64,000 nucleotides of DNA from Nitrospirota bacterium (GTDB lineage Bacteria; Nitrospirota; Nitrospiria; JACQBZ01). Below are positions 1 through 64,000 of the stretch, piece after piece. The position numbers and the translations under genes are program-made. Within the stretch, counting starts at the first letter, position 1. Every line of letters begins with the position of its first letter. The stretch is taken from positions 1,994 through 65,993 of the forward strand of contig JACQBZ010000020.1 of NCBI GenBank assembly GCA_016194285.1, in the 5' to 3' direction. The notes beneath the pieces are model-generated. The model saw only the letters and a program-made list of their open reading frames with translations. It did not search any database and was not told the origin of the DNA.

Positions 1-1
1 C

Positions 2-298
2 GACTTCTCCGAGATCTTCGCGCGGCAGATCGAGGCGCTGGGACAAAAAGGCGACATCGCGATCGCGATCTCGACCTCCGGAAAATCGCCCAACGTTTTA
101 AAAGCCGTCGAGACCGCCCGAGCGATCGGGATGGCCACGATCGGGTTCACCGGCGGCGACGGCGGGCCGTTGGCAAAGCGGGTCGAACACGCCTTCATCG
201 TTCCCTCGAAGGTCACGGCCCGCATCCAGGAAACCCATATCACGCTGGGCCACGTGATCTGCGGCCTGGTCGAAGAGGCCTTCACGGAACAACCGTGA
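2..298 (+). CDS. gmhA: Phosphoheptose isomerase, 5'-truncated by window edge
   Basis: Manual frame-2 translation: ...FARQIEALGQKGDIAIAISTSGKSPNVLKA...FTGGDGG...TARIQETHITLGHVIC; SIS-domain GmhA motifs; TGA at 296-298 overlaps next GTG. Confidence 0.93.
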   Translation, partial: DFSEIFARQIEALGQKGDIAIAISTSGKSPNVLKAVETARAIGMATIGFTGGDGGPLAKRVEHAFIVPSKVTARIQETHITLGHVICGLVEEAFTEQP

Positions 299-1263
299 AC
301 AAAAAGAAAAAAACACCAGATGACCTGATCGACTTCTCCGGCGTCCGGACCTATCCGCTCAAAAGCCGCAAGAGCAAGGTCTCGATCCAAGAATTCGCCC
401 GGCCTTATCGGGGCAAGGACCGGATCACGCCGTTCATCGATTCCCTGCCGGACATCCTCGCCGCCAAGGATCTTAAGGCCGTGATCGAGGCCGTCGTCCA
501 GGCCTACAGAAACAAGCGCCCGGTCATCGTCGGCATGGGCGCCCACCTGACGAAGGTCGGGCTGAACCCGATCCTGATCGACCTGATGGAACACGGCGTG
601 ATCTCGGCCATGGCCGTGAACGGGGCCGTGATCATCCACGACTTCGAGCTGGCCATGGCCGGGAAGACTTCCGAAGACGTTGAGGAGCAGCTCGGCAGCG
701 GCGCGTTCGGCATGGCCGAGGAGACCGGACGCGATCTCAACGAGGCGATCATCAAGGGCGTCCAACAGGGCCTCGGGATCGGGGCGGCCGTCGGGCAGTG
801 GCTCAATCATTCCGACGCGCCGAACAAAAAGTACAGTCTCCTGGTAACCGCAAACCGACTGGGGATCCCGGTCACGGCCCATGTCGCGATTGGTACGGAC
901 ATCATCCATATGCATCCGTCCGTCAGCGGGGCCGCGCTGGGCGAGGGATCGCTGCTCGATTTCAAACGCCTCTGCTCGGTCGTGGCACAACTGGAAGGCG
1001 GCGTCTATCTCAATATCGGCTCGGCCGTGATCCTGCCCGAGGTTTTCTTAAAAGCCCTGACGCTGGTTCGGAATCTCGGCCATACGGTTGATCGTTTCAC
1101 GACCGTGAATCTCGACTTCATCCAGCAGTATCGGCCCCTGACCAACGTCGTCCGCCGCCCGACCCAGAAAGGGGGAAAAGGCTACTCGCTCATCGGCCAT
1201 CACGAGATCATGGTGCCGCTGCTGGCGGCCGGGATTATCGAGCGGATCCGTCGATCATCATGA
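295..1263 (+). CDS. Conserved hypothetical protein, deoxyhypusine-synthase-like fold
   Basis: 322 aa ORF coupled to gmhA and rfaE2; segments MGAHxxKxG, NGAxxIHDFE, [25 protein letters not shown] resemble DHS-like NAD-binding proteins (by eye). Confidence 0.6.
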
Positions 1264-1769
1264 CCCGGACCTCCCGCCGTTTTTTATCCTCCTCCCGATC
1301 GAAGGTCAAGACCGTCCGCCGATTGAAACCAATCCTGGCCCGTCTCCGGAGACGGGGTGAACGGATCGTTTTCACGAACGGCTGCTTCGACCTGCTCCAT
1401 ATCGGCCATCTCCGATATCTCCAACGCGCTCGACGGCACGGCGACCGGTTGGTGGTCGCGATCAACAGCGATCGGTCGATGAAAAAGATCAAGGGCCCTC
1501 TCCGCCCGCTGCTTCCGCAGGCCGAACGGGCCGAGGTGCTCGCGGCCCTGTCCTGTGTGGACTACGTCACGGTTTTCGACGAGCCGGATCCTCTCGCGGT
1601 GATTACGGCACTACAACCGGATGTCTTGATCAAAGGCAGCGACTGGGGTCAAAATAGGATCATCGGCCGTGAGGTGGTCGAACGCCGCGGCGGCCGCGTC
1701 CGGCGGGTGCCGCTGGTCAAAGGCGTATCCACCACGCGGCTGATCGAAAAGATTTTAAAGACGCCGTAG
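1260..1769 (+). CDS. rfaE2: D-glycero-beta-D-manno-heptose 1-phosphate adenylyltransferase
   Basis: [14 protein letters not shown] (HIGH motif), [18 protein letters not shown]. Confidence 0.93.
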
Positions 1770-1819
1770 GGGCGCAATTGATTGCGCCCGAATTCGGGCG
1801 TGATGAATCACGCCCCTAC
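1766..1819. repeat. GTAG-type REP doublet (REPIN-like)
   Basis: GTAG-GGGCGCAAT-TG-ATTGCGCCC, GAATTC spacer, then inverted copy GGGCGTGAT-GA-ATCACGCCC-CTAC; the TAG is the rfaE2 stop. Confidence 0.7.
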
Positions 1820-1834
1820 AATTTTCCTATTTTT

Positions 1835-4800
1835 ATGAAACGGGCCGAACCCACAGAAACAAAAACCCCTTCATTCCTAAAGCCGCTCGTCGAGCCCACT
1901 CTTAAATTGGTCAGAGGCGGCCGTCGCCGGCTCGTCTTCTCCGGCCTGTGGGGCTCGGCCAAATCGGCCGTGATCGCCGGGATCGTGGATGAAACGAACC
2001 TTCCGTTCTTCGTCATCACCGCGACGGACGCGCAGGCTGAATCGTTTCATCAGGACCTGGTCTGCTGGTTTCAATGGCTGGGACGCCCGGCCGATGAGCC
2101 GATCCTGTTTCCATCCACAGAAATTCTTCCTTACGAGCTGACCGCCCCCCATCCCGACCTGATTCGCGAACGGATGCAGGCATTGTATGGGATGGCCCAG
2201 ACCGATCACGGCCGAGCCGGCCGGCCGATAATTTTGGTCGCTTCCGTCCCGGCCGCGATGCAGCGCGTGAGGACTCCCGCCTCGCTGCGCGAGTCCGTCC
2301 TCTCCCTGTCCACCGGACAATCGGCCGACCGGGACGGCCTGATCGAATCCTTGGTGGATCTCGGTTATTCCAACACCGACCGCGTCGAGCATCCAGGGGA
2401 ATTCAGCGTGCGGGGCGGGATCCTGGACCTTTTCTCAACCGCGGGCCACGAGCCGGTTCGAATTGAATGGGCGGGCGATCAGGTCGAGTCGATCCGGATT
2501 TTCGATCCCGAGACCCAGCTCTCGGCCGCGGCACAAACCCAAGTAGGGATTCTTCCGGCCCATGAACCGGACGATCAGGCCAACACCACGGTGATGGACT
2601 ACCTTCCTCCGGGAACGCGCTTGGTGCTGGATGAACCCGGCCAGATCCAGGACCTCATGGAAGAATTTGATTCCGAGGTCCGCTTGGCCCAGTCCTCCTT
2701 GCCGCCCGATCGGCGAACCGCTCTTCGACGCTATCTCACATCGGACGAGCTGAACCGGCATCTGCAATCGGGGCCGTCCATCCTTCTCGAAACAAGCCAT
2801 CTCGAAGCGGAATCGGACCGGGACCTGATTTCATTCTCGACACGCTCACCCGAAAGCCTCGGCCTGGGCGTCAGGGGAACACCGCTTTCCGCCGCGCTCA
2901 AGACGGCGGACGACTTAAGACGAAAGGCCCGCGTCATCTTCGTCGCCAAAACCACGGCCCAAAAAGACCGGATGATAGACCTGTTCCGTGAACATGATCT
3001 GCCAGCCGAGACGGGATCCGGTGCAACCTTCTTATCGCCCGCCGGGCCGGGTTCGACTCCTCCATTCACGATCGCGGTCGGCGCGCTTTCGTCGGGCTTC
3101 ATCGATCTTCAAAACCGCCTCGCCCTCCTGACGGATGAGGACCTCTTCGGCAAGACCGCCAAGCACCGCCCGGCGCCGAAACTCAAACGGGCTCAATTCC
3201 TTTCCTCGCTGGAGGACCTGGAGGATGGAGACTATCTTGTCCACGTTCAACACGGAATCGCACGCTACGAGGGTCTGAAACGGCTCTCGATCCAGGGCTA
3301 TGAAAGTGATTTTCTGATCCTCCGTTATCGGGGCGGTGACACCCTTTATCTCCCCGTCGACCGTCTGAACCTCGTCCAGAAATATACCGGCGTCGAAGGC
3401 CATCGCCCCAAACTGGATCGTCTCGGCGGCGTCACCTGGTCGCGAACCACGCGACGGGTCAAGAAGGCGGTTGAGATGATCGCGAAGGAGATCGTGGAAC
3501 TGTACGCCGTACGAGAGACGACCCCGGGCCATGGATTTTCAAAAAACCCGGCGCTCGCCCGTGAGTTCGACGCCGCCTTCGCCTACGAAGAGACCCCCGA
3601 CCAGCTCAAGGTGATCGAGGAGGTCCATCAGGACATGGAAGAGCCCCAGCCGATGGACCGGCTGATCTGCGGCGACGTCGGCTACGGGAAGACCGAGGTG
3701 GCGATGCGGGCTGCGTTCAAGGCGGTGATCGACGGGAAACAGGTCGCCGTCCTGGTGCCGACGACCTTGCTGGCGCAGCAACACGGGGAGACCTTCCGCG
3801 AACGGTTCGCGCCGTTTCCGGTCCGCGTCGAAACGCTCAGCCGGTTTCGCACCTCCAAGGAACAGAAGACGATCCTCTCGGATCTGTCCGCGGGGAAAGT
3901 GGACATCGTGATCGGGACCCACCGTCTCCTCCAAAAGGACATCGTCTTCCACGATCTCGGTCTGCTGATCGTGGATGAAGAACAGCGGTTCGGCGTCGGC
4001 CATAAAGAAAAACTCAAACAGCTCCGAAAGACGGTGGACACCTTGACCCTCAGCGCGACGCCCATCCCCCGAACGCTCCAGATGGCCCTGACCGGAATCC
4101 GCAAACTCTCGATCATTGACACGCCCCCGGCCGATCGTCTCGCCGTCCGGACCATCCTGACGCGTTTCGACCGTTCGGTGATCCGGAACGCCATTCTCCG
4201 GGAATTAGCGCGGGGAGGACAGGTCTTTTTCGTCCACAACCGCGTGCAGGACATCGAGCGGCTCGGCCAGTTCCTCCGCGAACTCGTCCCGGAGGCGAAG
4301 CTCGCGGTGGCGCACGGTCAAATGAACGGACGGGAATTGGAACAGGTGATGTGGAAATTCGTGCATCAGGAAACGAACGTTCTCCTGACCACGACGATCA
4401 TCGAATCGGGCCTCGACATCCCCACCGCCAACACCATTCTGATCAACGACGCCCACCGGTTCGGCTTGGCCGACCTCTATCAACTCCGGGGACGCGTGGG
4501 ACGGTCGGGGCATCAGGCCTTTGCCTATCTCCTCGTCCCGTCCGATCGCGGCCTGACCGAAGAAGCCCGGGCCCGCATTCAGGCGATCCAGGAGTTCTGT
4601 GAACTGGGCGCCGGTTTCCGAATCGCGGCGCGCGACCTGGAAATTCGGGGCGCCGGCAATTTCCTGGGCAGACAGCAGTCCGGCCATATCGCGGCGGTCG
4701 GGTTCGACTATTATCTTCAGTTGATCGAGGAATGCGTGCAGGAACTGAAAGGCAAACCGGCGGAAGCCGAGATCGAGCCGATCCTGAACCTGAAGGTTTC

Positions 4801-5215
4801 GGCCTTCATCCCTGAAAACTACATGGCAGACACCTATCAACGCCTCTCGGTCTATCGACGGCTCTCGGACGCCAAAACCGAATCCGATCTGGCCGCGTTC
4901 CGCACCGAATTGGAAGACCGTTACGGCGCCCTTCCGGAACCGGTTCAGCATCTGCTGCAGGCCGTCGAGATCAAGGCGCTGGCCCGGCGGCTGAAGATCC
5001 ACTCGCTCGATTCGAGGAGCGACGGGATTCAGATCGCCTTTGACCCGGCCCATCCGCTGACGGAGGCCCAGGTCCGTCGACTCCTGTCGGACGCTTCGGG
5101 ACGTCTCCGACTTGTTTCCGAATTCAGCGTCAAACTGCGGCTCAGCGAATCGGAACAGGCCGAATGGCCGACGCTCTTTTCGACCCTAAAAAATTACTTG
5201 CAAAGCCTGCTATAA
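1835..5215 (+). CDS. mfd: Transcription-repair coupling factor
   Basis: UvrB-like N-term, RID/CarD (VHVQHGIARY), GDVGYGKT, DEEQRFG, SATPIPRTL, QLRGRVGR, TRCF C-term; ATG 1835 preferred because track start 1778 lies inside the REP. Confidence 0.97.
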   Translation: MKRAEPTETKTPSFLKPLVEPTLKLVRGGRRRLVFSGLWGSAKSAVIAGIVDETNLPFFVITATDAQAESFHQDLVCWFQWLGRPADEPILFPSTEILPYELTAPHPDLIRERMQALYGMAQTDHGRAGRPIILVASVPAAMQRVRTPASLRESVLSLSTGQSADRDGLIESLVDLGYSNTDRVEHPGEFSVRGGILDLFSTAGHEPVRIEWAGDQVESIRIFDPETQLSAAAQTQVGILPAHEPDDQANTTVMDYLPPGTRLVLDEPGQIQDLMEEFDSEVRLAQSSLPPDRRTALRRYLTSDELNRHLQSGPSILLETSHLEAESDRDLISFSTRSPESLGLGVRGTPLSAALKTADDLRRKARVIFVAKTTAQKDRMIDLFREHDLPAETGSGATFLSPAGPGSTPPFTIAVGALSSGFIDLQNRLALLTDEDLFGKTAKHRPAPKLKRAQFLSSLEDLEDGDYLVHVQHGIARYEGLKRLSIQGYESDFLILRYRGGDTLYLPVDRLNLVQKYTGVEGHRPKLDRLGGVTWSRTTRRVKKAVEMIAKEIVELYAVRETTPGHGFSKNPALAREFDAAFAYEETPDQLKVIEEVHQDMEEPQPMDRLICGDVGYGKTEVAMRAAFKAVIDGKQVAVLVPTTLLAQQHGETFRERFAPFPVRVETLSRFRTSKEQKTILSDLSAGKVDIVIGTHRLLQKDIVFHDLGLLIVDEEQRFGVGHKEKLKQLRKTVDTLTLSATPIPRTLQMALTGIRKLSIIDTPPADRLAVRTILTRFDRSVIRNAILRELARGGQVFFVHNRVQDIERLGQFLRELVPEAKLAVAHGQMNGRELEQVMWKFVHQETNVLLTTTIIESGLDIPTANTILINDAHRFGLADLYQLRGRVGRSGHQAFAYLLVPSDRGLTEEARARIQAIQEFCELGAGFRIAARDLEIRGAGNFLGRQQSGHIAAVGFDYYLQLIEECVQELKGKPAEAEIEPILNLKVSAFIPENYMADTYQRLSVYRRLSDAKTESDLAAFRTELEDRYGALPEPVQHLLQAVEIKALARRLKIHSLDSRSDGIQIAFDPAHPLTEAQVRRLLSDASGRLRLVSEFSVKLRLSESEQAEWPTLFSTLKNYLQSLL

Positions 5216-5243
5216 TATGGTAGGAAACCCAGCGGGAGGCTGG

Positions 5244-6146
5244 ATGTTCAGGAGTCCATTACCAAGATTCGTGTTCATAACGGTAGGGTTATTGGCCTGC
5301 AACAAGTCGGCCACACCCGCCATTTCGACCCCGGATTCGACCCTGGCTCAGGTCAACGGAACACCGATTACGGTCGTCCAGTTTAATCAGAGATGGTCGC
5401 AGCTTCCCGAACCGGCCCGCGCGGCCTACGCCGGTCCAAACGGGAAAAAAGATTTCCTGAGTGAATTGATCACCCGCGAGCTGCTCCTTCAGAAGGCCCA
5501 TCAGATGAAACTGGACCAGGACAAAACCGTCGGAGAGCGCGTGGAATCCTTTAAAGAGCGGCTGTTGCTGGATACCACGCTTCATGAGCTGATCGAGAAA
5601 AAGGTCGAGGTATCGGAGGAGGAACTGACGGCCCAGTTCAACGCCCATCGAGACGCCCTTCCCCTGATCGAAGAGGCCCGGGCGAGTCACATTCTGGTCA
5701 AGACCGAATCCGAGGCCCGGGCCTTGCTGGGCCGGCTGCGCCGGGGCGCCGATTTCGCCGCCCTGGCCAAAGCCCACTCGATGGATCCCGCCACCAAGGA
5801 CAAGGGAGGCGATCTGGGCCTCTTGCGTAAAGGCCGGGTGCTTCCGGAGTTCGAGAAGGTCGTTTTCGAAATGAAGCCCGGTCAGATCAGCGACGTGGTC
5901 CGAACATCATACGGCTATCACATCATCCGCGTTCAAAGCCGGCGCACCCCAAAACCGCTCTCGGTCGACGACGTGCGGGACGAGCTCCGTGAACAAATCA
6001 TCAAAGACAAAGAAACGGCCCTGTTCGATGCGCTCGTTAAAACATTACGGGCCGAATCCAACATCGTGATTTCGGAGTCCCGGCTGGCCTCCATCGGAGA
6101 AGATGTCACAAAGAACCATGACCCCGCGTCCACGGCTCAACACTAA
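5244..6146 (+). CDS. PpiC/parvulin-type peptidyl-prolyl isomerase (lipoprotein-like)
   Basis: ARASHILVK, DFAALAKAHSMD, GGDLG, YGYHII; GGGAGG RBS before ATG 5244; TGC-TATAAT at 5208-5216. Confidence 0.85.
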   Translation: MFRSPLPRFVFITVGLLACNKSATPAISTPDSTLAQVNGTPITVVQFNQRWSQLPEPARAAYAGPNGKKDFLSELITRELLLQKAHQMKLDQDKTVGERVESFKERLLLDTTLHELIEKKVEVSEEELTAQFNAHRDALPLIEEARASHILVKTESEARALLGRLRRGADFAALAKAHSMDPATKDKGGDLGLLRKGRVLPEFEKVVFEMKPGQISDVVRTSYGYHIIRVQSRRTPKPLSVDDVRDELREQIIKDKETALFDALVKTLRAESNIVISESRLASIGEDVTKNHDPASTAQH

Positions 6147-7104
6147 GCCGTTCTGTTTGTACGCCGTGGTTGTACTGTGCATCGGCTGTGGGAAGACCAG
6201 CGTTCTTCCTTCCTCGCCGATCGTCGCGATGATCGATGAGGACAGCATCAGTCGTGACGAGTTCAGAGCCGCTTTTATGGAGGCCAAGATCGAGGGCGCG
6301 ATCGACGAAAACAGCGAATCCGTCAAGGAACTCAAGCGGAACCTGCTCAACGAGCTGATCGAGCAACGCCTGTTTCTGGCCGAGGCCGGAAGGCTGAAGC
6401 TGGAGGTCGGCGCAGACGAACTGCAGCAAGCCGTCGACCGGATCAAAGGAGATTACGCGGCCGGAGAGTTTGAGGCCATGCTTCAGAAGCAGCAAACCAC
6501 CTTTGAACAATGGAAGGAGCGCCTTCGAAAGGAACTCTTGAGTCAGAAGGTCATCAATCAGGCCGTGCCTCAAAACATCCAGATCCCCGACGCGGAAGTT
6601 CAAAACTACTACAAACAGCACCCTAAGGATTTCGTGCGCCCGTACGAGGTCCGGGCGCGCCAGATCGTCGTGGCCAACGAGGAAACGGCCCAATCGATCC
6701 GCCTCCAACTGACGCAGGGGGCCGACTTCGCGTCGCTGGCGAAAACCCACTCCCTCAGCCCGGATAAAGAGCAGGGCGGTGACCTCGGTTATTTCACGAA
6801 GGGCGATATGCCGGAGGAATTTGATATCGTCTTCTCTCTGGGGGTCGGGAAGATCAGCCCGATCGTCAAAACCGCCTACGGGTATCATATCTTCAAGGTA
6901 GAGGAGCAGCATCCGGCCAAACCGATGACGCCGGCCGAGGTCGCGGAGAGAATTCGAGCCCAACTGACCCAAGAGCGGCGTGAACAGTCGTTCGCGGCCT
7001 GGGTCGCCCGTCTCAAAGAGAAGGCTCGGATTACGGTGAACTACCAGATCCTCTATCAACCGCTGGGGTTATCGGATTCACCCCCGGAGCCCGTCCATGA
7101 CTAA
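6103..7104 (+). CDS. SurA-N plus parvulin peptidyl-prolyl isomerase
   Basis: VRARQIVV, DFASLAKTHSLSPD, GGDLGYF, TAYGYHIFKV. Confidence 0.85.
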   Translation: MSQRTMTPRPRLNTKPFCLYAVVVLCIGCGKTSVLPSSPIVAMIDEDSISRDEFRAAFMEAKIEGAIDENSESVKELKRNLLNELIEQRLFLAEAGRLKLEVGADELQQAVDRIKGDYAAGEFEAMLQKQQTTFEQWKERLRKELLSQKVINQAVPQNIQIPDAEVQNYYKQHPKDFVRPYEVRARQIVVANEETAQSIRLQLTQGADFASLAKTHSLSPDKEQGGDLGYFTKGDMPEEFDIVFSLGVGKISPIVKTAYGYHIFKVEEQHPAKPMTPAEVAERIRAQLTQERREQSFAAWVARLKEKARITVNYQILYQPLGLSDSPPEPVHD

Positions 7105-8065
7105 GCGACTCTGGCGCATCGTCATTTCGGTCTTCCTTTTCATAGGCGGGGTCCAACCGTCGTTCAGCGACGCGGTGACCGTCGACCGGATCGCGGCCAT
7201 CGTTAACGGCGAGATCATCACCACATCCGACCTACAATCCGCCGCTGCCCGGGCCCGTCTCGGCTTACTGACTCTGGCGCCGGATGGAACGGCTTCCCAC
7301 AGGCCGTTTTCCGAACAGGAGGTCCTGGGACAATTGATCGATCAAAAACTTCAGCTGCAACTGGCCCGGAAGAAGGGCATCACGGTCGAACCGGATGAAA
7401 TCGAAAAAGCGGTGGAAGACGTGAAACAAAAAAACGGCCTGACCACCGATGCGGCCCTCCAAAAAGCGCTGCAGGAGGAACATTCCAGCCTCGACCAGTA
7501 CAAAAACGGACTGAAGGACCAAATCCTGATTCTCAAACTCGTGAATCGCGAAGTAAGGTCGGGTGTGATCCTCAGCGATCAGGATATCCGCGCGTACTAC
7601 GCGGAGCATCCGGAACGGTTTCGGGCTCCCTTGCAGTATCACCTCCATCAAATTTTCATCCCCCTATCAAAACCCGACGCATTGCCGATGTTCGATCAGA
7701 GCGTCGGGAATGCCGTCAATCAACTCAAAGGCGGCGCCGAATTCCAGGCCTTGGTCAAACAATACTCGCAGGGTTCGGATCGGAATAACGACGGCGACCT
7801 GGGGAACCTCAAGGCGGACCAGATGCTGCCGGAAGTGCGCCAGGCGGTCGAACATTTAAAACCCGGCGAGGTCAGTGAGCCGATCAAAACAGCCCTCGGG
7901 GCACATATCTTCCGATTGGATGAGATCATTCCGCCCAAACCCCGCCCGATCGAAGAGGTCAAGCCGGAAATTCAGGAGCTTTTATTTCAGGAGCGTTCGG
8001 CCGAATTATATGAGAAGTGGCTGAAAGATTTGCGGGCCGGCGCACAGGTCGATGTCAAGTATTAG
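7097..8065 (+). CDS. surA: SurA-like periplasmic chaperone/PPIase
   Basis: Signal peptide, DRIAAIVNGEIIT SurA N-term, HLHQIFI, GDLG, GAHIFRL. Confidence 0.8.
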   Translation: MTKRLWRIVISVFLFIGGVQPSFSDAVTVDRIAAIVNGEIITTSDLQSAAARARLGLLTLAPDGTASHRPFSEQEVLGQLIDQKLQLQLARKKGITVEPDEIEKAVEDVKQKNGLTTDAALQKALQEEHSSLDQYKNGLKDQILILKLVNREVRSGVILSDQDIRAYYAEHPERFRAPLQYHLHQIFIPLSKPDALPMFDQSVGNAVNQLKGGAEFQALVKQYSQGSDRNNDGDLGNLKADQMLPEVRQAVEHLKPGEVSEPIKTALGAHIFRLDEIIPPKPRPIEEVKPEIQELLFQERSAELYEKWLKDLRAGAQVDVKY

Positions 8066-8105
8066 GGAGAAACCGCAATAACCGTATGGCAAGGAGGGTG
8101 ACAGG

Positions 8106-8447
8106 ATGATTCGAATTGTGTGGACCGTATTGTTGATGACCGTGACCGGTTTGTCCCCGGTGTTCGCGGATGAGTTATTCGATGCGGACGCAGCGAAGCA
8201 ACATTTCAACACCGGTCTGGAGCTGTACTTCAAACAGGATTATAAAGCTGCGATCAAGGAGTTCGAGGCGGCTTCCGAAATCGATCCCGAAAACGCCAAT
8301 GCCTATTACTTCATGGGCTATTCATATTATAAACTGAAAGACATGAAGAAGGCCCGGGAGGTGTTTGACCAGGCGTATGAAGCGGATACGAAATACAGCC
8401 CCATACGAAAGTCTCCGACGGACCAAAAACCGCCGGCCCAAGAATAA
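8106..8447 (+). CDS. Secreted tetratricopeptide-repeat protein
   Basis: Signal peptide plus TPR pattern (AKQHFNTGLELY...NAYYFMGYSYY...AREVFDQA). Confidence 0.8.
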   Translation: MIRIVWTVLLMTVTGLSPVFADELFDADAAKQHFNTGLELYFKQDYKAAIKEFEAASEIDPENANAYYFMGYSYYKLKDMKKAREVFDQAYEADTKYSPIRKSPTDQKPPAQE

Positions 8448-8449
8448 AA

Positions 8450-10081
8450 TTACGATTTCTCACGGATAAGTTCCAAGAACAGTTCGACCAGATGAGGATC
8501 AAACTGAGTCCCGGCATTTTTCTTAAGTTCCCTTAAGGCATACTCCTTGCCGGGGGCTTTTCGATACACCCGGTCGAAGGTCATCGCATCATAAGCGTCC
8601 ACAAGGGCTACCACCCGCGCGCCCAAGGGTGTTTCTTCGCCCCGTAGCCCGTTTGGATATCCCTTTCCATCCCATCGTTCATGATCTCCCCGGACCAACG
8701 GGACAACCGGTTCCAGAAACTTGATGGGTTGGATGATCCGCGCCCCGAGGACCGGATGCTGTTTCATCACCTCATATTCTTCCGGAGTCAACTTGCCCGG
8801 CTTCTTTAAAATCGACTCCGGGATCCCGATCTTGCCGATGTCGTGGAGGATCGCCGCGTACTGAAGGACTTCCAGGTCGTTCTCCGAAAAGTCCAATCGT
8901 TTCCCGAGCATCAAGGCATGTTCCACCGTCCGATCGGAATGGCCCATGGTCTCCACGTCCTTGGTTTCCAGGGCCGAGGCCAGCGCCTTGATGGAGTCCA
9001 GGTTGGCCGTCTTTAATTGGTTTCCTTTGAATACAACCTCTTCAAACAGCCGGGCATTTTCAATGGCGCTGGCCATCTGACGAGCCACGGAATCGCACAA
9101 CCGGATTTTCTCGGGTGTGAAAGGATTCCGCTCCCAATGTCGAGCCTCGCCCAGAACCAACAGGCCCAGAAGGACACCTTTTTTTATCATGGGGCAGATT
9201 AAAAGAGACTGCAATTCCGCCAGATTTCCCGTAAAGAGCAGCCTCTCTACCGGCGAGCCGGCGGATTGGATCTCGACGCCGCGAAGCAGAAGGGGTTCTG
9301 AAGAAGTCAGGATTTCTTGGAAACATCTTGAATCGCCGGTCGCGCAGAAACGACCGATTTCAAAATCCCAATCGAGTTGTCTTTGAGGAAAAGCGGCCAT
9401 GACCATCAGGTGATGCTGTTGACGGTTGACCAAAAGAATCCGGCAGAAGGTGGCCTCCAGGCGTTGCGTGGCGATCTGTGCGGAGGTTTGAAGCAGCTCC
9501 TGAAGTTTTAGGGAGGAGGAAGTCGTCGTGGTGATCTCCAATAACAGGGACAGTTGATTGGTCCGCTGCTGGAGCTTTTCCAGATTCCGCTGTCGTTCCT
9601 CGCTGAGCTCCTTCAATTGCCGGATTCGCTCTTCCAAGTTTGCAACCAAGTTGACGCTGTGTTCTTTCAGGTAAACCTTTTCCTCTTCGGGACCCACACT
9701 TTCTTTTTGCCCTCCTAAAAAGGCTTCGACTTGAGACGCAAATGTTCGGATGTCGAGTGGCTTGGCAATGTAACCGTCGCAACCGGCCGTCAGGGTCCTC
9801 TCCCGGTCGCCCTTCATGACATTGGCGGTCAAGGCCACGATGGGAATTTTTTCCGTTCCCTTGGTGTTCTTGATTTTCGTGGCCGCGGCGTATCCGTCCA
9901 TATCCGGCAGGTTGATGTCCATCAGAATCAGGTCCGGGTGTTCGCTGCCGGCCACCTCGATTCCGGTCAGACCGTTCTCGGCCTCCAACACCTGATATCC
10001 CTTGGCCTCAAGGACCCTTCGGACCAAAAGGGTATTTTCCGGGTTGTCTTCCACGTAAAGGATCTTTCTTTTTGATTCCAT
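8450..10081 (-). CDS. Response regulator REC-GAF-HD-GYP (c-di-GMP phosphodiesterase)
   Basis: REC (ILYVEDN, LILMDINLP), coiled coil, GAF (LGLLVLG...QMASAIENARL), HDIGK, HERWDGKGYP, VDAYDAM. Confidence 0.9.
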   Translation of the reverse strand: MESKRKILYVEDNPENTLLVRRVLEAKGYQVLEAENGLTGIEVAGSEHPDLILMDINLPDMDGYAAATKIKNTKGTEKIPIVALTANVMKGDRERTLTAGCDGYIAKPLDIRTFASQVEAFLGGQKESVGPEEEKVYLKEHSVNLVANLEERIRQLKELSEERQRNLEKLQQRTNQLSLLLEITTTTSSSLKLQELLQTSAQIATQRLEATFCRILLVNRQQHHLMVMAAFPQRQLDWDFEIGRFCATGDSRCFQEILTSSEPLLLRGVEIQSAGSPVERLLFTGNLAELQSLLICPMIKKGVLLGLLVLGEARHWERNPFTPEKIRLCDSVARQMASAIENARLFEEVVFKGNQLKTANLDSIKALASALETKDVETMGHSDRTVEHALMLGKRLDFSENDLEVLQYAAILHDIGKIGIPESILKKPGKLTPEEYEVMKQHPVLGARIIQPIKFLEPVVPLVRGDHERWDGKGYPNGLRGEETPLGARVVALVDAYDAMTFDRVYRKAPGKEYALRELKKNAGTQFDPHLVELFLELIREKS

Positions 10082-10129
10082 CGAGTTCCTCCTTTCAGCT
10101 CTGCACGGCCCGTCTTGGGCCGTCGAGTT

Positions 10130-12649
10130 TTACGGCTGGACTCCCAATCGTTTGAGTACGTCCGTCACGTTCTTTATAAAATCCATCTCGGACGGGGCGG
10201 TTTTCCGAATCGAAGTGATCACTTTGCCGTTTAATCGCTCTCGATCTTCCAATGTCAAGTCCTTCCCGGTAATGATAACGACAGGAATATCACGGGTCGC
10301 CGGATCCGTGCGAAGCGCATCCAGAACATCGAACCCGTCCATTCCGGGCATCATCAGATCCAGAAAAACCATGTCCGGTCTTTCATTCCGAATCAAGGCT
10401 AGCCCGTCGGCCCCGTCCATGGCGGCGTGGATTCGATACGGTTGCCGATCCATGATTCTCCGCATGAGTTCAACCGATTTGGGATCGTCGTCGATCACGG
10501 CGACATGGCGAATCACACCCAACCGCTTTAGCACATCGAGCACGGCCTCTTGGCTGACCGGTTTAACCAGATAATCCACGGCCCCCAACGCATATCCCTT
10601 TCCGGTTTCGTCCAGGATGGAGCAGATGACAACCGGAATCTTCCTCGTCTGTTCATTTTCCTTAAGCGCGTTCAAAATCTCCCATCCGCTTTTCGGTTTC
10701 ATCAAAATATCCAGAACAATCACGTGGGGGTTTAAACGGCCTATTTTCTCCACGACGTCATTCGTGGGGTCCACGCCCACAACCCGATAGGGCTGGGATT
10801 CCAGGTAGCGCCGAATCAACGAGACGACATGGGGATCATCATCGATAACGGCCAAGATCGGTCCCTCTCGCTTTTCGAGTTCGCTCTCCGAGGGATCGTG
10901 GCGCAATGGCGGGGTCACCGGGGTCTCCACCGCTTGGGAGGTCTTTGCGCTCGTTAACTCAAATGGAAGATTAAACGAGAACGTGGAGCCGACGCCGTAC
11001 TGACTCTCGACCCAGATCCGGCCGCCGTGGAGTTCGATGAACCGCTTGACGATCACAAGACCCAGACCGGTCCCCCCATAATTGCGCGTGGTGGAAGCGT
11101 CCAGCTGCCGGAACTCTTTGAAAAGCTTCGGCAGGTCTTCCGGACGAATCCCGAGCCCGGTGTCGGTCACACTGACACAAATCGCTTCCGGTTTCTTGAC
11201 GGCTTTGATCCGGATCGAACCTTTTGCGGTAAACTTAATCGCATTGCTAATCAGATTCAGCATCACTTGCCGCAGGCGCATCCGGTCGGCTCGAATCGCG
11301 GAAAGGCCTTCTTCGATTTCGGTTCGGAACTCGATGGCCTTGCCCTTGATCAGTCCCTTGGCCGAAGACAGCACGCTCTGGACAATCTCCTCCAGTCGGA
11401 CTTCCTCCAGGCTCAGCGTCATATGACCGGCTTCGATCTTGGCCACATCCAGAATGTCATTGATCATCTCCAAAAGGTGCTTCCCGCTCTGGTAGACGGC
11501 CGTCAGGTCCTTTTGTTGCACTTCCGTGATCGGACCGTCGATCCCCTCCAGCAGGACTTGGGCGAAACCGATGATGGCATTCAGCGGCGTGCGCAGCTCA
11601 TGACTCATATTGGCCAGGAACTGGGTCTTTAGACGATCCGATTCCTGGGCCTTCTCCATCAGGGCCTGGAGTTCGACGTTCTTCGTCGCCAATTCCTCCG
11701 TCCGCTCCCGAACCTTCATTTCCAATTGATCCTTATAAACCTCCAGTTCCTTTGTGGTCTGGCGAAGGTCCTCATGCGTCAATTCAAGGTCCTGAAACTG
11801 CCGCTGAAGCTGGGCATCGCGTTCACGCAGGGAATCCGTCATCCGGTTAAAGATCCGGGCCAATTGGCCCAGTTCATCTTGAGACACCACATCAACCGAT
11901 TTGGTGAGATCGCCTTGAGAGACCAGGATCGCCGTATTGATCATCCCCTGAACCGGCCTTAGAATCGCGCGGACGAAGCCACTCGAGCCGATTATTCCTA
12001 AGGCGATCACCCCGGAGGTCAAGAGGATATAAAATCGAACGAGGTCCCTGACCTTGGTTCGAATCGGAGTATCGGAAATTCCCATTTCCACATATCCGAT
12101 CAGCACGGGCCGATCCTCGCCGGGTTGGAGGTTGAACATGGTCATCAAGGTTTCGTCGATTCCCGCATTAACAGTCTTGCGCAGGATAATCGGAGCCAGC
12201 ATGATATAGGGATATTCGTCACGACGTCCGGGATCCGACACTTGCTTAACCAAAATCTCCGTTCTGGCTTCATTAAACTCATGGGGTTGAATCGGACTCC
12301 GTTTGGAGTGATACGCTTCACCCTCTCGGTATTGCTCGGCCAGAACCGTATGCTTTTCATTATAGATCCGGATGTATTGTAGAGCGGTCGGCTTCGGCTC
12401 AGAGTCGAGCGTCCCTTGAAGGATGTTTTTCAGGTTTGCGGAATCCTCCGCGATCACTCCAAACCTGCTGGTGGAAGCCAACGCCAGCGTCAGGCTCTTC
12501 CCTTTCATCAGGAGTTCGTTCTCCACCTCCCGGCGCATGTTGTAGAGGGCATACCAACCAAGGGACAGTCCCACGATGACGATCATCAGACTGATCATCA
12601 AGGTGAACTTCATCTTCAAACTGATCGTCTTGCGTCCAAGACCCGTCAT
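10130..12649 (-). CDS. Membrane hybrid sensor histidine kinase (2 TM, HAMP, HisKA, HATPase, 2 REC)
   Basis: NMSHELRTPLNAII, NLISNAIKFT, DTGLGI, GGTGLGL, two receiver domains with conserved Asp. Confidence 0.93.
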   Translation of the reverse strand: MTGLGRKTISLKMKFTLMISLMIVIVGLSLGWYALYNMRREVENELLMKGKSLTLALASTSRFGVIAEDSANLKNILQGTLDSEPKPTALQYIRIYNEKHTVLAEQYREGEAYHSKRSPIQPHEFNEARTEILVKQVSDPGRRDEYPYIMLAPIILRKTVNAGIDETLMTMFNLQPGEDRPVLIGYVEMGISDTPIRTKVRDLVRFYILLTSGVIALGIIGSSGFVRAILRPVQGMINTAILVSQGDLTKSVDVVSQDELGQLARIFNRMTDSLRERDAQLQRQFQDLELTHEDLRQTTKELEVYKDQLEMKVRERTEELATKNVELQALMEKAQESDRLKTQFLANMSHELRTPLNAIIGFAQVLLEGIDGPITEVQQKDLTAVYQSGKHLLEMINDILDVAKIEAGHMTLSLEEVRLEEIVQSVLSSAKGLIKGKAIEFRTEIEEGLSAIRADRMRLRQVMLNLISNAIKFTAKGSIRIKAVKKPEAICVSVTDTGLGIRPEDLPKLFKEFRQLDASTTRNYGGTGLGLVIVKRFIELHGGRIWVESQYGVGSTFSFNLPFELTSAKTSQAVETPVTPPLRHDPSESELEKREGPILAVIDDDPHVVSLIRRYLESQPYRVVGVDPTNDVVEKIGRLNPHVIVLDILMKPKSGWEILNALKENEQTRKIPVVICSILDETGKGYALGAVDYLVKPVSQEAVLDVLKRLGVIRHVAVIDDDPKSVELMRRIMDRQPYRIHAAMDGADGLALIRNERPDMVFLDLMMPGMDGFDVLDALRTDPATRDIPVVIITGKDLTLEDRERLNGKVITSIRKTAPSEMDFIKNVTDVLKRLGVQP

Positions 12650-13581
12650 CGAAAAACCTCATCGGCCGTCTTGAGGACTTCCTCCGGAATGTCCAATCCG
12701 AGGATTTTAGCCGTCTTCAGATTGATCGTCAGACGCGCCGTCTCAGGGTAGATCACTTTCCCCTGATCCGGGATCCCGCTTCGAATGACCTGGTCTACCA
12801 GAACCGAGGATTGTTTGCCGATCGAAACATAATCGGGGGAAAGCGCCAGAAGCGCACCGGCCTTCACAAAGCTGTCCGAAAACGCCATAAAGGGGATGCC
12901 CTTTTCCAAGGTCGTCAGCAGGATGAACTGAAATGAATCGTTGGTGATCACGGTGCTGTCCGGCACCATCCACAAGCCTTGAATCTGGGGCAAGAGCGAT
13001 CGGATCGCGCCCGGAATCTCCTGGGCCGTTCGGACCTCGGCCTCGACCAACTCCAAGTTCAAGTGACGCGCTTCCTCTCGGGCTGAACGGATCAACCCGG
13101 ATGTTTTGGTCGGATCGTAAAGAACCCCAATCCTTTTTAACGCGGGCACGACCGATTTAAAGGCCTTGAACTGGGACTGGATCGGAATTTCCAGGTCGAT
13201 CCCGGTGACATTTCCGGATTGAAGACCATATCTATTGGGGTCAATCACAAGACAGTAGACCAGCGGGATATCCGGAAAACTTTCCCTGGCCAATCCGGCG
13301 GCCTTGGATCCGACCGCCAGCACGGCGGCCAGCTTGCGCCGCTTCGCCTGCCCGACGATCTTCATCCCTTCATTGACGTCCCCCTGCATGTTGTACTCCA
13401 CCACGTCCACTTTGGTATGACGCCGGAACCCTTCGACGGCTTGGTCATAGGGAAGCAGGTCCTGGCTCTTGATCACGGCGACCTCGGCCGACGATGCGAC
13501 GACCGGTTGCAGGACGAAGGGCACTGCCCAAAAAACGAGCCATAAAAAGGCCCGGCTAAAAATAGCAGATAACCTTGACAT
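12646..13581 (-). CDS. Periplasmic ABC substrate-binding-like protein (ABC_sub_bind type)
   Basis: N-terminal signal, KRIGVLYDP, LWMVPDSTV, VKAGALLALSPDY..IGKQ, INLKTAKILGLDIP; ATG 13581 preferred over track start inside the TonB gene. Confidence 0.8.
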   Translation of the reverse strand: MSRLSAIFSRAFLWLVFWAVPFVLQPVVASSAEVAVIKSQDLLPYDQAVEGFRRHTKVDVVEYNMQGDVNEGMKIVGQAKRRKLAAVLAVGSKAAGLARESFPDIPLVYCLVIDPNRYGLQSGNVTGIDLEIPIQSQFKAFKSVVPALKRIGVLYDPTKTSGLIRSAREEARHLNLELVEAEVRTAQEIPGAIRSLLPQIQGLWMVPDSTVITNDSFQFILLTTLEKGIPFMAFSDSFVKAGALLALSPDYVSIGKQSSVLVDQVIRSGIPDQGKVIYPETARLTINLKTAKILGLDIPEEVLKTADEVFR

Positions 13582-15553
13582 TGAAATTCCTTCGGTCTTG
13601 AGGGACTTGGAGGATCGGTGCAAGCTCATTGGAGGCCGGATCCGAGAATCGTGCATCAAAGAGGTTGAAGATGGAAGACCGGATCTCGAGATTTTTGTAC
13701 AGATTATGGAAGGTGAGGGTGAGATTCGTAACAAAGTAGGGATCGACCCTCCCATTCGATTGGATCATCTTTCGACTCCCGACGTATTGTTCTTCAATCC
13801 CCACGGATCCTCCCTCAATCGAGAGAGGAAACAGTTGTCCGGCTTTCGCCAGATGTCTCGGGGAATTGCTGAGCTCTTCATGGGTATCGCGATCCTTGGT
13901 GACCTGATACGCGTAGCTGAAATAACTTTCAATTCCCTGCGCCCACTTCGATCGAACCTCGGTCGAGACCCCTTGACCCCGCACTCGATCCAGGTTCTGA
14001 AATTCGAATGTTCCTCCTCCCCCATTCGTCAGATTGATCAGGTCCTTGATATCGTAACGATACACGGACAGGATGCCTTTCAGATGCGCCCCCAATGCCT
14101 GCTCAATCGCCCCTTCGTACGTGTTGATCGTTTCAGACTTCAGGTTTGGGTTGCAGACAAAAGAGATCCCGCAATAGAGCAATTCATAACTGTTCGGTAC
14201 ACGAAAAGCCTGGCCGTAAAGGAGTTTGAGGATGCTGCCCTCCACGGGCTCGTAAACCAGTGACGCTCGGGGGGATGTGTGCTTATTATCTTGGGCATTG
14301 TAGCGCACATAAACGTCATGTCGCGCGCCGACGTTCAGGGTGAGGTTGTTCATCAACTGGATTTCGTCCTGAAGGTAAAGCGAGTAGACCTGGAAACGAT
14401 CGCGGGTATCAAGATAAGAAAAGAACGGATCCACATTGAAGTTTTTTAACAGAACGTGATGGAATTGTCCCTCGGTCCCGGCCACCAGCCGACTCCATGA
14501 AAAGATTTTCCAGTCCATTTGAAGTTCAGTGCCATACCATCGGCCGGGGGTGTTGTCCTTGTTGATCGTCGGCGGAGGAACGTCGATGGGATAGGAGGCC
14601 TTGTAGAGATACCAGTCATCGTAGGCTCGGATCAACAGCCCCAGCGTCGGCGTCAGTTGGGGATTATATTTGACCTCGAGGAAGTATCTCCCATCGACGG
14701 TTCTTTCCCGACCGTCATCAAAGATCGTGGCGTAAGAAGCCGTGGGGACATTCTTGCCTCGCTCGAAGTAAGTTCCTTGAAACCCAAAGTCCTTGTACCG
14801 AAGTTTTCCAAAAAGGGAATAGGCCCACTCCCCATCCGAATTTTTCGCAAAGCCGGAATCGTGGGCGGGATCTCCATCATTGTATTCGGGGAAGTAAAGG
14901 GTTTGACCGCTGCTCCGGGTGGTGGAGGCATTCAACAACAGGTTAAGTCCATTCTCATACTGCTGGCCGTAGGTCAGGATCCCTTTGTTGGTGTTGTAAC
15001 TCCCCGCCTCGGCCGAAGCCATCAGGCCTTTCAAATCGCTTCCCTCTTTGGTGACGATATTGACGACGGCAAAGAAAGCGCTGGTCCCATAGAGGGCCGA
15101 ACCGGGGCCGCGAACAATCTCAATGCGATCCACAACGTCCAGATCAATACCGGATTCCCGCCCCAGGAGAAAGGCTTCGTAAATGTCATCATTGAGAACG
15201 TGTCCGTTGAGCATGCCAAGAATCCGGATGTTAAAATCCCCCGGTCTTGAAAACCCACGAACACCCAGATAACTGTAGTTTCTGTCATTGGAGACATAAA
15301 AATCGCGCACGGATCGGAACATATCCGCAAGGGTTCGCCAGCCGTACTGTTGGATCTCTCGGGCCGTAATGATCGTGACGGAAGCCGGTGCCTCGCCGAC
15401 CACCTGTTTATACCGCGCCGCCGAGACCACCACCTCACCTTCCTGCTCCGCATTAAAGAGGGCGATTTCTTGTTCCAGGGGCCCCGCACCGGCCAGGGCC
15501 ATTCCTCTGAATACAACGCAAATAAAGCCCAGGGTCATCCAATAACGCCTCAT
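13556..15553 (-). CDS. TonB-dependent outer-membrane receptor
   Basis: Plug motifs APASVTIITAREI, RGFS, RIEIVRGPGSALYG; beta-barrel; C-terminal Phe. Confidence 0.92.
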   Translation of the reverse strand: MRRYWMTLGFICVVFRGMALAGAGPLEQEIALFNAEQEGEVVVSAARYKQVVGEAPASVTIITAREIQQYGWRTLADMFRSVRDFYVSNDRNYSYLGVRGFSRPGDFNIRILGMLNGHVLNDDIYEAFLLGRESGIDLDVVDRIEIVRGPGSALYGTSAFFAVVNIVTKEGSDLKGLMASAEAGSYNTNKGILTYGQQYENGLNLLLNASTTRSSGQTLYFPEYNDGDPAHDSGFAKNSDGEWAYSLFGKLRYKDFGFQGTYFERGKNVPTASYATIFDDGRERTVDGRYFLEVKYNPQLTPTLGLLIRAYDDWYLYKASYPIDVPPPTINKDNTPGRWYGTELQMDWKIFSWSRLVAGTEGQFHHVLLKNFNVDPFFSYLDTRDRFQVYSLYLQDEIQLMNNLTLNVGARHDVYVRYNAQDNKHTSPRASLVYEPVEGSILKLLYGQAFRVPNSYELLYCGISFVCNPNLKSETINTYEGAIEQALGAHLKGILSVYRYDIKDLINLTNGGGGTFEFQNLDRVRGQGVSTEVRSKWAQGIESYFSYAYQVTKDRDTHEELSNSPRHLAKAGQLFPLSIEGGSVGIEEQYVGSRKMIQSNGRVDPYFVTNLTLTFHNLYKNLEIRSSIFNLFDARFSDPASNELAPILQVPQDRRNFNVKVICYF

Positions 15554-17007
15554 GCCGAATCACCCTCTTTATTCAATACCTGCACGAAGGACCGTACCAA
15601 TTGCGGGTCGAACTGCTTGCCGGCGCATTGATTCAATTCCTCGATGGCTTCGTCATCGGTCAGTCGTCTCCGATACGGCCGTGTCGAAATCATCGCATGA
15701 TAGGCCTCGGCAATGGCCAGAACGCGTGCAAGAAAGGGGATGTCCTCCCCATGCAGACCTTTCGGATAACCGTTTCCATCCCAACGCTCGTGATGGTAAA
15801 GAATGGCGGGCAGCACGCCGTCTAACCGGGGCGCGTCCTTGAGCAACATCTCGGCCAGGGTCGGATGGGCCTGGATGATCTTGCGCTCTTCCATCGTCAA
15901 GGGTCCCGGCTTGTTCAAAACATTATCGGGTGCATTCATCAGACCGATATTGTGCAGCAAACTTGCAATCCGAAGGCTCTCCACCTCCGGCGGGTCGAGT
16001 TTCAAGAACTTGGCAAAATTCATGGCCAAACGAACCACCTGATCCGTATGGCCGAAGGTGAAGGGCGTCTTTGCATCGATGGCCAATCCGATATTCCGGA
16101 TCACGCTGAGTTTCGAATCTCGAAGAACGGCCTCAAGACTGCCCTGATTCTTTACAAGATGGGCCTTCAACAATTCCCCGTGAAGACTGACTCGATTTCG
16201 GCCGTTCTGCTTGGCAAAATAAAGGGCCTTATCCGCCATTTCAATCAGGCCGTCTTTGTCTCGGGCATCGATGGGAAGATTCGCAATCCCGACGCTGATC
16301 GAAATAAAAGCCCGATGACCGCCGGGCAGGTTGAAGAGATGGTAGAGAACACTGTTGCGAAGACGCTCCGCAACGACCTGGGCCCCTTCCAACGATGTTT
16401 CAGGAAGAATGATCGAAAATTCTTCGCCTCCATAACGAGCGGGAAGATCGATGGTCCGAAGTCCTTTTTTGAGAAGCTCGCTCACCTCCCGTAGAATCGC
16501 ATCGCCGACCGGATGGCCATAGGCATCGTTCAAGGTTTTAAAATGATCCAGGTCGATCATGAGAAGCGAAAGCGACCGGTTGTACCGTCGAGAACGGGTA
16601 ACCTCATCCTCCAATTGTTTTTGAAAGGCCCGATGGTTGTAAATCCCTGTGACGACATCCGTCACCGCGGCCGCTTGCGCCGTTTCTAAAGCCTGGGCCC
16701 GTTGGGCCAGGAGTCTCTTGGCATTGAGACCGAAGGTGGCGCTGATGAGCAACAAGATCGCAGCCGCCGTCGTGATCGTAAATATTTCCTGGCCAACTTC
16801 CGAGACCAGATAACCCGGCGTTCCATGGAAAACCAGATCGACCAAATTGGATATGGAACCGAAGGCACCGGCCAGAATGAAGAACAGCGCGCCGAGACGC
16901 TCCAGATCAAGCCGCGCTTCACGTTTAAGAAAGTAACCGAAATAAACAAGGGCGCCGCCCGATACTGCGAGCACCCCGTGTTCGATCCAGCGGAGTCCCT
17001 CAAACAT
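15550..17007 (-). CDS. Membrane diguanylate cyclase (GGEEF) fused to degenerate HD-GYP domain
   Basis: 3 TM segments, DVVTGIYN, IDLDHFKTLND, RTID-x5-GGEEF; HD-GYP with HNIG and AEAYHAM; ATG 17007 directly after the upstream gene. Confidence 0.88.
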   Translation of the reverse strand: MFEGLRWIEHGVLAVSGGALVYFGYFLKREARLDLERLGALFFILAGAFGSISNLVDLVFHGTPGYLVSEVGQEIFTITTAAAILLLISATFGLNAKRLLAQRAQALETAQAAAVTDVVTGIYNHRAFQKQLEDEVTRSRRYNRSLSLLMIDLDHFKTLNDAYGHPVGDAILREVSELLKKGLRTIDLPARYGGEEFSIILPETSLEGAQVVAERLRNSVLYHLFNLPGGHRAFISISVGIANLPIDARDKDGLIEMADKALYFAKQNGRNRVSLHGELLKAHLVKNQGSLEAVLRDSKLSVIRNIGLAIDAKTPFTFGHTDQVVRLAMNFAKFLKLDPPEVESLRIASLLHNIGLMNAPDNVLNKPGPLTMEERKIIQAHPTLAEMLLKDAPRLDGVLPAILYHHERWDGNGYPKGLHGEDIPFLARVLAIAEAYHAMISTRPYRRRLTDDEAIEELNQCAGKQFDPQLVRSFVQVLNKEGDSA

Positions 17008-17009
17008 TG

Positions 17010-17312
17010 TCAGCCTGTTTTTTCCGATTCGGCTTCGGGCCGGATATCGCGATAGAGTTTCCATACGATCCATGGAAACAAGATTCCAGCGCCGATCCCG
17101 AGCAGTGCGCGAACCGCCTGGATCCAGGCCGGTTCCATAAATTTGAGGACGGTTCGAACGGCCAACATCACGCAAAGACCGATCAACAACAACCAGTTCC
17201 GCTTATCGCCGACGATGTCTTGTCCAACGGGAAGAATCACAAGAGCGACCATCAACACGACGATCGTCAACGCCGTCACGTTTATCACACCGATGACGCT
17301 TTCCAGCCCCAT
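17010..17312 (-). CDS. Small membrane protein (about 3 TM), unknown function
   Basis: Three hydrophobic stretches; fits between operon neighbours with 2-9 bp gaps. Confidence 0.7.
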   Translation of the reverse strand: MGLESVIGVINVTALTIVVLMVALVILPVGQDIVGDKRNWLLLIGLCVMLAVRTVLKFMEPAWIQAVRALLGIGAGILFPWIVWKLYRDIRPEAESEKTG

Positions 17313-17321
17313 CGATCCTCC

Positions 17322-18065
17322 TCAAACCGCAGTGCCTATTGCGGTTCTCGCTCGCTCGACTAACTTTGTCCCATCTTCTTCCGACGGTTCGATCGTTGCG
17401 TGCCCCACGTGGATTCGAATCGAATACCGAACGTCACCGATCATCCATTCCCGTTCGGGAAACAGAATGGGGATACGTTGTGCGACAAGCTTCGCGCCGT
17501 CCTCCGTCGTCTGGCACAGCAGCCATAAAAATTCTTGGGGGTCGATTTGAGAAATGGTATCGTATGCACGCCGGTACGCGTTCAAGGTATTTAAGATCTT
17601 CTGAGTAATTTCGCGCACCGCATCCCCTTTGTCCAAAGGTGAAATCTCGACCTTGACGGCAAGGCACGATAATGCATATTGGAATCGACGCGACCGGATC
17701 CGTTCCTCCTCCACTCGTTTCCGGAAATCCTCTAAACCTTTCAGGATCGCGGTTGATGGATCACGATGGGGTACGGGCGGCAGGCCGATCAAATTCAATA
17801 AAGCATGGGCTGAAATTTCCTCTCCTTCCGCCATCGCCGCTTTAATTTTTTCCGCGGCCTTGCTCACCAGATAGCCTTGCTCCGTCAGCTTCTGAACGGC
17901 CTGCAACAATTCAAGATCCCGATCCGTGTAGCGATAGAATATCCTTGAGCCGTGCAGTTCCTGTCCAGGCCGCACAATCCCGATCAGTTTCCAATAACCC
18001 AGTTGTCTGGCCGAAATCTTGGCCCGTCTACAGATTTCTTTGGGGCTGTATGTCTTTTTACCCAT
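17322..18065 (-). CDS. MerR-family HTH fused to degenerate GGDEF-like domain
   Basis: N-term TYSPKEICRRAKISARQLGYW...YRYTDRDL; C-term RAYD-TISQI-DPQEF-LWLL...GAKLVAQRI...LVERA. Confidence 0.75.
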   Translation of the reverse strand: MGKKTYSPKEICRRAKISARQLGYWKLIGIVRPGQELHGSRIFYRYTDRDLELLQAVQKLTEQGYLVSKAAEKIKAAMAEGEEISAHALLNLIGLPPVPHRDPSTAILKGLEDFRKRVEEERIRSRRFQYALSCLAVKVEISPLDKGDAVREITQKILNTLNAYRRAYDTISQIDPQEFLWLLCQTTEDGAKLVAQRIPILFPEREWMIGDVRYSIRIHVGHATIEPSEEDGTKLVERARTAIGTAV

Positions 18066-18283
18066 CTCTCCACGCCCGATCCGAAAAGGTTGTCAACTTT
18101 TAACATATATAGAGCAATAAGCGTACCAACTGATAGTAAAATAAGGACTATTTCTTATACATGCTTGTTCAATGTAATAAATCAACAGGTTACAATAATG
18201 CGCTTTTGGGGGTTTGGAAGCGGATCCTTTGAATTAGGAAATCTCTTTCCTATTCTTTGACGAAATTTGGCAGGATGGAAGGA

Positions 18284-18892
18284 TTAGTCTTTCAGGAGTT
18301 GGACGATCTTTTCCAGAAGGGCATCTCGACCCTCACCGGTCTTGGAAGAAAATGGCAGGATGATGGGGGGAGTAGCCGACCCCGGCAATGAACCTTTGAT
18401 CTTGCCGAGCGCCGATGCCAGCCGTCCTCGGGGCAGCTGATCCGACTTTGTGGCGACCAGAATACACGGAAGCGTGTAGGAGCGAATCCATGTTAACAAT
18501 TGTTGATCCAAAAGACTCGGCGGGTGACGAATATCCATCAGCACGATCAAGCCACGAAGCGCGGGACGGTGCGTGAGATAATCATTCACCAAGTCACCCC
18601 AGGCCTCCCGTTGTGCGAATGATGCGCTGGCATAGCCGTATCCGGGCAGGTCCACAAGATAAAAAGCCAACGGCCATTTGAGGCCGACGGTGACCTTGAA
18701 AAAGTTAATCAGTCGTGTTTTGCCCGGCGTGCCGCTTGTTTTGGCCAGCCCTTTTTGTTGCACCAGACAATTCAACAGCGATGACTTCCCCACGTTGGAA
18801 CGTCCCGCAAGAGCAATCTCGAGCAGTCCGTCCTTTGGACAGTCTTCCGACCTGGCACAGCTCTTGATAAATTCGGCGCTGAGAATCTTCAT
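18284..18892 (-). CDS. engB: Ribosome biogenesis GTPase YihA/YsxC
   Basis: GRSNVGKSS, GKTRLINFF, VDLPGYGY, TKSD. Confidence 0.95.
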   Translation of the reverse strand: MKILSAEFIKSCARSEDCPKDGLLEIALAGRSNVGKSSLLNCLVQQKGLAKTSGTPGKTRLINFFKVTVGLKWPLAFYLVDLPGYGYASASFAQREAWGDLVNDYLTHRPALRGLIVLMDIRHPPSLLDQQLLTWIRSYTLPCILVATKSDQLPRGRLASALGKIKGSLPGSATPPIILPFSSKTGEGRDALLEKIVQLLKD

Positions 18893-18994
18893 AGGGTATG
18901 AACTTACCAGTTCAAAGGAAGACGATCAAGAAGAATTATTCCTGTTTTCCAATCCACTCAGCGCAGGGGATACAAACATGGGGAGATCAATCCT

Positions 18995-19020
18995 CGCCCG
19001 TCCCGAAGGACGGGCGCTAC
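18995..19020 (-). repeat. GTAG REP-like hairpin with UUCG loop
   Basis: Minus strand GTAG-CGCCCGTCC-TTCG-GGACGGGCG; sits exactly where Cas3 stub 1 ends. Confidence 0.6.
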
Positions 19021-19060
19021 TTCCCTGGCTGTTTTTAGAATGGGCGGAATATTCGGCCAT
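19021..19060 (-). pseudogene. Cas3 HD-domain 5' stub 1 (MAEYSAHSKNSQG)
   Basis: Imperfect direct repeat of 19935-19973; YxAHS-x-NSxG start typical of Cas3 HD N-termini. Confidence 0.5.
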
Positions 19061-19096
19061 GTAGCTGCAAAGCAAGATTATCCCCTTTCATTCCCC

Positions 19097-19128
19097 ATAA
19101 TACCAACTCCGCGTGACAGGGCAGGTCA
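19097..19128 (-). promoter_or_regulatory. Putative WYL-regulated promoter: TGAC-N7-GTCA, 11 nt, TATTAT
   Basis: Palindrome 19114-19128, -10 at 19097-19102 with TGn extension; same spacing as 20044-20075. Confidence 0.55.
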
Positions 19129-19146
19129 AAAGATCAAAAAATGAAT

Positions 19147-19175
19147 TTGACAGAATTCTGTACATTATTTATAAT
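19147..19175 (+). promoter_or_regulatory. Sigma70 promoter of TA module 1 with operator palindrome
   Basis: TTGACA-17-TATAAT; ACAGAATTCTGT palindrome at 19150-19161. Confidence 0.8.
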
Positions 19176-19206
19176 CTCTGTTATCAAATTACCAAGGAGG
19201 TTCCCA

Positions 19207-19488
19207 ATGTCCATCTCTCCCAAAGACATCATCCCGCTGACCAAGGCCCGGGCAAAGCTCACGGAGTTGTGCGAGCAGGTCCGCCGGGAGCACGGCGAGA
19301 AGATCATCACCAAGAACGGCGAGTCCTGCGCCGCATTGATCGACGCCGACCGGCTGGACCACTACCACCGCTTGGAGCGGGAGCACGTCCATCTCACGCT
19401 TCTTGAGGAAGCGATCCGCGGAATGGAAGATGTCGCTGCCGGGAAAACCCTTTCCCTGAAAGAGTTAAAAACCCGCCATGGCCGGTAG
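19207..19488 (+). CDS. Phd/YefM-family antitoxin
   Basis: IIPLTKARAKLTEL...IITKNGESCAALI; AAGGAGG RBS before ATG 19207. Confidence 0.88.
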   Translation: MSISPKDIIPLTKARAKLTELCEQVRREHGEKIITKNGESCAALIDADRLDHYHRLEREHVHLTLLEEAIRGMEDVAAGKTLSLKELKTRHGR

Positions 19489-19849
19489 ACGGCGAACACC
19501 TGTCTTTACCGAGAATTTCAGCCTCAACCTTGATGCCCTCCGGCTCTTTCTGGAACCGGAGGGACGCGCCGCATTCGAACGCCTCCTCGACCGCCTGTTC
19601 GATGACATCGTGCCGATGCTTTGCCGACACTCTCAGTCCGGCCGGATCTTTCTCCAGCATCCGATCCGATCGAAAGAAGCCCGATCTCTATCGCGAAAGC
19701 TGAAAACCTTTCTGAAAAAAGGCGACACGCTTCGCGAGTTTGTCGTGGATGACTATCTTATGCTGTATTTGCACAGAGACCGTCAGGTGGTTTTTCTGTC
19801 CATCAAACACCACCGTCAGCTCTCCTTTGACCTGCGACGATTCTGGTAG
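19478..19849 (+). CDS. RelE/ParE-family toxin
   Basis: Overlaps antitoxin; VFTENF..NL, LREF..DDYLMLY...VVFLSIKH. Confidence 0.75.
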   Translation: MAGRRRTPVFTENFSLNLDALRLFLEPEGRAAFERLLDRLFDDIVPMLCRHSQSGRIFLQHPIRSKEARSLSRKLKTFLKKGDTLREFVVDDYLMLYLHRDRQVVFLSIKHHRQLSFDLRRFW

Positions 19850-19973
19850 TCCCGCTCGCCCGCCCCGAACTTAGCGGCAAATTCCCCCACCCGCCGGGCG
19901 ACGCTCGTTAGATGCTCGACCCGGTCGTGCTTGATCCTTGGCTGTTTTCAGAATGGGCGAAATAGTCGTTCAT
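19850..19973 (-). pseudogene. Cas3 HD-domain 5' stub 2, frameshifted
   Basis: MNDYFAHSENSQG / 1-nt shift / KHDRVEHLTSVARRVGEFAAKFGAGE; stops before the HD motif, at the stop of toxin 1. Confidence 0.65.
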
Positions 19974-20043
19974 GTCACAGTGATAATGCGGGCGACGCTG
20001 AAGTCGCGGTCAACGCAAGGCATATCCACTCCTTTCCACGGAA

Positions 20044-20075
20044 ATCTTACAATACCCTCGTGACAACGGGGGTCA
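20044..20075 (-). promoter_or_regulatory. Putative WYL-regulated promoter: TGAC-N7-GTCA, 11 nt, TAAGAT
   Basis: Palindrome 20061-20075, -10 at 20044-20049; upstream of Cas3 stub 2. Confidence 0.55.
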
Positions 20076-20099
20076 AAGTTTTTTCTCCCATCCGCTCGC

Positions 20100-20151
20100 T
20101 TGACAGCAGCTTAAGAAGCCATTATAATGGCCATTATCATAGCCATAATGG
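20100..20151 (+). promoter_or_regulatory. Sigma70 promoter of TA module 2 with operator palindromes
   Basis: TTGACA(20100)-17-TATAAT(20123); CCATTATAATGG 20119-20130 and CCATTAT-N7-ATAATGG 20131-20151. Confidence 0.8.
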
Positions 20152-20161
20152 AGACAATCTT

Positions 20162-20461
20162 ATGAAACAGGTAGACCAATTTGTATCGGTTACAGATGCC
20201 AAGAACCGCCTTCTGGATCTCATCCGAAGCCTTGCCGAGAAAGATGAGGTGCTGGCAATCACGCGCGGCGGCATCCCCGCCGCCGTCGTCCTCAGCCCCG
20301 AGCGGTACGAGGGTCTTTTGGAGACCATTGAAGTCCTCAGCGACCCCCGCTCGATGGAGTCCATTCGCCGATCGCTCAAGCAGGCCCGGAAGGGCCGCTG
20401 GCTGAGCGAGGAAGAGGTCTTCGGAAAAGAGAAGGCCCGCCTGTCCGGCCGGCAGGCATGA
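20162..20461 (+). CDS. Phd/YefM-family antitoxin
   Basis: VSVTDAKNRLLDLI...ITRGGIPAAVVLS...LLETIEVLSD; ATG 20162 downstream of promoter. Confidence 0.9.
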   Translation: MKQVDQFVSVTDAKNRLLDLIRSLAEKDEVLAITRGGIPAAVVLSPERYEGLLETIEVLSDPRSMESIRRSLKQARKGRWLSEEEVFGKEKARLSGRQA

Positions 20462-20751
20462 AGGCCTTTCGCGTCCGGTACACGCCCGAAGCGGCCTCCC
20501 TCATCCGAAAACTCCATCCCGAAATCAAGCGCCGAATCCGGGGCGGAATCAAAACGCTTCTCGAAAATCCGTTGTCGGGCCATGAGCTCCGTTTTGAGCT
20601 GTCCGGTTTTCGATCCCACCGTGTGAAGAACTATCGCATCATCTACCGACTCAATGATCCCGAGGGTTTTCTCGAAATCCTTTTCGTCGGTCAACGGCGG
20701 GACGTTTATGAAAGCCTCCGAGCCCTGTTGTTGGAAAAATCCTCCGACTGA
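20458..20751 (+). CDS. RelE/StbE-family toxin
   Basis: 4-bp overlap with antitoxin; LLENPLSGHEL...FRSHRVKNYRIIY...ILFVGQRRDVY. Confidence 0.88.
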   Translation: MKAFRVRYTPEAASLIRKLHPEIKRRIRGGIKTLLENPLSGHELRFELSGFRSHRVKNYRIIYRLNDPEGFLEILFVGQRRDVYESLRALLLEKSSD

Positions 20752-20789
20752 CTTCGCCGTCTCCGCGTTGAGCGGGAAGACCTTGCCTT

Positions 20790-21283
20790 GATCCCCTGAT
20801 ATTTCCCCAACAGTCTCTAGGCCTCGTTCTGGACCGCCTGCATCAAACTTTCCGGACGAACCACCCGGACCTTTGCGCCAAAGCCCAACACCCATGCGAG
20901 CAGTTCAGGGCAAACGGCCACCTGAAGATTCATCCGGATCCGCCCGCCTTTGAGCGGCGTGATCCGCTGGCTCGCATGCCAGGTTCGCTCACGCACCCAC
21001 CGGGCGGCCGACTTTTCAAAGACCAGCTCCACGCCCTCTGCTTCCCCCCGGAACACGTCAGGACTGAGCGCGGAGCGGCTCTTCTGGAATAAGCTGTGAA
21101 GAGAATCACCCAGGAAGGTGCCATCGAGCGGTAGTCCGGGTCAAGAACCCAAAAGGTTTTCCCGTCTTCACGCTGATCATAGATCGGAAAACCAGCGAGG
21201 CCCAATGCATCCAGGTCCCGCCGCAGTGTCCGCTGATGGCAGGCATCGTCCAGCTCGGAGGCTAAACGTTGGGTTGACAGCCC
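20790..21283 (-). pseudogene. HTH-WYL-WCX transcriptional regulator remnant
   Basis: HTH GLSTQRLASELDDACHQRTLRRDLDALGLAGFPI; frameshifted linker GTFLGDSLHSLFQKSRSALSP; WCX VELVF...WHASQ...ELLAWVLGFGAKVRVVRPESL; premature TAG then RLLGKY; no start codon, WYL core missing. Confidence 0.75.
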
Positions 21284-21302
21284 GGGGCTTTTCTTTTATA
21301 GT
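21274..21302 (+). promoter_or_regulatory. Sigma70 promoter for TPR-oppDF
   Basis: TTGACA-17-TATAGT, 9 nt before ATG 21312. Confidence 0.65.
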
Positions 21303-21311
21303 GAATGGGCT

Positions 21312-22022
21312 ATGAACGGCGATCCCGAATTCGATAAAGTCTATCGTGCCGCCCAGGAATGCTTCGAGGAGAATCGGCTGGACGAGGCGGAGCGTTTGTT
21401 TCTGAAGCTCCTGGACCGAAATACGAGAGGGTACGCGGACGTTTTTAACCTTCTGGGTTTGATCTATTCCCAGAAAGGCCTTCTGGAGCGTGCCGCACAA
21501 TATTTTGAAAAAGCCTTGGCCATTAATCCTAAATACACGGACGCCGCCCTCAGCCTCGTTGTAACGTATAACGAGCTTCAGAAGTTCGCCGAGGCCGAAC
21601 GCGTCTTCAATCAAGCGGCCAAGGTGGTCCGTTCCGAACCCACATCGCTTGATCCGTTTATTCAAGGCAAGTTGGCCAATGAGCACGGCAAGCTGGGCGA
21701 TGCCTATTATAACCTGGGCCGGTACGATCAAGCCCTTGACGAGTACCAAAAGGCCGTCAAACTCCGGCCGAATTTTGTGGATATTCTGACCAAAATCGGG
21801 ATGACCCTGAGGGAGAAGGGGGAACTGGACCCGGCCGTTGACGCTTTCAGCAAGGCCAAAGAGGCCAGCTCCAAATACGTGCCGGCCTACATTCACCTTG
21901 GAATCACTTATTACACCCAAAACCGACGGGACTTGGCCTTACAAGAATGGAAAGCCGCGCAGAAGATCGATCCCGCCAACCGCGCCGTCCAGGTTTACCT
22001 AAACTTGGCCAAAAAGCCATAG
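21312..22022 (+). CDS. Tetratricopeptide-repeat protein
   Basis: Multiple TPR motifs (ADVFNLLGLIY, LGDAYYNLGRYDQA, AYIHLGITYY). Confidence 0.88.
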   Translation: MNGDPEFDKVYRAAQECFEENRLDEAERLFLKLLDRNTRGYADVFNLLGLIYSQKGLLERAAQYFEKALAINPKYTDAALSLVVTYNELQKFAEAERVFNQAAKVVRSEPTSLDPFIQGKLANEHGKLGDAYYNLGRYDQALDEYQKAVKLRPNFVDILTKIGMTLREKGELDPAVDAFSKAKEASSKYVPAYIHLGITYYTQNRRDLALQEWKAAQKIDPANRAVQVYLNLAKKP

Positions 22023-22046
22023 CCTTTTCCTTCACCCGAGGAAACC

Positions 22047-23036
22047 GTGAACCCGGCCGTTCTGAGGATTAAGAATCTCCGGACGCAATTTCATACCGAT
22101 GAGGGTATCGTTCACGCCGTGGACGGAATTGATCTGACGGTCCGTCAGGGAACCGTTTTGGGGCTGGTGGGGGAATCCGGCTCCGGCAAATCGGTCACGG
22201 CCCTCTCCGTCATGCGCCTCATTCCGCAACCGCCGGGCCGCATCGTTTCCGGAGAGATATGGTTCAACGGAACCGACCTGATGACCTTAAAGGAAACCGA
22301 GATGCAAGCGATCCGCGGGAAACGGATCGCGATGATTTTTCAGGAACCGATGACGTCGCTCAATCCGGTCTTCACGGTTGGAAATCAGATCTCGGAAATG
22401 CTCCGGCTCCATCTGAAACTGAGCCGCAAAGACGCCCGTGACCGCACGATCGAACTCCTGGAGTTGGTCGGCATCCCCTCGGCCGATCAGCGCGCGAAGG
22501 AATATCCGCATCAACTCAGCGGCGGGATGCGACAAAGGGTCATGATCGCCATGGCCATCTCGTGCGACCCCGACCTCATTTTCGCGGACGAACCCACCAC
22601 CGCTTTGGACGTCACGATCCAAGCGCAAATCCTGGTTCTCCTGGAGGAACTCCGAGAGCGGCTCGGCATGTCCCTCGTACTGATCTCGCACGATCTCGGC
22701 GTGATCGCGGAAGTCGCGCATGAGGTGGCCATCATGTATGCCGGCCGCATCGTCGAGGAGGCCAGCACGGAGGAACTGTTCGCACAGCCCCTCCATCCTT
22801 ACACGCAAGGACTTCTGGCGTCTCTTCCCCGGTTCGACAAGACGGGAGGACGGGGGGAACGACTCCGGGCGATCCCCGGCACCGTCCCCAAATGGACGGA
22901 GCAGTTGCCGGGTTGTAAATTCACTCCCCGTTGCGGCATCGCCATCCCCCACTGCGGCCTGGAAGAGCCCCCGTTGAAGGAAGTTCGTCCTGGCCACCGA
23001 GTTCGATGCTGGGTCGCCTTTGGAGAAAAATCGTGA
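22047..23036 (+). CDS. oppD: Oligopeptide/dipeptide ABC transporter ATP-binding subunit D
   Basis: [39 protein letters not shown]-terminal Cys cluster. Confidence 0.92.
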
Positions 23037-24052
23037 TGGATGCGGGCCTACCCCCAAGCGCCGATACGATCACAACCGGCTCGTCTAAAACCGCCCTGCT
23101 GTCGGTCCGAAATCTTAAAAAATATTTCCCGATCCGCGAGGGCCTATTGGGCCGGCCGGGTCTCCGGGTTCACGCCGTGGACGACGTCAGTTTTGATCTT
23201 CAACGGGGAGAGATTCTCGGACTGGTGGGCGAAAGCGGTTGCGGGAAATCGACGACCGGCCGGTTGATACTCAGACTGCTGGAACCGACGTCGGGTGAAG
23301 TCCACTTTCAGAGTGAAAATATTTTCAACGCCAACGCCCGACGGATGCGGGCCCTGCGTCGCGAGATGCAGATCATCTTTCAGGATCCTTACGCCTCCCT
23401 CAATCCCCGCATGACGATCGGCGCCACGCTCGAAGAGCCGTTGATCATCCATAGAACCGGAAACCGGAACGAGCGACGGGCCCGTGTGCGACAGCTTCTC
23501 GAAAAGGTCGGATTGGATCCGGGCGTCGTGAACCGTTATCCCCACGAGTTCAGCGGTGGACAGCGGCAGCGGATCGGGGTGGCCCGTGCCCTGGCCCTGA
23601 ACCCGAAACTCATCGTGGCCGACGAACCGGTTTCCTCTCTGGATGTCTCCATTCAAGCCCAGGTCATCAACCTGCTCGAGGACATTCAGCAAGAGTACGC
23701 GCTTTCCATGATCTTTATTGCGCACGATTTGAACATGGTCCGGCATATCAGCGATCGGGTGGCTGTCATGTACCTGGGCCGCATTGTTGAATTGGGACCG
23801 GCGACGCACCTGTATCGAGAACCGCTTCACCCGTACACCGAGGCTCTTCTGGCCGCGATCCCGATTCCGGATCCGAAGGTGAAACGGACCCGGATCCTTC
23901 TCGAGGGCGATCTTCCAAGCCCAGTGAATCTCCCTCCGGGATGTCGTTTCTATTCGAGATGCCCGAAACGAATACCGGATTGTCTCAAAGAAGATCCCCC
24001 GCTGGTCCAGATCCGTGCCGGGCACTGGGCGGCCTGTATCCTGGTCACGTGA
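23033..24052 (+). CDS. oppF: Oligopeptide/dipeptide ABC transporter ATP-binding subunit F
   Basis: [38 protein letters not shown]; start coupled to oppD stop. Confidence 0.92.
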
Positions 24053-24404
24053 GATGGAAGTCAAAAATCGGCGGCGGACACCGGCCCATACGAGCATCAA
24101 TTAGCCGACCATAAGCGGAAGATCCTGGCCCAGATCGGGAAGGCGTTCGAAGCGCAGCACGGCAAAAAGCCGAAGGCCGATCACCTCACAAACCTCATCA
24201 CGGCCAAGCACCGCGCTTGCACTCGGCGCACCGCAGCCGATGTGTCGGCTACCGCCTGAACCTTCCCGCCAGCGAAGTCCGTGTGGTGAAATAATGCGAG
24301 ACAGCCACTGGCACTCAAAAATGAAAACCACCTATTCAGTCCGGTCGGGTCATTTCTGTCGCCCCAGCTGTAAAGCGGAAGCCTGAAATAGGTCTCGATA
24401 TTTA

Positions 24405-24536
24405 GATGTCAAAGTAAAGACCTGCCCCCAGACTTTTCCCGCTCTGGCGCTCGACGGCGGAGCTCCTATTGATCAGGTTCAGGAGATGCTCCGGCATAGT
24501 GAAATTGAAATAACGATGATTCATCTTCGACAATGA
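24405..24536 (+). pseudogene. Tyrosine recombinase/integrase C-terminal remnant
   Basis: KVKTCPQTFPALALDGGAPIDQVQEMLRHSEIEITMIH resembles box II (HxxRH..L..G..I..VQxxLGHx..xTxxY) with HxxR lost and catalytic Tyr replaced. Confidence 0.55.
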
Positions 24537-24805
24537 AACAGAGTCGAAAAAGCAGCTGAAAAGCATATCACTCAGATCTGATCTTTTTTGAGGTTCAAGG
24601 GGCAAGAAATAACAGCAAAAGAAATTAGGATTCTTAAATATCCGTTATAAATGATCCTTTTTCGAGATTATTCTGCCCCGTTTTCCTGGGATGGGCAATA
24701 GTGAGGGAGTGTGTCAATGAAGTTATGCAGTAAAACAGAGAGTCCTGTGGCCCTTTTGGTCCCTATATGAAGTTACACCCATAGATCCACGGTGTAAAAT
24801 TTAAC

Positions 24806-24835
24806 TTGACATGTAACCATATAGTTACATATAAT
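24806..24835 (+). promoter_or_regulatory. Sigma70 promoter with ArsR-type inverted-repeat operator
   Basis: TTGACA-18-TATAAT; ATGTAAC-N6-GTTACAT (24811-24830) fills the spacer. Confidence 0.8.
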
Positions 24836-24842
24836 AGTGCTT

Positions 24843-25193
24843 ATGGGCACTGACTCTGTCTTCAAAGCGCTTGCCGATAAAAGTCGGAGAAAGCTCCTGG
24901 ATGTTCTCTTAGAGAACAATGGACTAAATTTAAATGAGTTATGCGAACACCTAACTATGAGCAGGCAGGCCGTGATGAAACATTTAAGAATTTTGGAGAA
25001 TGCAAACTTGATAGCGGTAAATTGGGATGGTCGAGACAAGTTGCACTATTTAAATCCTATTCCTATCCAAGAAACATACGGCAGATGGGTTAGTAAGTAT
25101 GAACGTCACCGATTGAAAGCATTAGATGATCTGAAATTGAGCCTTGAGCAAAACAAAGCGGACAGATCAAAAGAAAAGAGGAAAAGAAAATGA
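24843..25193 (+). CDS. ArsR/SmtB-family regulator (SRPBCC-associated type)
   Basis: VFKALADKSRRKLL...MSRQAVMKHLRILE...GRDKLHYLNPIPI. Confidence 0.9.
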   Translation: MGTDSVFKALADKSRRKLLDVLLENNGLNLNELCEHLTMSRQAVMKHLRILENANLIAVNWDGRDKLHYLNPIPIQETYGRWVSKYERHRLKALDDLKLSLEQNKADRSKEKRKRK

Positions 25194-25648
25194 GTAAACA
25201 GAAATTTGTATATGTGAGCTACATCAAGACAACTATAGATGTCTTATGGAAGGCGCTCACTAGCCCCGAATTCACCCGAAAATATTGGCTTGGACAAAGC
25301 ATTGTATGTGATTGGAAAGTGGGCTCGCCTTTAAAGCTTGTTAAAACCGATGGCGTAGTTGTGAATCTTGGCAAGGTTCTTATCGTGGAGAAACCGAAAG
25401 TTCTCTCCCACACCTGGAACCCTCAAACAAAAGAAGGGACAAGTGTAGAGGCTCCATCGAGAGTAACATTTCACCTTGAACCCGATGAACAAATAGTAAA
25501 ATTGACAGTCACGCATGATGAGTTCCCAGTAAACTCAAAAGTATTTCCACAAATTAATGGCGGATGGCCCGTAATTATCAGCAGCCTGAAAAGTCTGCTT
25601 GAGACAGATAAGCCGCTTACAGGGAAATCCAGTACAGGCACATGCTAA
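25190..25648 (+). CDS. SRPBCC/AHSA1-like protein
   Basis: YVSYIKTT...LWKALT.PEFTRKYW, DWKVGS, SRVTF, KLTVTH, GGWP.I.SSLKSLLET. Confidence 0.88.
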   Translation: MSKQKFVYVSYIKTTIDVLWKALTSPEFTRKYWLGQSIVCDWKVGSPLKLVKTDGVVVNLGKVLIVEKPKVLSHTWNPQTKEGTSVEAPSRVTFHLEPDEQIVKLTVTHDEFPVNSKVFPQINGGWPVIISSLKSLLETDKPLTGKSSTGTC

Positions 25649-25682
25649 TAAATTTTAACTGACAGTAATAATAGGAGGAAAA

Positions 25683-26204
25683 ATGATAACTGATTTAAAG
25701 ACGAAACCCGATTTTAGAGCGCCTACCACTGCGAAAAAGCTCCCACGCGCCGTAGCCGATGGGAGAGGTGGAATTATTATTGCTGTCGGAGAAGTGGCCG
25801 GATCACCTGAGCATGTGTTCCGTGCGCTAACGACAAACGAAGTCGAGCAATGGTGGAAATATCCTGGCGTCTACCACCAAAAGGATTGGAAGGCCGACGT
25901 CCGCGTCTGCGGACCATGGAGCGTAACCGTTGAGTTGGCAGATGGTAAGTTGGTTCATGCCTGGGGAGAGTTCTGTGAGCTTAACTTCCCCAACAAAATT
26001 GTTATGACCAGGAGATTCGACGCGCATCCCTTTCTTGGAGATCGCGAAACTACAATCACCTATCGTTTAGAATCCTCTCCCCACGGCACGCTCGTAACCG
26101 TGCGCGACGAGGGTTTCATCGGACGAAGCGAGGCAGCCTACGGGAATGCAGAAATTTGGGGAAAAGTCCTGGGATGGTTGGACACTTTTCTAAGCAAACA
26201 ATGA
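25683..26204 (+). CDS. SRPBCC/AHSA1-like protein
   Basis: SPEHVFRALT...QWW, DVRVCGPW, GTLVTVR, W.KVLGWL. Confidence 0.85.
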   Translation: MITDLKTKPDFRAPTTAKKLPRAVADGRGGIIIAVGEVAGSPEHVFRALTTNEVEQWWKYPGVYHQKDWKADVRVCGPWSVTVELADGKLVHAWGEFCELNFPNKIVMTRRFDAHPFLGDRETTITYRLESSPHGTLVTVRDEGFIGRSEAAYGNAEIWGKVLGWLDTFLSKQ

Positions 26205-26231
26205 CTGGCGATACGAACGAAAGGAATCAAT

Positions 26232-26678
26232 ATGAGCACTTACGAAACCCATCACCAAGTAGGCATCAAAGCCCCCACCGATAAAGTTTATCAGGCATTA
26301 ACCGATCCCAAGATGCTCGCCAAATGGTGGACTTCCGACACTCGTGGCAACTCAAAAGTTGGGGGCCACCTGGAGTTTCGGTTTGGCGACTTCTGTCAGA
26401 AATTTGAGGTCGTCGCACTTAAGCCAGGGGAGTTTGTTCGTTGGAAGGCCACAAAAGAAGGAGCAGACGAATGGGCCGGGACCGAAATCACATTTTCACT
26501 GAAAGCTGATGATGAGCAGTGCCTCGTCCGCTTTGTTCATTCCGGCTGGGCGGATAAGACAGAATTTTTCGCGCATTGTTCAACTAAGTGGGCAGTGTTT
26601 CTGTTGAGCCTCAAGGATCTCTTGGAAAAAGGCAAAGGGCATCCGGCTCCTAATGATTTGCCAATCAACCATAGTTGA
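26232..26678 (+). CDS. SRPBCC/AHSA1-like protein
   Basis: IKAPTDKVYQALT...KWWT, W.GTEITF, F.HSGW, CSTKWAVFLLSLK. Confidence 0.88.
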   Translation: MSTYETHHQVGIKAPTDKVYQALTDPKMLAKWWTSDTRGNSKVGGHLEFRFGDFCQKFEVVALKPGEFVRWKATKEGADEWAGTEITFSLKADDEQCLVRFVHSGWADKTEFFAHCSTKWAVFLLSLKDLLEKGKGHPAPNDLPINHS

Positions 26679-26991
26679 CGCGTAAGGGTGCTGTTGGTGG
26701 GAATAGGTCGGTCGGCGCCCAATATCCCGACCGGCACTCGCTTGACCGTGGAAAAGACACGGGGCCAGGTCTTTCCTTTGGCATTACACTTACAAGAAGT
26801 AAAGAGATAGATTTCACCGCTGTAAGCTATTCCGCTCGGTATTTCTCCTAACCTCCTCCCCCAACCACCGAAAAACGACTAAAAAACCACCGCTAAACCA
26901 TCGTTCGGCGAGAGTTCGACGAGGATTTTGTGGGGAGGGATGATCCATATACGAATGCCGTTGTGCGGCGGATGGGAAGAAGCTGGCGGAG

Positions 26992-27195
26992 ATGGCGAGG
27001 CCCCCGCTGCCGGATCTCACCTATCGTTACCGCTGCCGCTGCGGACGGGATCGCACCGTGCCCGCCTCCATCGATCCCGTGACCCATCGCATCATCGCGC
27101 GGGCCAACTGCGCCTGCGGTCATGAGGTGCGGGAATTTCTCGGCCATCTGGTCCGGATCAAGTGCAGGGCCTGCAAGGCCATACAGAAGTTTTAA
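26992..27195 (+). CDS. Small Cys-rich zinc-ribbon protein, Mu Com-like C-terminal ribbon
   Basis: CRC...CACGH...RIKCRAC in 67 aa; GC-rich coding-like composition; followed by a terminator. Confidence 0.6.
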   Translation: MARPPLPDLTYRYRCRCGRDRTVPASIDPVTHRIIARANCACGHEVREFLGHLVRIKCRACKAIQKF

Positions 27196-27241
27196 CCGAA
27201 GTTCACACTGTAAAGGAAAAGCTCCGAGGCTCCCTGAGAAG

Positions 27242-27276
27242 CCCGTGAGGTCACCGACGTGACCCACGGGTTTTTT
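27242..27276 (+). terminator. Intrinsic terminator
   Basis: CCCGTG-AGGTCAC-CGAC-GTGACC-CACGGG followed by T6. Confidence 0.75.
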
Positions 27277-27370
27277 CTCGGCCGAAAGGTCAGGGACAGG
27301 CTTGGAGGAGATCCGGAGGCTTGAAGAAACCCCGGTTCGCGCGTATCCCGCCCGGATCGAGATTCGATGA

Positions 27371-27399
27371 TTGCATTCCTAAAAGGTTTGCCTTAGAAT
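27371..27399 (+). promoter_or_regulatory. Putative sigma70 promoter
   Basis: TTGCAT-17-TAGAAT upstream of ATG 27418. Confidence 0.5.
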
Positions 27400-27417
27400 A
27401 TCTCAGAGGACGGCGGT

Positions 27418-27615
27418 ATGATCACCCATCCAAAACAATATCTCGCCGAACAGGAAAAGGCGCGGAAAGACTATCTTGAGCGCTTGAGCGTGGAAGAGTC
27501 GGTTCGCATTTTGGAGAGTCTATTGACATCGGGCCTCGCCGAAGAATTCCGTTTTTCAGATGACCAGCCGGTCTCGCTGGCCGTGAGCATCCGAAATGCC
27601 CGAAAGCGGGTTTAG
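27418..27615 (+). CDS. Small helical protein, putative partner of the nucleotidyltransferase
   Basis: 65 aa ORF with RBS; 20-bp overlap with the downstream gene. Confidence 0.6.
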   Translation: MITHPKQYLAEQEKARKDYLERLSVEESVRILESLLTSGLAEEFRFSDDQPVSLAVSIRNARKRV

Positions 27616-28156
27616 GCATCTCTATCAGCGTGTTGTGACGCTTCTGGAATCGTTGCGGGTTCCTTACCTCATTGTGGGCGGACTGGCTACGGGGGTTCTG
27701 GGCGAGCCGCGATTGACCCATGATGTGGATGCGATTGTGGATCTGAAAACCGGGGATCTTGACCGTTTGCTGCCGAAGGCTCGAGAGGAAGGCTTCGATT
27801 TCGACGAGCAGGCTGTCCGCGCGAACATCAAACGACAGGGAACCTTTCGGCTTCAATATCAAAATGCATGGCTTGATATCATCGTGTCTTCTACGGAGTT
27901 TGAGCAAAGCGCTTTTAAACGAAAAAAACGCGTGCAGGTCCTCGATGTTGAAGCCAACTTTCCAAGTCCGGAGGATTTTATTCTGCTGAAGCTGATTCCC
28001 GGCCGGCAGAAAGATTTGCTGGATGTGGAGTCGGTTGTCGCAAGGCATCGAGACAAGTTGGATCGTGCCTATCTGGAACAATGGGCGCAGAAAATCTCGG
28101 ATGAGATGGAAGACCTTCGTCTGTTCAATATGCTCAGGAAGTTGTTAAACCGCTAA
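27596..28156 (+). CDS. Pol-beta-superfamily nucleotidyltransferase (DUF6036/AbiEii-like)
   Basis: YLIVGGLA..VLGEPRLTHDVDAIV, LDII, SPEDFILLK, GRQKDLLDV. Confidence 0.8.
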   Translation: MPESGFRHLYQRVVTLLESLRVPYLIVGGLATGVLGEPRLTHDVDAIVDLKTGDLDRLLPKAREEGFDFDEQAVRANIKRQGTFRLQYQNAWLDIIVSSTEFEQSAFKRKKRVQVLDVEANFPSPEDFILLKLIPGRQKDLLDVESVVARHRDKLDRAYLEQWAQKISDEMEDLRLFNMLRKLLNR

Positions 28157-28204
28157 GCCGATTCCTTTCGATCACAGCCCGGCAGGAATTCGCCTCGCTC
28201 GGCT

Positions 28205-28600
28205 TCAGAAAACGGCTATGATCTCATCCGGAATTCGCCGGGGACGGCCGGACGAGACGCAGACCAAGACCACGATCGATTCGGCGATCAGGCGGCCGTT
28301 CTGATCCCGAACGGTGTGGGAAAACGTGAGGCTGGCCTTCGAAACATCCGTCACGGCCGTCTCAATGTCCAGGAGGTCCGAATAGCGGGCCGGGGCCTTA
28401 TAGTGGACCTCCACACGCGTCACGACGAAGTACAATCCTTTCCCGGCCCATGTTCCAAGCTCGATCCCTCGCTCGCGGAGGTGTTCGGTCCGGGCCCGCT
28501 CCAAATACCGCAAGTAGTTGGCGTAATAAACGACACCGCCGCAATCGGTATCTTCATAATAGATCCGGACCGCCAGGTGACTCTTCGCCGGTTGCCCCAT
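28205..28600 (-). CDS. ybgC: YbgC/FadM-family acyl-CoA thioesterase
   Basis: RIYYEDTDCGGVVYYANYL.YLERARTE, YKAPARYSD. Confidence 0.85.
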   Translation of the reverse strand: MGQPAKSHLAVRIYYEDTDCGGVVYYANYLRYLERARTEHLRERGIELGTWAGKGLYFVVTRVEVHYKAPARYSDLLDIETAVTDVSKASLTFSHTVRDQNGRLIAESIVVLVCVSSGRPRRIPDEIIAVF

Positions 28601-28729
28601 GATGGAACCGCCTTTCTGCGCCTTTGGCTGAAAATGAAAAGACACCACTCGGCGATGGTGTCCAGAAGATGTCCCCTCCGTTTTAGAAAGACCCGGGAAA
28701 GCCTAACGCCGACGGAATCCTTCGACCGT

Positions 28730-29296
28730 TCAGTTCAGCAGAATTTTCTTAACCTGCCGATACTCCGCATTCTGAAGATGGTCCAAAGCGGCTTTGACAT
28801 AGCCTAATCCGATAACGCACAGCTCAAAATTATCCGAAAGTTTCCGGAAAAGCGGCACAAACGGTTTGTATTGACCGTAATTGAATTCGGACACGCTCCG
28901 ATAGGAATGTTTCCCGACTTTGATATAGTCGATTAGAAAGTCCGGATGGTGAATCCATTGACCGATCTTCATGCGTTTCAGGAATTCCGGAAATAGGCCG
29001 ACCATGAACAGCGTGAAGTCACCGATATGTCGGTGGACCTCTCGTTCCCGTTCGAACGAACCGGCATTGAGCAACAGGTCGGCTTCGAGCAGCATCCCGG
29101 CCACTTCCTCCAACCGTTTTCCTTTCGCGTTCCCAATCCGGTAAAGATGATCGACGTGGATAAAATCAAGCAGTAAGTTGGAGACGTAATGGACCACCGG
29201 TTGATCCGGCCATCGTAATTTTTGAGAAAATGTCCGTTCGGTGAGGTCCGTGAAAAGCTGTCTCAAGGGATGATGATCGGGAACCGGTTTTGACAT
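28730..29296 (-). CDS. Conserved hypothetical protein
   Basis: 188 aa helical ORF; HRHIGDFTLFM.GLFPE and Y..VGK.SY look like conserved motifs; no function recognised. Confidence 0.7.
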   Translation of the reverse strand: MSKPVPDHHPLRQLFTDLTERTFSQKLRWPDQPVVHYVSNLLLDFIHVDHLYRIGNAKGKRLEEVAGMLLEADLLLNAGSFEREREVHRHIGDFTLFMVGLFPEFLKRMKIGQWIHHPDFLIDYIKVGKHSYRSVSEFNYGQYKPFVPLFRKLSDNFELCVIGLGYVKAALDHLQNAEYRQVKKILLN

Positions 29297-29353
29297 TGCC
29301 GAATCCTCTATTTAATTTTGATTATAGCACAGATTTTCAATGTCACCCGATTC

Positions 29354-30151
29354 TCACTCGGAGGTCAAATTCAGGAGTTGTCGGCCATGGCCGATGGACA
29401 CGCTGGTCCGGATCGCCTGATGAACAAAGCCTTTCGCTTTTCGAACGGCTTGTGGAACGTTTAACCCGGCCGCCAGACCGGCCGTGATGGCCGCGGAAAG
29501 AACACACCCGGCGCCATGCAGGCGTCGGCCTCGAACACGGGCCCTTCGAAAACGTTGCGTCTCTGAATCCCCGACCAGCAGATCGAGGGCGGCGTCGCCT
29601 TCAAGATGTCCCCCTTTGACCAGAACGTATCGGGGTCCCATCGCATGGATTTCCATTCCCGCTCGCTCCATCTCCTTCTCCGTCCGGACCGACAGTCCGG
29701 TCAGGGCCTCGGCCTCTTTGAGATTGGGGGTGACCACCAGGGCCAGTGGCAGCAGCGCCTTTTTCAATAATTCGATATCGTCCTTCTTCAGAATAGGATA
29801 GCCAGTGGAGGAACGAACGATGGGGTCTAGGACATAGTGCGCGAGATGATATTTTTTCAGAAGCTCCCCGACGATCTCGATGCTTTCCCCATCCAGAAGC
29901 ATGCCCGTCTTTACGGCTTGAACCGTGATGTCGTCCAGAAGGGTCGTGATCTGTTTTCGGAGAAGATCGGGAGGGATCTTGACCACCTCCTGAATCCCCA
30001 GGGTGTTCTGGATCGTCAAGGAAGCGATCACGGCGGTTCCGTGAACATTCAGATCGGCAAACGTCCTCAGATCGGCCTGAATTCCGGCGCCGCCCGTTGG
30101 ATCCGAACCGGCGATGGTCAAGGCCACGTTCAAAGCGGATACCTCATTCAA
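29354..30151 (-). CDS. thiD: Hydroxymethylpyrimidine/phosphomethylpyrimidine kinase
   Basis: TIAGSDPTGGAGIQAD, VKTGML, VVTPNL.EA, VLVKGGH, HGAGC. Confidence 0.93.
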   Translation of the reverse strand: MNEVSALNVALTIAGSDPTGGAGIQADLRTFADLNVHGTAVIASLTIQNTLGIQEVVKIPPDLLRKQITTLLDDITVQAVKTGMLLDGESIEIVGELLKKYHLAHYVLDPIVRSSTGYPILKKDDIELLKKALLPLALVVTPNLKEAEALTGLSVRTEKEMERAGMEIHAMGPRYVLVKGGHLEGDAALDLLVGDSETQRFRRARVRGRRLHGAGCVLSAAITAGLAAGLNVPQAVRKAKGFVHQAIRTSVSIGHGRQLLNLTSE

Positions 30152-31010
30152 GGTTCAAAACAGATAGTGGATTGACACGAGCCCCGTCGATCCGCATGCC
30201 CCAATGGAGATGCGGACCGGTGGCGCGTCCGGTGGCCCCAACTTTACCCAGAACCACTCCCTTATGGATCCTCTCTCCTTCCGCAACGTCCACCTCATCC
30301 AGATGAAAATACATGGTAAAGAGTCCCAGGCCATGATCCAAGACAATGCTCTTTCCGCTGAAGAAGAAATCCCCCACCAATACCACCACGCCCTCGTTGG
30401 TCGCGTGGACTTCCGTCCCTTTGGGTGCGTTGATGTCCTCTCCGCTATGAGGAGATCGGGGTTCGCCGTTCATGATCCGTCTCAGTCCAAAAGTCCCGGC
30501 GATTTTACCCTCCACCGGCATGATAAAACGGCCTTCCCAAAATTTCTGCGCCGTCACCTTGCTAAGCGATTGCAAAATCTTTTCCTGTTCTTCTTCGGCC
30601 CGCTTGGCCGTCTCTTCGTCGAGATCCACGTAATTTTTGGGAACCGTCAATTCCTGGGTTGCAAAATGGACCGGAAGCACTTCAACAGTGTAATGACGCT
30701 GTTCCACAGAGCCGTCATCCTTTGAAACTTCCACCCGTAGATCCTCTCGGGAAGGAGGATCGGCCAGATCAACCCCGATCAACGCCCTGAACTGCCCCGG
30801 GGCCTCTGCCTTAAAAAAAGGAATGGTCCGATGACGGAGTTCGCCCTGCACCGATGTGGCGCGGGGGCCGACCCGAACGGAAAAATAAAACAGATCTCCT
30901 TGTCTGACGCGGACGGGAGAGACCGGATTCGCTTTCACACGCGTTTGGGATAAAGTCTCGGCGGACCAGGACGGCATTTCTCCTCCCACCATCAACAAGA
31001 GGAGACTCAC
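30144..31010 (-). CDS. M23-family metallopeptidase
   Basis: HSGED (HxxxD), GKSIVLDHG, YFHL, GRATGPHLHW. Confidence 0.9.
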   Translation of the reverse strand: MSLLLLMVGGEMPSWSAETLSQTRVKANPVSPVRVRQGDLFYFSVRVGPRATSVQGELRHRTIPFFKAEAPGQFRALIGVDLADPPSREDLRVEVSKDDGSVEQRHYTVEVLPVHFATQELTVPKNYVDLDEETAKRAEEEQEKILQSLSKVTAQKFWEGRFIMPVEGKIAGTFGLRRIMNGEPRSPHSGEDINAPKGTEVHATNEGVVVLVGDFFFSGKSIVLDHGLGLFTMYFHLDEVDVAEGERIHKGVVLGKVGATGRATGPHLHWGMRIDGARVNPLSVLNLE

Positions 31011-31027
31011 GAGAAAGGGCGGGTAAG

Positions 31028-32404
31028 CTACCTTGAAAACCTGTGACCGGAAGCTGCAGCGATTAATTCCTCAACCCTCCTATCGGACGAGCTGAAAGGA
31101 TCCATACAGAGGATGGTTTCTTCCCAGTAGCCATTCAGTTTGAGATAGGTCCAGTCCACCGTATAAGAACGATTCTTTTCACGGGCGAACCGGATGAAAT
31201 CTCCTCGGATCTTGGCCCGCGTGGTTTGAGGCGGCTCATTCATCGCCAACTGAATATCCTCTTCTTCGACCACTTTCTCAACCATATCCATTTTTTCCAG
31301 GACATAGTATAAGCCTCGCGACCGCTTCACATCGTGATACTGGAGGTCCATCAGCAGAATTCGAGGATCGTCCCAACCGCAGTCCTTTTTCTCCATATAG
31401 GAAACCATGAGCTCTTTTTTCATCACCCAATCGATCTGACGGGAGAGTTGCATGGGATCCTCTTCCAATTTGTTCAGGGTATTCTCCCATTTTTGAACGA
31501 TATCTTCAGTGATGGAATCGACCTCGGTCGATGCCAGGTAATCATAGGCCCGCTCCAGATAGATTCGCTGGATCTCGATCCCCGTCAGTTCCCGACCGTC
31601 CTCCAATTTGACACGCCGCTTGAGCGTCGTGTCTCTCGAAATCTCCCGAATGGCCTTCACGGGGTCCTCCAACTCGATGTTGGGAACGGTGTAGCCCTCT
31701 TCAATCATGGACAACACAACGGCGGTGACCCCAATTTTCATCAGCGTCGTAAACTCGGACATGTTCGAGTCCCCGACGATGATGTGAAGACGACGGTACT
31801 TCTCGGCATCCGCGTGGGGTTCATCCCGCGTATTGATGATGCTCCGTGACGAGGTGGTCGAAGACGAGGTTTTTTCGTGGATATGCTGTGCCCGCTGGGA
31901 AAGGAAGTAGTGCGTTTTACCGGAGAGTTTCAGGAGTTTACCGGCCCCCGCATAGATCTGGCGTGTGACAAAGAAAGGGATCAGCTGCTCCGTGACTTTC
32001 CAAAAGTCCACATCCCGCCTCATCAGGTAATTCTCGTGGCATCCATAGGTATTCCCCATCGAGTCGGTGTTGTTCTTAAAAATAAAAATTTCTCCGTTGA
32101 GCCCCTCTTCTTTGAGTCGTTCTTCCGCCAACGGCAGACAGCCCTCGACCAGGCGTTCACCCGCTTTGTCGTGGGTGACCAGATCAAAGATGTTATCGCA
32201 CTCGGGCGTGGAATATTCAGGGTGACATCCGGTATCTTGATAAAATCGGGCTCCGTTGACCAGGAAAGCATTTGAGGGCCAACTGTTCGGGATCAAACCT
32301 TCAAAGATATACCCCAGCACTTTCTCCACGGGCAGATAGACCTTGCCGTTCGGAGAAAAGATCAAACCGTATTCATTTTCGAGTCCAAAGATGCGTTGTC
32401 GCAT
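31028..32404 (-). CDS. pafA: Pup-protein ligase
   Basis: RIFGLENEYG, NGARFYQDTGCHPEYSTPEC, GCHENY, RRLHIIVGDSNM, DLQYHD. Confidence 0.95.
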   Translation of the reverse strand: MRQRIFGLENEYGLIFSPNGKVYLPVEKVLGYIFEGLIPNSWPSNAFLVNGARFYQDTGCHPEYSTPECDNIFDLVTHDKAGERLVEGCLPLAEERLKEEGLNGEIFIFKNNTDSMGNTYGCHENYLMRRDVDFWKVTEQLIPFFVTRQIYAGAGKLLKLSGKTHYFLSQRAQHIHEKTSSSTTSSRSIINTRDEPHADAEKYRRLHIIVGDSNMSEFTTLMKIGVTAVVLSMIEEGYTVPNIELEDPVKAIREISRDTTLKRRVKLEDGRELTGIEIQRIYLERAYDYLASTEVDSITEDIVQKWENTLNKLEEDPMQLSRQIDWVMKKELMVSYMEKKDCGWDDPRILLMDLQYHDVKRSRGLYYVLEKMDMVEKVVEEEDIQLAMNEPPQTTRAKIRGDFIRFAREKNRSYTVDWTYLKLNGYWEETILCMDPFSSSDRRVEELIAAASGHRFSR

Positions 32405-32414
32405 GAGAACTACC

Positions 32415-33110
32415 TTACCGAGGATGGATCAACTCCGTGACCTCGTCCGTCGTCAATCGCCTGAATTTTCGGCCCTGACGGTTCCGGTCCAGCACCGCAA
32501 CCTCCAGACTCTGGACGGCGAGGCGCTGGCCCGTGGTGCTTTCCATGGCTTCCGTGCATAACTTCAGCGTATCCGACAGGGGAACACCCACTTTGTAGCG
32601 GTCCTTTAAGAACAGCGTAATGGCTTCCGACCGTCCCCCGATCACCGTAAAACCCCGTTCATCCGTGATGCTGCCATCGAAGGAAATGCGATAAATCTCA
32701 CCCGATTGTCCACCCTCGCCCACGGCGACAACGGCAATCTCCACCTCCAGCGGCTTGACTTCCTGACTGAAAGCCGTGCCCAGCGCTTGAGAGTAGGCGT
32801 TCGCCAAGGATTTGGCCGTGACATCTTCCCGGCTGTACATATAGCCCTTCAGATCGGCATGCCGGATACCCGCCTTTCGCAGATTTTCAAACTCGCTGTA
32901 TCTTCCCGCCCCCAGAAAGGCGATGTTGTCGTAAATCTCCGATATCTTGTTCAGAGACGTGCTGGGGTTGTCCGCCACCATCAAAATCCCATCTTGATAT
33001 TCCATCGCGATGATCGACCGGCCCTTGGCAATGCCCTTTTTGGCATACTCCGCCTTGTCCTGCATCATCTGTTCGGGCGAGACGTAATACGGAAAGGCCA
33101 TCTCAGGCAC
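32415..33110 (-). CDS. prcA: 20S proteasome alpha subunit
   Basis: PYYVSPEQMMQD..YA.KGIA.GRS, KISEIYD, KPLEVEI, LEVAVLDR. Confidence 0.95.
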   Translation of the reverse strand: MPEMAFPYYVSPEQMMQDKAEYAKKGIAKGRSIIAMEYQDGILMVADNPSTSLNKISEIYDNIAFLGAGRYSEFENLRKAGIRHADLKGYMYSREDVTAKSLANAYSQALGTAFSQEVKPLEVEIAVVAVGEGGQSGEIYRISFDGSITDERGFTVIGGRSEAITLFLKDRYKVGVPLSDTLKLCTEAMESTTGQRLAVQSLEVAVLDRNRQGRKFRRLTTDEVTELIHPR

Positions 33111-33918
33111 CTCGCTTCCGGGTCTCGATCAACTGTTCATAGATCTGGCGGATCTGGCGCTCATCGGTATCGATGACGCCCTTGACCGTCACCGTTTTAA
33201 CGGTCGGATAAATGCCCCGAACCAAATCCGGCCCCCCGGTGCCGATATCTTCCTCCGCCGCATCATACAGCGCCACCAACGCCGTCCGAACGGCGTCGTT
33301 CTCGGCCATCTCGGATTGATATAATTTCTTCATCGTCGTGCGGGCGTCTTTTCCACCGGACCCGGTCGAAAAATAGTCGGTCTCTTCATATCGCCCGCCG
33401 GTGATATCATATTTAAAAATGCGTCCTTCGTTCCGCTTTAAATCGTAACCGACAAAGATTGGGATAACGACCAAACCCTGGAAGGCCATCGGGAGATTCC
33501 CTTTGACCATCTGGGCCAGTTTATTAGCCTTTCCATCCGTCGATAATTCCGCGCCTTCTAATTTTTCGTAATGTTCCAACTCGGTCTGAAAGAGCCGGGC
33601 CAATTCAATACAGGGTCCTGCGGCGCCGGCAATGGCGATCGCGGAATGCTCATCCACCTTATAGACTTTTTCAATCCGGCGAGCCGACACCTGGTAGCCT
33701 TCCGTCGCCATGCGATCTCCGGCGATGATCACCCCGTCCCGATATTTCAAGGCCAGGACGGTCGTCCCGTGCAACACCATCGCAGACAGAGGCCGATCGC
33801 TTCCGCCTTCCTCCGTGTCTTTACGGACACCCGGCAGTGCCTCCGGACGATGGGACGAAAGCCAGTCATAAAAACTGGGTCCCGGATCTTGAAACGGCCC
33901 CTTGAATCTAAAATCCAA
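33103..33918 (-). CDS. prcB: 20S proteasome beta subunit
   Basis: Propeptide then HG|TT catalytic Thr, AGDRMAT, GSG, DIGTGGPD. Confidence 0.95.
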   Translation of the reverse strand: MDFRFKGPFQDPGPSFYDWLSSHRPEALPGVRKDTEEGGSDRPLSAMVLHGTTVLALKYRDGVIIAGDRMATEGYQVSARRIEKVYKVDEHSAIAIAGAAGPCIELARLFQTELEHYEKLEGAELSTDGKANKLAQMVKGNLPMAFQGLVVIPIFVGYDLKRNEGRIFKYDITGGRYEETDYFSTGSGGKDARTTMKKLYQSEMAENDAVRTALVALYDAAEEDIGTGGPDLVRGIYPTVKTVTVKGVIDTDERQIRQIYEQLIETRKRGA

Positions 33919-33920
33919 CG

Positions 33921-34121
33921 TTACTCTCCACCCTTCTGGACGTAGTTCTTGACAAACTCCTCCGCGTTTTCCTCCAACACGTCGTCGATTTTATCCATGA
34001 GTTTGTCAAGATCTTCCTTGATCTTTTTACCCTTCTCGGCGCTCTTCGAACCGGTCCCCGTCTCTTCTTCTTTTTTGCCGGACTCTTTTTTCCGGTCTGT
34101 TTTGTGTTCCTGTTTGGACAA
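33921..34121 (-). CDS. pup: Prokaryotic ubiquitin-like protein Pup (C-terminal GGE)
   Basis: LMDKIDDVLEENAEEFVKNYVQKGGE. Confidence 0.95.
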   Translation of the reverse strand: MSKQEHKTDRKKESGKKEEETGTGSKSAEKGKKIKEDLDKLMDKIDDVLEENAEEFVKNYVQKGGE

Positions 34122-34139
34122 GGTTTCTCACCCCCTTAC

Positions 34140-35618
34140 TTACATGCTCAGGTGGCCCAAGACTTCCTCGATGGACTGGGCCGATTCCAACAACGTCCGG
34201 GTCAGGCTTTCTGTTCCGCGAAACGGTTCCATTAAGGGGACCTTCTTGATGGTGGTGTTTCCGACATCAAAAAGGATCGAGCTCCAGCTGGCCGCGTACA
34301 CTTCCTTGGGAAACTTTTTCAGGCAACTCCCTCGGAAGTAGGCCCGCGTGTCCGTCGGCGGATTCTGTTCGGCCTGCTCAATCTCCCGGTCCGTGGTAAG
34401 GCGGTCCACGTACTGGTCTTTTTCCAGGGCGGTGTACAGCCCCTTTTCAGGGCGAAGGTCGTGATACTGGAGATCCATCATCGCCAGACGCGAATCTCCC
34501 CATCCGCATTTTTTCCGTTCCATATACGATTGAATCAGTTTCAGTTTGATCACCCAATCAATCTGTCGGGAAAGCTGCATGGGATCTTCTTCAAGCCGAT
34601 CCAGGACCTCTTCCCACTTCTTCAAGACATCCCGCGTCGTTTGATCCAGCTCATGTTTCTCAAAGAAACGATGGGCCGCTTCAAGATAGAGCCGTTGAAC
34701 TTCAATGGCCGTGAATTTCCGCCCATCGGACAAACGAATCGGCGCCTTTAAATCGATATCCCGCGACACTTCTTTGATGGAGCGAACCGGATCCTCCAGT
34801 TCGAGTTCCGGCAACGGCCAGTTCTCTTCGATCAGGGTCAGCAAAATGGCCGTCGCCCCGAGTTTGATATAGGTGGAGTATTCCGCCATGTTCGCGTCTC
34901 CGACGATGACGTGCAGGCGGCGATATTTAACGGCATCGGCATGGGGCTCATCTCGCGTGTTGATAATCGGCCGTTTCACCATGGTATTGAGATCCACAAC
35001 GGTTTCGAAAAAATCCGCTCGCTGGGATATCTGGTACGACACCGGCGGCATTCGATTCTCGGCGCCGACCTTTCCGGATCCGGCATAAATCTGCCGGGTC
35101 ACAAAAAAGGGAATTAAATGCTTCATCAGCGATTCAAAAGGCACCGTCCGATCGACCAGATAGTTTTCATGATAACCGTAACTGTTGCCTTTCCCATCGG
35201 TGTTGTTGCGATAGAGAACAATCTTGTCCTGCTCCTTAATCCGGCTGGCGTGCTCACAGCACTGACTCAGGATTCGATCACCGGCCTTCTCGTAGATCAA
35301 CACGTCCCGAGGATTGGTGCATTCAGGAGTCGAATACTCGGGATGGGCCCCGTCCACGTACAGGCGGCCTCCATTGGCCAACACCTTATTGAGAAGACGG
35401 TTATAGTCCGGGCCGGGTCGCTCCCGTTCTCCCTCGATCTCAAATCCCCGGACATCCAACAAGGGGTTCTCGTGTTCATAATCCCACAGGACACGAGTCG
35501 AAGGAAGATAAGGATAGTTATTGATCAACAGCAGGGAGGTGGAAACAGGATCAAGTGCTTCTGGATTATGTGTCGCAATACCGAATTCGGTTTCTGTCCC
35601 AAGGATGCGTTTGATCAT
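34140..35618 (-). CDS. dop: Depupylase/deamidase
   Basis: RILGTETEFGI, NGGRLYVDGAHPEYSTPEC, NNTDGKGNSYGYHENY, TRAYFRG. Confidence 0.93.
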   Translation of the reverse strand: MIKRILGTETEFGIATHNPEALDPVSTSLLLINNYPYLPSTRVLWDYEHENPLLDVRGFEIEGERERPGPDYNRLLNKVLANGGRLYVDGAHPEYSTPECTNPRDVLIYEKAGDRILSQCCEHASRIKEQDKIVLYRNNTDGKGNSYGYHENYLVDRTVPFESLMKHLIPFFVTRQIYAGSGKVGAENRMPPVSYQISQRADFFETVVDLNTMVKRPIINTRDEPHADAVKYRRLHVIVGDANMAEYSTYIKLGATAILLTLIEENWPLPELELEDPVRSIKEVSRDIDLKAPIRLSDGRKFTAIEVQRLYLEAAHRFFEKHELDQTTRDVLKKWEEVLDRLEEDPMQLSRQIDWVIKLKLIQSYMERKKCGWGDSRLAMMDLQYHDLRPEKGLYTALEKDQYVDRLTTDREIEQAEQNPPTDTRAYFRGSCLKKFPKEVYAASWSSILFDVGNTTIKKVPLMEPFRGTESLTRTLLESAQSIEEVLGHLSM

Positions 35619-35639
35619 ACAAGGCGCCGGTCGAACCGA

Positions 35640-37409
35640 TCAGAGGTAGTGGCCCGTTGAGATCGTCTCGATCTGTCTCGGTTCATTCTTCTTGGCTCCC
35701 ATGGTTCGAACATGGACGATCTTCTCACCCTTTCTCCCGGCAATCTTGGCCCAATCATCCGGCTGTGTGGTATTGGGCAGGTCTTCATGCTCTTTGAATT
35801 CATCCCGCATCCCTTGCAGAAGATCATCGCCCCGAACCCCGACACGGCCCGTCGCGATGGTACGCTTGATGGCGTATTTCTTCGCACGGGAAACAACCCC
35901 TTCGATCAGTGCTCCGCTGACGAAATCCTTAAAGTAGAGCATCTCCTTTTCGCTATTGGCATAGGTGACTTCCAGAAACTTGTTCTCTTCGCTCTGGCTG
36001 TACATCTGATCCACCGTTTGTTGGATCAACCGGTCGATCGCAACCGCCGTGTTTCCGCCGTCTTTGGCCAGTTCATCCGCATCGTACGGCAAATCAAGCA
36101 ACAAGTATTTCGAAAAAACCGCCTTCGCGGCCCGCTTGTCGGGGCGATCGATGCGGATCTTCACGTCCAGCCGACCCGGCCGGAGAATCGCGGGATCAAT
36201 CAAGTCCTGCCGGTTGCTGGCGCCAATCACGATCACATTCCGGAGGCGCTCGACGCCATCGATCTCGGAAAGGAACTGCGGCACAATCGTGGATTCGATG
36301 TCGGACGAGATACCGGTGCCTCGTGTCCGGAAGAGGGCATCCATCTCGTCGAAAAAGACGATCACCGGCATCCCTTCTTCCGCTTTTTCCTTGGCCTTTT
36401 TAAACACCTCGCGGATTTGACGTTCGCTTTCGCCCACATACTTGTTCAGGAGTTCCGGGCCCTTCACGTGCAGGAAAAAGCTGCGCACATCCTTTCCCGT
36501 CATATGGGCCAGCTTTTTGGCGATCGAGTTGGCCACGGCCTTCGCAATCAATGTTTTCCCGCAACCGGGAGGCCCGTACAGGAGAATGCCCTTTGGAGGA
36601 AGCAGCTTATGCTGGGCGAAGAGATCGGGATGCAAAAACGGCAGCTCGACGGCATCCTTGATCGATTCGATCTGCTCTTCCAGTCCGCCGATATTATCGT
36701 AGCTGACGTCCGGCACCTCTTCCAGCACCAATTCGCCCACTTCCGACTTGGGGAGTTTTTCGAGTAAATAACCGGATCGCGCATCCAAGAGAAGATCATC
36801 CCCGACGCTGAGTTTCTCGTGAAGAAGCGGCTCGGCCAATTCGGCCACCCGTTCTTCATCGGCATGGAGCGTCACGATGGCGCGCTTATTGCCGATGAGG
36901 TCTTTCAGACGCACGACTTCACCCTGACCATCAAATCCCTTCACCTCAACCACATTCAGAGCCTCGTTGAGGACCAGTTCCTGACCCTTTCGCAGATCCT
37001 TGCTTTTGATCGACGGATGAAGATTGACCTTCATCTTGCGTCCGGAGACGTAGACGTTGATGGTGCCGTCCTCATTTCCACTGGAAAAGATGCCGTAGCT
37101 GGAGGGCGGCGCGGTCAACTTTTCCACTTCCACCCGCAAGGCCTCAATCTGAGATTTGGCCTCGTGCAGCGTCGCGGCTAACTTTTCATTCTGTTTGTGG
37201 GCTTGTTCGAGCTGCGATCGGGAAAGGCGCAGTTGACGCAGCTCTTCCTCCATCGACCGGACCTGGACGTGCAGTTTATCAAGTTCTCGCTCGTATTCTT
37301 CGACGTGCTTATTCATGTCAGGCTCGTTCTCCGACAACCGATCCGTGAGTCGCCTCACGGTATTACGCAAGGAGTGAAACCTTCCAGAGCCTTTTTTGGT
37401 TTCCCCCAT
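35640..37409 (-). CDS. arc: Proteasome ATPase ARC/Mpa
   Basis: N-terminal coiled coil, OB domains, [24 protein letters not shown]-terminal GHYL. Confidence 0.95.
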
Positions 37410-37472
37410 TGTCTCTTCTCAAGTCAACAAGGAGAGCGGTCGCATCGTCATCCAATGGGCTCGTTGATTTTT

Positions 37473-37501
37473 ATTCTATCACCGAACCCAACTACGGTCA
37501 A
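37473..37501 (-). promoter_or_regulatory. Putative internal sigma70 promoter for arc operon
   Basis: TTGACC(37501-37496)-17-TAGAAT(37478-37473), overlapping the thiE stop. Confidence 0.6.
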
Positions 37502-38180
37502 TAGCCCTCTCCCGAATTTCATCAACCGACGAGACCGTCGTTGCAGACCGCAGCGATTTTAATTCGCACAGCACGGCCGAGGCCGCCTCTCGGGGATTCG
37601 GAGCCTGAAGAATGGCCGAAATCACCGCCACGCCTTGGCCGCCGCTTTGGATCACTTCCAAAATTCGTTCAAGTCGTATTCCGCCGATCGCAAACACCGG
37701 AATGGCAACCTGGGAAGCCGCGGATCGGATCGCCGACGACCCCAACGGCCGACCCATCGACCGCTTGGAAGGGGTATCGTAAATCGGCCCCAGGACAACA
37801 AAATCAGCGCCCGCTCGTTGCGCCTCGATCACCTCTGAAACCGCGTGGGTGGACTGTCCGATAAGACGCTCCGGACCCAAGATCTTTCGCACCACCGGAA
37901 CCGGGAGGCTGTCGGCGCGGAGATGAACTCCATCGGCTCCGACCGCAAGACAGACATCCAACCGATCATTGATCAGAAGCCGGGCGCCGAACCGGGCCGT
38001 CAGCAACCGCATTTTTTCGGCCCACCGGAGAAACGCTCGTGCCGGAAGATCCTTTTCCCGGAGTTGAACGGCTCGAACCCCTCCCGCCAGGGCTCCCTCT
38101 ACAATCTCGTCCAAAGGACGGCCGCCGGTTTGGTGCCGATCCGTGACAAGATAAAGATCGAAATCGATCCGACGATTCAA
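37479..38180 (-). CDS. thiE: Thiamine-phosphate synthase
   Basis: LYLVTD, VQLREK, LINDR, DGVHL, STH, GPIYDTPSK, AIGGI. Confidence 0.93.
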   Translation of the reverse strand: MNRRIDFDLYLVTDRHQTGGRPLDEIVEGALAGGVRAVQLREKDLPARAFLRWAEKMRLLTARFGARLLINDRLDVCLAVGADGVHLRADSLPVPVVRKILGPERLIGQSTHAVSEVIEAQRAGADFVVLGPIYDTPSKRSMGRPLGSSAIRSAASQVAIPVFAIGGIRLERILEVIQSGGQGVAVISAILQAPNPREAASAVLCELKSLRSATTVSSVDEIRERAIDRSWVR

Positions 38181-38189
38181 TTCAGTCCT

Positions 38190-38966
38190 CTACTCAATTA
38201 TGCCCTCGATGGGACTGCTCGCATTCGCATAGAGTTTTTTAGGAATCCGGCCCGCTCGATACGCCAGCCGACCGGCCCAGACCGCGTACTTCATCGCCTC
38301 GGCCATCGCGATCGGGTCCTGCGCCCCCGCGATCCCGGTGTTCATCAAGACGCCGTCGCACCCCATCTCCATCGCGATCGCGGCATCGGACGCCGTCCCC
38401 ACGCCGGCGTCGACAATCACAGGAACCCTCACCGTTTCCCGGATAATCTGGATGTTGTAGGGGTTTCGAATCCCCAATCCCGATCCGATGGGGGCCGCCA
38501 ACGGCATGACGCAGGCACAGCCGATCTCCTCCAGTTTTTTGGCCACGATGGGGTCATCATTAGTATAGGGAAGGACGATGAACCCTTCCTTGACCAGGAT
38601 CTTCGCCGCCTCGATCAGACCGGCCGTATCCGGGAATAACGTCTTTTGATCCCCGATCACTTCCAACTTGACCAAGTTGGTGATGCCCGCGGCTTGGGCG
38701 AGCCGCGCGGTGCGGACGGCTTCATCCACCGTATAACAACCGGCCGTGTTGGGCAGGATCTTGTACTTCTGAGGATCAATATAATCGAGAAGGTTCTCCT
38801 TATTCCGGTCAATGATATTCACGCGGCGGACTGCCACCGTGACCATATCCGCGCCGGACACCTCAATCGCCCGTCGAGTCTGGTCAAAATCCTTGTACTT
38901 GCCCGTGCCGACGATGAGACGGGATCTCAGTTGAACGCCTCCAATCGTCAATAAATCATCTTTCAT
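38190..38966 (-). CDS. thiG: Thiazole synthase
   Basis: [41 protein letters not shown]. Confidence 0.96.
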
Positions 38967-38986
38967 AAACGTCCGACCCCCCTCTT

Positions 38987-39199
38987 TTATCCCCCGCCAA
39001 CGAAATTGATGATCTCCAACCGATCCTCGTCATTTAAAACCGTGCGGGAGTAATCCTGTTTGTCCAAGATCCGAAGATTCAGTTCAACCGCCACCCGTTC
39101 CAGAGGGGTGCCCAGTTGTTCGAGCAAGCGCGCCACCGTGGTGTTCTTTTCGAACTCCCGGCGCTCTCCATTCACTACCAGCTGAATCCCCGTCGGCAT
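38987..39199 (-). CDS. thiS: Sulfur carrier protein
   Basis: [20 protein letters not shown]. Confidence 0.95.
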
Positions 39200-39262
39200 C
39201 GCCTACCCCCACACTCCATGCCTCTCACGGCGAAACCGCAAACCGGCTTCTTGACTTCAAAT

Positions 39263-39292
39263 AAAAAAACCGTACTCGGTCAGGAAGTACGG
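39263..39292 (-). terminator. Intrinsic terminator, likely riboswitch expression platform
   Basis: CCGTACT-loop-AGTACGG then T7 on minus strand, between aptamer and thiS. Confidence 0.8.
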
Positions 39293-39387
39293 CTCACCTC
39301 GTGTGGTCTTATGATGCCGTAAATCATGTTGAAGAAGATCGGAACCACTCGATGGAGGGTTCTTCACGCCCGCTTCAACACCGGCAT

Positions 39388-39574
39388 ACTGCCGCTTCCC
39401 TCCGCCCGTATTATCGGGATCAGGTTCACAGGGTTGCCCGTTGACCTTTGTTCAGTGAAAAGTGCTAAGTGGTCTGTCATAATACTCAACTGAACACTTC
39501 ACACCAAACAGGAACGTCCGAGCTCTCAGCCCGACCTTCAATCCTTTCGCATCCGGTCGAGCACCCCCAGCAAT
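39388..39574 (-). ncRNA. TPP riboswitch with very long P3a
   Basis: GGGGUGC...GCUGAGA...ACCCUGUGAACCUGAUCCCGAUAAUACGGGCGGAGGGA; P1 AUUGCUG/CGGCAGU; upstream of thiS. Confidence 0.93.
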
Positions 39575-39578
39575 TTTC

Positions 39579-39608
39579 ATCATACATGAGCCCCGAAGAC
39601 ATTGTCAA
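39579..39608 (-). promoter_or_regulatory. Promoter of riboswitch-thi transcript
   Basis: TTGACA-18-TATGAT just upstream of P1. Confidence 0.65.
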
Positions 39609-39709
39609 TACCACTTTCGGGTCGAAGGAGTTCCCGATGAGGTTTGACTTTCCGACGGACCTTTTGCTACCATCCCCCTCGAATTCATTGCCATGGATAG
39701 GAGTCCAGT

Positions 39710-40681
39710 TTGCTGTCTTTCCTCGGGTATCGGCTCTTCCGATTCTTCATCTCGCTGGTCGGCGTCACCATTCTCACCTTCGGGATGATGCATCTGGCAC
39801 CCGGAGAGCCGACCGATCTTCAGACCACCTTGAATCCCCGGGTTTCGGCCCAGGCAAAAGAGAACCTGCGTAAACTCTACGGCCTGGACCAACCGCTTCA
39901 TGTCCAATATGCCCACTGGGTCAAACGGGTCGTGGCGTTGGATTTCGGCACCTCCTTTGTGGACGGCCAGAAGGTCGCCACCAAGATCGTGGAACGGATG
40001 CCGATCACGATCGTCATTAATCTCCTGTCTTTGATCTTGATCTTCATGATCGCCTTACCGATCGGCGTCTTCTCCGCCACGCATCCCTACACCTCTTTCG
40101 ACAAAGCCACCACGGTCTTCGTTTTTATCGGTTTTGCGATTCCCACTTTTTGGTTAGCCCTGTTAATGATGATCCTCTTCGGCGTCGTCCTGGGATGGCT
40201 TCCGATCTCCGGCTACCAATCTCTTGATGTCAGCGGGATGGCCCTTACGGAACGGCTGTGGGACTGGACGAAACATCTTCTCCTCCCCGTCTTCGTCTCG
40301 GCGTTCGGAGGCCTGGCCGGAATTTCACGCTATGCCCGGGCCGAGATGGTGGAGGTGATTCGGCAGGACTATATCCGGACGGCACGGGCGAAGGGCCTGA
40401 GCGAACCGGTCGTGGTCTATAAGCATGCCCTCCGAAATGCGTTGATCCCGATCATTACAATCCTGGGACTCTCGGTGCCCGGACTGATCGGGGGCAGCGT
40501 GATCTTCGAGTCCATCTATGCGATTCAAGGAATGGGACTTCTGTTCTATCAATCCGTGATGTCACGCGACTATCCGACGATCATGGGCATTATTATGATC
40601 GGAACGGTCCTGACACTGCTCGGAAATTTTATGGCGGACATATTTTATGCCATAGCGAATCCAACGGTCCGGCTCCATTGA
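39710..40681 (+). CDS. oppB: Oligopeptide ABC permease B
   Basis: YGLDQPL..QY, DFGTSF, DYIRTARAKGL, KHALRNAL, SRDYP. Confidence 0.92.
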   Translation: MLSFLGYRLFRFFISLVGVTILTFGMMHLAPGEPTDLQTTLNPRVSAQAKENLRKLYGLDQPLHVQYAHWVKRVVALDFGTSFVDGQKVATKIVERMPITIVINLLSLILIFMIALPIGVFSATHPYTSFDKATTVFVFIGFAIPTFWLALLMMILFGVVLGWLPISGYQSLDVSGMALTERLWDWTKHLLLPVFVSAFGGLAGISRYARAEMVEVIRQDYIRTARAKGLSEPVVVYKHALRNALIPIITILGLSVPGLIGGSVIFESIYAIQGMGLLFYQSVMSRDYPTIMGIIMIGTVLTLLGNFMADIFYAIANPTVRLH

Positions 40682-40699
40682 ACGCAATAGAGGATTTAG

Positions 40700-41554
40700 A
40701 TGGCAACGAAACAGCGAACAACCTTGGAACAATTCTGGAGACGATTTAAAAAAAATCGATCGGCGCTGGCCGGCGGCCTGATCGTTCTGTCCGTCTTTTT
40801 CATGGCCGTCCTGGCCCCCGTTCTGTCTCCGTACGATCCCGCCTATATCGATGTAGAAAGGATTTTAGTTGGACCGACGGAGGCCCATCCCCTCGGAACG
40901 GATGAACTCGGACGGGACGTCTTAAGCCGGATGATCTGGGGTTCGAGGATCTCGCTTCTGGTCGGATTTGTCGCGGTCGGGATCTTGATCCTGATCGGCA
41001 CCCTGATCGGCGCTGTGGCCGGCTACTACGGGGGTTGGCCCGATGATGTTCTGATGCAACTGGTAGACATCATGCTCTCCGTACCCACCTTTTTCCTGAT
41101 TTTAGCGGTGATCGCCTTCGTCGGACCGAATATATGGAACGTCATGATCATCATCGGCGCCACAAGTTGGATGGGTGTGGCCCGTTTTGTGCGGGGACAA
41201 TTCCTGGCCTTGAAAGAGGTGGATTATGTCACGGCGGCGCGGGCGGTGGGCGCAAAAGATCGAAGGATTATTTTTTTTCATATCCTTCCAAACGCGATGT
41301 CGCCGGTCTACGTCTCGGCCGTGCTGGGCGTCGCCGGCGCCATCCTGGTCGAATCTTCGTTGAGCTTCCTGGGCCTGGGCGTTCAGCCTCCGATGCCCAG
41401 CTGGGGGAATATTATCACGTCCGGAAAGGATATGATCGATATCGCCTGGTGGCTCACCCTCTTTCCCGGCCTCGCCATCCTGATCACGGTCCTGGGGTAC
41501 AACCTCCTCGGCGAGGGCTTGCAGGACGCATTAAATCCCCGACTTAAAGGGTAA
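40700..41554 (+). CDS. oppC: Oligopeptide ABC permease C
   Basis: HPLGTDELGRDV, DYVTAARAVG, HILPN, LSFLGLG, PSWG. Confidence 0.92.
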   Translation: MATKQRTTLEQFWRRFKKNRSALAGGLIVLSVFFMAVLAPVLSPYDPAYIDVERILVGPTEAHPLGTDELGRDVLSRMIWGSRISLLVGFVAVGILILIGTLIGAVAGYYGGWPDDVLMQLVDIMLSVPTFFLILAVIAFVGPNIWNVMIIIGATSWMGVARFVRGQFLALKEVDYVTAARAVGAKDRRIIFFHILPNAMSPVYVSAVLGVAGAILVESSLSFLGLGVQPPMPSWGNIITSGKDMIDIAWWLTLFPGLAILITVLGYNLLGEGLQDALNPRLKG

Positions 41555-41684
41555 CGAAGTCTTCACGGGTCGAGTCAGGGATAGCGGCGAGGAATTACGA
41601 TTGACTTTGATCCCCGGATCGGGACTAAAATGAATCGCCACCATTGATATAGACGGAGGCTCAACCCTTGATCCCGAACACGCC

Positions 41685-43937
41685 ATGAACAATCCCGCAA
41701 CCCGAAAACGTATCGTTTTAGCCATCGCGCTCACCGCCTTCCCGGCTGTCCTGCACGCTCAAGTGCCGATTCGGCACGAGTTAAAGGTGATCGTGCAGCC
41801 GGAAAACAACCATCTCGAAATTGAAGATACGATCAACGCTCCCCAATCCCTCCTCACCGCTTCGAAAAGGAAATTACATTTTCGGCTTCACGACGGATTC
41901 CAACCGGTATCGCCGACGGCCGGTGTCAAGTTGAATCGGGAAACAAACCCGAAACGGTCGGAGAAAAATCCCGGTCCGGATCATGCACAGGCCTCGGAGG
42001 AACGGTATACGCTTTCGCTCCCTCCCCATCAACGGGTCTTCGTCATCCGATACCAGGGCCGGATTAATCCTCCAATAAAATCGGCCCATCCGGCCGACGA
42101 TTCCGGTTTCGACGCGGGGGTCATCTCCGAGGAGGGGGTCTTTCTGACCGGAACGACCCAATGGTATCCGTGGTTCAACGACGACCCGGTCACCTTCTCG
42201 CTGGACGTGGACCTGCCGGAACCGTGGGAGGCGGTCAGCCAGGGTGAACGGACGCGGCATGAACAGAAGAAGGGGCGGATGGAAACCCGATGGGAATCTT
42301 CTCAGCCACAGGAGGAGATCCTGCTGATCGGCGGACCGTTTATCGAATACAACCGGTCGGCCGGCGACATCCAAGTCATGGCCTTTCTGCGGACACCGGA
42401 TGAAGAACTCGCCAACCGCTATCTGGAGGCCGGAGGTTCCTATCTGGCGATGTACGAGAAACTTCTCGGCCCATATCTATACAAGAAATTTGCGCTGGTC
42501 GAGAATTTTTGGGAGACGGGCTACGGACTGCCGTCAATGACGCTGTTGGGATCGGCCGTCATTCGCCTTCCTTTTATATTGTCCTCTTCTTACCCTCACG
42601 AAATCCTGCATAACTGGTGGGGCAACGGCGTCTTCGTCAATGACGAAAAGGGGAACTGGAGCGAAGGGCTGACGACGTACATGGCCGACTATCTCATACA
42701 GGAGCAGCAGGGAACCGCGTCGGAATACCGACGCACGGCGCTCCAGAAATATGCCGATTATGTCACCGAGCACAAAGATTTTCCACTGACCGAGTTCCGT
42801 GCGCGATACAGCCCGGCATCGGAGGCGGTCGGCTACGGCAAGACGATGATGTTCTTTCATATGCTCCGGAGGCGGCTGGGGGACGAGGCGTTTGTAAACG
42901 CTTTAAGAAACTTCTATCGTGAAAACCAAACTCGGCCCGCGACGTTCGACGATCTACGCGCCGCGTTTGCCGCGGTCGCCGGAGAAGATCTTAAAAGCGA
43001 ATTCGCCCAATGGGTCGGCCAAAGGGGTGCGCCCGCACTGAGTCTGAGCAGCGCCCAGACTCAAGTCCGTGGAAACGGATATCTCTTCACGGCCATCTTG
43101 GAACAAACGCAACCCGGTCCGGCATATCGCCTGCGCGTTCCCATCGCCGTGACGCTTGAAGGCCGGGAGAAGGCCTATCAGACCTCGGTAAAAATGGATG
43201 CAAAACGCTCTGGGCTCGCGGTGATTGTTCCGGGCCGTCCCTTGCGCCTGGACGTCGATCCGGAATTCGATCTGTTTCGTCGACTGACTCGCGACGAAAT
43301 TCCGCCGGCACTTTCGCAGTCATTGGGTGCTGAAAAGACCTTGTTTATTCTTCCATCCGATGCGGACGAAGCCGTTCGCCAGGGTTATCGACAGTTCGCC
43401 GAGTCGCTTTCGACCGTCTTGCAACAGTCTCCATCCGTTTCATTCGAGATCAAACTCGACCGCGAGGTCTCCGCACTGCCGACCGACCGCGCGGCATGGA
43501 TCCTGGGATGGGAGAATCGCTTTGTACCGAGCATCCCTACGGCCTTGACGGGGCGCGAACTGTCCATCTTGCAGAACGGTCTTCAGATCGGAGACACAAA
43601 GGTTGAACGGAAAGATCATGCGATCGTCGTCACGGCACGGCAACCACAAAACGCGAATGCGGCAATGACCTGGGTCGCGGCCGATTCCATCACGGCCCTT
43701 CCCGGCCTTGGGCGAAAACTGCCGCACTACGGCTCTTACAGCTACCTCGTCTTTGAAGGGGAAGAGCCGAAGAATATCCTGAAAGGCCGGTGGGACGTCC
43801 CGAACTCTCCCCTGTCGATTCTCGTGAAGCAACCCGATGACCGTCTGATCCCGACCCCGCGCGCGAAACTCGAAGCCCGCCGCCCGCTGGTCGAACGGAC
43901 AGAGCTACCGGCCCCGGTTTCCGACAAGCATCCGTGA
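41685..43937 (+). CDS. Secreted M1-family aminopeptidase
   Basis: Signal peptide, GYGLPSMT, HEILH..W (HExxH)...WSEGL, YGK.MMFFHML. Confidence 0.85.
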   Translation: MNNPATRKRIVLAIALTAFPAVLHAQVPIRHELKVIVQPENNHLEIEDTINAPQSLLTASKRKLHFRLHDGFQPVSPTAGVKLNRETNPKRSEKNPGPDHAQASEERYTLSLPPHQRVFVIRYQGRINPPIKSAHPADDSGFDAGVISEEGVFLTGTTQWYPWFNDDPVTFSLDVDLPEPWEAVSQGERTRHEQKKGRMETRWESSQPQEEILLIGGPFIEYNRSAGDIQVMAFLRTPDEELANRYLEAGGSYLAMYEKLLGPYLYKKFALVENFWETGYGLPSMTLLGSAVIRLPFILSSSYPHEILHNWWGNGVFVNDEKGNWSEGLTTYMADYLIQEQQGTASEYRRTALQKYADYVTEHKDFPLTEFRARYSPASEAVGYGKTMMFFHMLRRRLGDEAFVNALRNFYRENQTRPATFDDLRAAFAAVAGEDLKSEFAQWVGQRGAPALSLSSAQTQVRGNGYLFTAILEQTQPGPAYRLRVPIAVTLEGREKAYQTSVKMDAKRSGLAVIVPGRPLRLDVDPEFDLFRRLTRDEIPPALSQSLGAEKTLFILPSDADEAVRQGYRQFAESLSTVLQQSPSVSFEIKLDREVSALPTDRAAWILGWENRFVPSIPTALTGRELSILQNGLQIGDTKVERKDHAIVVTARQPQNANAAMTWVAADSITALPGLGRKLPHYGSYSYLVFEGEEPKNILKGRWDVPNSPLSILVKQPDDRLIPTPRAKLEARRPLVERTELPAPVSDKHP

Positions 43938-43950
43938 CCTGTAGGGTCGT

Positions 43951-45549
43951 TTACCGATACCACTCGGCCTTGTTCTTCGGCACGTACCAGTCGGTGGGAA
44001 AGTTGTACCAGATGCCGATGGGAGAGGGTGAAATTCCTTTGAACCGCTTGTGCAGCACCGGAAGGGCGTCGGGGTAATATAAAAAGGTGTACGGCTGGTC
44101 CTCCGCGATGAGGGCATGGATTTTGTTGTAGATCTTCTTCCGCTGGTCCTGATCGCAGGTATTCCGGCCCGCCAGCAAAAGTTGATCGACTTCCGGATTG
44201 TTGTACGAAACGAAGTTAAACTCCCCTTCCTTGGTCTTGCTGGAATGCCAGATGTCGTAGGCATCCGGATCGCGTCCCAACGACCATCCCAGAATAATCG
44301 CCTCAAACTTTTTCTTGTCTATGAACTGGTGGAGAAAGGCCTGCCATTCCAGGACACGTACCTCGACCTGGATCCCGATCTTTCGCAGGTTCTGTTGAAT
44401 GATCTCGGCCGTCTTTCGGCGTTCGTCATTTCCTTGATTCGTCAGGATGGTAAATTGAAATGGCTTCCCGTCCTTGTCCAGAATCCCGTCATTGTTGGTG
44501 TCCTTCCAGCCGGTCTCGGCCAGGAGCTGTCTGGCTTTTTCAGGGTTGTACTCGAACTTCGGCACGTCCGGGTTGTAGGCCCAGGATTCCGGCGGCACCG
44601 GCTGGGTCGCGGGCCGGCCGAGGCCGAACAAAACACCGTCAATCACCGATTGTCGGTTGATCGCGTACGCAATCGCCTGACGGACCCGTTTGTCCCGAAA
44701 TCGAGGGTCCAGAAGGTTATAACCCAGGTAAGTATAAGCAAACGCCGGGTAGCGGTATTTATTAAAATATTGTTTAAAATAGGCCGTATCGGTCTGACGC
44801 TGATACTGAAGCGGGCTCAATCCCATAAAGTCCAGACCGCCGGCTTTTAACTCCAGGAACATCGTCGCGTTGTCCGGAATGATCCGATAGATGTACTCCT
44901 CCACATGCGGTGGGCCTTCGAAATAGGTGTCGTTCGCCGTCAGGACGATCTTCTGGCCGGTGACCCATTCCTTCATTCGATAGGGACCGGTACCGATCGG
45001 CTTGCGATTGAATTCGGTCGTGTTAAGATCCGTGTTATCCAGAAGATGCTTCGGGATGATTCCCATGCCCCAGCTCGCCAGACCCGGCGCGAAGGGCTCT
45101 TTATAGACGACCTGAACGGTATACGGATCCGGCGCCGTTATCTTTTCAACCCGTTCAAAGTCGCCGCTGTAGGGCGTCGCTACCTTTGGGTCGATCGCTT
45201 TTTGATACGTAAAGAGAACGTCGGCCGCCGTGAATTCTTGGCCGTCTTGCCACTTCACCCCCTTGCGAAGCTTGAAGGTGACCTTTCGACAGTCCGGCGA
45301 GGCAGTAAAAGACTCGGCAAGATCCCCCACGAGGTTAATGTTCTTGTCGTACTTCACCAACCCGTTGAAGACCCAACCGCTGATATCTCCGGAGGCCGAG
45401 TCCGAAGCCAGCATCGGGATCAGTCGTTGGGCGTCCCCGATCGATCCCAGCGTGATCGCGTTCGGTTTCTCCGGTTCTCCCGCAGGAACGGCGACGGCCA
45501 ACAGCCATAACGCCGCGGCAATGATTACGATGGCGATCGCCCGAATCAT
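43951..45549 (-). CDS. oppA: Oligopeptide ABC substrate-binding protein
   Basis: SBP family 5 motifs: VFNGLV, FKLRKGVKWQDG..FTAADV.FT, PIGTGPY, RVRQAIAYAI. Confidence 0.9.
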   Translation of the reverse strand: MIRAIAIVIIAAALWLLAVAVPAGEPEKPNAITLGSIGDAQRLIPMLASDSASGDISGWVFNGLVKYDKNINLVGDLAESFTASPDCRKVTFKLRKGVKWQDGQEFTAADVLFTYQKAIDPKVATPYSGDFERVEKITAPDPYTVQVVYKEPFAPGLASWGMGIIPKHLLDNTDLNTTEFNRKPIGTGPYRMKEWVTGQKIVLTANDTYFEGPPHVEEYIYRIIPDNATMFLELKAGGLDFMGLSPLQYQRQTDTAYFKQYFNKYRYPAFAYTYLGYNLLDPRFRDKRVRQAIAYAINRQSVIDGVLFGLGRPATQPVPPESWAYNPDVPKFEYNPEKARQLLAETGWKDTNNDGILDKDGKPFQFTILTNQGNDERRKTAEIIQQNLRKIGIQVEVRVLEWQAFLHQFIDKKKFEAIILGWSLGRDPDAYDIWHSSKTKEGEFNFVSYNNPEVDQLLLAGRNTCDQDQRKKIYNKIHALIAEDQPYTFLYYPDALPVLHKRFKGISPSPIGIWYNFPTDWYVPKNKAEWYR

Positions 45550-45559
45550 TGTCGCACGG

Positions 45560-45997
45560 TCAAGGAGCCGTTTTGGGTGGAGTTTCCTGTGCCGGCGCCG
45601 GGGTCACTGGGGAAGGGACTGTCGGGGCTGGAGCCGTTGACTGTCCTTCGGCCGGATTCGCCGGTGCCGTCGCCGATGGGGCGGCCTCCCCGCCCGTTGC
45701 AGGCGGCGCGGGCGCTTCCGCAGCCGGAGCTTCTTTTTTCTTCAGATCCAACACGCTCGTGGATAAGAACCGTCCTTTGGACAGCACGGACAGACTCAGG
45801 GAAGTGAGCATAAAGATAACGGCGGCCGACACGGTCAGCTTGCTTAAAAACGTACCCGGGCCGCGGCTGCCGAAGACGGTCTGACTGGATCCTCCGAAAG
45901 AGGCGCCGATCTCGGCCCCCTTCCCGGCCTGAAGCAGGATCACGCCGACCATAATGAAGCTGACGATCACATGCAGGATGATCAACAAAACATACAT
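45560..45997 (-). CDS. secG: Preprotein translocase subunit
   Basis: ILLQAGKGAEIGASFGG.SQTVFGSRG..FLSKLT; Pro/Ala-rich tail. Confidence 0.93.
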   Translation of the reverse strand: MYVLLIILHVIVSFIMVGVILLQAGKGAEIGASFGGSSQTVFGSRGPGTFLSKLTVSAAVIFMLTSLSLSVLSKGRFLSTSVLDLKKKEAPAAEAPAPPATGGEAAPSATAPANPAEGQSTAPAPTVPSPVTPAPAQETPPKTAP

Positions 45998-46018
45998 TTC
46001 CTTTTTTTCCTCCTTTGA

Positions 46019-46819
46019 TTAGTGGGGACCCGTGCGGGCCTTCTCCAGTGTTTTAACGATGGCTGCAAATCCGTCGGGCTTGAGCGAGGCCCCGCCGACC
46101 AGCACACCGTCCAGATCTTTGATCGCCGCCAGATCCGCGATATTCCCGGGCGTCACGCTCCCGCCGTAGATTACCCGGATTGCCTCGGCCGAATCAGGAC
46201 CGAGGATTTTGGCCAGGTGTTGACGGATCAACGCGTGGACCTCCGAAATCTGAGCGGCGGTCGCCACCTGACCGGTTCCGATTGCCCAGATCGGCTCATA
46301 CGCGATCAACAGTCGATCGAACAGCCCGTTCGTTGCATCCGCAAGCCCCTTTTCGAGCTGCGCCCTCACAACGGCCGCCGTCTGACCCGTTCGGCGCTGC
46401 TCCAGCGTTTCTCCCACACAGACAACGGCGCTTAAACCCTCCCTCAATGCGGCGATTAATTTACGCCTCACCATCTCGTCCGTTTCGCCGAAGATCGTTC
46501 GACGTTCGGAATGGCCGATTAAAACGACCCGGCAACCGGCATCTTTGAGCTGGATCGGCGAGACTTCACCGGTGTAGGCCCCTTGGTCGTCCCAGTGAAC
46601 GTTCTGCGCTGCTAACAGAATGCCGGTCCCTTTCAGGACTTCCCCGACGGCTTGCAGGGCGGTGTAAGTCGGCGCGATCACGATCTCGACAAGCCGCGCA
46701 TCGCCCAACAGCTCGGACAGTTGTCGCGCGGCCGCCGTGGCTTCCGCGAGGGTCATGTGCATCTTCCAGTTCCCGATCGCGATGGGCCGTCTTCGAAAGG
46801 ATTTCGTCTTGGCGATCAC
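46019..46819 (-). CDS. tpiA: Triosephosphate isomerase
   Basis: GNWKM, GAYTGEVS, IGHSERR, AYEPIWAIGTG, YGGSV, LVGGASL. Confidence 0.97.
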   Translation of the reverse strand: MIAKTKSFRRRPIAIGNWKMHMTLAEATAAARQLSELLGDARLVEIVIAPTYTALQAVGEVLKGTGILLAAQNVHWDDQGAYTGEVSPIQLKDAGCRVVLIGHSERRTIFGETDEMVRRKLIAALREGLSAVVCVGETLEQRRTGQTAAVVRAQLEKGLADATNGLFDRLLIAYEPIWAIGTGQVATAAQISEVHALIRQHLAKILGPDSAEAIRVIYGGSVTPGNIADLAAIKDLDGVLVGGASLKPDGFAAIVKTLEKARTGPH

Positions 46820-48030
46820 ACCCGCTGGGACTCCTCGGTACGATTGGGCAAAACGGCCAGGCCGGGAAGTTCTTTTTCCTCCAACAGCTGCAAGGCCGCG
46901 CCGCCCCCGGTCGAGATGAACGAAATGTTTTCGGATTCCCCCGCTCGATGAACGGCCAGCGCCGTATCCGCCCCGCCCACGATCGTCAAGGCATACGCAT
47001 TCGCGACGGCATGCGCGATGGCAAACGTTCCACGGGAGTAGGCATCCATCTCAAAGAGCCCCATGGGTCCGTTCCAAAGGATCGTTTTCGCGTTGGCCAG
47101 TGCTTCCGTGAACAATTTTACGGAGGCCGGACCAATGTCCAGCGCCATCCAGTCCTTGGGAATTTCCTGCATCGGGACGATCTTCGTCTCGGCACTGGGA
47201 TCCCGGCTCTGCGCCACGACGCAGTCGACCGGAAGGTAGAACTTCACACCGCGGGCCCGTGCGTGGTTTCGGATATCCATCGCCATCTGGAGCATCCCGT
47301 CCTCGACCAGTGACCCTCCCACTTCATAGCCCAAGGCCTTGTAAAAGGTAAAGGCCATCCCCCCGCCGATGATGACTTTATCCACCTTTTTCCCCAGATT
47401 TTCGACGACACCTAACTTTCCAGAAACCTTCGCCCCGCCCAGGATCGCCACGAACGGCCGGGCCGGATTGGCCATAGCCCCTTCGAGATAATCGATCTCT
47501 TTTTTCATCAGAAATCCGGCCGCGCATTGCGGAACGAACTTCGTGATGCCGGTCACGGAGGCATGGTTGCGGTGGACCGTTCCAAAGGCGTCGTTCACGT
47601 ACACATCGGCCAGGCGAGCCAGCGCCTTGGAAAACGCTTCGTCGTTTTTCTGTTCTCCGGGATGAAAACGGAGATTCTCCAAAAGGAGGACGTCGCCCGG
47701 TTTCATTTGGTTGACCATCTTCTCGACCTGCGGGCCGATGCAGTCCGGGGCAAAGGCCACTTCTTTCCCCAGCAACCGTTGAAGACGCTTCACGATCGGC
47801 GCGAGGCTCAGCCGTGGATCGATCTTCCCGTTGGGCCTTCCCAAATGGGAGCAGAGGATGATCTTCGCCCCCTCGTCGATGGCGTAATTAATCGTGGGCA
47901 GGGCCGACCGGATCCGGGTGTCGTCCGTGATGTTGAGGTGTTCGTCCAACGGCACGTTGAAATCCACCCGCACGATCACGCGTTTTTTCTTAATCTTTAG
48001 ATCTTCAATGGTCACTTTGTGCATATTCAT
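46816..48030 (-). CDS. pgk: Phosphoglycerate kinase
   Basis: RVDFNVP, SHLGRP, LENLRF, NDAFG, GGAKVSGK, WNGPMG, STGGGA. Confidence 0.97.
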   Translation of the reverse strand: MNMHKVTIEDLKIKKKRVIVRVDFNVPLDEHLNITDDTRIRSALPTINYAIDEGAKIILCSHLGRPNGKIDPRLSLAPIVKRLQRLLGKEVAFAPDCIGPQVEKMVNQMKPGDVLLLENLRFHPGEQKNDEAFSKALARLADVYVNDAFGTVHRNHASVTGITKFVPQCAAGFLMKKEIDYLEGAMANPARPFVAILGGAKVSGKLGVVENLGKKVDKVIIGGGMAFTFYKALGYEVGGSLVEDGMLQMAMDIRNHARARGVKFYLPVDCVVAQSRDPSAETKIVPMQEIPKDWMALDIGPASVKLFTEALANAKTILWNGPMGLFEMDAYSRGTFAIAHAVANAYALTIVGGADTALAVHRAGESENISFISTGGGAALQLLEEKELPGLAVLPNRTEESQRV

Positions 48031-48125
48031 GGGATTCCCTGTCCACGATCATCGTTTTTTATTCATGGCGGGTATGCAGTCCATGCAACCGGACTGGGCC
48101 GCTCATGGCCGATGTCGTATGCGTG

Positions 48126-49133
<1,008 letters not shown>

Positions 49134-49298
49134 TCATCCTCACGCATCCTCACGGGCGCTCAAACACGGATTTGGAAATCCGCAACATTGTTAAAAAATG
49201 GATTTTAATAGTAGGTGAAATCGCCCTCAAAAGTCAACTGTCACACGAACACCCCAAAGGTGGGACAAGCGAGGATCAGGACTTCGCGGGCCCTTCTT

Positions 49299-51713
49299 CT
49301 ATCCATTGCTCGCATCAATTCGGAAGAACTCGGCCGGCTTGGGCTGAGGATGCGACAGCTTCGTGGGTTCGGTGCCTTTCACAAAGATCTCGATGACGGC
49401 GTCTTCGGCCCCTTCCGGTGCGAGGAGGCCGGTCTGCGGGTCGATATTGGCGAACACGACATTCTCCGGGATCGGGAAGGTCATTTCGGGCATCACTTCA
49501 AAAGCCGCCCGCATGAAGCCGATCCAGATCGGCAGCGCGGCCGATGCCCCGGCCTCGCGATCGCCCAGCGATCGGACATCGTCGAAGCCCACCCAGACGC
49601 CGGCCACGAGATTCGGGGCAAATCCGACAAACCAGGCGTCCGTGAAATCGTTCGTTGTTCCGGTCTTCCCGGCGAGAGGCCGGCCCAGCACTTTGGCCCG
49701 CCATCCTGTTCCCTTCTGAATCACATCCTCCATCATGTTGGTGATCACATAGGCGGTCTCCTTCGCGATCACCTCGTTCGCCACCGGCTCGTGCTCTTCC
49801 AGCACCCGCCCGGACGAATCCGCAACGGACAGGACCGCGATCGGTTCCACGCGGACCCCCTCGTTGGCAAATACACCGAAGGCCGAGGCGAGCTCGATCA
49901 GGCTCACGCTCGAGGAACCGAGCGCCATAGATAGATCCGGTGTCAGCGGACTGGTGATGCCCACGCGCTTGGCGAATTCCACGACATTCTTGATCCCCAC
50001 CCGATCCAACAGTTTCACGGTCGCCAAATTTCGCGAATGGGCCAGGGCTTCCCGCAGGCTGATGGGGCCGAAGAATTTGGATTCGTAATTTTCCGGCCGC
50101 CAGACCTTTTGCTGTTCCTCGTCCACAAACACGACCGGCGAGTCGACCATGATCGTGGCCGGGGTGAAACCGCGCTCGATGGCGGTGGCGTAAATGATCG
50201 GCTTGAAGGCCGAGCCCGGCTGGCGGCGGGCCGAGAGGGCCCGGTTGAACTCGCTCCGCTTAAAATCGTATCCCCCGACCATGGCCTTGATCGCGCCGGT
50301 TCTCGGGTCCAACGCAATCAACGCGCCCTCGACCACCGGACCCTGATCCAAGCTGAAGACGGCCGTTTTGCCGCGGGGATCCAGCCTCCGAATTTTGACC
50401 CGGATCACATCGCCGACATGAAGGATATCGGACGGCTTGGCATTGGAATTTAACTCAACGTCTTTGAGCAGGTCCGGTCCCTTCAGCCGTTTCTTGGCCC
50501 AGGCCATGCCTTCGGGTGAGATCCGGCCGGTTCGGCCGGCCGCGACGACGGTCGCTCCTTGTTCGTCCACGGCCGTTACCACGCCGTCGATCACGTCCCC
50601 TTCCTTGACCGCGGCCATTCCCATGATCCCGGTGCCGGTCTCCTGATCCTGGGCCAGTTCTTTGGGACTCTTGTGTGCGATCGGTCCGCGATAGCCCTGA
50701 CGTTTATCCACCTCGCGAAGGCCTTCCTGTAAGGCTGGGGTAGCCGCCTTCTGCAGGGTGAGATTCAAGGTGGTATAAACACTGAGCCCGCCTTTGTAGA
50801 CCATGTTCTCGCCATAGGCCGCACTGAGATTCTGGCGGAGGTATTCCATGAAGTACGGCGCAATCTCCTCTTCTTTCTCGAGTTTTTGAAAATAAAGGTC
50901 CTGTCGGTAGACGCGGCGGAATTGATCTTCGGTAATGAAGCCCTCCTCCACCATTCGGCGAAGGACGACGCCCTGGCGTTGCTTCGCGCGTTCGGGATTG
51001 ATGTAGGGGGAATATTCCGTCGGGGCGCGGGGCACGCCGGCCAGGTAGGCCACCTCGGACAGATTGAGCTGGTCCACATTCTTGCCGAAATAGGTCCTGG
51101 CCGCGGACTGGACGCCGTAGGCGCCATGCCCGAAATAGATCTGGTTAAGATACAACTCCAAGATTTCGTCCTTGGTCAGTACCTTCTCGATTTTCCAGGC
51201 CAGCAGCGCTTCCTTGATCTTTCGCTTGAGGCTCTTCTCGGAGGACAGGAACAGTGAGCGCGCCAGCTGTTGTGTGATCGTGCTGGCGCCCTGACGGAGC
51301 CGGAGGGTCTCGATATTAGTCAAAAGAGCACGAAGAATGCCCAGGGGGTCGATGCCCTTGTGTTCATAAAACCGGGAATCCTCCACCGCGATGATCGCGT
51401 GGAGAAGGTCCGGCGGCATCCGGCTGAACGGAACGACGACGCGCCGCTCGATATAAAACTGTCCGATCAGCTGACGATCCTCGCCGTAAACCTTGGTCAC
51501 GAGGCTGGGCTGGTATTCGCGAAGGGTCTCGATGGATGGAAGATCTTTTGAGAAATACCAAAAGATCCCGCCCAGACCCCCCGCCCCTAAAATCAGAAGG
51601 GCAGCGAAGACAATCAGCAGCTTGATCTTCCAGGACCACTTCGGTTTCGACGGTCCCTCATACTCGACTTCTAGAAAGATCTTTTCCTTTTCATGTTTGC
51701 CTTCGTACGGCAC
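49299..51713 (-). CDS. mrcA: Penicillin-binding protein 1A
   Basis: EDSRF, GASTITQQL, YLNQIY, SAFK, SRN, KTGT motifs. Confidence 0.93.
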   Translation of the reverse strand: MPYEGKHEKEKIFLEVEYEGPSKPKWSWKIKLLIVFAALLILGAGGLGGIFWYFSKDLPSIETLREYQPSLVTKVYGEDRQLIGQFYIERRVVVPFSRMPPDLLHAIIAVEDSRFYEHKGIDPLGILRALLTNIETLRLRQGASTITQQLARSLFLSSEKSLKRKIKEALLAWKIEKVLTKDEILELYLNQIYFGHGAYGVQSAARTYFGKNVDQLNLSEVAYLAGVPRAPTEYSPYINPERAKQRQGVVLRRMVEEGFITEDQFRRVYRQDLYFQKLEKEEEIAPYFMEYLRQNLSAAYGENMVYKGGLSVYTTLNLTLQKAATPALQEGLREVDKRQGYRGPIAHKSPKELAQDQETGTGIMGMAAVKEGDVIDGVVTAVDEQGATVVAAGRTGRISPEGMAWAKKRLKGPDLLKDVELNSNAKPSDILHVGDVIRVKIRRLDPRGKTAVFSLDQGPVVEGALIALDPRTGAIKAMVGGYDFKRSEFNRALSARRQPGSAFKPIIYATAIERGFTPATIMVDSPVVFVDEEQQKVWRPENYESKFFGPISLREALAHSRNLATVKLLDRVGIKNVVEFAKRVGITSPLTPDLSMALGSSSVSLIELASAFGVFANEGVRVEPIAVLSVADSSGRVLEEHEPVANEVIAKETAYVITNMMEDVIQKGTGWRAKVLGRPLAGKTGTTNDFTDAWFVGFAPNLVAGVWVGFDDVRSLGDREAGASAALPIWIGFMRAAFEVMPEMTFPIPENVVFANIDPQTGLLAPEGAEDAVIEIFVKGTEPTKLSHPQPKPAEFFRIDASNG

Positions 51714-51833
51714 TTTTTACTCCAAATCGACCGCTCTTGAACCGCTCCGACATCCTTTATTATACTTTGAAACGATTTCTGTACACAAGAAAACCAGCGG
51801 ACAGATTCATGACCGGGCACGGCGATCTTTCCA

Positions 51834-52211
51834 TTACAATTGTAAATCCTCCATGACCTTGAGATGTCTCAGAAGCTGACCGTAACGTTGTTCCGACATC
51901 GGCTCCAACTGGAGCCCGACCATGTAAAGCTGGCCCGCCGACTTCGCCCACCGAACACGAGCCGCGACCTTCAATTCCTGCCCGGCCCGTTCCTCCTCGA
52001 TCAGTTTGAGGGTCATGACCACGAGTTGTTTCGCCTTGACCGGCCGGTGCAGATAGACGCCGAATCCCCCACGGCCGATGCTGGCGAGGTAGGCTTCCTG
52101 AGGTTTTTCCCCCTGAACCGTCAACGTCACCACCCCCATTGTGGTCAGGCGAAGATGTCTACGCCGTTCGGATCCGGTCGTCTCTTTTGGCGTCGGGTCA
52201 GCCATGGTCAT
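51834..52211 (-). CDS. PilZ-domain protein
   Basis: ERRRHLR (RxxxR), SIGRGG (D/NxSxxG-like), ARVRW, VGLQL. Confidence 0.75.
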
Positions 52212-53743
52212 GAGACATAATTTCTTCGGTCGAGGGTTCGGTACTGGATCGCCTCGGAGACGTGCCGCGGTTCGATTCGGTCATTGGCCTCCAAGTCGGC
52301 GATCGTCCGAGCGACCTTCAAGATACGATTGTAGGCCCGGGCCGACAGGCCCAGCTTGTTCATGGCCAACTCGATCAGTTTCCGTCCGTCTTCATCGAGA
52401 GCGCAATACTTTTTGAGTTGCCGGGGTCGAAGCTGCGCGTTGCAGAATATTCCGTCGTTCTGATACCGCTCCTGCTGTGCCCGGCGCGCGTGGCTGACCC
52501 GTTTGCGGAGGGTGGTTGAATCCTCCCGCACCCGCTCCACGGACAGATCCCGAAAAGGAACCGCCGGGACTTCCACATGAATATCGATGCGGTCGAGCAA
52601 GGGGCCGGAGACCCTGGCGCGGTAGCGTTGGATCTGCAGCGGGGTGCAGACGCAGGCATGAGCCGGATCCGTGAAAAAACCGCACGGACAAGGATTCATC
52701 GCCGCGATCAGCATAAACTGGGCGGGATACGACAACGAGGCGGTCGCGCGCGAGATCGTCACGCGTCCGTCCTCAAGCGGCTGACGCAGGACTTCCAGAA
52801 CGTTTCTCCGGAACTCCGGCAGTTCATCCAAGAAGAGCACGCCGTTGTGGGCCAGGCTGACCTCTCCGGGCTTCGGCACGTGGCCGCCTCCGATGAGACC
52901 GGCGTCCGAGATCGTATGGTGGGGAGAGCGGAACGGACGGGTTGCGAGCAGGGGCTGCCGTTCCGGAAGAAGGCCGGCGACGGAATGGACCTTGGTCGTT
53001 TCGATCGCCTCGTCGAAATTCATGGTGGGAAGAATCGACGGCAGCCGCTTCGCGAGCATCGTCTTTCCCGAGCCGGGCGGGCCGATCATCAAAAGATTAT
53101 GGCCGCCGGCGGCAGCCACCTCGAGGGCGCGCTTGGCGTGCTCCTGGCCCTTCACATCCATGAAGTCATCGCCATAGACGGCCTTCTCCGAGAAAATTTC
53201 CTGAAGATTGACCGTGACGGGGATCATCGATTGATTCCGGTTCAAAAACTCGACCACTTGAGGCAGCGTCTCTGCGCCGTAGACCTGGATGCCCTCCACC
53301 ACAGCCGCTTCGTTCGCATTCTCGATCGGAAGAATCAGCCCCCGCAGTCCGGCCTCCTTTACGGCGACCGCAATCGACAGGGCTCCCCGGATGGATTTGA
53401 CGCGGCCGTCGAGCGACAGCTCCCCCACGACGAGATACTCCCGGACCGACTCCGGTCCCAGGACTTCTTCCGCCACCAGAACCCCGAGGGCCATCGGCAG
53501 GTCAAAGGCCGACCCTTCTTTCTTGACATCGGCCGGAGCCAGATTAACCGTGATTTTCTTCACCGGAAAATTAAAACCGGTGTTCTTGAGTGCGGCCCGG
53601 ACGCGATCCTTGCTTTCCTTGATCGCGGTATCCGGCAGACCCACGATCGTGAACATCGGGAGACCCAAGGCCACGTCCAGTTCCACATCCACGAGAAGGG
53701 CGTCGAGACCTAAAACGGCACTGCTCAGTATTTTAGCGATCAT
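52208..53743 (-). CDS. comM: YifB/ComM Mg-chelatase-like ATPase
   Basis: [56 protein letters not shown]. Confidence 0.93.
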
Positions 53744-53810
53744 GATTCCCTCCGCAAGCGGACGCCCCGCAGGATCTCTTTATGAAGCGCCTGCTTCTGT
53801 AACGTCCGGT

Positions 53811-55355
53811 TTATGTTTTGGTCCGCACGACAATGGTCCGACCGGCCAGGTCGCCCAGACGCTGCCAACGGTTGGTAGCCGCGATGCTGATCAGCCCCAC
53901 CCAGTAGAAACAGATCCCGTCCACCAAGCGAAGGAGGTTGCGGATCACGGACTGCAACATCGTGCAGGGTTTCAGATCCCGATCCATCACCATAATCCCG
54001 CAGAGTCGTTTGCCGAGGGTCTGCCCCCAGAACCCCTCGGTCAGGCCATGGTAGACAAAAAGCAAGAACGGAGCGATCATCAATCCCATCCCGGCTTCCT
54101 CAATAAAATGCGCGAGGGGATTGGGGAAAAGCAGGATTTCCGGGTTCAGCCGAGACCCGACGATGATCCCGACCGGAACAACCACCAGCGCGGTATCGAT
54201 CGCCTTCGCCACAAACCTCTGCCCCAACGATGCATAGGGGACACCTGGATTCTCCGGCATCGGTTTCCAGTACATCAGGACGAACGTCAAACCCACCGTG
54301 GCAAGCGTAACCATCACGAGAAGCAGCAACAAAACCCGTTCCTGATAACGGAGAACGGTCTGTCCGAGATCGCCGCCCATCAGGAAAACGGATCGTTCCG
54401 GCGGGCCGGTCTCCCAGATCGTATCCTCGATTTTGATTCCGGTATTAATCAAGAGATGCGGTTTGCCTTGAAATAAGAAGGCCGATATCTCCAGAAGACC
54501 GACCGGAGCGGGCCGCTCGAGATCGTTCTCTCCATGCCACCCATTTCCATCGAAAACTTTCAGACCGATGGGATCAATCTCTCGATCCCCTTTTGCACGT
54601 AACGATATCGGAAGATACCAGATAAAGATTCGATTGGAGTTCGACAGGGCATCGAAGCCTTCCAGTTTTCCAAACACCTCTCCCAACGATTCGACGCGAC
54701 CGGAATGTTCGCCATCCAATACCCATTGATAGAGGTTGTGGTCTTTCAACCAGAAGTAAAAAATCTTGTCTTTGAAGACCACCAGGCGGGACGGACACCG
54801 TTCCGAGCAAAAGAGGTTCTGATCGTTCGGATCGGTTGCAACCGGCATGGGCCGTTCCCAGACGTCATGGGCGTAAGACGTCAGCGAAAAATCCTTCCCG
54901 AGGCGGCCGAGGACCAAAAGCTGTTCCGGCGCCGCGGTGACGACCGGGTCGTCACCGATCCAGGGAGCATCAAACCGATGCCATTCTTTGCCGTCGAAGA
55001 TTCGGTACATCCCCGCGTTGAAGAACCAGAGTTCGTCCGAGAAGGCGACAAAGGAATGAAAGGATTTGATCTCCGATTCGCCCTGCAACCGATCCTCTTC
55101 CACCGTGCTCATCCACCAGTTTTCTTTGGGCGGGGCGGCCGATGAATCACGCCGCATCAGGAAAAGATAGATCCGATTTCCAAGGCCGGCCGCCTGAAGG
55201 TTAAAGACAGGCGCCGGAAATTGCGGGACGGGAATGCGGTGAAATAAATCCAGGAATGCCCCGATCATCAGCAGGCCGATGATCACGGCCGATCCGATCG
55301 GGATTGCAAGTCGGCGGCTCCAGAAGCGAAACTGATCCTGATGACCCGTCATCAT
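53811..55355 (-). CDS. RDD-family membrane protein with large extracytoplasmic domain
   Basis: N-terminal TM, about 300 aa soluble region, C-terminal RFVAKAID...GQTLGKR...IRNLLRLVD...QRLGD; start inferred. Confidence 0.8.
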   Translation of the reverse strand: MMTGHQDQFRFWSRRLAIPIGSAVIIGLLMIGAFLDLFHRIPVPQFPAPVFNLQAAGLGNRIYLFLMRRDSSAAPPKENWWMSTVEEDRLQGESEIKSFHSFVAFSDELWFFNAGMYRIFDGKEWHRFDAPWIGDDPVVTAAPEQLLVLGRLGKDFSLTSYAHDVWERPMPVATDPNDQNLFCSERCPSRLVVFKDKIFYFWLKDHNLYQWVLDGEHSGRVESLGEVFGKLEGFDALSNSNRIFIWYLPISLRAKGDREIDPIGLKVFDGNGWHGENDLERPAPVGLLEISAFLFQGKPHLLINTGIKIEDTIWETGPPERSVFLMGGDLGQTVLRYQERVLLLLLVMVTLATVGLTFVLMYWKPMPENPGVPYASLGQRFVAKAIDTALVVVPVGIIVGSRLNPEILLFPNPLAHFIEEAGMGLMIAPFLLFVYHGLTEGFWGQTLGKRLCGIMVMDRDLKPCTMLQSVIRNLLRLVDGICFYWVGLISIAATNRWQRLGDLAGRTIVVRTKT

Positions 55356-55420
55356 GATGTATGGTCGTCCGAGAAGGCCCTCATTATAAGAAGTTCCAAA
55401 CGGGTTTGCAATCAAAACCC

Positions 55421-56137
55421 CTACGCATAAAAAATCCAGAGGGCGGAATAAACCAGGATCACCTCGACGGCATGCGCCGCAATCGTGGAGAATAAGCTCC
55501 GGGTCCGGAGCAACAACCCGCCCCAGATCAAACCATCCGTAAGCGCCAGCCAGTGATAGCCCCGAAAGACCGTCATCATAAACGGGTCCCGGGAGAAAGC
55601 GACGGCCGAGACGATCACGGCCAGGACCGATCCATACGGTTTGTCTCCCCACATCGCCGCAAGTCTTCCCAGAATGAATCCTCGGAAGTTCACCTCGACA
55701 AACAGGGCGATCAGGGCAATGCCCCATGGGACCATCAATGCAAACGGCATCCGCGCATGCGGCGTGTCACGAAGAAAATCAAAACGGTATCCCAACCATG
55801 GGGTCAGTTTAACAATGACCCACAAATTGACGAGGCCGGTGAGACAGCCCACGAGTGCGCCGACCCGCAGGCTTCCCCCAAGATGGCGAGTGACGATAAA
55901 AAGACGATCCAAACGGCGATCATTGACGGTCGACCAGACCGCCAGACAGGCATAGGCGACGCATTGAGGAACCAGTGTCGACCCTAACGACGCGGGGAGC
56001 GTCGACGACCAAATCGAGTAGGTGAATGTGAGGACGACCGGAGTGACCGCAAGCCCGCTCCACCGTTCCACCTGAGATCGGCTCCCCGACGCACCGGAGG
56101 CGGACTCGCATCGCAGGATCCCGCTCCTATTCTCCAC
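55421..56137 (-). CDS. CPBP (CAAX/Abi) intramembrane metalloprotease
   Basis: Multi-TM; VEVNFRG (EExxFRG variant), AAHA..; true start may be GTG 56071. Confidence 0.75.
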   Translation of the reverse strand: MENRSGILRCESASGASGSRSQVERWSGLAVTPVVLTFTYSIWSSTLPASLGSTLVPQCVAYACLAVWSTVNDRRLDRLFIVTRHLGGSLRVGALVGCLTGLVNLWVIVKLTPWLGYRFDFLRDTPHARMPFALMVPWGIALIALFVEVNFRGFILGRLAAMWGDKPYGSVLAVIVSAVAFSRDPFMMTVFRGYHWLALTDGLIWGGLLLRTRSLFSTIAAHAVEVILVYSALWIFYA

Positions 56138-56288
56138 CGGCCACGCTGGCTTTGCAGTCGGCGCACAAGGTCAGAATCTCTCCTCCCGAAAAAACCGGAT
56201 AGAATTTTTTGGCCTCCTGCCCGCAAACATCGCAGGTCCGGGGCGGAAGGATGGAAGGACCGTATCGCTGAGAGGGATCCTGATTCAT
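56127..56288 (-). CDS. Small CxxC-CxxC zinc-finger protein
   Basis: MNQDP...CDVC...CADC, 53 aa; ATGA overlap with upstream dsrE stop. Confidence 0.65.
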   Translation of the reverse strand: MNQDPSQRYGPSILPPRTCDVCGQEAKKFYPVFSGGEILTLCADCKASVAGGE

Positions 56289-56716
56289 ATATAAAGAACG
56301 GTCTCGGCGCCCTCGGCAATGGTCAGCACCTGAGGCAACCCCCAAACATCATCAATCAGGGAATCCTTTCCGGTGTTCTGGGAGGTCTTGTCGATATCCA
56401 TGTACTCGAGGCCGGCACTGCAGACGATCACCTTGGCCCCGATCCCTCGCGCCTCCCGGAACATTTCGCTGATGGGCGGAACCTTTTTCTCCTTCATGAG
56501 CTGTGTGATCTTATGGCTCCAGGACTGGTACTCGACCGGAAAATCGGAATGGTCCAACTGGCCCGAGTAGAATTTTTTTAAAGCCCAGAAAAAAAGAACG
56601 ATATAGACTTCGCTTCCCATCGCGGCCGCGGTCAGCGCGATCGTGGCGGTCTGGTGCAGTTTATCATAGGTGCCGCTGTGCGCAAAGATGACGAACTTGC
56701 CCTTGGTTTTTTTCAT
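56285..56716 (-). CDS. DsrE/DsrF-like protein
   Basis: IFAHSGTYDK, TAAAMGSEV..LFFWAL, KVIVCSAG. Confidence 0.8.
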   Translation of the reverse strand: MKKTKGKFVIFAHSGTYDKLHQTATIALTAAAMGSEVYIVLFFWALKKFYSGQLDHSDFPVEYQSWSHKITQLMKEKKVPPISEMFREARGIGAKVIVCSAGLEYMDIDKTSQNTGKDSLIDDVWGLPQVLTIAEGAETVLYI

Positions 56717-56770
56717 ATATACCCATGTTCACACCCGCGGCACTCATTCCAGCGAGCACGGCGAGCGAGA

Positions 56771-56822
56771 AGGGGAGGCTCCATCCGGCTTTGCCGGTGG
56801 AGGGGGCGACGCGAGCCCCTAC
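56771..56822 (-). repeat. Structured GTAG-led palindromic intergenic element
   Basis: GTAG-GGGC-TCGCGTC-GCCCC-TCCA-CCGGC-AAA-GCCGG-A-TGGA-GCCTCCCCT. Confidence 0.5.
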
Positions 56823-56824
56823 AA

Positions 56825-57412
56825 TTAGATAAAAAGCGTGATATCGGCCTCGCCCGCATACTCCAGAAAGGTCGCAGCCCCCACCGGATCCGGCAGGCCG
56901 TCGATCAGATCTTCTTTCTTCAAATTGAACATGTCCATCGCCATTTGACAGGGCCACAGCTTGACTCCCGTCTCGAGCGCGATCTGCATGAGCTCTGGAA
57001 CCGTCGCGATCTTCTTCTTTTTGATCTCCCGCTTCATCATCAGGGTCGCAAAGGCCGTCATCCCCGGCAGGACGCTCACAATGTTGGGCATGGCCACCGG
57101 CATGGCCGGGTTTCCCAACGGCACAACTTTGAGCGAATCCTGATTCCCCTTTTTAAGGATGTTCAAACCGAAAAAGGAAAAATAAACGCCGACCTCCATG
57201 TCCATCGCGGCCGCGGTCGTGGCCAAGATCAGTGCCGCATACGCCGCCTCGAACGTTCCCTTTGAAACCACGGCGATGGCCAGCCTTTTCCTTCGGCTAT
57301 CCTTCTCCTTTTTAAGTTTTTCCGCCACAAGCGCCTCGACGCGCTGATCGAGGATCTCCTTGACCTTGGCCTCAATCAGGTCGTTGAGGCTCTTATCTAA
57401 AATAGTGGACAT
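56825..57412 (-). CDS. DsrE2-like sulfur relay protein
   Basis: SKGT, ATTAAAMDMEV.VYFSFFGL, GNPAMP, CQMAMD, GAATFL. Confidence 0.87.
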   Translation of the reverse strand: MSTILDKSLNDLIEAKVKEILDQRVEALVAEKLKKEKDSRRKRLAIAVVSKGTFEAAYAALILATTAAAMDMEVGVYFSFFGLNILKKGNQDSLKVVPLGNPAMPVAMPNIVSVLPGMTAFATLMMKREIKKKKIATVPELMQIALETGVKLWPCQMAMDMFNLKKEDLIDGLPDPVGAATFLEYAGEADITLFI

Positions 57413-57423
57413 GAGTAATCTCC

Positions 57424-57666
57424 TTACTTTGTCTTGCGGATATAAAATTGAAACAGGCCGTTGCCCTGCCGATGTTCAAGCAACTCATGCCCGGTTCGTT
57501 TCGACCAGGCCATCATGTCGGCCACCGAACCTGGGTCGGTCGAAATCATTTCCAGAACCTGTCCCACGGCCATTTTGTCGATCGCCTGTTTCGTCCGGAT
57601 CACAGGCATAGGGCAGAGAAGTCCCTTACAATCCAAGGTTTGATCCACCTTAATGGTATCAGCCAT
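57424..57666 (-). CDS. tusA: TusA-family sulfurtransferase
   Basis: LDCKGLLCPMP, STDPGS..D..AWS..TGHEL. Confidence 0.9.
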   Translation of the reverse strand: MADTIKVDQTLDCKGLLCPMPVIRTKQAIDKMAVGQVLEMISTDPGSVADMMAWSKRTGHELLEHRQGNGLFQFYIRKTK

Positions 57667-57719
57667 ATTGATCGTTCCTCTACTTTTATAGATAGACGCT
57701 GCTCGCTTATATGAGATTT

Positions 57720-57749
57720 ATCATAGTCCGCGGTCCGACGTTAAGTCAA
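57720..57749 (-). promoter_or_regulatory. Putative promoter of tusA operon
   Basis: TTGACT-18-TATGAT; TCAAG-A-CTTGA palindrome overlaps -35. Confidence 0.45.
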
Positions 57750-57823
57750 GACTTGATTGGGCCCTTCGCGGCACATGTTCCACCGTTGAACTTTCAGATG
57801 GAATAGATTATGATGGAATTGCT

Positions 57824-58006
57824 ATGATGATGGACGAACTGGAAAGCTTTAGGGGACAGCAGGTCGAAGTGATCTACAATACCATGGTCTACCACGGGGA
57901 ATTGGCCGGCGCTTCGGAAGACGAAATCTTTCTTAAGACGGCCGTGGACTGGGTCACACTGCCGATGGAAGGCATCACAGCGATCCGCAAAACGGAAACC
58001 TCTTAA
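57824..58006 (+). CDS. Small hypothetical protein, possible Sm/LSm-like beta-barrel
   Basis: 60 aa; GQQVEV...YHGEL......IFL....V.LP...I.AI pattern. Confidence 0.55.
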   Translation: MMMDELESFRGQQVEVIYNTMVYHGELAGASEDEIFLKTAVDWVTLPMEGITAIRKTETS

Positions 58007-58020
58007 ATAAGAGCCCTCCC

Positions 58021-58947
58021 ATGGAAAGACCATCCGTACATCCCATCCCGATTAACGAACCCGTCTCACCCTCGATAACCGATTCCGAATCGATTCGCTC
58101 GGGTGACGAGGTCCAGGCCCGAAAACAGTTTCCCTGGGTCAATCTGCTGCTCTTTATCGCGACGATTTTTACGACGATCCTTGCCGGTGCCCTTCAACAG
58201 GGCGCAGAGGTCTTCCAACATCCGGCCGCACTGGTCCAAGGGATCCCTTTTTCTTTCACCCTGATGGCCATCCTCCTGACCCATGAGATGGGCCATTATC
58301 TCACCTCTCGCTACCACGGGGTAAGTGCCACCCTGCCCTATTTCATCCCGGCGCCGTCGATTATCGGAACCTTCGGCGCCTTCATTCGAATGACCTCGCC
58401 GATTCTGAGCAAGCGCGCGCTGATTGATATCGGCGCCTCCGGACCGATCGCCGGATTCGTTGTGGCGATCATCGCCGTGGCCGTCGGGCTGCACTATTCT
58501 CAGGTGGTCGAGGTTTCCACGCTCAAAGGCATAAAGCTCGGCACGCCGCTGATTTTTTCCATGATATCCGGTCTGACGATCGGCCCCGTCCCGGTTAATT
58601 ATGATGTGCTGTTGCATCCCATCGCATTTGCAGGCTGGATCGGGATGTTCGTCACGGCCTTAAACCTGATCCCGATCGGTCAACTGGACGGCGGTCATGT
58701 GGTCTACGCCGTCTTCGGCCGGCGGCATCGGACCCTTTCACTGGTCATGATTCCTACCCTGATCCTGCTCGGGATTTACGGTTGGCCGGGCTGGTTTCTC
58801 TGGGCCATCCTTCCGCTCATCTTTGGAATTAATCACCCTCCGGTGCTGGATTCCGACAGCCCTCTGGACCGCAGCCGGCAGATCATCGGATGGATCTCTC
58901 TCGCGATCTTCGTCCTGACCTTCACGCCAACCCCGTTTATGGGATAG
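58021..58947 (+). CDS. Site-2 protease (M50 family)
   Basis: HEMGH, GTFGAFI, SGPIAG, NLIPIGQLDGGH. Confidence 0.92.
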   Translation: MERPSVHPIPINEPVSPSITDSESIRSGDEVQARKQFPWVNLLLFIATIFTTILAGALQQGAEVFQHPAALVQGIPFSFTLMAILLTHEMGHYLTSRYHGVSATLPYFIPAPSIIGTFGAFIRMTSPILSKRALIDIGASGPIAGFVVAIIAVAVGLHYSQVVEVSTLKGIKLGTPLIFSMISGLTIGPVPVNYDVLLHPIAFAGWIGMFVTALNLIPIGQLDGGHVVYAVFGRRHRTLSLVMIPTLILLGIYGWPGWFLWAILPLIFGINHPPVLDSDSPLDRSRQIIGWISLAIFVLTFTPTPFMG

Positions 58948-59072
58948 TCGATCGTGGAACAGCTCAGCCCGTCACCCCTCTTCGATTCGACCCGCAAACC
59001 CTTGACAGCCGGCCTAAATTTGCTATTCTTAGAAAAGCGACGTCTCTTGAATAAGTGAATGGGTGGGATCGC

Positions 59073-60143
59073 ATGCCGATAGAAACCGAAAAGATCCTGA
59101 TCGTGGATGATGAGCCCAACATCCGAACGATCCTGTCTCGCCATCTCTCCAAAATCAGCTACCCCTGCACCATCGCTGAAAATTCGCAGCGCGCCATGGA
59201 GGTGTTGGAAACGGACCCTCATGCCCTGGTGATCACGGATATCCGAATGCCCGGACGGGACGGGGTTTGGCTTCTGGAAGCCTTGAAGGCCAAATGGCCT
59301 GATACCGCTGTCCTGATGATCACCGCGCTGGACGATTCCCAGATCGCGATCAATTGCCTCAAGCTGGGCGCGTACGACTACCTCATCAAGCCCCTTCATC
59401 TCGAGGAGGTGACGCTGGCGACCCAGAGCGCACTGGAAAAGAGGCGGCTGGTCATTGACAACAAACAATACCAGGAGGAACTTGAGGCCAAGGTCGTTGA
59501 GCGAACCGCCAAGCTTCAGGACGCGCTGGCGGACCTGGAGCTCAATTACGATCATACCCTGGAGGCGTTGGTGGCGGCGCTGGACGCGCGCGAGCACGAA
59601 ACCGGCAATCACTCGAAACGCGTCGCACAATACGCCCTTTTATTATCGGATTCCTTCGACATGTCCAAACTGGACCGCATGGACATCTATCGGGGGGCCT
59701 TCCTGCACGACATCGGGAAGATCGGCGTCTCCGATAACATTCTTCTCAAACCCGGCAAACTCACGGCCAATGAATGGACCGAAATGCAACGTCACCCTTC
59801 GATCGGATACAACATTCTCAAACAGATCGGTTTCTTAGACGGCGCCCTCAAAACGGTCGTCAGTCATCATGAACGGTTCGACGGGAAGGGGTATCCAAAG
59901 GGGCTTCGCGGCCAAGAGATTCCCCTGGGCGCGCGCATCTTTTCGGTTGCAGATGCCTTCGACACCATGACCACCGATCGGCCCTACCGCAAGGCGTTGA
60001 CGTATCCGGCCTCCCGGGACGAGATCCTCCGCTGCTCCGGCTCGCAATTTGATCCCAAAGTGGTCGAAGCCTTTCTGAAGATTACGGAGCGCGACTGGCT
60101 GGAGTGCCAGCGGTCGGGGCGGGATCCGCACTCAAAGAAATAG
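59073..60143 (+). CDS. Response regulator REC-HD-GYP
   Basis: ILIVDDE, ITDIRMPG, HSKRV, HDIGK, HHERFDGKGYP, DRPYRK. Confidence 0.92.
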   Translation: MPIETEKILIVDDEPNIRTILSRHLSKISYPCTIAENSQRAMEVLETDPHALVITDIRMPGRDGVWLLEALKAKWPDTAVLMITALDDSQIAINCLKLGAYDYLIKPLHLEEVTLATQSALEKRRLVIDNKQYQEELEAKVVERTAKLQDALADLELNYDHTLEALVAALDAREHETGNHSKRVAQYALLLSDSFDMSKLDRMDIYRGAFLHDIGKIGVSDNILLKPGKLTANEWTEMQRHPSIGYNILKQIGFLDGALKTVVSHHERFDGKGYPKGLRGQEIPLGARIFSVADAFDTMTTDRPYRKALTYPASRDEILRCSGSQFDPKVVEAFLKITERDWLECQRSGRDPHSKK

Positions 60144-60162
60144 CGCTTCCGTCCGGCCGGCC

Positions 60163-61482
60163 TTAAATTCCCGCCGGAGGTTGATTGCCCGCCTCAATTG
60201 CCGCCTTCCGAACATCCACACGCAGCAATAAAACCAGGCCCAAAATAAAAAAGATCACCAAGGAAACAATGGCGATACGATAGCTTCCGGTCAGCTGGAG
60301 CGATAGGCCAAAGAGGAGCGGTCCCAGCCAACTGGTTCCCCGTTCGCTCACCTCATACAGGCTGAAATATTCCGCCTCTTGGCCCCTCGGGATCATGAGC
60401 GAATAGACCGAACGGCTCAAGGCCTGACTGCCGCCCAGGACGATGCCGATGACGGCGGCCAGAATGAAAAAGTGGAGGGCGGTTTGCAGGAAGCCATAGG
60501 CGTAAATCAGACACCCGGTCCAGATCAAAAGACTGACCACGATGGCCTGTTTGCTGCCGATGCCTTTGGCGACGTAGTTGAAAAGGAGGGATCCGAAAAA
60601 AGCGACGAACTGCACCATCAAAATAACGGTCGTCAATGTGGAGATCGGCAACTTCAATTCTTCCTGGCCGAATTCCGAAGACAACGTGATCACCGTTTGG
60701 ATCCCGTCGTTATAAAACAGATAGGCCACGACAAAGAGCAGGGTCTGTGGGTAGGCCCGCACTTTACTGAGCGTGTGTCGAAGTTGTTTGAAACCGACCG
60801 TCAGATAGCTTTCCGTCGGCGGCAGCCGCTTGATCGGTTGTCGGCTTTTCAGCGTCACCAACGGGATGATCGTAAAAATCCCCCACCACACTCCGGCGGA
60901 AGCCAGACTGATGCGCACCGCTTGGCCGGTCGTCAGCCCGAAAACCCCGGCTTGTGAAAACAGGATCAGGTTCATCAGCAAGAGCAAACCGCCGCCCAGG
61001 TAACCGATCGCCCAGCCCATCGAGGAAACGGAGTCGCGCTGATCGGGGCTGGCGATCTCCGGCAGAAACGCGTTGTAGAAGACAACCGATGCGCCGAAGC
61101 TGACATTGGCAAAGATGAAGAGCGCCCCGCCCAGCAGATAGCGAGATCCGTACAGAAAATACATGCCCGTTGTGGCCAATGCGCCGAGATAGGCAAAGGC
61201 GGCCAGCAACTGCTTTTTGCGATGCGAGTAATCCGCGATCGCGCCCAAGACCGGCAGAAAGATCACCTGAAGCAGCACGGATAAAGAAACCACGTAGGGG
61301 AAGAACGATCCGGCATTCAAGCGGAGGCCGAAGAGGTCGAGGAACCCATCGGTACCGGCGGCCGATTTTACAAGGGTGGTGAGATACGGACCCAGGAAAA
61401 CCGTTACAACCGTCGTGGAGAAGGCGGAGTTGGCCCAGTCGTAAAAATACCACCCTCGCTGCTCGGAACGATGGTTCTTCAA
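60163..61482 (-). CDS. MFS transporter (UMF1/Atg22-like)
   Basis: WYFYDWANSAF, YNAFLP, NDGIQT, QALSRS, GPLLFG. Confidence 0.88.
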   Translation of the reverse strand: MKNHRSEQRGWYFYDWANSAFSTTVVTVFLGPYLTTLVKSAAGTDGFLDLFGLRLNAGSFFPYVVSLSVLLQVIFLPVLGAIADYSHRKKQLLAAFAYLGALATTGMYFLYGSRYLLGGALFIFANVSFGASVVFYNAFLPEIASPDQRDSVSSMGWAIGYLGGGLLLLMNLILFSQAGVFGLTTGQAVRISLASAGVWWGIFTIIPLVTLKSRQPIKRLPPTESYLTVGFKQLRHTLSKVRAYPQTLLFVVAYLFYNDGIQTVITLSSEFGQEELKLPISTLTTVILMVQFVAFFGSLLFNYVAKGIGSKQAIVVSLLIWTGCLIYAYGFLQTALHFFILAAVIGIVLGGSQALSRSVYSLMIPRGQEAEYFSLYEVSERGTSWLGPLLFGLSLQLTGSYRIAIVSLVIFFILGLVLLLRVDVRKAAIEAGNQPPAGI

Positions 61483-61543
61483 TGGGGAATCTCTGAAAGG
61501 GATCTATGATGACGAAACGATGACCGCCTTTGAACCTGTATCT

Positions 61544-62362
61544 TTATCGGCGAGGGCGCTCTTCCGATTCCAGAACTTCGATCATCTCCCGATGAATCTT
61601 GCCGTTGGTGGCCAGGATCTCCTTCAGGTATATTTGATACGGGCGATTTCCAAAATCGGTCACGGTCGCCCCGGCTTCGGTGGCGATCAGAAAACCCGCG
61701 GCCGTATCCCACGGCGAAAGCTTCATCTCCCAAAATCCGTCGAAGCGACCGCAGGCCACATAGCAGAGATCCAACGCGGCCGAACCGGTCCGCCTCACGC
61801 CCTGGGCCCGGAGGCTGAAGTTCGCGAAGTGATCCAAGTTGTTCATCAGGTCCTCCCGTACATCGTAGGCGAAGCCGGTCACGAGCAAACCGGCGTTGAG
61901 TTTTTCGACCTTTGAGACATGGATGCGGTGGCCGTTCCGGGTGGCCCCTTTCCCTTTTTCGGCCAAAAACATCTCCTCGCGCAACGGATCGTACACGACC
62001 CCCTGGACGATTTCGCCACGGATCTCCAGCCCGATGGAGACGCAGAACATCGGAAAGCTGTGCGCAAAGTTGGTGGTGCCGTCCAGCGGATCGACGATCC
62101 ACCTGTGATCGGATCCGATCGATTCGGCCGTGGCATGCTCGCCGCCCTCTTCGGCCAGGAACCGATGATCCGGAAACCGTTTGCGGATCGTTCGAACAAT
62201 GACCACTTCCGCCGCCCGGTCCGCCTCGGTCACCAGATTCACCTCGCCTTTGAAATCAATCCGAATCTCTGTCGCGAAGAACTTCCGAAGGACCTTCCCG
62301 GCCGCCCGGGCCGCCTGAATGGCCGTATTTCGCAAAATCCGTGGATGGGGTTCCGATCGCAT
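61544..62362 (-). CDS. suhB: Inositol-1-monophosphatase family protein
   Basis: NLVTEAD, LAEE, WIVDPLDGTTNF, RRTGSAALD, WDTAAG. Confidence 0.93.
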   Translation of the reverse strand: MRSEPHPRILRNTAIQAARAAGKVLRKFFATEIRIDFKGEVNLVTEADRAAEVVIVRTIRKRFPDHRFLAEEGGEHATAESIGSDHRWIVDPLDGTTNFAHSFPMFCVSIGLEIRGEIVQGVVYDPLREEMFLAEKGKGATRNGHRIHVSKVEKLNAGLLVTGFAYDVREDLMNNLDHFANFSLRAQGVRRTGSAALDLCYVACGRFDGFWEMKLSPWDTAAGFLIATEAGATVTDFGNRPYQIYLKEILATNGKIHREMIEVLESEERPRR

Positions 62363-62505
62363 AACGAAATCACTATACCACATCCCGATGAATTATGGAA
62401 AACGGCATCACCGATTTTTATGCTGTTCATTTCGAACCGAAATCTTTTATAATAAAAGCCAAGGCGGTATGACGCCACACGAAGACCGATCGATCCCCTA
62501 CGCTT

Positions 62506-63186
62506 ATGCGCATTCTCCTCATCGAAGATCAACAAGACCTAGCCGCGGTCGTTCAGAAAGGTCTTGAGGAACAGGGCTACAATGTCGATACCGCGCTCGA
62601 CGGCGAAGAAGGGCTGTACATGGCCGAAAACTTCCCGTCGGATGCGATCGTGTTGGATATCCTGCTGCCCAAAATGGACGGGCTCGCTCTGCTCGGCCGC
62701 ATACGGAAAAAAGGAATCCAAACCCCCGTTCTCCTTCTCACGGCCAAGGACGCTCTTTCAGACAAAATCAAAGGCCTGGATAGCGGTGCAGACGATTACC
62801 TGACCAAACCCTTCGCCTTCGCGGAGCTGCTGGCCCGGATACGGGCGCTCTTGCGCCGCAAGGCCGAGGGGAAAGAAGCCGTGCTGAAAATTGACGATCT
62901 GGAAATCGATACGGCGTCTCACGAAGTCCGGCGGGCCGAGCGGGTGATCCGGCTATCGGCACGAGAATTCGCCATTCTGCAATATCTTGCCTACCACAAC
63001 CATACGGTTGTCACTCGAACTCAGTTGATTGAACATATCTATCCCGAAGGCTTTGAATGGGATTCGAACATCGTGGATGTGTACATCAATCGTCTCCGGA
63101 ACAAGATCGATAAGGGATTTACAAAAAAATTGATCCACACCCTCCGGGGCACGGGATATCGGCTCAAAGACATATCATCCGAATGA
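62506..63186 (+). CDS. OmpR-family response regulator (CusR/CzcR-like)
   Basis: ILLIEDQ, LDILLP, GADDYLTKPF, winged helix, HTLRGTGY. Confidence 0.93.
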   Translation: MRILLIEDQQDLAAVVQKGLEEQGYNVDTALDGEEGLYMAENFPSDAIVLDILLPKMDGLALLGRIRKKGIQTPVLLLTAKDALSDKIKGLDSGADDYLTKPFAFAELLARIRALLRRKAEGKEAVLKIDDLEIDTASHEVRRAERVIRLSAREFAILQYLAYHNHTVVTRTQLIEHIYPEGFEWDSNIVDVYINRLRNKIDKGFTKKLIHTLRGTGYRLKDISSE

Positions 63187-63190
63187 GCTC

Positions 63191-64000
63191 ATGTTGACCT
63201 CCATCCAATCCAAGCTGATCGTCTGGTTCCTAACCGTTTTCTCGATCGTTCTGATCGGCCTCGGTTTCTTCCTGGATTATCAACTGTCGGAGATCGTGAT
63301 CGGTTCCGTGGACAGCCATCTCAACTCCGAGGTGCAATTCATCGCCGGACTTCTGCGCGTCGAGCAGCAACAAGGACCGTTGGAGACCGAGCTGTTGGAA
63401 TTTTCTCAGGCCGCAGTGGGAGAGTACTCGGTGGCGCTTTCGGGCCATTACTACCAGATCGTTTCATCCAACGGGAAGCTCCTCGTCCGTTCCCCCTCCC
63501 TGGCGATTCCGAACGCTTCCCTGCCGATCGAGGCGGAATCGTTGACGCCTTCCTACAAAACCATCGTGGGACCCGAGAAAACCCCCCTTCGCCTTCTGAA
63601 CCAATCGTTTCAATTGCCCACAGGGGTTTTGACCCTTCAGACCGCCGAATCCCTGGAAGAATCGTATAAACTTCTCGGCTCATTCCGAAAAATCATCCTG
63701 ATCGTTTTCCCGGTCTTATTTATCGTTTCCGGGATCGGGATTTGGATGATGATCGATCTATCCCTCCGGCCGTTGGAGCTCTTTTCAAAACAGATCGGAC
63801 AGATCACCGAAAAAAACCTCAACGAGCGAATGGACGAGAGAAGCGCCGCACGGGAATTACGGCCGCTGGCGGTCAGTTTCAATACCATGTTGGGACGATT
63901 GGAAGCGGCCTTTTCAAAGCAGGGCCAATTTCTATCGGATGCCTCTCATGAGCTCCGGACGCCCACATCGGTGATCAAGAGTTATTGCGATGTGACGCTC
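63191..64000 (+). CDS. Sensor histidine kinase, 3'-truncated by window edge
   Basis: Manual translation: MLTSIQSKLIVWF...2 TM, HAMP (SFNTMLGRLE), SDASHELRTP. Confidence 0.92.
   Translation, partial: MLTSIQSKLIVWFLTVFSIVLIGLGFFLDYQLSEIVIGSVDSHLNSEVQFIAGLLRVEQQQGPLETELLEFSQAAVGEYSVALSGHYYQIVSSNGKLLVRSPSLAIPNASLPIEAESLTPSYKTIVGPEKTPLRLLNQSFQLPTGVLTLQTAESLEESYKLLGSFRKIILIVFPVLFIVSGIGIWMMIDLSLRPLELFSKQIGQITEKNLNERMDERSAARELRPLAVSFNTMLGRLEAAFSKQGQFLSDASHELRTPTSVIKSYCDVTL

Follow-up and report, generated by a model that had tools for sequence, protein, structure and literature searches.

Seven genes, here called g1 to g7, lie on the minus strand of the window (the whole 64-kb stretch of DNA that was analysed) between positions 18065 and 8450, in the genome of an uncultured Nitrospiria bacterium (2.3 Mb, 88.6% complete). 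Their coordinates and domain contents, read from the open reading frames and from Pfam, agreed with those given in the first-pass annotation, as did the spacing it had described (two 4-bp overlaps, all distances under 50 bp). The g1/g2 junction is a 9-nt gap holding GGAGGA, followed by a 2-nt gap (g2/g3), a 4-nt ATGA overlap (g3/g4), a 26-nt overlap (g4/g5), a second 4-nt ATGA overlap (g5/g6), and a 48-nt gap between g6 and g7 that holds AAAGGAGGAA. This packing is operon-like, with promoter space between genes absent ahead of g2, g3, g4, g5 and g6; because gene starts overlap preceding stops, independent promoters have no room there. A consensus scan of positions 8000-18400 was uninformative on internal signals, since its counts were no higher than in shuffled sequences (10 promoter-like sites against 6.7, and 13 terminator-like sites against 13.8, respectively). 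For the comparisons below, the genes were divided into three blocks, or modules: A (g1), B (g2-g3) and C (g4-g7).

A MerR-type regulator with a degenerate GGDEF domain

The first gene, g1 (17322..18065, minus strand), encodes a MerR-type winged helix-turn-helix (HTH) followed by a linker, a stalk helix and a GGDEF domain that is catalytically dead and still has an RxxD I-site, as assigned from Pfam, alignment, a PDB profile search and AF2/Foldseek modelling. Residues 6-75 match MerR_1 (E 1.8e-10), and a partial GGDEF match reached 23.3 bits against a Pfam cut-off of 23.8; the g1 orthologue in genome G006 scored 30.1 bits. In the window the motif string is RAYD-TISQI-DPQEF, with RxxD five residues ahead of the GG(D/E)EF position, and the earlier label 'degenerate' was accurate both for g1 (DPQEF for GGDEF) and for g3 (HN for HD, ExxH for DxxD). 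Across 15 homologues R166-x-x-D169, E178 and RSRRF are invariant while the GGDEF position drifts (DPQEF, GRQEF, DRLEF, NGSEF and others), and the RxxD motif, its five-residue spacing and the second arginine cluster stay invariant down to about 40% identity; such constancy beside a drifting catalytic motif is the signature of a retained I-site. The PDB profile search matched g1 to GGDEF proteins (E 1e-9), with RaYD aligned on the I-site of true cyclases. In the AF2 model (pLDDT 80), helices and a beta-wing occupy residues 8-62, and Foldseek superposed the model on the GGDEF domains of WspR, DgcB and DosC (rmsd 3-4 Å, about 145 columns), with BrlR at rank 36.

PelD and PopA are degenerate-GGDEF receptors that use the I-site to bind c-di-GMP. 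Like them, g1 has RxxD at a five-residue distance ahead of a dead GG(D/E)EF position; unlike g1, neither of them is known to have a DNA-binding domain. The MerR-family regulator BrlR, which binds c-di-GMP (PMC6028453), shares the MerR-type HTH with g1 but has a GyrI-like C-terminal domain where g1 has a GGDEF domain. A literature search for MerR-GGDEF fusions found nothing, and 29 homologues of g1 were the only ones among 5.8 billion proteins. Taken together, the sequence and model comparisons suggest that g1 is probably a c-di-GMP-binding transcription factor, whose dead GGDEF domain would most likely bind c-di-GMP at the I-site and so alter transcription.

A predicted sigma-54-type promoter element, TGGTACGcttaTTGCT (18113..18128, minus strand; -24 GG at 18127-18126 and -12 GC at 18115-18114), precedes the g1 start codon by about 50 nt and was recognised by pattern match and conservation. 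It is the sole match to TGGYAY-N5-TTGC in the window, its spacing is canonical, and rpoN is present in the genome. The -24/-12 element is kept in eight of nine loci, including that of the most distant homologue (43% identity), and is absent in G006. Two palindromes upstream of it were picked out by conservation. The distal one, TAGGAAA-gaga-TTTCCTA (18235..18252, minus strand), about 115 nt upstream of the -24 element, has half-sites (TAGGAA/TTCCTA) that are kept and a centre that varies in most relatives, and is a candidate site for an enhancer-binding protein. The proximal one, TACAT-N9-ATGTA (18158..18176, minus strand), is kept in seven of the nine aligned loci and is a candidate operator, possibly for the g1 product itself. 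MerR-family operators are dyads inside the over-long (19-20 nt) spacer of a sigma-70 promoter, and the region upstream of g1 contains TTGATT, then 20 nt with TACAT-N9-ATGTA, and then TATAAG; relatives do not share the -10-like hexamer, and what they do conserve at this place is the sigma-54-type element. Both palindromes are unique in the 2.3-Mb genome, and therefore no g1 regulon could be proposed.

The cyclase pair and the proposed sensing cassette

Module B consists of g2 (17010..17312, minus strand), a 100-aa small membrane protein with three hydrophobic segments in hydropathy analysis, and g3 (15550..17007, minus strand; read from Met57 of the listed ORF), a membrane-anchored diguanylate cyclase fused to a degenerate HD-GYP domain (membrane N-terminus; Pfam GGDEF E 7e-46, HD_5 E 2e-45). 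The motifs of g3 (GGEEF, an RxxD I-site, and HN and ExxH in the HD-GYP part) are shared by all four orthologues. The two genes always go together, g2 being 59-70% identical where g3 is present and missing where g3 is missing. By its motifs g3 would make c-di-GMP under feedback inhibition via its own I-site, with a presumably non-catalytic HD-GYP-like tail and with g2 as a putative small membrane partner.

Module C begins with g4 (13556..15553, minus strand), a TonB-dependent receptor with a signal peptide, a TonB-box-like GEVVVSA, a plug, a beta-barrel and a C-terminal Phe (from Pfam, NCBIfam and the sequence), which scored below the cut-offs of all specific receptor families in NCBIfam. The genome has three TonB_C genes. 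As in FecA/FecR/FecI, a TonB-dependent outer-membrane protein would head a signalling route here; the FecA type has an N-terminal signalling domain and anti-sigma and ECF sigma genes, whereas Pfam matched only Plug and barrel in g4 and no sigma or anti-sigma ORFs adjoin the cluster, and membership in FecA-type TonB-dependent signalling was accordingly rejected. The receptor is also the least constrained part of module C: its gene has a frameshift in G006, is broken into fragments in L104 and survives as a relic in L105, and is full-length and co-directional in 32 of the 55 Nitrospirota loci with enough flank. Since these three lineages keep the rest of the module, ligand entry may not need the receptor, which counts against the first-pass reading of one trans-envelope circuit.

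The next gene, g5 (12646..13581, minus strand; read from Met59 of the listed ORF), encodes a periplasmic binding protein of the ABC_sub_bind family (PF04392) without a cognate ABC transporter, there being no permease or ATPase gene in the cluster. It is followed by g6 (10130..12649, minus strand), a hybrid histidine kinase in which two TM segments (residues 8-37 and 202-230 by hydropathy) flank a periplasmic region of about 165 aa ahead of HAMP-HisKA-HATPase-REC-REC (Pfam). The best NCBIfam match of g6 is BarA, and its core also matches the TorS and LuxQ models, all below their cut-offs. The periplasmic domain has no sequence match in PDB and drew only weak hints from Pfam (sCache_4 for g6, and sCache_3_2 for a paralogue on contig C47 of the same genome), and in most Nitrospirota loci the gene next after that of the binding protein keeps the g6-type N-terminal sensor region. 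The g5 protein is probably a co-receptor of the kinase g6.

Module C ends with g7 (8450..10081, minus strand), which by Pfam is a REC-GAF-HD-GYP response regulator of the c-di-GMP phosphodiesterase type. Of the HD, HHExxDGxGYP and DxxD motifs of HD-GYP phosphodiesterases, g7 has HD, GYP and DAYD, but Asp stands in place of the first His of HH (DHERWDG), a variant common to all cassette-linked HD-GYP copies; as DH replaces the usual HH pair, g7 is at most a putative phosphodiesterase. A REC-GAF-HD-GYP gene follows the kinase in G002, G006, L024, L104, L105 and the C47 paralogue, and conservation of this kinase-to-HD-GYP link far outside the family (L024, L104, L105 and the C47 paralogue) supports the first-pass annotation on that point. 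No HPt domain was found by Pfam in g6; the single HPt match in the genome falls inside a 704-aa ORF on another contig. Direct phosphorylation of the HD-GYP regulator by g6 is therefore probable, and a classic His-Asp-His-Asp relay unlikely, given that g6 has no HPt and that the more distant orthologous kinases are non-hybrid (584-589 aa). At 88.6% completeness, an HPt protein, or an ABC partner for g5, could lie in the missing part of the genome.

In the mechanism that we propose for module C, the TonB-dependent receptor g4 would bring a ligand into the periplasm, where g5 would bind it and dock on the periplasmic domain of g6; the kinase would then phosphorylate the REC domain of g7, its own two REC domains acting as sinks or modulators, and g7 would degrade c-di-GMP. 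In LuxP/LuxQ, TorT/TorS and ChvE/VirA, a periplasmic binding protein is the co-receptor of an adjacently encoded membrane (hybrid) kinase. The g5 gene likewise adjoins a hybrid kinase gene and is given a co-receptor role here; unlike in those systems, the binding protein belongs to PF04392, a TonB-dependent receptor is added upstream, and the kinase has no HPt. The output resembles RpfC/RpfG, where c-di-GMP is brought down by a REC-HD-GYP enzyme under sensor-kinase control, and g6-g7 show the same pairing of kinase and REC-HD-GYP protein. The RpfG type differs from g7, which has an extra GAF domain and the DHERWDG variant; RpfC carries an HPt domain and takes its signal via membrane helices, whereas g6 would take its signal via a binding protein.

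Binding-protein-dependent kinases have been reviewed (PMC9602780). The closest published layout is that of PahS/PahP/PahK/PahR of Cycloclasticus sp. P1, where, according to the available text of the source, the genes for a TonB-dependent receptor, a periplasmic binding protein and a kinase are clustered, and contacts between receptor and binding protein and between binding protein and kinase are reported together with ligand hand-over (Wang et al., iScience 2023, PMC10570129). The match of g4-g5-g6 to PahS/PahP/PahK is one of gene layout: both clusters are co-directional, and in both, to judge from that text and from an 88.6%-complete genome, the binding protein would serve signalling and not ABC import. 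The output described there is the DNA-binding regulator PahR, mapped by ChIP-seq, and the ligand a polycyclic aromatic hydrocarbon (PMC10570129), whereas the output here, as in L104, L105 and the C47 paralogue, is a REC-GAF-HD-GYP protein. A literature search for PF04392/COG2984 with kinases returned nothing specific, and Pseudomonas aeruginosa PA2070-PA2072, considered as a candidate trio of this kind, was rejected, PA2071 being FusA2 (PMC3634840).

Distribution of the three modules and its interpretation

Relatives show that the three blocks are separable, all at the same site, which is flanked by engB and a TPR/SurA block. Among the 10 classifiable loci, g1 alone was the commonest state (five loci: G007, L103, L107, L108 and L109), one locus had g1-g3, one had g1 with g4-g7, and three had both B and C behind g1. 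G002 has the same gene order as the window, as does G003 up to its contig end. Module C is truly absent in G001, G004, G005 and G007; G001, a 98%-complete genome, has g4-g7 nowhere and is nested within the window's genus (branch support 100/99), which makes the loss of module C a nested one. In G006, g2-g3 are gone and the first 11 nt of the receptor gene coincide with the end of g1. At a Dus-EamA site in sister lineages, module C stands without g1-g3 and has a non-hybrid kinase of 584-589 aa, and the window's own genome holds a second module C cassette on contig C47. Loci were searched with an 8-sequence binding-protein alignment, a 17-sequence version being too diverse, and adjacency of binding-protein and kinase genes was found in nearly all of 80 Nitrospirota loci, as well as in Acidobacteriota, Brocadia and Nitrospinota; the full receptor/binding-protein/kinase trio was also seen on an Acidobacteriota contig. 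Trees of g1 leave the deep branching order unresolved, and the seven-gene state may therefore be either ancestral, with later losses, or derived by gains.

We consider it probable (roughly 60%) that three signalling modules stand side by side here in a lineage-specific arrangement and are probably co-transcribed from one sigma-54 promoter; the string is a family-level peculiarity and not a new kind of system. The g1 gene would be an old resident of the site beside engB, and in loci that combine the three modules, a ligand from outside would act to reduce the c-di-GMP that the neighbouring cyclase makes and g1 senses. Against this reading, g1 is by itself in half of the classifiable loci, and so its targets need not be c-di-GMP that neighbouring enzymes make or degrade. 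The first-pass annotation had taken the genes as a single circuit and named gene-order conservation as a check. As a seven-gene unit the string fails that check, with B and C together behind g1 in only three of the 10 classifiable loci; the tight packing and the order shared with G002 and G003 speak for the claim, and the separability into three modules in relatives speaks against it. Of the two possible partners that it had named, a PilZ gene (51834..52211) and a REC-HD-GYP gene (59055..60143), both exist and nothing ties either to the cluster; they are unremarkable because the 2.3-Mb genome has at least 20 GGDEF and at least 14 HD-GYP domains.

A more specific form, a self-contained local c-di-GMP circuit with a new type of reader, is offered only tentatively, as less likely than not. 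Here the sigma-54 operon would encode a cyclase that fills a pool and a ligand-gated HD-GYP protein that drains it, the signal running via receptor, PF04392 protein and kinase, and the I-site of g1 would read the pool, c-di-GMP bridging two I-sites so as to dimerise g1 on TACAT-N9-ATGTA in its own promoter.

That adjacency is meaningless seems unlikely to us. The engB-TPR/SurA site would then be a permissive spot and g1 an ordinary MerR regulator, its C-terminal domain serving dimerisation or folding and binding no c-di-GMP. Patchy presence and absence of the blocks would fit such a spot, and so would the richness of the genome in c-di-GMP genes, which makes chance neighbours likely; the invariance of the g1 RxxD, its spacing and the second arginine cluster argues against it, as do overlapping starts and stops that leave no room for independent promoters. 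The converse, an obligate circuit in which the seven genes have co-evolved as interdependent parts, appears very unlikely: the overlapping gene ends, the order shared by three genomes and the 11-nt overlap in G006, by which module C stays coupled to g1 without g2-g3, speak for it, but g1 alone is the commonest state, module C stands elsewhere without g1-g3, and a genome of the same genus has lost module C entirely. We find it equally hard to accept that g4 and g5 are a nutrient-uptake pair, in which g5 would supply an ABC importer whose genes lie elsewhere, with the kinase regulating in parallel, as in BctC/BctE: PF04392 proteins such as TrpX are genuine ABC components, the NCBIfam model that g5 matches best is that of TrpX (94.9 bits, cut-off 390), the structures nearest to g5 are transporter binding proteins and the genome is incomplete, but the genome has just two PF04392 genes, each of them part of a receptor/binding-protein/kinase cassette, its only permeases of the matching type (BPD_transp_2) belong to a complete Liv-type system with its own Peripla_BP_6 binding protein, and a kinase with a conserved periplasmic domain follows the binding-protein gene in nearly all loci across the phylum.

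The trio of receptor, transporter-less PF04392 protein and kinase is widespread (Nitrospirota, Acidobacteriota and anammox bacteria) and has only one published experimental precedent, by layout, in the Pah system as described in the available text. If c-di-GMP binding were confirmed, the MerR-dead-GGDEF protein would be a new class of c-di-GMP-responsive transcription factor. The natural variants at the site amount to a 'deletion series' (regulator only, regulator with cyclase, regulator with sensing cassette, and all three), so that comparative work can ask what each block adds.

Gene content and candidate transcription signals

In the source genome (an assembly of 2.3 Mb in 102 contigs, 88.6% complete), the interval 18065..8450 was filled by seven minus-strand ORFs, called g1 to g7 in transcription order. 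The sources named for the nearest homologues mark the organism as an uncultured member of Nitrospiria. Domain assignment with Pfam gave MerR_1 and a partial GGDEF domain for g1 (247 aa), no family for g2 (100 aa, three hydrophobic segments), and a membrane N-terminus followed by GGDEF and HD_5 for g3. Downstream of these, g4 (665 aa) encodes a TonB-dependent receptor (Plug and barrel), g5 an ABC_sub_bind (PF04392) binding protein, g6 (839 aa) a HAMP-HisKA-HATPase-REC-REC kinase in which two transmembrane segments flank approximately 165 periplasmic residues, and g7 (543 aa; 8450-10081) a REC-GAF-HD-GYP regulator. The likely starts of g3 and g5 were Met57 (at 17007) and Met59 (at 13581) of the listed ORFs, respectively, and the g5 start leads into a signal peptide. 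Using these starts, the junctions from g1 to g4 were TGA-9 nt-ATG, TGA-2 nt-ATG and ATGA, and those from g4 to g7 a 26-nt overlap, ATGA and a 48-nt gap; two relatives, G002 and G003, repeat both the 26-nt and the 4-nt overlaps. ORFs, Pfam matches and junctions thus bore out every particular of the tightly spaced seven-gene string described in the first-pass annotation.

Between engB and g1 lies a 218-nt spacer with TGGTACGcttaTTGCT at 18128..18113, a -24/-12 element of the sigma-54 type. No other site in the 64-kb window matched TGGYAY-N5-TTGC (0.31 matches expected per window). The element was kept in eight of the nine loci aligned, among them the most distant g1 homologue and loci with g1 only, and was missing from G006 alone; rpoN is present in the source genome. 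Two upstream palindromes, TACAT-N9-ATGTA (18176..18158) and TAGGAAA-N4-TTTCCTA (18252..18235), were conserved even where g1 stands alone and were found nowhere else in the genome; the former may be a g1 operator and the latter an activator site. Between the cluster genes, only the 48-nt g6-g7 spacer (10082-10129) leaves room for a promoter, and here a 6-bp GC hairpin lacking a T-run (CGGCCC-aagac-GGGCCG) precedes a strong g7 ribosome-binding site; the hairpin may act in processing or stabilisation. A consensus scan returned promoter-like and terminator-like sites in numbers no higher than in shuffled sequence. As promoter room is lacking outside the g6-g7 spacer, co-transcription from the g1 promoter is plausible, and the parts of the cluster are likely to be co-transcribed where they co-occur.

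Three modules at one conserved site

In relatives, the site was always bordered by engB on one side and by a convergent TPR gene and then SurA-like genes on the other. This downstream flank, two or three SurA-like PPIase genes in tandem (6103-8065 in the window) followed by mfd, was conserved in all relatives. All seven genes were present in the window, in G002 and in G003 (where the contig stops within g6, leaving g7 unseen), which agrees with the proposal of a single seven-gene circuit. The neighbourhood search also recovered g1-g2-g3 only (G001), g1 followed directly by g4-g7 with the g4 start overlapping the g1 end (G006), and g1 alone (G007 and four further loci, L103, L107, L108 and L109), so that the proposal held only in part. 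The g2 and g3 genes were co-present or co-absent in all cases. The cluster resolves into three modules (g1; g2-g3; g4-g7), each of which can exist without the others.

Whole-genome searches found no g5 homologue in G001 (98% complete), G004, G005 or G007, and the g4-g7 module is therefore truly absent from these genomes rather than relocated. In the g1 tree, G001 was sister to the window within a genus clade (support 100/99) also containing G002, and the absence of g4-g7 from G001 is therefore a secondary loss. G006 joined two g1-only loci (91/92); deeper nodes were without resolution, and are compatible both with an ancestral full set followed by repeated losses and with a derived one. A PilZ gene and a second REC-HD-GYP gene, suggested earlier as partners, do exist in the window, but the genome encodes no fewer than 20 GGDEF and no fewer than 14 HD-GYP domains, roughly one per 70 kb, so that the position of these two genes carries no weight.

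The probable g1 regulator and the g2-g3 pair

In g1 the cyclase motif reads DPQEF and varies across homologues, while R166-x-x-D169 (five residues ahead of it), E178 and an RSRRF cluster were invariant in 15 sequences, down to approximately 40% identity. A g1-family profile matched GGDEF proteins in the PDB at E 1e-9, with RaYD of g1 falling on their I-site ReYD/ReVD. In the AlphaFold model (mean pLDDT 80), residues 8-62 form a winged HTH, a disordered linker (92-102) leads into a long stalk helix (103-128), and residues 132-245 adopt the GGDEF fold; the model's top structural matches were the GGDEF domains of WspR, DgcB and DosC, and BrlR was matched through the MerR part at rank 36. The invariant RxxD, the drifting cyclase motif and the GGDEF fold together give g1 the sequence hallmarks of a c-di-GMP receptor of the I-site kind, here joined to a DNA-binding domain, and g1 probably binds c-di-GMP. 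The nearest analogues of g1 are PelD, PopA and BrlR (PMC6028453 for the last of these), none of which is known to join a MerR HTH to a GGDEF I-site. A literature search for MerR-GGDEF fusions found no paper, and only 29 g1 homologues were recovered among 5.8 billion proteins.

The g3 protein retains GGEEF and an RxxD I-site. In its HD-GYP part, HN replaces HD and ExxH/Q replaces DxxD in all four orthologues, which makes this part a conserved non-catalytic variant. A g3 paralogue in the same genome (contig C38, 17457-18566), also GGDEF fused to HD-GYP and 47% identical over 370 residues, retains the HH pair in HD-GYP.

An autonomous, probably sensory cassette ending in an HD-GYP gene

The g4-g7 module is an autonomous cassette. 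In two more distant Nitrospirota (L104 and L105, the latter Ca. Troglogloeales), binding protein, kinase and REC-HD-GYP genes occupy another site (Dus-EamA ... NTP_transf_3), with g5 homologues of 56% and 54% identity and non-hybrid kinases of 589 and 584 aa, respectively. A second minus-strand cassette in the source genome (contig C47, L106 2995-9287) encodes a TonB-dependent receptor (650 aa), a PF04392 protein, an sCache/HAMP kinase (489 aa), a REC-PAS-GAF-HD-GYP protein (623 aa), its HD-GYP domain 71% identical to that of g7, and a REC-GAF protein (284 aa). Scanning species-representative genomes for the binding protein gave 80 loci, nearly all in Nitrospirota (Ca. Nitrospira defluvii among them); at almost every one, the next gene encoded a kinase whose N-terminal sensor region matched that of g6. 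The outputs differed in Nitrospira (REC-PAS proteins and a second kinase). On a metagenome contig (L021, ENA ERZ25039531 contig_10900, 1-17000), approximately 20 consecutive co-directional genes or fragments, all PF04392 matches, formed a tandem array with neither kinase nor transporter in view.

Of all parts of the cassette, the receptor is under the least constraint. In 55 loci, 6.5 kb or more of sequence was available upstream; searched with an HMM built from five receptor sequences, 32 of them had a full-length co-directional receptor gene, 5 had only fragments and 18 had none. Binding protein, kinase and HD-GYP genes were intact in G006, L104 and L105 despite receptor decay: an internal deletion and a frameshift ahead of the last strands (G006; L016 6300-6650), three ORFs (L104 4089-6089) and a 124-aa relic (L105 2475-2846). 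The trio of receptor, binding protein and kinase recurred on an Acidobacteriota contig with a receptor of different subtype. With a signal peptide, a TonB-box-like GEVVVSA, a C-terminal Phe and three TonB_C proteins in the genome, g4 could be an energised importer; Pfam detected no FecA-type signalling domain in it. Every specific receptor model, and TrpX, scored far under cut-offs for g4 and g5.

The genome holds only two PF04392 genes, both within receptor/binding-protein/kinase cassettes, and its sole BPD_transp_2 permeases, a LivH/LivM-like pair on contig C71, adjoin a Peripla_BP_6 protein of their own and ATPases of the branched-chain type. As no importer for g5 was found in the genome, allowing for the missing 11%, g5 would most likely act as a co-receptor. 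No HPt domain was present in g6, the genome's single Hpt match lay within a 704-aa ORF on contig C32, and the L104 and L105 kinases are non-hybrid; we therefore infer direct phosphotransfer from the g6 His to the g7 REC Asp, in which case the two attached REC domains would serve as sinks or modulators. Most HD-GYP enzymes carry HH (HHExxDG). In g7, HD, GYP and DAYD are accompanied by DHERWDG at this position, a motif common to every cassette-linked HD-GYP regulator (G002, G006, L024, L104, L105 and the C47 paralogue; by locus, the window, L014, L016, L024, L104, L105 and C47), while other HD-GYP genes in the genome had HH (five) or LY, HE, EH or HQ (four).

LuxPQ and TorTS are functional analogues of the binding-protein/kinase step, and RpfC/RpfG of kinase control over an HD-GYP enzyme. 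In Cycloclasticus sp. P1, the TonB-dependent receptor PahS, periplasmic binding protein PahP and kinase PahK are clustered and reportedly interact, and together with PahR they are reported to govern the response to PAH (PMC10570129). The g4-g7 cassette resembles the Pah cluster in layout but ends in a putative c-di-GMP phosphodiesterase. The cluster is thus a family-specific stack in which a regulator that probably senses c-di-GMP, a cyclase pair and a Pah-like sensing cassette with a predicted phosphodiesterase output lie together. Two of its pieces are of most interest: the MerR-dead-GGDEF protein, and the pairing of a transporter-less PF04392 protein with a kinase, which is widespread.

What the first reader, a model, noticed from the sequence alone, without database searches (positions are those of the whole stretch)
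17322..18065. MerR-type DNA-binding domain fused to a catalytically dead GGDEF with an intact I-site: candidate c-di-GMP-sensing transcription factor
Seen: an N-terminal MerR HTH, and a C-terminal RAYD-TISQI-DPQEF-LWLL. This is an RxxD exactly 5 residues before a degenerate GG(D/E)EF position, with downstream DGC-like elements (GAKLVAQRI, IHVG.A, LVERA). Established: degenerate GGDEF domains that retain RxxD act as c-di-GMP receptors (PelD, PopA). I do not recognise a characterised MerR-GGDEF effector. It is the first gene of a c-di-GMP operon, which suggests feedback autoregulation.
Basis: partly seen in the sequence, partly recalled or inferred. Interest (0 to 1): 0.75.

Follow-up and report, generated by a model that had tools for sequence, protein, structure and literature searches.

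The report
MerR regulator with dead-cyclase c-di-GMP sensor
This gene encodes a small DNA-binding regulator whose tail is a dead copy of the enzyme that makes the bacterial signal c-di-GMP but keeps that enzyme's c-di-GMP-binding pocket, so it is a credible, untested new design of c-di-GMP-responsive gene switch found only in uncultured Nitrospiria.

Summary
Window 17322-18065 (-) encodes a 247-aa protein with a MerR-type winged HTH (aa 6-75), a variable and probably disordered linker, and a C-terminal GGDEF fold (aa ~103-247). The fold is supported by the Pfam HMM, a family profile against PDB, and an AlphaFold2 model searched with Foldseek.

The cyclase site is destroyed. GGEEF is replaced by DPQEF, the metal-binding Asp is lost, and the substrate loop has a 6-residue deletion.

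The inhibitory (I-) site is kept. R166-x-x-D169 lies exactly 5 residues before the motif. R197 and R127 (which aligns with WspR R198, the Arg supplied in trans) are also kept. These are among the very few invariant positions across 36 relatives whose C-terminal domains fall to 25% identity. In one clade (Ca. Manganitrophus and allies) they are all lost together.

Best reading (about 0.6): a one-component c-di-GMP-sensing transcription factor in which c-di-GMP cross-links two dead GGDEF domains and so controls DNA binding.

- The downstream c-di-GMP operon is lineage-specific. Some orthologous loci lack it.
- The gene has a conserved sigma-54 promoter, not a classical MerR promoter, plus a genome-unique palindrome upstream.

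I found no characterised MerR-GGDEF effector in the literature. This is a new variant of known kinds.

The parts
17322..18065 (-). CDS of the MerR-dGGDEF regulator (247 aa plus stop)
   Evidence: ORF list and sequence. 29 homologue clusters at 40-100% identity share the same start.
17841..18050 (-). MerR-type winged helix-turn-helix, aa 6-75. Invariant residues: R20 Q21 L22 Y24 W25 I28 G29 P33.
   Evidence: Pfam MerR_1 E=1.8e-10. The AF2 model shows helix-helix-wing-helix-helix with pLDDT 79-91. Invariant columns.
17760..17840 (-). Variable linker, aa 76-102. No conserved MerR alpha-5 coiled coil.
   Evidence: pLDDT is 42-56. The K75-to-F114 segment is 11-41 residues long across the family, with mean column conservation 0.49.
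17325..17759 (-). Degenerate GGDEF domain, aa 103-247: long N-terminal 'stalk' helix 103-128, then the GGDEF alpha/beta core.
17559..17570 (-). Primary I-site motif R166-A-Y-D169 (RxxD), 5 residues before the A-site position.
   Evidence: Aligns to RTID of the neighbouring DGC and to R242-S-S-D245 of WspR. R166 is kept in 36/36 and D169 in 35/36 branch-A sequences.
17529..17543 (-). Degenerate A-site D175-P-Q-E-F179 in place of GG(D/E)EF.
   Evidence: Positions 175-177 vary freely across the family.
17685..17696 (-). R124-S-R-R127 on the stalk helix. R127 aligns with WspR R198, the Arg that completes the I-site from a neighbouring GGDEF domain.
   Evidence: HMM alignment to WspR, with numbering checked against PMC2270323. 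R124 and R127 are kept in 36/36 branch-A sequences.
17475..17477 (-). R197, 18 residues after F179. Aligns with the Arg of 'AER' in canonical cyclases. By my recollection of PleD numbering this is R390.
   Evidence: Kept in 35/36 branch-A sequences and replaced by E or Q in branch B.
18113..18128 (-). Sigma-54-type -24/-12 promoter TGGTAC-N5-TTGCT. Its 3' end lies 47 nt upstream of the ATG.
   Evidence: GG-N10-GC with at least 9 of 11 consensus matches lies 46-88 nt upstream of the ATG in 13 of 16 orthologous loci of both branches. rpoN and about 12 enhancer-binding proteins are present in the genome.
18158..18176 (-). Conserved dyad TACATT-GAACAAG-CATGTA (TACATK-N7-CATGTA). Candidate operator, or an upstream activating sequence for an enhancer-binding protein.
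   Evidence: Conserved in window, L001, L004, L005 and L008. It is the only exact match in the genome. With one mismatch allowed, the only matches in G000, G032 and G038 are this site, and two extra matches occur in G001.
18235..18252 (-). Hairpin TAGGAAA-GAG-ATTTCCTA after the engB stop. Possible engB terminator or boundary element.
   Evidence: The stem is kept with different loops in the orthologous loci. There is no T-run, and no terminator was called.
17010..17312 (-). Small membrane protein (100 aa), 9 nt after the regulator's stop. Unknown family.
   Evidence: The same gene is present in L001 and L008.
15550..17007 (-). Membrane diguanylate cyclase with intact RTID...GGEEF, fused to an HD-GYP domain in which HD reads HN. 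The start at 17007 is inferred from orthologue lengths; the open frame runs up to 17175.
   Evidence: GGDEF E=6.7e-46 and HD_5 E=1.7e-45. Sequence. Orthologues are 483-485 aa.
8450..15553 (-). Rest of the co-directional block: TonB-dependent receptor (13556-15553), ABC_sub_bind protein (12646-~13581), HAMP hybrid histidine kinase (10130-12649), and REC-GAF-HD-GYP (8450-10081).
   Evidence: Pfam. Same order in L001, L005 and L008.
18284..18892 (-). engB/ysxC-type GTPase. The upstream neighbour in all 8 family-f1-type loci examined (the window and L001, L003-L008).
   Evidence: MMR_HSR1 E=2.3e-19. Synteny.

Best explanation
The gene encodes a one-component transcription factor that senses c-di-GMP.

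**Shown**
- An N-terminal MerR-type winged HTH is tethered by a variable, probably flexible linker to a GGDEF-fold domain.
- That domain cannot make c-di-GMP. It has no GG(D/E) motif and no metal-binding Asp. It has a 6-residue deletion in the substrate loop, and it ends before the phosphate-binding Lys.
- The residues that form the product-inhibition (I-) site in real cyclases are retained under strong purifying selection. They are R166 and D169 (RxxD), R197, and R127 on the stalk helix. R127 is the counterpart of WspR R198, which caps the ligand from a second GGDEF domain.

**Inferred**
- An intercalated c-di-GMP dimer binds RxxD/R197 of one protomer and R127 of the other. This cross-links two dead GGDEF domains back to back, as in product-inhibited PleD and WspR.
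- The protein has no conserved MerR coiled coil. This ligand-dependent pairing would therefore set the spacing of the two HTHs and switch binding to a dyad operator, in a BldD-like 'ligand as dimerisation glue' logic.

**More weakly inferred**
- The operator is the genome-unique dyad TACATK-N7-CATGTA. Its centre lies about 40 bp upstream of the GG of the -24 element of the gene's own sigma-54 promoter.
- In this genome the output would then be autoregulation plus control of the co-transcribed seven-gene block. That block contains a cyclase and an HD-GYP phosphodiesterase, which would close a feedback loop on c-di-GMP.
For: **Fold and dead active site:**

**I-site register:** RAYD aligns to RTID and DPQEF to GGEEF in the neighbouring DGC. 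The alignment to WspR puts R166/D169 on R242/D245 and R127 on R198. The roles of those WspR residues come from PMC2270323.

**Selection:** among 36 branch-A sequences with C-terminal-domain identity down to 25%, only six C-terminal columns are invariant: E121, R124, R127, C134, R166 and L183. Y168, D169 and R197 are 35/36. The former active-site positions 175-177 vary freely.

**Correlated loss:** one clade with 100/98 support (Ca. Manganitrophus plus P0035 and P0036) keeps the fold and structural residues (C134, W181, L182). Its core of seven sequences (branch B) replaces R124, R166 (6 of 7), Y168 and R197 together, and R127 in 5 of 7. P0036 is intermediate: it keeps R124, R127 and Y168 but has R166->M, D169->E and R197->K. 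This is as expected if these residues form one functional site.

**The ligand is available:** 22 GGDEF matches in a 2.3-Mb genome.

**Flexible tether instead of a coiled coil:**

**Modular use of this HTH:** the same HTH subfamily is fused to PAS/GAF sensors in other proteins, so it serves as the output module of one-component systems.

**Operator candidate and promoter:**

**Precedent:** degenerate GGDEF domains that retain RxxD are c-di-GMP receptors, for example PelD and PopA (PMC7288161; PMC12564702).
Against: - There is no biochemical evidence. Binding is inferred from residue conservation only.
- The Arg equivalents of R127 and R197 are common in GGDEF domains generally, so their presence alone is weak. 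The weight lies in their invariance and co-loss.
- Branch B keeps the domain without the I-site, so the domain must also have an I-site-independent role such as dimerisation or partner binding.
- The downstream c-di-GMP operon is absent in L004, L006 and L007 and partly absent in L005.
- The dyad occurs essentially only upstream of the gene itself. A regulator that controls only itself makes little sense in operon-less genomes.
- The dyad could instead be the binding site of the enhancer-binding protein that the sigma-54 promoter requires.
- The dyad is not visible in the Manganitrophus loci, although the recognition helix is conserved there.
- No multimer or ligand modelling was possible, so the cross-linking geometry is conjecture.
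Confidence: 0.6

Rival explanations
1. The dead GGDEF domain is a ligand-independent dimerisation or partner-docking module. It pairs with itself, or with the GGDEF domain of a real cyclase such as the co-encoded DGC-HD-GYP protein. The regulator would then report the state of a partner enzyme rather than the c-di-GMP pool. This would be a fused version of the E. coli MlrA-DgcM-PdeR logic.
For: - Branch B retains the domain, its structural core (C134, W181, L182) and the sigma-54 promoter after losing the I-site residues.
- In E. coli a MerR-like factor (MlrA) is controlled by direct contact with a GGDEF protein and a trigger phosphodiesterase (PMC3715855, listed).
- A cyclase is co-encoded in some loci.
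Against: - This does not explain why R124, R127, R166, D169 and R197 are the most conserved C-terminal residues across very long branches in branch A while the rest of the surface drifts.
- The putative partner gene is missing from L004-L007.
Confidence: 0.22
2. The retained pocket binds another guanine nucleotide (pGpG, 3'3'-cGAMP, GTP or (p)ppGpp) rather than c-di-GMP.
For: - The conserved Tyr between R and D (RxYD, 35/36 sequences) and the invariant W181 and Q185 are not canonical I-site features. They could retune specificity.
- An HD-GYP enzyme encoded in the operon could in principle shape the local nucleotide pool (my inference, not tested).
Against: - RxxD plus the trans Arg is a well-established c-di-GMP dimer site (PMC2270323).
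- SiaD, a normal cyclase, also reads REYD, so the Tyr is not exotic.
- The GTP-binding loop is deleted.
Confidence: 0.08
3. The C-terminal domain is an evolutionary relic with no sensing role, and the protein is simply a constitutive small MerR-like repressor.
For: - Many stand-alone 80-140-aa relatives of the N-terminal domain exist in the class.
- The Pfam GGDEF score is marginal.
Against: - The domain is kept full-length, with conserved blocks at 0.75-0.76 mean column conservation, across sequences whose C-terminal domains share as little as 25% identity with this protein.
- The AF2 model is confident for the domain.
Confidence: 0.04

Closest known systems
PelD (P. aeruginosa) and PopA (Caulobacter): degenerate-GGDEF I-site c-di-GMP receptors
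   Same: A GGDEF fold with a dead active site and a retained RxxD motif, which is the ligand-binding site (PMC7288161; PMC12564702). One distant family member (P0033) even gives a weak PelD_GGDEF Pfam hit at E=1.2e-4.
   Different: PelD is a membrane protein that regulates a polysaccharide synthase. PopA is a REC-REC-GGDEF adaptor for proteolysis. Neither has a DNA-binding domain. Here the output is a fused MerR-type HTH.
BrlR (P. aeruginosa): MerR-family transcription factor that binds c-di-GMP
   Same: A MerR-type N-terminal HTH in a regulator whose DNA binding responds to c-di-GMP. The BrlR structure appears among the Foldseek hits through the HTH (5xbt_A).
   Different: BrlR binds c-di-GMP at sites in its MerR DNA-binding domain. 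It has a coiled coil and a GyrI-like effector domain (PMC7288161). The present protein has no conserved coiled coil and carries a dead GGDEF domain instead.
BldD (Streptomyces): c-di-GMP-mediated dimerisation of a transcription factor
   Same: An HTH, then a flexible linker, then a C-terminal domain. In BldD the two C-terminal domains are held together by the nucleotide, which enables DNA binding (PMC4151990, listed; PMC7288161). This is the mechanism proposed here.
   Different: The BldD C-terminal domain is an unrelated fold. It uses RGD and RQDD motifs and a c-di-GMP tetramer. Here the site would be a recycled cyclase I-site binding a dimer.
WspR and PleD product inhibition (I-site cross-linking of GGDEF domains)
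   Same: R166, D169 and R127 align with WspR R242, D245 and R198. In WspR, R198 from a neighbouring GGDEF domain completes the site. A long stalk helix precedes the domain, as in WspR; the top Foldseek hits include WspR and GCN4-WspR.
   Different: WspR and PleD are active enzymes with REC inputs, and cross-linking silences catalysis. Here there is no catalysis to silence, and the moving part would be an HTH.
MlrA-DgcM-PdeR module of E. coli
   Same: A MerR-like transcription factor functionally coupled to a GGDEF domain (PMC3715855, listed).
   Different: In E. coli these are separate proteins, and c-di-GMP is sensed by the EAL trigger enzyme PdeR. Here the two domains are in one polypeptide and the GGDEF domain is inactive.

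Membership tests
MerR family transcription factors | N-terminal winged helix-turn-helix matching the MerR HMMs | tested here: met
   PF13411 MerR_1 E=1.8e-10 and 41.2 bits, above the 21.6 cut-off. The 'RQLGYWKLIGIVRP' recognition region is invariant.
MerR family transcription factors | Long alpha-5 helix forming the antiparallel coiled-coil dimer interface directly after the HTH | tested here: not met
   Residues 76-102 have pLDDT 42-56 and only a short helix at 86-92. This segment is 11-41 residues long across the family and poorly conserved.
MerR family transcription factors | Dyad operator inside an over-long (19-20 bp) spacer of a sigma-70 promoter | tested here: not met
   The conserved promoter is of the sigma-54 -24/-12 type. 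No sigma-70 promoter was called in the intergenic region. TTGATT-N20-TATAAG can be read around the dyad in the window, but the -10 hexamer is not conserved in the orthologues.
Diguanylate cyclases (active GGDEF domains) | GGDEF-domain fold | tested here: met
Diguanylate cyclases (active GGDEF domains) | GG(D/E)EF active-site motif | tested here: not met
   The motif reads DPQEF, and positions 175-177 vary freely in the family.
Diguanylate cyclases (active GGDEF domains) | Metal-binding Asp on beta-1 and an intact substrate (guanine/phosphate) loop | tested here: not met
   The aligned positions are K138/E140 against D..D in the neighbouring DGC. The 'NDxxGHxxGD' loop has a 6-residue deletion. 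The protein ends before the 'AK..GRN' segment.
Degenerate-GGDEF I-site c-di-GMP receptors (PelD/PopA type) | RxxD exactly five residues upstream of the (degenerate) GGDEF position | tested here: met
   R166-A-Y-D169 + TISQI + DPQEF. R is kept in 36/36 and D in 35/36 branch-A sequences.
Degenerate-GGDEF I-site c-di-GMP receptors (PelD/PopA type) | Additional Arg residues that complete the site (equivalents of PleD R390 and WspR R198) | tested here: met
   R197 (35/36) and R127 (36/36) align to those positions. The PleD numbering is from my own recollection. The WspR numbering was checked.
Degenerate-GGDEF I-site c-di-GMP receptors (PelD/PopA type) | Demonstrated c-di-GMP binding that depends on RxxD | not testable with these tools
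   Needs purified protein (DRaCALA, ITC or MST) and I-site mutants.
BrlR-type MerR c-di-GMP effectors | GyrI-like C-terminal effector domain and c-di-GMP sites within the MerR domain | tested here: not met
   The C-terminal domain is GGDEF, not GyrI-like. Whether the BrlR N-terminal binding residues are present was not examined.

The most novel reading that the evidence does not exclude
A cyclase's product-inhibition site has been recycled into a ligand-operated dimerisation clamp for a coiled-coil-less MerR HTH. An intercalated c-di-GMP dimer bridges RxxD/R197 of one dead GGDEF domain and R127 of the other. Only then are the two HTHs spaced to bind the TACATK-N7-CATGTA dyad next to the gene's own sigma-54 promoter. 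That would make it a BldD-like mechanism that arose independently from a GGDEF domain, acting at a sigma-54 rather than a sigma-70 promoter. The Ca. Manganitrophus clade would be a natural ligand-blind variant.
Probability: 0.3. Interest if true: 0.7.

Novelty: new variant of a known kind. Interest (0 to 1): 0.55.

Why it matters
c-di-GMP effectors are hard to predict from sequence, and transcription factors that read the signal use unrelated, idiosyncratic sites (FleQ, VpsT, BrlR, BldD, MrkH and others).

A direct fusion of the best-understood c-di-GMP pocket, the GGDEF I-site, to a DNA-binding domain would be the simplest conceivable c-di-GMP gene switch. In my searches it has not been characterised.

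If confirmed, it would have three uses:
- It gives a sequence-predictable class of c-di-GMP-responsive regulators.
- It gives a compact part for c-di-GMP biosensors.
- The Manganitrophus clade offers a natural experiment on how a ligand site is lost while the scaffold is kept.

It would also give a first handle on c-di-GMP regulation in an uncultured Nitrospiria lineage that carries 22 GGDEF genes in about 2.3 Mb.

The limits are a narrow distribution (about 16 of 251 sampled genomes of the class) and purely inferential function.

Tried and rejected
- **Single-sequence search against PDB.** It gave only marginal hits (best GGDEF hit E=0.14). The profile search was needed.
- **Riboswitch or other RNA in the 218-nt leader/intergenic region.** No Rfam match in 16800-19200 apart from an unrelated CRISPR-repeat-like hit. 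The fold z-score was -0.47. Rejected.
- **Classical MerR promoter.** No sigma-70 promoter was called in the intergenic region. A TTGATT-N20-TATAAG reading exists in the window, but its -10 hexamer is not conserved. Rejected in favour of the conserved sigma-54 element.
- **Regulon by operator search.** The dyad is unique in G000. With one mismatch it is essentially unique in four genomes of the family. No regulon could be derived. A two-mismatch search would give about 90 chance hits by my estimate and was not pursued.
- **'Conserved c-di-GMP operon' as functional evidence.** Rejected as a general argument, because the operon is absent or partial in L004-L007.
- **My interim guess that the I-site-less clade was Nitrospira sensu stricto.** This was wrong. 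Source names identify it as Candidatus Manganitrophus, and it sits in a different genomic context, next to a recG-like gene (assigned by eye from its sequence; no Pfam scan) rather than engB.
- **Literature searches for a characterised MerR-GGDEF or HTH-GGDEF effector.** Nothing found.
- **Multimer or ligand-bound modelling and inspection of model coordinates.** Not possible with the tools available.
Full report
**1. The observation**

Window 17322-18065 on the minus strand is an open frame of 247 codons. It starts at ATG and has a GGAG ribosome-binding site.

Pfam finds MerR_1 at aa 6-75 (E=1.8e-10, above the cut-off). It finds GGDEF at aa 154-243, aligned to profile positions 59-151 of 161. 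That match has E=5.9e-5 and 23.3 bits, a hair under the 23.8-bit gathering score. NCBIfam cyclase models hit the same stretch weakly.

The weak single-sequence signal becomes firm with a family profile. An alignment of 29 homologue clusters matches solved GGDEF domains over aa 111-247. The best is SiaD 7e6g at E=6.5e-10, followed by WspR, PleD, DosC, DgcZ and others. The same profile matches 27,383 representative proteins at E<=1e-3, and nearly all of the best 150 listed match through the C-terminal (GGDEF) part or the MerR head alone.

An AlphaFold2 model has mean pLDDT 81.6. It shows a winged HTH, a low-confidence segment at 81-102, a long helix at 103-128 and an alpha/beta core. Foldseek places that core on GGDEF structures, for example DosC 4zvg_B at rmsd 2.3 A over 145 columns and target TM 0.71.

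BLASTP against the canonical cyclase encoded two genes downstream aligns RAYD with RTID, DPQEF with GGEEF and AQR197I with AERL (E=4e-10).

**2. Dead as an enzyme**

In the alignment to the neighbouring cyclase:
- the beta-1 'DxD' metal site is K138/E140;
- six residues of the 'NDxxGHxxGD' substrate loop are deleted;
- GGE is replaced by DPQ;
- the protein ends before the 'AK..GRN' segment.

Across the family the former active-site positions 175-177 take almost any residue. Catalysis can be excluded with high confidence.

**3. The I-site is under selection**

I pooled three sets of sequences: the 29 close homologues, nine more distant full-length relatives from the exhaustive representative search, and six copies recovered from whole genomes. 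I tabulated key columns and column conservation.

In 'branch A' (36 sequences, C-terminal-domain identity to this protein down to 25%), only six C-terminal columns are invariant: E121, R124, R127, C134, R166 and L183. Y168, D169, W181 and R197 are kept in 35 of 36.

R166 and D169 are the RxxD pair. R197 lies 18 residues after the Phe of the motif, where canonical cyclases have the Arg of 'AER'. By my recollection of PleD numbering this is R390.

R127 aligns with WspR R198. I checked this by counting in the HMM alignment against the published description. In WspR, c-di-GMP at the I-site is bound by R242 and by R198, and R198 is contributed by a neighbouring GGDEF domain. Both R242A and R198A mutants purify nucleotide-free (PMC2270323).

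A second group, 'branch B', keeps the fold and its structural residues (C134, W181, L182, A239). It replaces R124 (to K, Q or E), R127 (to Q in 5 of 7), R166 (to K, Q or E in 6 of 7), Y168 (to S) and R197 (to E or Q) together. P0036 is intermediate. It keeps R124, R127 and Y168 but has R166->M, D169->E and R197->K.

On a maximum-likelihood tree the I-site-less sequences, with P0036 as their sister, form one clade with 100/98 support. That is a single change of state. The I-site persists elsewhere along terminal branches of more than one substitution per site. Source names identify branch B as Candidatus Manganitrophus.

This pattern is the strongest in-silico argument that these residues form one functional ligand site in branch A, to which the window's protein belongs. 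It combines invariance where the rest of the domain drifts with concerted loss in one clade.

**4. Not a textbook MerR**

The HTH is typical, with an invariant 'RQLGYWxLIGxxxP'. What follows is not the long coiled-coil helix of the family. The segment between K75 and F114 is 11-41 residues long in different members. It is poorly conserved (0.49, against 0.75-0.77 in the flanking blocks) and modelled with pLDDT 42-56.

Close relatives of the same HTH occur alone as 80-140-aa proteins throughout the class. They also occur fused to PAS and GAF sensor domains. This HTH is therefore used as the output module of one-component regulators, with the variable C-terminal part as sensor.

**5. Surroundings**

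In this genome the gene is followed, on the same strand and at very short distances, by six genes:
- after a 9-nt gap, a 100-aa membrane protein (17010-17312);
- a membrane cyclase with intact RTID...GGEEF, fused to an HD-GYP domain in which HD reads HN (15550-~17007);
- a TonB-dependent receptor (13556-15553);
- an ABC-type substrate-binding protein (12646-~13581);
- a HAMP hybrid histidine kinase (10130-12649);
- a REC-GAF-HD-GYP protein (8450-10081).

It is not a conserved feature of the family. L005 lacks the membrane protein and the cyclase. L004, L006 and L007 have no signalling genes at all, and the regulator is directly followed by convergent TPR and SurA genes.

What is conserved in this lineage is the position. 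The gene lies 200-250 bp downstream of the engB/ysxC GTPase, within a syntenic region that includes the Pup-proteasome genes, thiD and the ABC ATPases.

In Ca. Manganitrophus the homologue sits elsewhere, next to a recG-like gene that I assigned by eye from its sequence.

In a sample of 251 genomes of the class, full-length copies occur in about 16. These comprise 7 of 8 genomes in the window's own family (one copy is cut by a contig end), eight genomes in the Manganitrophus family, and one other.

**6. The upstream region**

Aligning the engB-to-regulator spacers shows three conserved elements.

(a) A hairpin right after engB (18235-18252). Its stem is kept with varying loops.

(b) A 19-bp dyad, TACATT-GAACAAG-CATGTA (18158-18176). 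It is perfect in L004 and L005 as TACATG-N7-CATGTA. It is the only exact match in the 2.3-Mb genome. With one mismatch allowed, the only matches in G000, G032 and G038 are this site, and two extra matches occur in G001. The dyad geometry (N7 spacer) resembles the operators of coiled-coil-less MerR relatives such as GlnR/TnrA and HspR. That comparison rests on my own knowledge and was not tested.

(c) A sigma-54-type promoter, TGGTAC-N5-TTGCT (18113-18128), whose 3' end lies 47 nt upstream of the ATG. GG-N10-GC elements with at least 9 of 11 consensus matches lie 46-88 nt upstream of the start in 13 of 16 loci. This includes the otherwise unalignable Manganitrophus loci, which read TGGCATTTCACTTGCA. 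The genome has rpoN and about a dozen enhancer-binding proteins. The strict pattern occurs 18 times in the genome, against about 7 expected from composition.

The dyad centre lies about 40 bp upstream of the GG of the -24 element. It may be the regulator's own operator, or the site of the required enhancer-binding protein. I cannot tell which.

No riboswitch or other Rfam family is present in the leader, and the region has no unusual RNA fold.

**7. Mechanism proposed**

*Shown.* The protein has an HTH, a flexible tether and a dead GGDEF domain whose I-site residues are intact and strongly selected. The organism has abundant c-di-GMP enzymes, with 22 GGDEF matches.

*Inferred.* The protein binds c-di-GMP at RxxD/R197. 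R127, on the stalk helix, completes the site from the second subunit. The ligand therefore cross-links two C-terminal domains, as in product-inhibited WspR and PleD. There is no conserved coiled coil, so this pairing would govern the spacing of the two HTHs and hence binding to a dyad. The logic is that of BldD, where c-di-GMP glues two C-terminal domains (PMC4151990; PMC7288161).

*More weakly inferred.* The target is the unique dyad at its own sigma-54 promoter. In this genome that would put the cyclase/HD-GYP operon under c-di-GMP feedback.

I put about 0.6 on c-di-GMP sensing through the I-site. I put about 0.3 on the full clamp-plus-autoregulation picture.

**8. Rivals**

The main rival (about 0.2) is that the dead domain is a ligand-independent dimerisation or partner-docking module. 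This would be a fused analogue of E. coli MlrA-DgcM-PdeR (PMC3715855). The I-site-less Manganitrophus clade shows that such a role must exist, but it does not explain the selection on the Arg/Asp set in branch A.

A different nucleotide ligand (about 0.08) and a relic domain (about 0.04) are less likely.

**9. Comparison with what is known, and novelty**

Three things are already known:
- degenerate GGDEF receptors that use RxxD (PelD, PopA);
- a MerR-family factor that binds c-di-GMP, BrlR, but at sites in its MerR domain and with a GyrI-like effector domain;
- ligand-mediated dimerisation of a transcription factor, BldD.

A MerR-type HTH directly fused to an I-site-retaining dead GGDEF domain was not found in full-text searches or in two recent effector reviews. 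Those searches do not cover subscription journals.

Notes from this scan mention other HTH/dead-GGDEF fusions in unrelated genomes. They are unchecked leads, but they suggest that this design recurs.

I class the finding as a new variant of known kinds. Its interest is moderate because function is inferred and the distribution is narrow.

Noticed in passing
window 18113-18128 (-): A conserved sigma-54-type -24/-12 promoter (TGGTAC-N5-TTGCT) drives the regulator gene. Equivalent elements lie upstream of 13 of 16 orthologues, including Ca. Manganitrophus (TGGCATTTCACTTGCA). The responsible enhancer-binding protein is unknown, and none is encoded nearby.
   Followed up: partly
window 18158-18176: The 19-bp dyad TACATT-GAACAAG-CATGTA is the only exact match in the genome. 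With one mismatch allowed it is the only match in three of the four genomes of the family that hold it; the fourth, G001, has two further matches. The asymmetric centre GAACAAS is conserved as well, so the true motif may be longer than the palindrome.
   Followed up: partly
window 18235-18252 (-): Hairpin TAGGAAA-GAG-ATTTCCTA directly after the engB stop. The stem is maintained with different loops in orthologous loci, and no T-tract follows.
   Followed up: no
window 18985-19020 (-): A lone CRISPR direct-repeat-like match (Rfam RF01322, 39.8 bits, below the gathering score of 45) lies just upstream of engB. Other notes of this scan describe decayed cas remnants at 19021-21283.
   Followed up: no
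window 15550-17007 (-): The co-encoded membrane cyclase has intact RTID...GGEEF, but its HD-GYP domain reads 'LLHNIG' (HD to HN) while keeping HHERWDGNGYP. It is probably a cyclase with a non-catalytic HD-GYP domain.
   Followed up: no
L019-L024 (Ca. Manganitrophus genomes), around 1498-2270 of each locus: A sister clade of the family in Ca. Manganitrophus keeps the HTH, the GGDEF-like scaffold and the sigma-54 promoter. It has lost the I-site residues and sits next to a recG-like gene (assigned by eye from its sequence; no Pfam scan) rather than engB.
   Followed up: partly
P0076, P0138, P0139, P0174 (representative library): The same MerR-type HTH subfamily is fused to PAS and GAF sensor arrays (411-701 aa). 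Many stand-alone 80-140-aa versions exist across the class Nitrospiria.
   Followed up: no
L004, L006, L007 versus window, L001, L005, L008: The signalling block of four to six genes (seven with the regulator in the window; four in L005) is present or absent as a unit between the regulator and the convergent TPR/SurA genes. This points to insertion or deletion of a whole signalling module at a fixed chromosomal site.
   Followed up: partly

Follow-up and report, generated by a model that had tools for sequence, protein, structure and literature searches.

Probable remains of a type I-C CRISPR-Cas locus with a WYL regulator and two intact toxin-antitoxin pairs, inserted between engB and a TPR gene in a Nitrospirota bacterium

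The DNA between engB and a TPR gene in this uncultured Nitrospirota bacterium contains a block of about 2.3 kb, inserted at this site, that is very probably a fossil: what is left, no longer functional, of a type I-C CRISPR-Cas locus under a WYL regulator. The pieces of the block are a broken HTH-WYL-WCX regulator, two stubs of cas3 with a predicted promoter upstream of each, a solitary CRISPR repeat, and two intact toxin-antitoxin (TA) pairs, Phd1/ParE1 and Phd2/ParE2 (Table 1). Coordinates are those of the window, which is the whole 64,000-nucleotide stretch of DNA that was analysed.

Table 1. Features of the block between engB and the TPR gene, in order of position.
Feature	Coordinates	Strand	Details
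Whole inserted block	18946..21272	-	2,327 bp, between engB and TPR gene
Trailer, repeat to insertion boundary	18946..18983	-	about 40 nt; p=0.13 for repeat-likeness (local alignment versus shuffles)
Solitary type I-C CRISPR repeat	18984..19020	-	37 nt; GTAGCGCCCGTCCTTCGGGACGGGCGAGGATTGAtct; one base after stub B
cas3 stub B	19022..19060	-	MAEYSAHSKNSQG; 13 codons; ends before HD motif
Promoter B (predicted)	19097..19128	-	TGAC-N7-GTCA 19128-19114, 11 nt, TATTAT 19102-19097
Phd2, intact Phd/YefM antitoxin	19207..19488	+	93 aa; PF02604, 36.9 bits versus 29.8-bit cut-off
ParE2, intact ParE/RelE-family toxin	19478..19849	+	123 aa; PF05016, 25.3 bits versus 23-bit cut-off
cas3 stub A	19846..19973	-	MNDYFAHSENSQG, frameshift, KHDRVEHLTSVARRVGEFAAKFGAGE(RDYQ); about 40-44 codons
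Promoter A (predicted)	20044..20075	-	TGAC-N7-GTCA 20075-20061, 11 nt, TAAGAT 20049-20044
Phd1, intact Phd/YefM antitoxin	20162..20461	+	99 aa; PF02604, 54.1 bits versus 29.8-bit cut-off
ParE1, intact ParE/RelE-family toxin	20458..20751	+	97 aa; PF05016, 43.8 bits versus 23-bit cut-off
HTH-WYL-WCX regulator remnant	20817..21272	-	WCX Pfam match, tblastn with the G042 protein and three-frame translation

The block and its insertion site

The edges of the block were located by alignment to the empty engB-TPR intergenic regions of the relatives G001, G002 and G004-G006. It was found that homology ends after CCTGT (18945) and restarts at GTTGACAGCC (21273), which is the -35 element of the TPR gene. 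In these relatives, of which G001 and G002 belong to the same genus and G004-G006 to the same family, only about 100 bp separate engB from the TPR gene, without an insert. Therefore, the 2.33-kb block was inserted in this lineage. Nearly all of the native intergenic DNA survives on both sides of the insert, and the WYL gene is truncated right at the insert boundary. Because the insert starts inside the WYL gene, at least this gene was probably never whole at the engB-TPR site. No cas locus was found at the site in any relative examined, and a full CRISPR-Cas locus may never have been present there.

The main alternative is that a complete WYL-cas3-cas5-cas8-cas7-cas4-cas1-cas2-array locus once lay between engB and the TPR gene and decayed by successive internal deletions. 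The order of the block, from WYL to the repeat next to engB, fits a whole locus, and the site is variable, as G003 carries a different, unrelated insert of 1.9 kb there. However, an in-place decay has to accommodate the empty site in five same-genus or same-family relatives, a later deletion that must halt precisely at an old junction, given that the WYL gene is cut at the boundary, and a stub A-ParE2 junction that already exists at other genomic places in G049, G005, G006 and G018. We consider this alternative doubtful.

The regulator remnant

The remnant is 59-61% identical to the intact WYL protein of G042 in three pieces (tblastn), and residues 1-22, 74-95 and 120-238 of that protein are absent from it. 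The start codon is missing, there is one frame change, and a TAG at 20819-20817 stands where the G042 protein has Trp (TGG to TAG), with homology running past this stop to about 20784. The WCX domain is present (PF25583, E=5.6e-16, 59.1 bits versus a 23.9-bit cut-off). The HTH fragment, from which the first approximately 22 residues are absent, gave a match to HTH_11 under the 25-bit cut-off (E=0.015, 15.6 bits) and shares 59% identity with the HTH of the complete G042 regulator. For the central WYL ligand-binding (Sm-like) domain, no counterpart was found of G042 residues 120-238, which hold the PF13280 match. When genome contigs were compared with the WCX fragment, only distant Planctomycetota/Spirochaetales proteins were obtained, at 36-43% identity. 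The nearest WYL relatives (61% identity) sit in type I-G loci, whose repeat differs, and therefore the donor was mosaic or is unsampled.

With the HTH-WYL-WCX factors PafBC, DriD, CapW/BrxR and sll7009, of which the last is the WYL protein that represses a type I-D system (PMC4012209), the remnant shares the complete WCX domain and probably a piece of the HTH, whereas it no longer has a start codon, an unbroken reading frame or the WYL core that binds the ligand. Its intact relatives lie upstream of cas3 and are followed by a predicted activator-type promoter in which a palindrome replaces the spaced -35.

cas3 stubs and promoters

Stub A aligns to the first approximately 45 residues of full Cas3 proteins, with 44-55% identity to their N-termini, and one of these proteins has cas5c next downstream. 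Six Cas3 N-termini from relatives were combined into a profile; when the full set of 61,435 ORFs in the six frames of this genome was scanned with it, stub A was the top match (E=7e-4), followed by a runner-up with E=0.49. In G035, G046 and G030 the best matches are the N-termini of cas3 genes adjoining arrays, and in metagenomic full-length Cas3 proteins the residues AAKFGAGE come immediately before the LHDLGK HD motif. Stub A runs from 19973 to about 19846/19850, has its frameshift after codon 13 and stops just short of the HD motif, and its end abuts or overlaps the ParE2 stop codon. The joined frames gave no match in Pfam or NCBIfam because their sequence breaks off ahead of the HD core that the profiles cover, and the assignment to cas3 is based on the alignments and the custom profile. 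Type I-C Cas3 comprises an N-terminal HD nuclease and an SF2 helicase, whereas the two stubs retain only their first codons.

Stubs A and B have 41 nt in common at 85% identity, plus the upstream promoter, and the likeness of the two copies covers about 150 nt, from the promoter through the leader to codon 13. Metagenome contigs gave 0 matches to an exact degenerate DNA pattern derived from the cas3 start that the stubs share. A partial CRISPR repeat at the end of stub A was also considered, as TTCGGGGCGGGCGAG is the same as a 15-nt piece of the G035 repeat (z of about 5 versus shuffles), and was dropped since the same bases encode FGAGE, a conserved Cas3 motif, in full Cas3 and in the relics of G009, G029 and G049.

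The TGAC-N7-GTCA element, with equal spacing to TAnnAT, was found upstream of intact cas3 in G042, G071, G091 and G061; in G061 this promoter is 53 nt upstream of the gene, and in G091 it is present without a TA pair. The motif is also found in the relics of G009 and G005. The promoter probably depends on the WYL protein. Promoter A would be transcribed antisense into ParE2/Phd2. In G005, a genome without cas genes, promoter and leader accompany the second TA pair.

A sequence-only reading of this DNA had described a regulator without a start codon or WYL core and with a premature stop, which agrees with the present results except that its first approximately 3 residues (21283-21273) belong to the TPR promoter. 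It had also recognised two Cas3-like N-termini that end before the HD motif, and both the alignments and the N-terminus profile bear this out. The comparison with domain profiles that it proposed was positive for WCX, and gave neither a Cas3_HD match above the cut-off nor a Pfam match to the stub.

A single CRISPR repeat and no cas genes in the assembly

The CRISPR origin of the fragments is clinched by the solitary type I-C repeat. It is identical to the G009 array repeats (12 copies) at 34 of 37 positions, and one further base differs between it and the repeats by the I-C operons of G035 and G030. This 37-nt repeat makes arrays beside I-C operons in G009, G035, G030 and G046, and the hairpin and the GGATTGA(AAC) end of the relatives' array repeats are matched by the solitary copy. 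It occurs once genome-wide, and a reversed control pattern gave 0 matches. The repeat was not part of the earlier reading.

No second copy of the trailer that separates the repeat from the edge of the insertion is present in the genome. A degenerate terminal repeat in the 41 nt after the solitary repeat was considered and rejected, as only GGATTGGAA matches (p=0.13).

No array-like repeats were found genome-wide, no Cas3_HD match above the cut-off was obtained in the genome, and tblastn with I-C and I-G proteins of G035, G029 and G042 found no cas5c, cas8c, cas7, cas4, cas1 or cas2 in the assembly. The assembly is a MAG of 88.6% completeness in 102 contigs, so that unassembled DNA could still contain cas genes or an array. 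Because this assembly contains neither cas1-cas8 genes nor an array, the locus is dead, and it provides no CRISPR immunity. In comparison with type I-C loci (cas3-cas5c-cas8c-cas7-cas4-cas1-cas2 and an array, intact in G035), the start of cas3 before the HD motif and the upstream HTH-WYL-WCX regulator are alike, whereas the block has no effector or adaptation genes and one repeat: it is a fossil and not a system.

Many type I loci contain standalone repeats whose spacers match the promoters of cas genes or TA cargo (PMC10120712, PMC9458426), and here the repeat touches the 41-nt stretch that is 85% identical to another position in the block. On this view, the repeat and stub B would give rise to a crRNA-like RNA, as in CreA, CreR or mini-arrays, with a spacer that pairs with the cas3 start or promoter at stub A, or with a TA promoter, so that the two copies would be guide and target and not gene relics; we regard this as very unlikely. 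CreTA and crRNA-like mini-arrays have one or two degenerate repeats, a promoter-pairing spacer and Cascade, whereas no second repeat-like sequence was found on either side of the solitary repeat (p=0.21 and p=0.13 versus shuffles) and no Cascade genes are present in the 88.6% complete MAG. Furthermore, the similarity of the copies extends far above a spacer of 34-36 nt, and the 41 nt that follow the repeat have no counterpart elsewhere in the genome.

That the stubs are non-coding DNA of a TA cassette that merely translates into something Cas3-like would fit the missing Pfam and NCBIfam matches and the G005 promoter and leader that travel with a TA pair in a genome without cas genes, but it is scarcely credible against the profile result, the array-adjacent cas3 N-termini, AAKFGAGE before the HD motif, the G061 promoter and the repeat attached to stub B.

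Toxin-antitoxin pairs

Both pairs resemble Phd/YefM-ParE/RelE type II TA systems in the order of antitoxin then toxin, the overlap of the genes (4 nt for Phd1-ParE1 and 11 nt for Phd2-ParE2), their Pfam matches and, in the second pair, a palindromic operator, which was read from the sequence together with a predicted promoter of Phd2's own, TTGACA-17-TATAAT, at about 19150-19178. Here and in relatives they are placed between a CRISPR regulator and cas3.

Compared with the copies in G003, ParE1 has 76% amino acid identity with pN 0.15 and pS 0.73, and Phd1 has pN 0.07 and pS 0.47. ParE2 is 89-90% identical in amino acids in G005 and G006, with dN/dS of 0.10-0.23, and Phd2 has dN/dS of 0.03-0.17. 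Both TA pairs are under purifying selection (dN/dS 0.03-0.23 over the calculated comparisons), which suggests two type II modules that still work.

Intact loci with the order WYL, an optional TA pair, promoter and cas3 are present in the relatives G035, G042, G071 and G091. In the intact loci of G042, G071, G029 and G061, the Phd2/ParE2 pair either separates WYL from cas3 or immediately precedes cas3, and the order of this pair, promoter and cas3 is found in type I-C loci (G029, G061) and in type I-G loci (G042, G071). Because this layout of WYL, Phd/ParE, promoter and cas3 occurs in both I-C and I-G loci, the TA pairs are cargo of CRISPR loci and not later squatters.

In G049, cas3 codons of about 20-40 are joined to ParE2 at the same point as the stub A junction. 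About 20 nt of the same cas3-ParE2 scar are kept in G005, G006 and G018, where the TA genes have 89-93% DNA identity. As this junction recurs in other genomes and at other places, it is older than the engB-TPR site. The second TA pair of G005 lies between rplM and hemE and may be an insertion there; the genome studied here is fragmented at that place.

Discussion

The intact loci of G035, G042, G071 and G091 and the I-C repeat support the proposal of the earlier reading that the fragments come from a WYL-regulated type I CRISPR locus. Its further proposal, that an ancestral locus eroded here, holds for the CRISPR ancestry and is not supported for the erosion in place, given the empty site in G001, G002 and G004-G006; a search of relatives for an intact cas locus between engB and the TPR gene, which it had suggested, found none and five empty sites. 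The view that TA modules now occupy the site as later arrivals is contradicted by the intact G042, G071, G029 and G061 loci, where the TA pair is native.

For the decay of an inserted type I-C locus, the following course is suggested. The donor locus would have had the order seen in living relatives, where an HTH-WYL-WCX regulator comes first, a Phd/ParE pair encoded on the opposite strand often stands next, and the promoter, cas3 with the other cas genes, and a CRISPR array follow. The regulator is wrecked by four lesions. One cas3 copy is cut at about codon 40-44, at the ParE2 junction, and the second promoter-cas3 copy would have suffered a deletion from codon 13 to an array repeat, presumably the last one, which would have taken out cas3 through cas2 and all spacers. 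With a stable toxin and a labile antitoxin, loss of a TA pair would be costly, such that deletions sparing the TA pairs would have survived, and the alternation of cas3 stubs and TA pairs may result from this addiction. Most likely the promoter-cas3 start came already doubled from the donor DNA, where a block with the second TA pair would have joined a second promoter-cas3 unit behind the truncated first, possibly by single-crossover integration.

A more speculative view, which we think unlikely on present evidence, is that Phd2/ParE2 is a mobile cargo cassette for which the conserved and probably WYL-dependent cas3 promoter and the 5' end of cas3 are a portable homology arm. A circle with the TA pair and a promoter-cas3 start may then enter upstream of cas3 in another CRISPR locus by a single crossover, integration may yield the tandem of promoter-cas3 start, TA pair and promoter-cas3 that the block resembles, and loop-out may carry cas3 scars to new sites, as in G049, G005, G006, G018 and G025. 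If this were true, a protein TA would parasitise, and perhaps stabilise, CRISPR regulatory regions across types I-C and I-G, and the TA pair would be the last tenant once the cas genes are lost.

TA cargo or addiction modules of CRISPR-cas loci have been described as the CreTA RNA modules (PMC9458426), as TA cargo close to the mini-arrays of type I-D loci (PMC10120712) and, in C. difficile, as type I TA adjoining arrays (PMC5961336). These cases and the block have in common that TA genes are embedded in a variable hotspot within a cas locus and that solitary repeats lie nearby. In contrast, the TAs of the block are protein type II systems with no sign of control by a crRNA-like RNA, and they failed to save the cas genes and outlived them.

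The block is a dissected example of the death of a CRISPR-Cas locus, in which only the two TA pairs are intact and under selection, and as a case of decay it is instructive rather than surprising. For annotation, it accounts for a stretch that gene callers would call two TA pairs plus junk. In the Nitrospiria, the same TA pair lies between WYL and cas3 in both I-C and I-G loci, and copies elsewhere bear cas3 scars. This provides a testable system for the question of whether embedded protein TAs stabilise CRISPR loci or hitch-hike in them, and for the signal that is sensed by the TGAC-N7-GTCA promoter and the WYL regulator.

Layout of the Block and Its Insertion Site

The window lies at C23:1994-65993 of an assembly of 2.31 Mb in 102 contigs (88.6% complete). 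The block that separates engB from the TPR gene is the fossil of a type I-C CRISPR-Cas locus with surviving TA cargo. Read on the minus strand from 21283 to 18893, its elements are, in order, a broken regulator, the pair TA#1 (Phd1/ParE1), a cas3 gene start (stub A), the pair TA#2 (Phd2/ParE2), a second cas3 start (stub B), a CRISPR repeat, and a trailer.

Coordinates of the features of the block within the window
Feature	Position	Strand	Remark
Phd1	20162-20461	+	antitoxin of first pair
ParE1	20458-20751	+	toxin of first pair
Stub A, promoter and cas3 start	ATG at 19973	-	
Phd2	19207-19488	+	antitoxin of second pair
ParE2	19478-19849	+	toxin of second pair
Stub B, second promoter and cas3 start	19060-19022	-	
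Repeat GTAGCGCCCGTCCTTCGGGACGGGCGAGGATTGAtct	19020-18984	-	begins one base past stub B
Trailer, ~40 nt, 3' of repeat		-	followed by native engB upstream region

In relatives of the same genus (G001, G002) and the same family (G004, G005, G006), engB and the TPR gene lie side by side in divergent orientation with about 100 bp between them, and the same set of ABC genes comes next. Base-level comparison with relatives set the limits of the insert at 18946-21272, with native intergenic DNA preserved on either side as far as the TPR -35 box. The engB-TPR site of G003 holds an unrelated 1.9-kb insert (L036, G003:C86, 8526-10334) with porin-like and other genes, whose products are 377 aa (porin-like) and 219 aa long. 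This intergenic site is apparently a hotspot for insertions.

The sequence-only reading had proposed that a WYL-cas3 locus eroded here. A type I CRISPR fossil is indeed present, but the site is empty in G001, G002, and G004-G006, and the synteny comparison found neither cas genes nor an intact WYL-cas locus there in any relative examined. Since, in addition, the block starts inside the WYL gene, the site may never have housed a complete CRISPR locus, and the WYL gene was very likely truncated already on arrival. Erosion of a complete resident locus in situ is possible but less parsimonious.

Regulator Remnant

The regulator was compared with the intact 348-aa HTH-WYL-WCX protein of G042 (PF13280 WYL, PF25583 WCX, HTH_11/HTH_PafC), and the absence of a start codon and a WYL core, together with the premature stop noticed in the earlier reading, was confirmed. 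The alignment covers residues 23-73, 96-119, and 239-329 as three separate segments (50-59% identity); the remnant has no equivalent of the first 22 residues, has a 22-residue gap with a frame change, and lacks residues 120-238, the entire WYL core. The TAG at 20819-20817 corresponds to a Trp in the G042 protein, and homology runs on past it. The C-terminal part is a WCX domain (PF25583, E=5.6e-16, 59 bits), and the N-terminal piece matched HTH_11 weakly (E=0.015). A second, distant WYL-family gene of the same genome (C46:1301-1864) is 25-29% identical to CRISPR-linked WYL genes.

A Solitary CRISPR Repeat in a Genome Without Detected cas Genes

Directly 3' of stub B is a 37-nt CRISPR repeat, overlooked in the sequence-only reading. 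The array adjoining the I-C operon of G035 has the repeat GTAGCGCCCGTCCTTCGGGGCGGGCGAGGATTGAAAC, and a pattern search of 61 genomes found the GGGACGGG variant, exactly as in the window, 12 times in the array of G009 and further arrays of this repeat in G011 (20), G012 (10), G030, G035, and G046, with 0 matches to a reversed control pattern. The repeat in type I-G loci of relatives differs from that of the window. The repeat and a cas3 starting with its HD region point to a type I-C origin. A deletion therefore fused cas3 codon 13 to an array repeat and took out all sequence between them.

The pattern search found exactly one copy of the repeat in this genome. In the same assembly the array screen found no CRISPR array, no Cas3_HD match exceeded the cut-off, and tblastn detected no cas1, cas2, cas4, cas5, cas7, cas8c, cas3, or type I-G proteins; the locus is therefore dead in the assembly, with 11% of the genome unassembled. 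The sole spaced repeat from the array screen, a 27-nt tandem repeat (GAGTCGTCGTGGTGGTAGTGCCGTGRA, C48:20300-20470), looks like a coding low-complexity repeat instead of CRISPR. That the solitary repeat is a working crRNA-like regulator is unlikely, given that no second repeat-like sequence was found, that the assembly yielded no Cascade genes by tblastn, and that the stub copies are similar over ~150 nt, beyond spacer length.

Solitary repeats were also observed elsewhere. In G002 the same repeat stands alone between lipA and a GGDEF gene (L030, G002:C64, 6060-7264), directly after a 167-aa 23S-rRNA-IVS/four-helix-bundle gene that accompanies a Phd/RelE pair; this site resembles another CRISPR ruin of independent origin. 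G003 has a shortened repeat ~60 nt from its ParE1 stop, and G059 has cas2, a single repeat, and then a Phd/RelE pair. This recurrence beside TA genes agrees with TA cargo that outlives cas loci or flanks them; type I loci have been described to contain such cargo, and standalone repeats, in their variable hotspots (PMC10120712, PMC9458426).

The cas3 Stubs

The two Cas3-like N-termini of the earlier reading hold up: stubs A and B have 41 nt in common at 85% identity, and they also share the promoter and leader that precede them. The 40-residue stub matched nothing in Pfam or NCBIfam because HD profiles begin only at residues 24-32 of full Cas3 proteins (NCBIfam cas3_HD at 24-26, Pfam Cas3_HD at 32). 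In whole-genome searches of 60 relatives, its best long-frame matches were N-termini, among them a 746-aa frame of G035 (49% identity over residues 4-40) and further frames in G046 and G030. The G035 frame is a cas3 (NCBIfam cas3_HD, 93.6 bits) that lies downstream of a 328-aa WYL regulator and heads cas5-cas8c-cas7-cas4-cas1-cas2 and the array. Stubs and Cas3 proteins align in the pattern Y-x-A-H-S ... H-x-L-x-x-H-L-x-x-V-x-x-x-x-x-E-F-A-x-x-F-G. When all 61,435 ORFs from the six frames of this genome were searched with a custom profile of six Cas3 N-termini, ended before the HD motif, stub A ranked first (E=7e-4; runner-up E=0.49). Metagenomic contigs retrieved with the stub encode full Cas3 (...AAKFGAGE(I/L)..W.G.LHDLGK), on one of them followed by cas5c, and from this motif order stub A ends just before the HD motif, as had been noted. 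The profile search, the Cas3 alignments, and the attached repeat together exclude a chance resemblance to cas3.

A 17-codon upstream ORF (MPCVDRDFSVARIITVT; 20023-19970, minus strand) has a good RBS, and its stop and the start of stub A overlap as ATGA. In G025:C52 a promoter-A-like relic is followed by a comparable ORF, MMLCVDHDVSVALITWAE (L068, ~5447-5391), and the ORF may encode a leader peptide that goes with cas3 genes of this type. Codons 36-40 of cas3 (TTCGGGGCGGGCGAG, FGAGE; 19869-19855) match 15 nt of the G035-variant repeat stem exactly (window 19007-18993; z ~5 versus shuffles). As these bases are conserved Cas3 coding sequence, the identity is either coincidental or due to an unexplained link between cas3 and its repeat.

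TA Pairs as Cargo of WYL-cas3 Loci

All four TA proteins scored above Pfam cut-offs. TA#2 has copies in G005 and G006 at 89% DNA identity and dN/dS of 0.03-0.23 (six comparisons), and TA#1 gave pN 0.07-0.15 and pS 0.47-0.73 against G003; both pairs are intact and under selection.

Layouts of relatives came from a class-wide DNA search of 401 genomes and follow-up. In G042 and G071, a WYL gene (61% identical to the remnant) is followed by ParE2/Phd2 on the opposite strand (Phd2 81% identical), the palindrome TGAC-N7-GTCA, and a type I-G cas3; G091 has the same order without the TA pair, so the motif is part of the region that controls WYL-cas3. TA#2 precedes a type I-C cas3-cas5-cas8c-cas7 in G029 and G061, with the palindrome promoter 53 nt 5' of the cas3 start in G061 and no complete palindrome left in G029. 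In G009, TA#2 relics are followed by the promoter, other small cassettes, and a type I-C cas3. The TA pairs are thus CRISPR-locus cargo, and the idea that they occupied the site later does not survive, as TA#2 lies 5' of cas3 in G042, G071, G029, and G061. Wherever the palindrome occurs, a TAnnAT box lies 11 nt after it, a spacing too short for a normal -35 box, and the palindrome therefore likely marks an activator-type promoter.

Between promoter and cas3 in G009, a ~130-nt element is repeated and short motif runs occur (L031, G009:C6, 4600-4740 and 6050-6170, also 6200-6360 and 6800-6890); a four-helix-bundle gene and an MqsA/DUF4258-like pair lie between runs of GTTTAAAC/TTGAACG-like motifs, and the homologous gene in G002 is flanked by the same runs, which may be cassette boundaries.

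Origin of the Doubled cas3 Start

The junction of stub A with the ParE2 stop is also found in other genomes. In G049:C126, cas3 codons ~20-40 are fused to ParE2 at the same point, adjoining a radical-SAM gene, and ~20 nt of the same scar is retained in G005, G006, and G018. G005 has a promoter-A-like leader at the other side of TA#2, and G025 only the promoter-A leader. An older cas3 relic (AAEFAGKFGAG...) lies just 5' of the present cas3 in G009 and G029, evidence that the cas operon was replaced downstream of about codon 45. Such N-terminus relics (ARWATEFAG... / AAEFAGKFGAGKLGYW) were seen at 7050-7110 of L071 (G029) and 6900-6950 of L031 (G009); the present cas3 start differs. From these shared junctions, scars, and relics, it appears that the cas3 5' region is a recombination hotspot and that TA#2 spread along with cas3 5' pieces. 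We infer that a circle with a TA pair and a promoter-cas3' fragment could, by single-crossover integration, have given the layout promoter-cas3', TA, promoter-cas3.

Taken together, the observations of the sequence-only reading were real and its interpretation nearly correct. The block is an ordinary kind of object in an unusually clean dissection, and what is modestly novel about it is that Nitrospiria have TA cassettes where WYL and cas3 meet.
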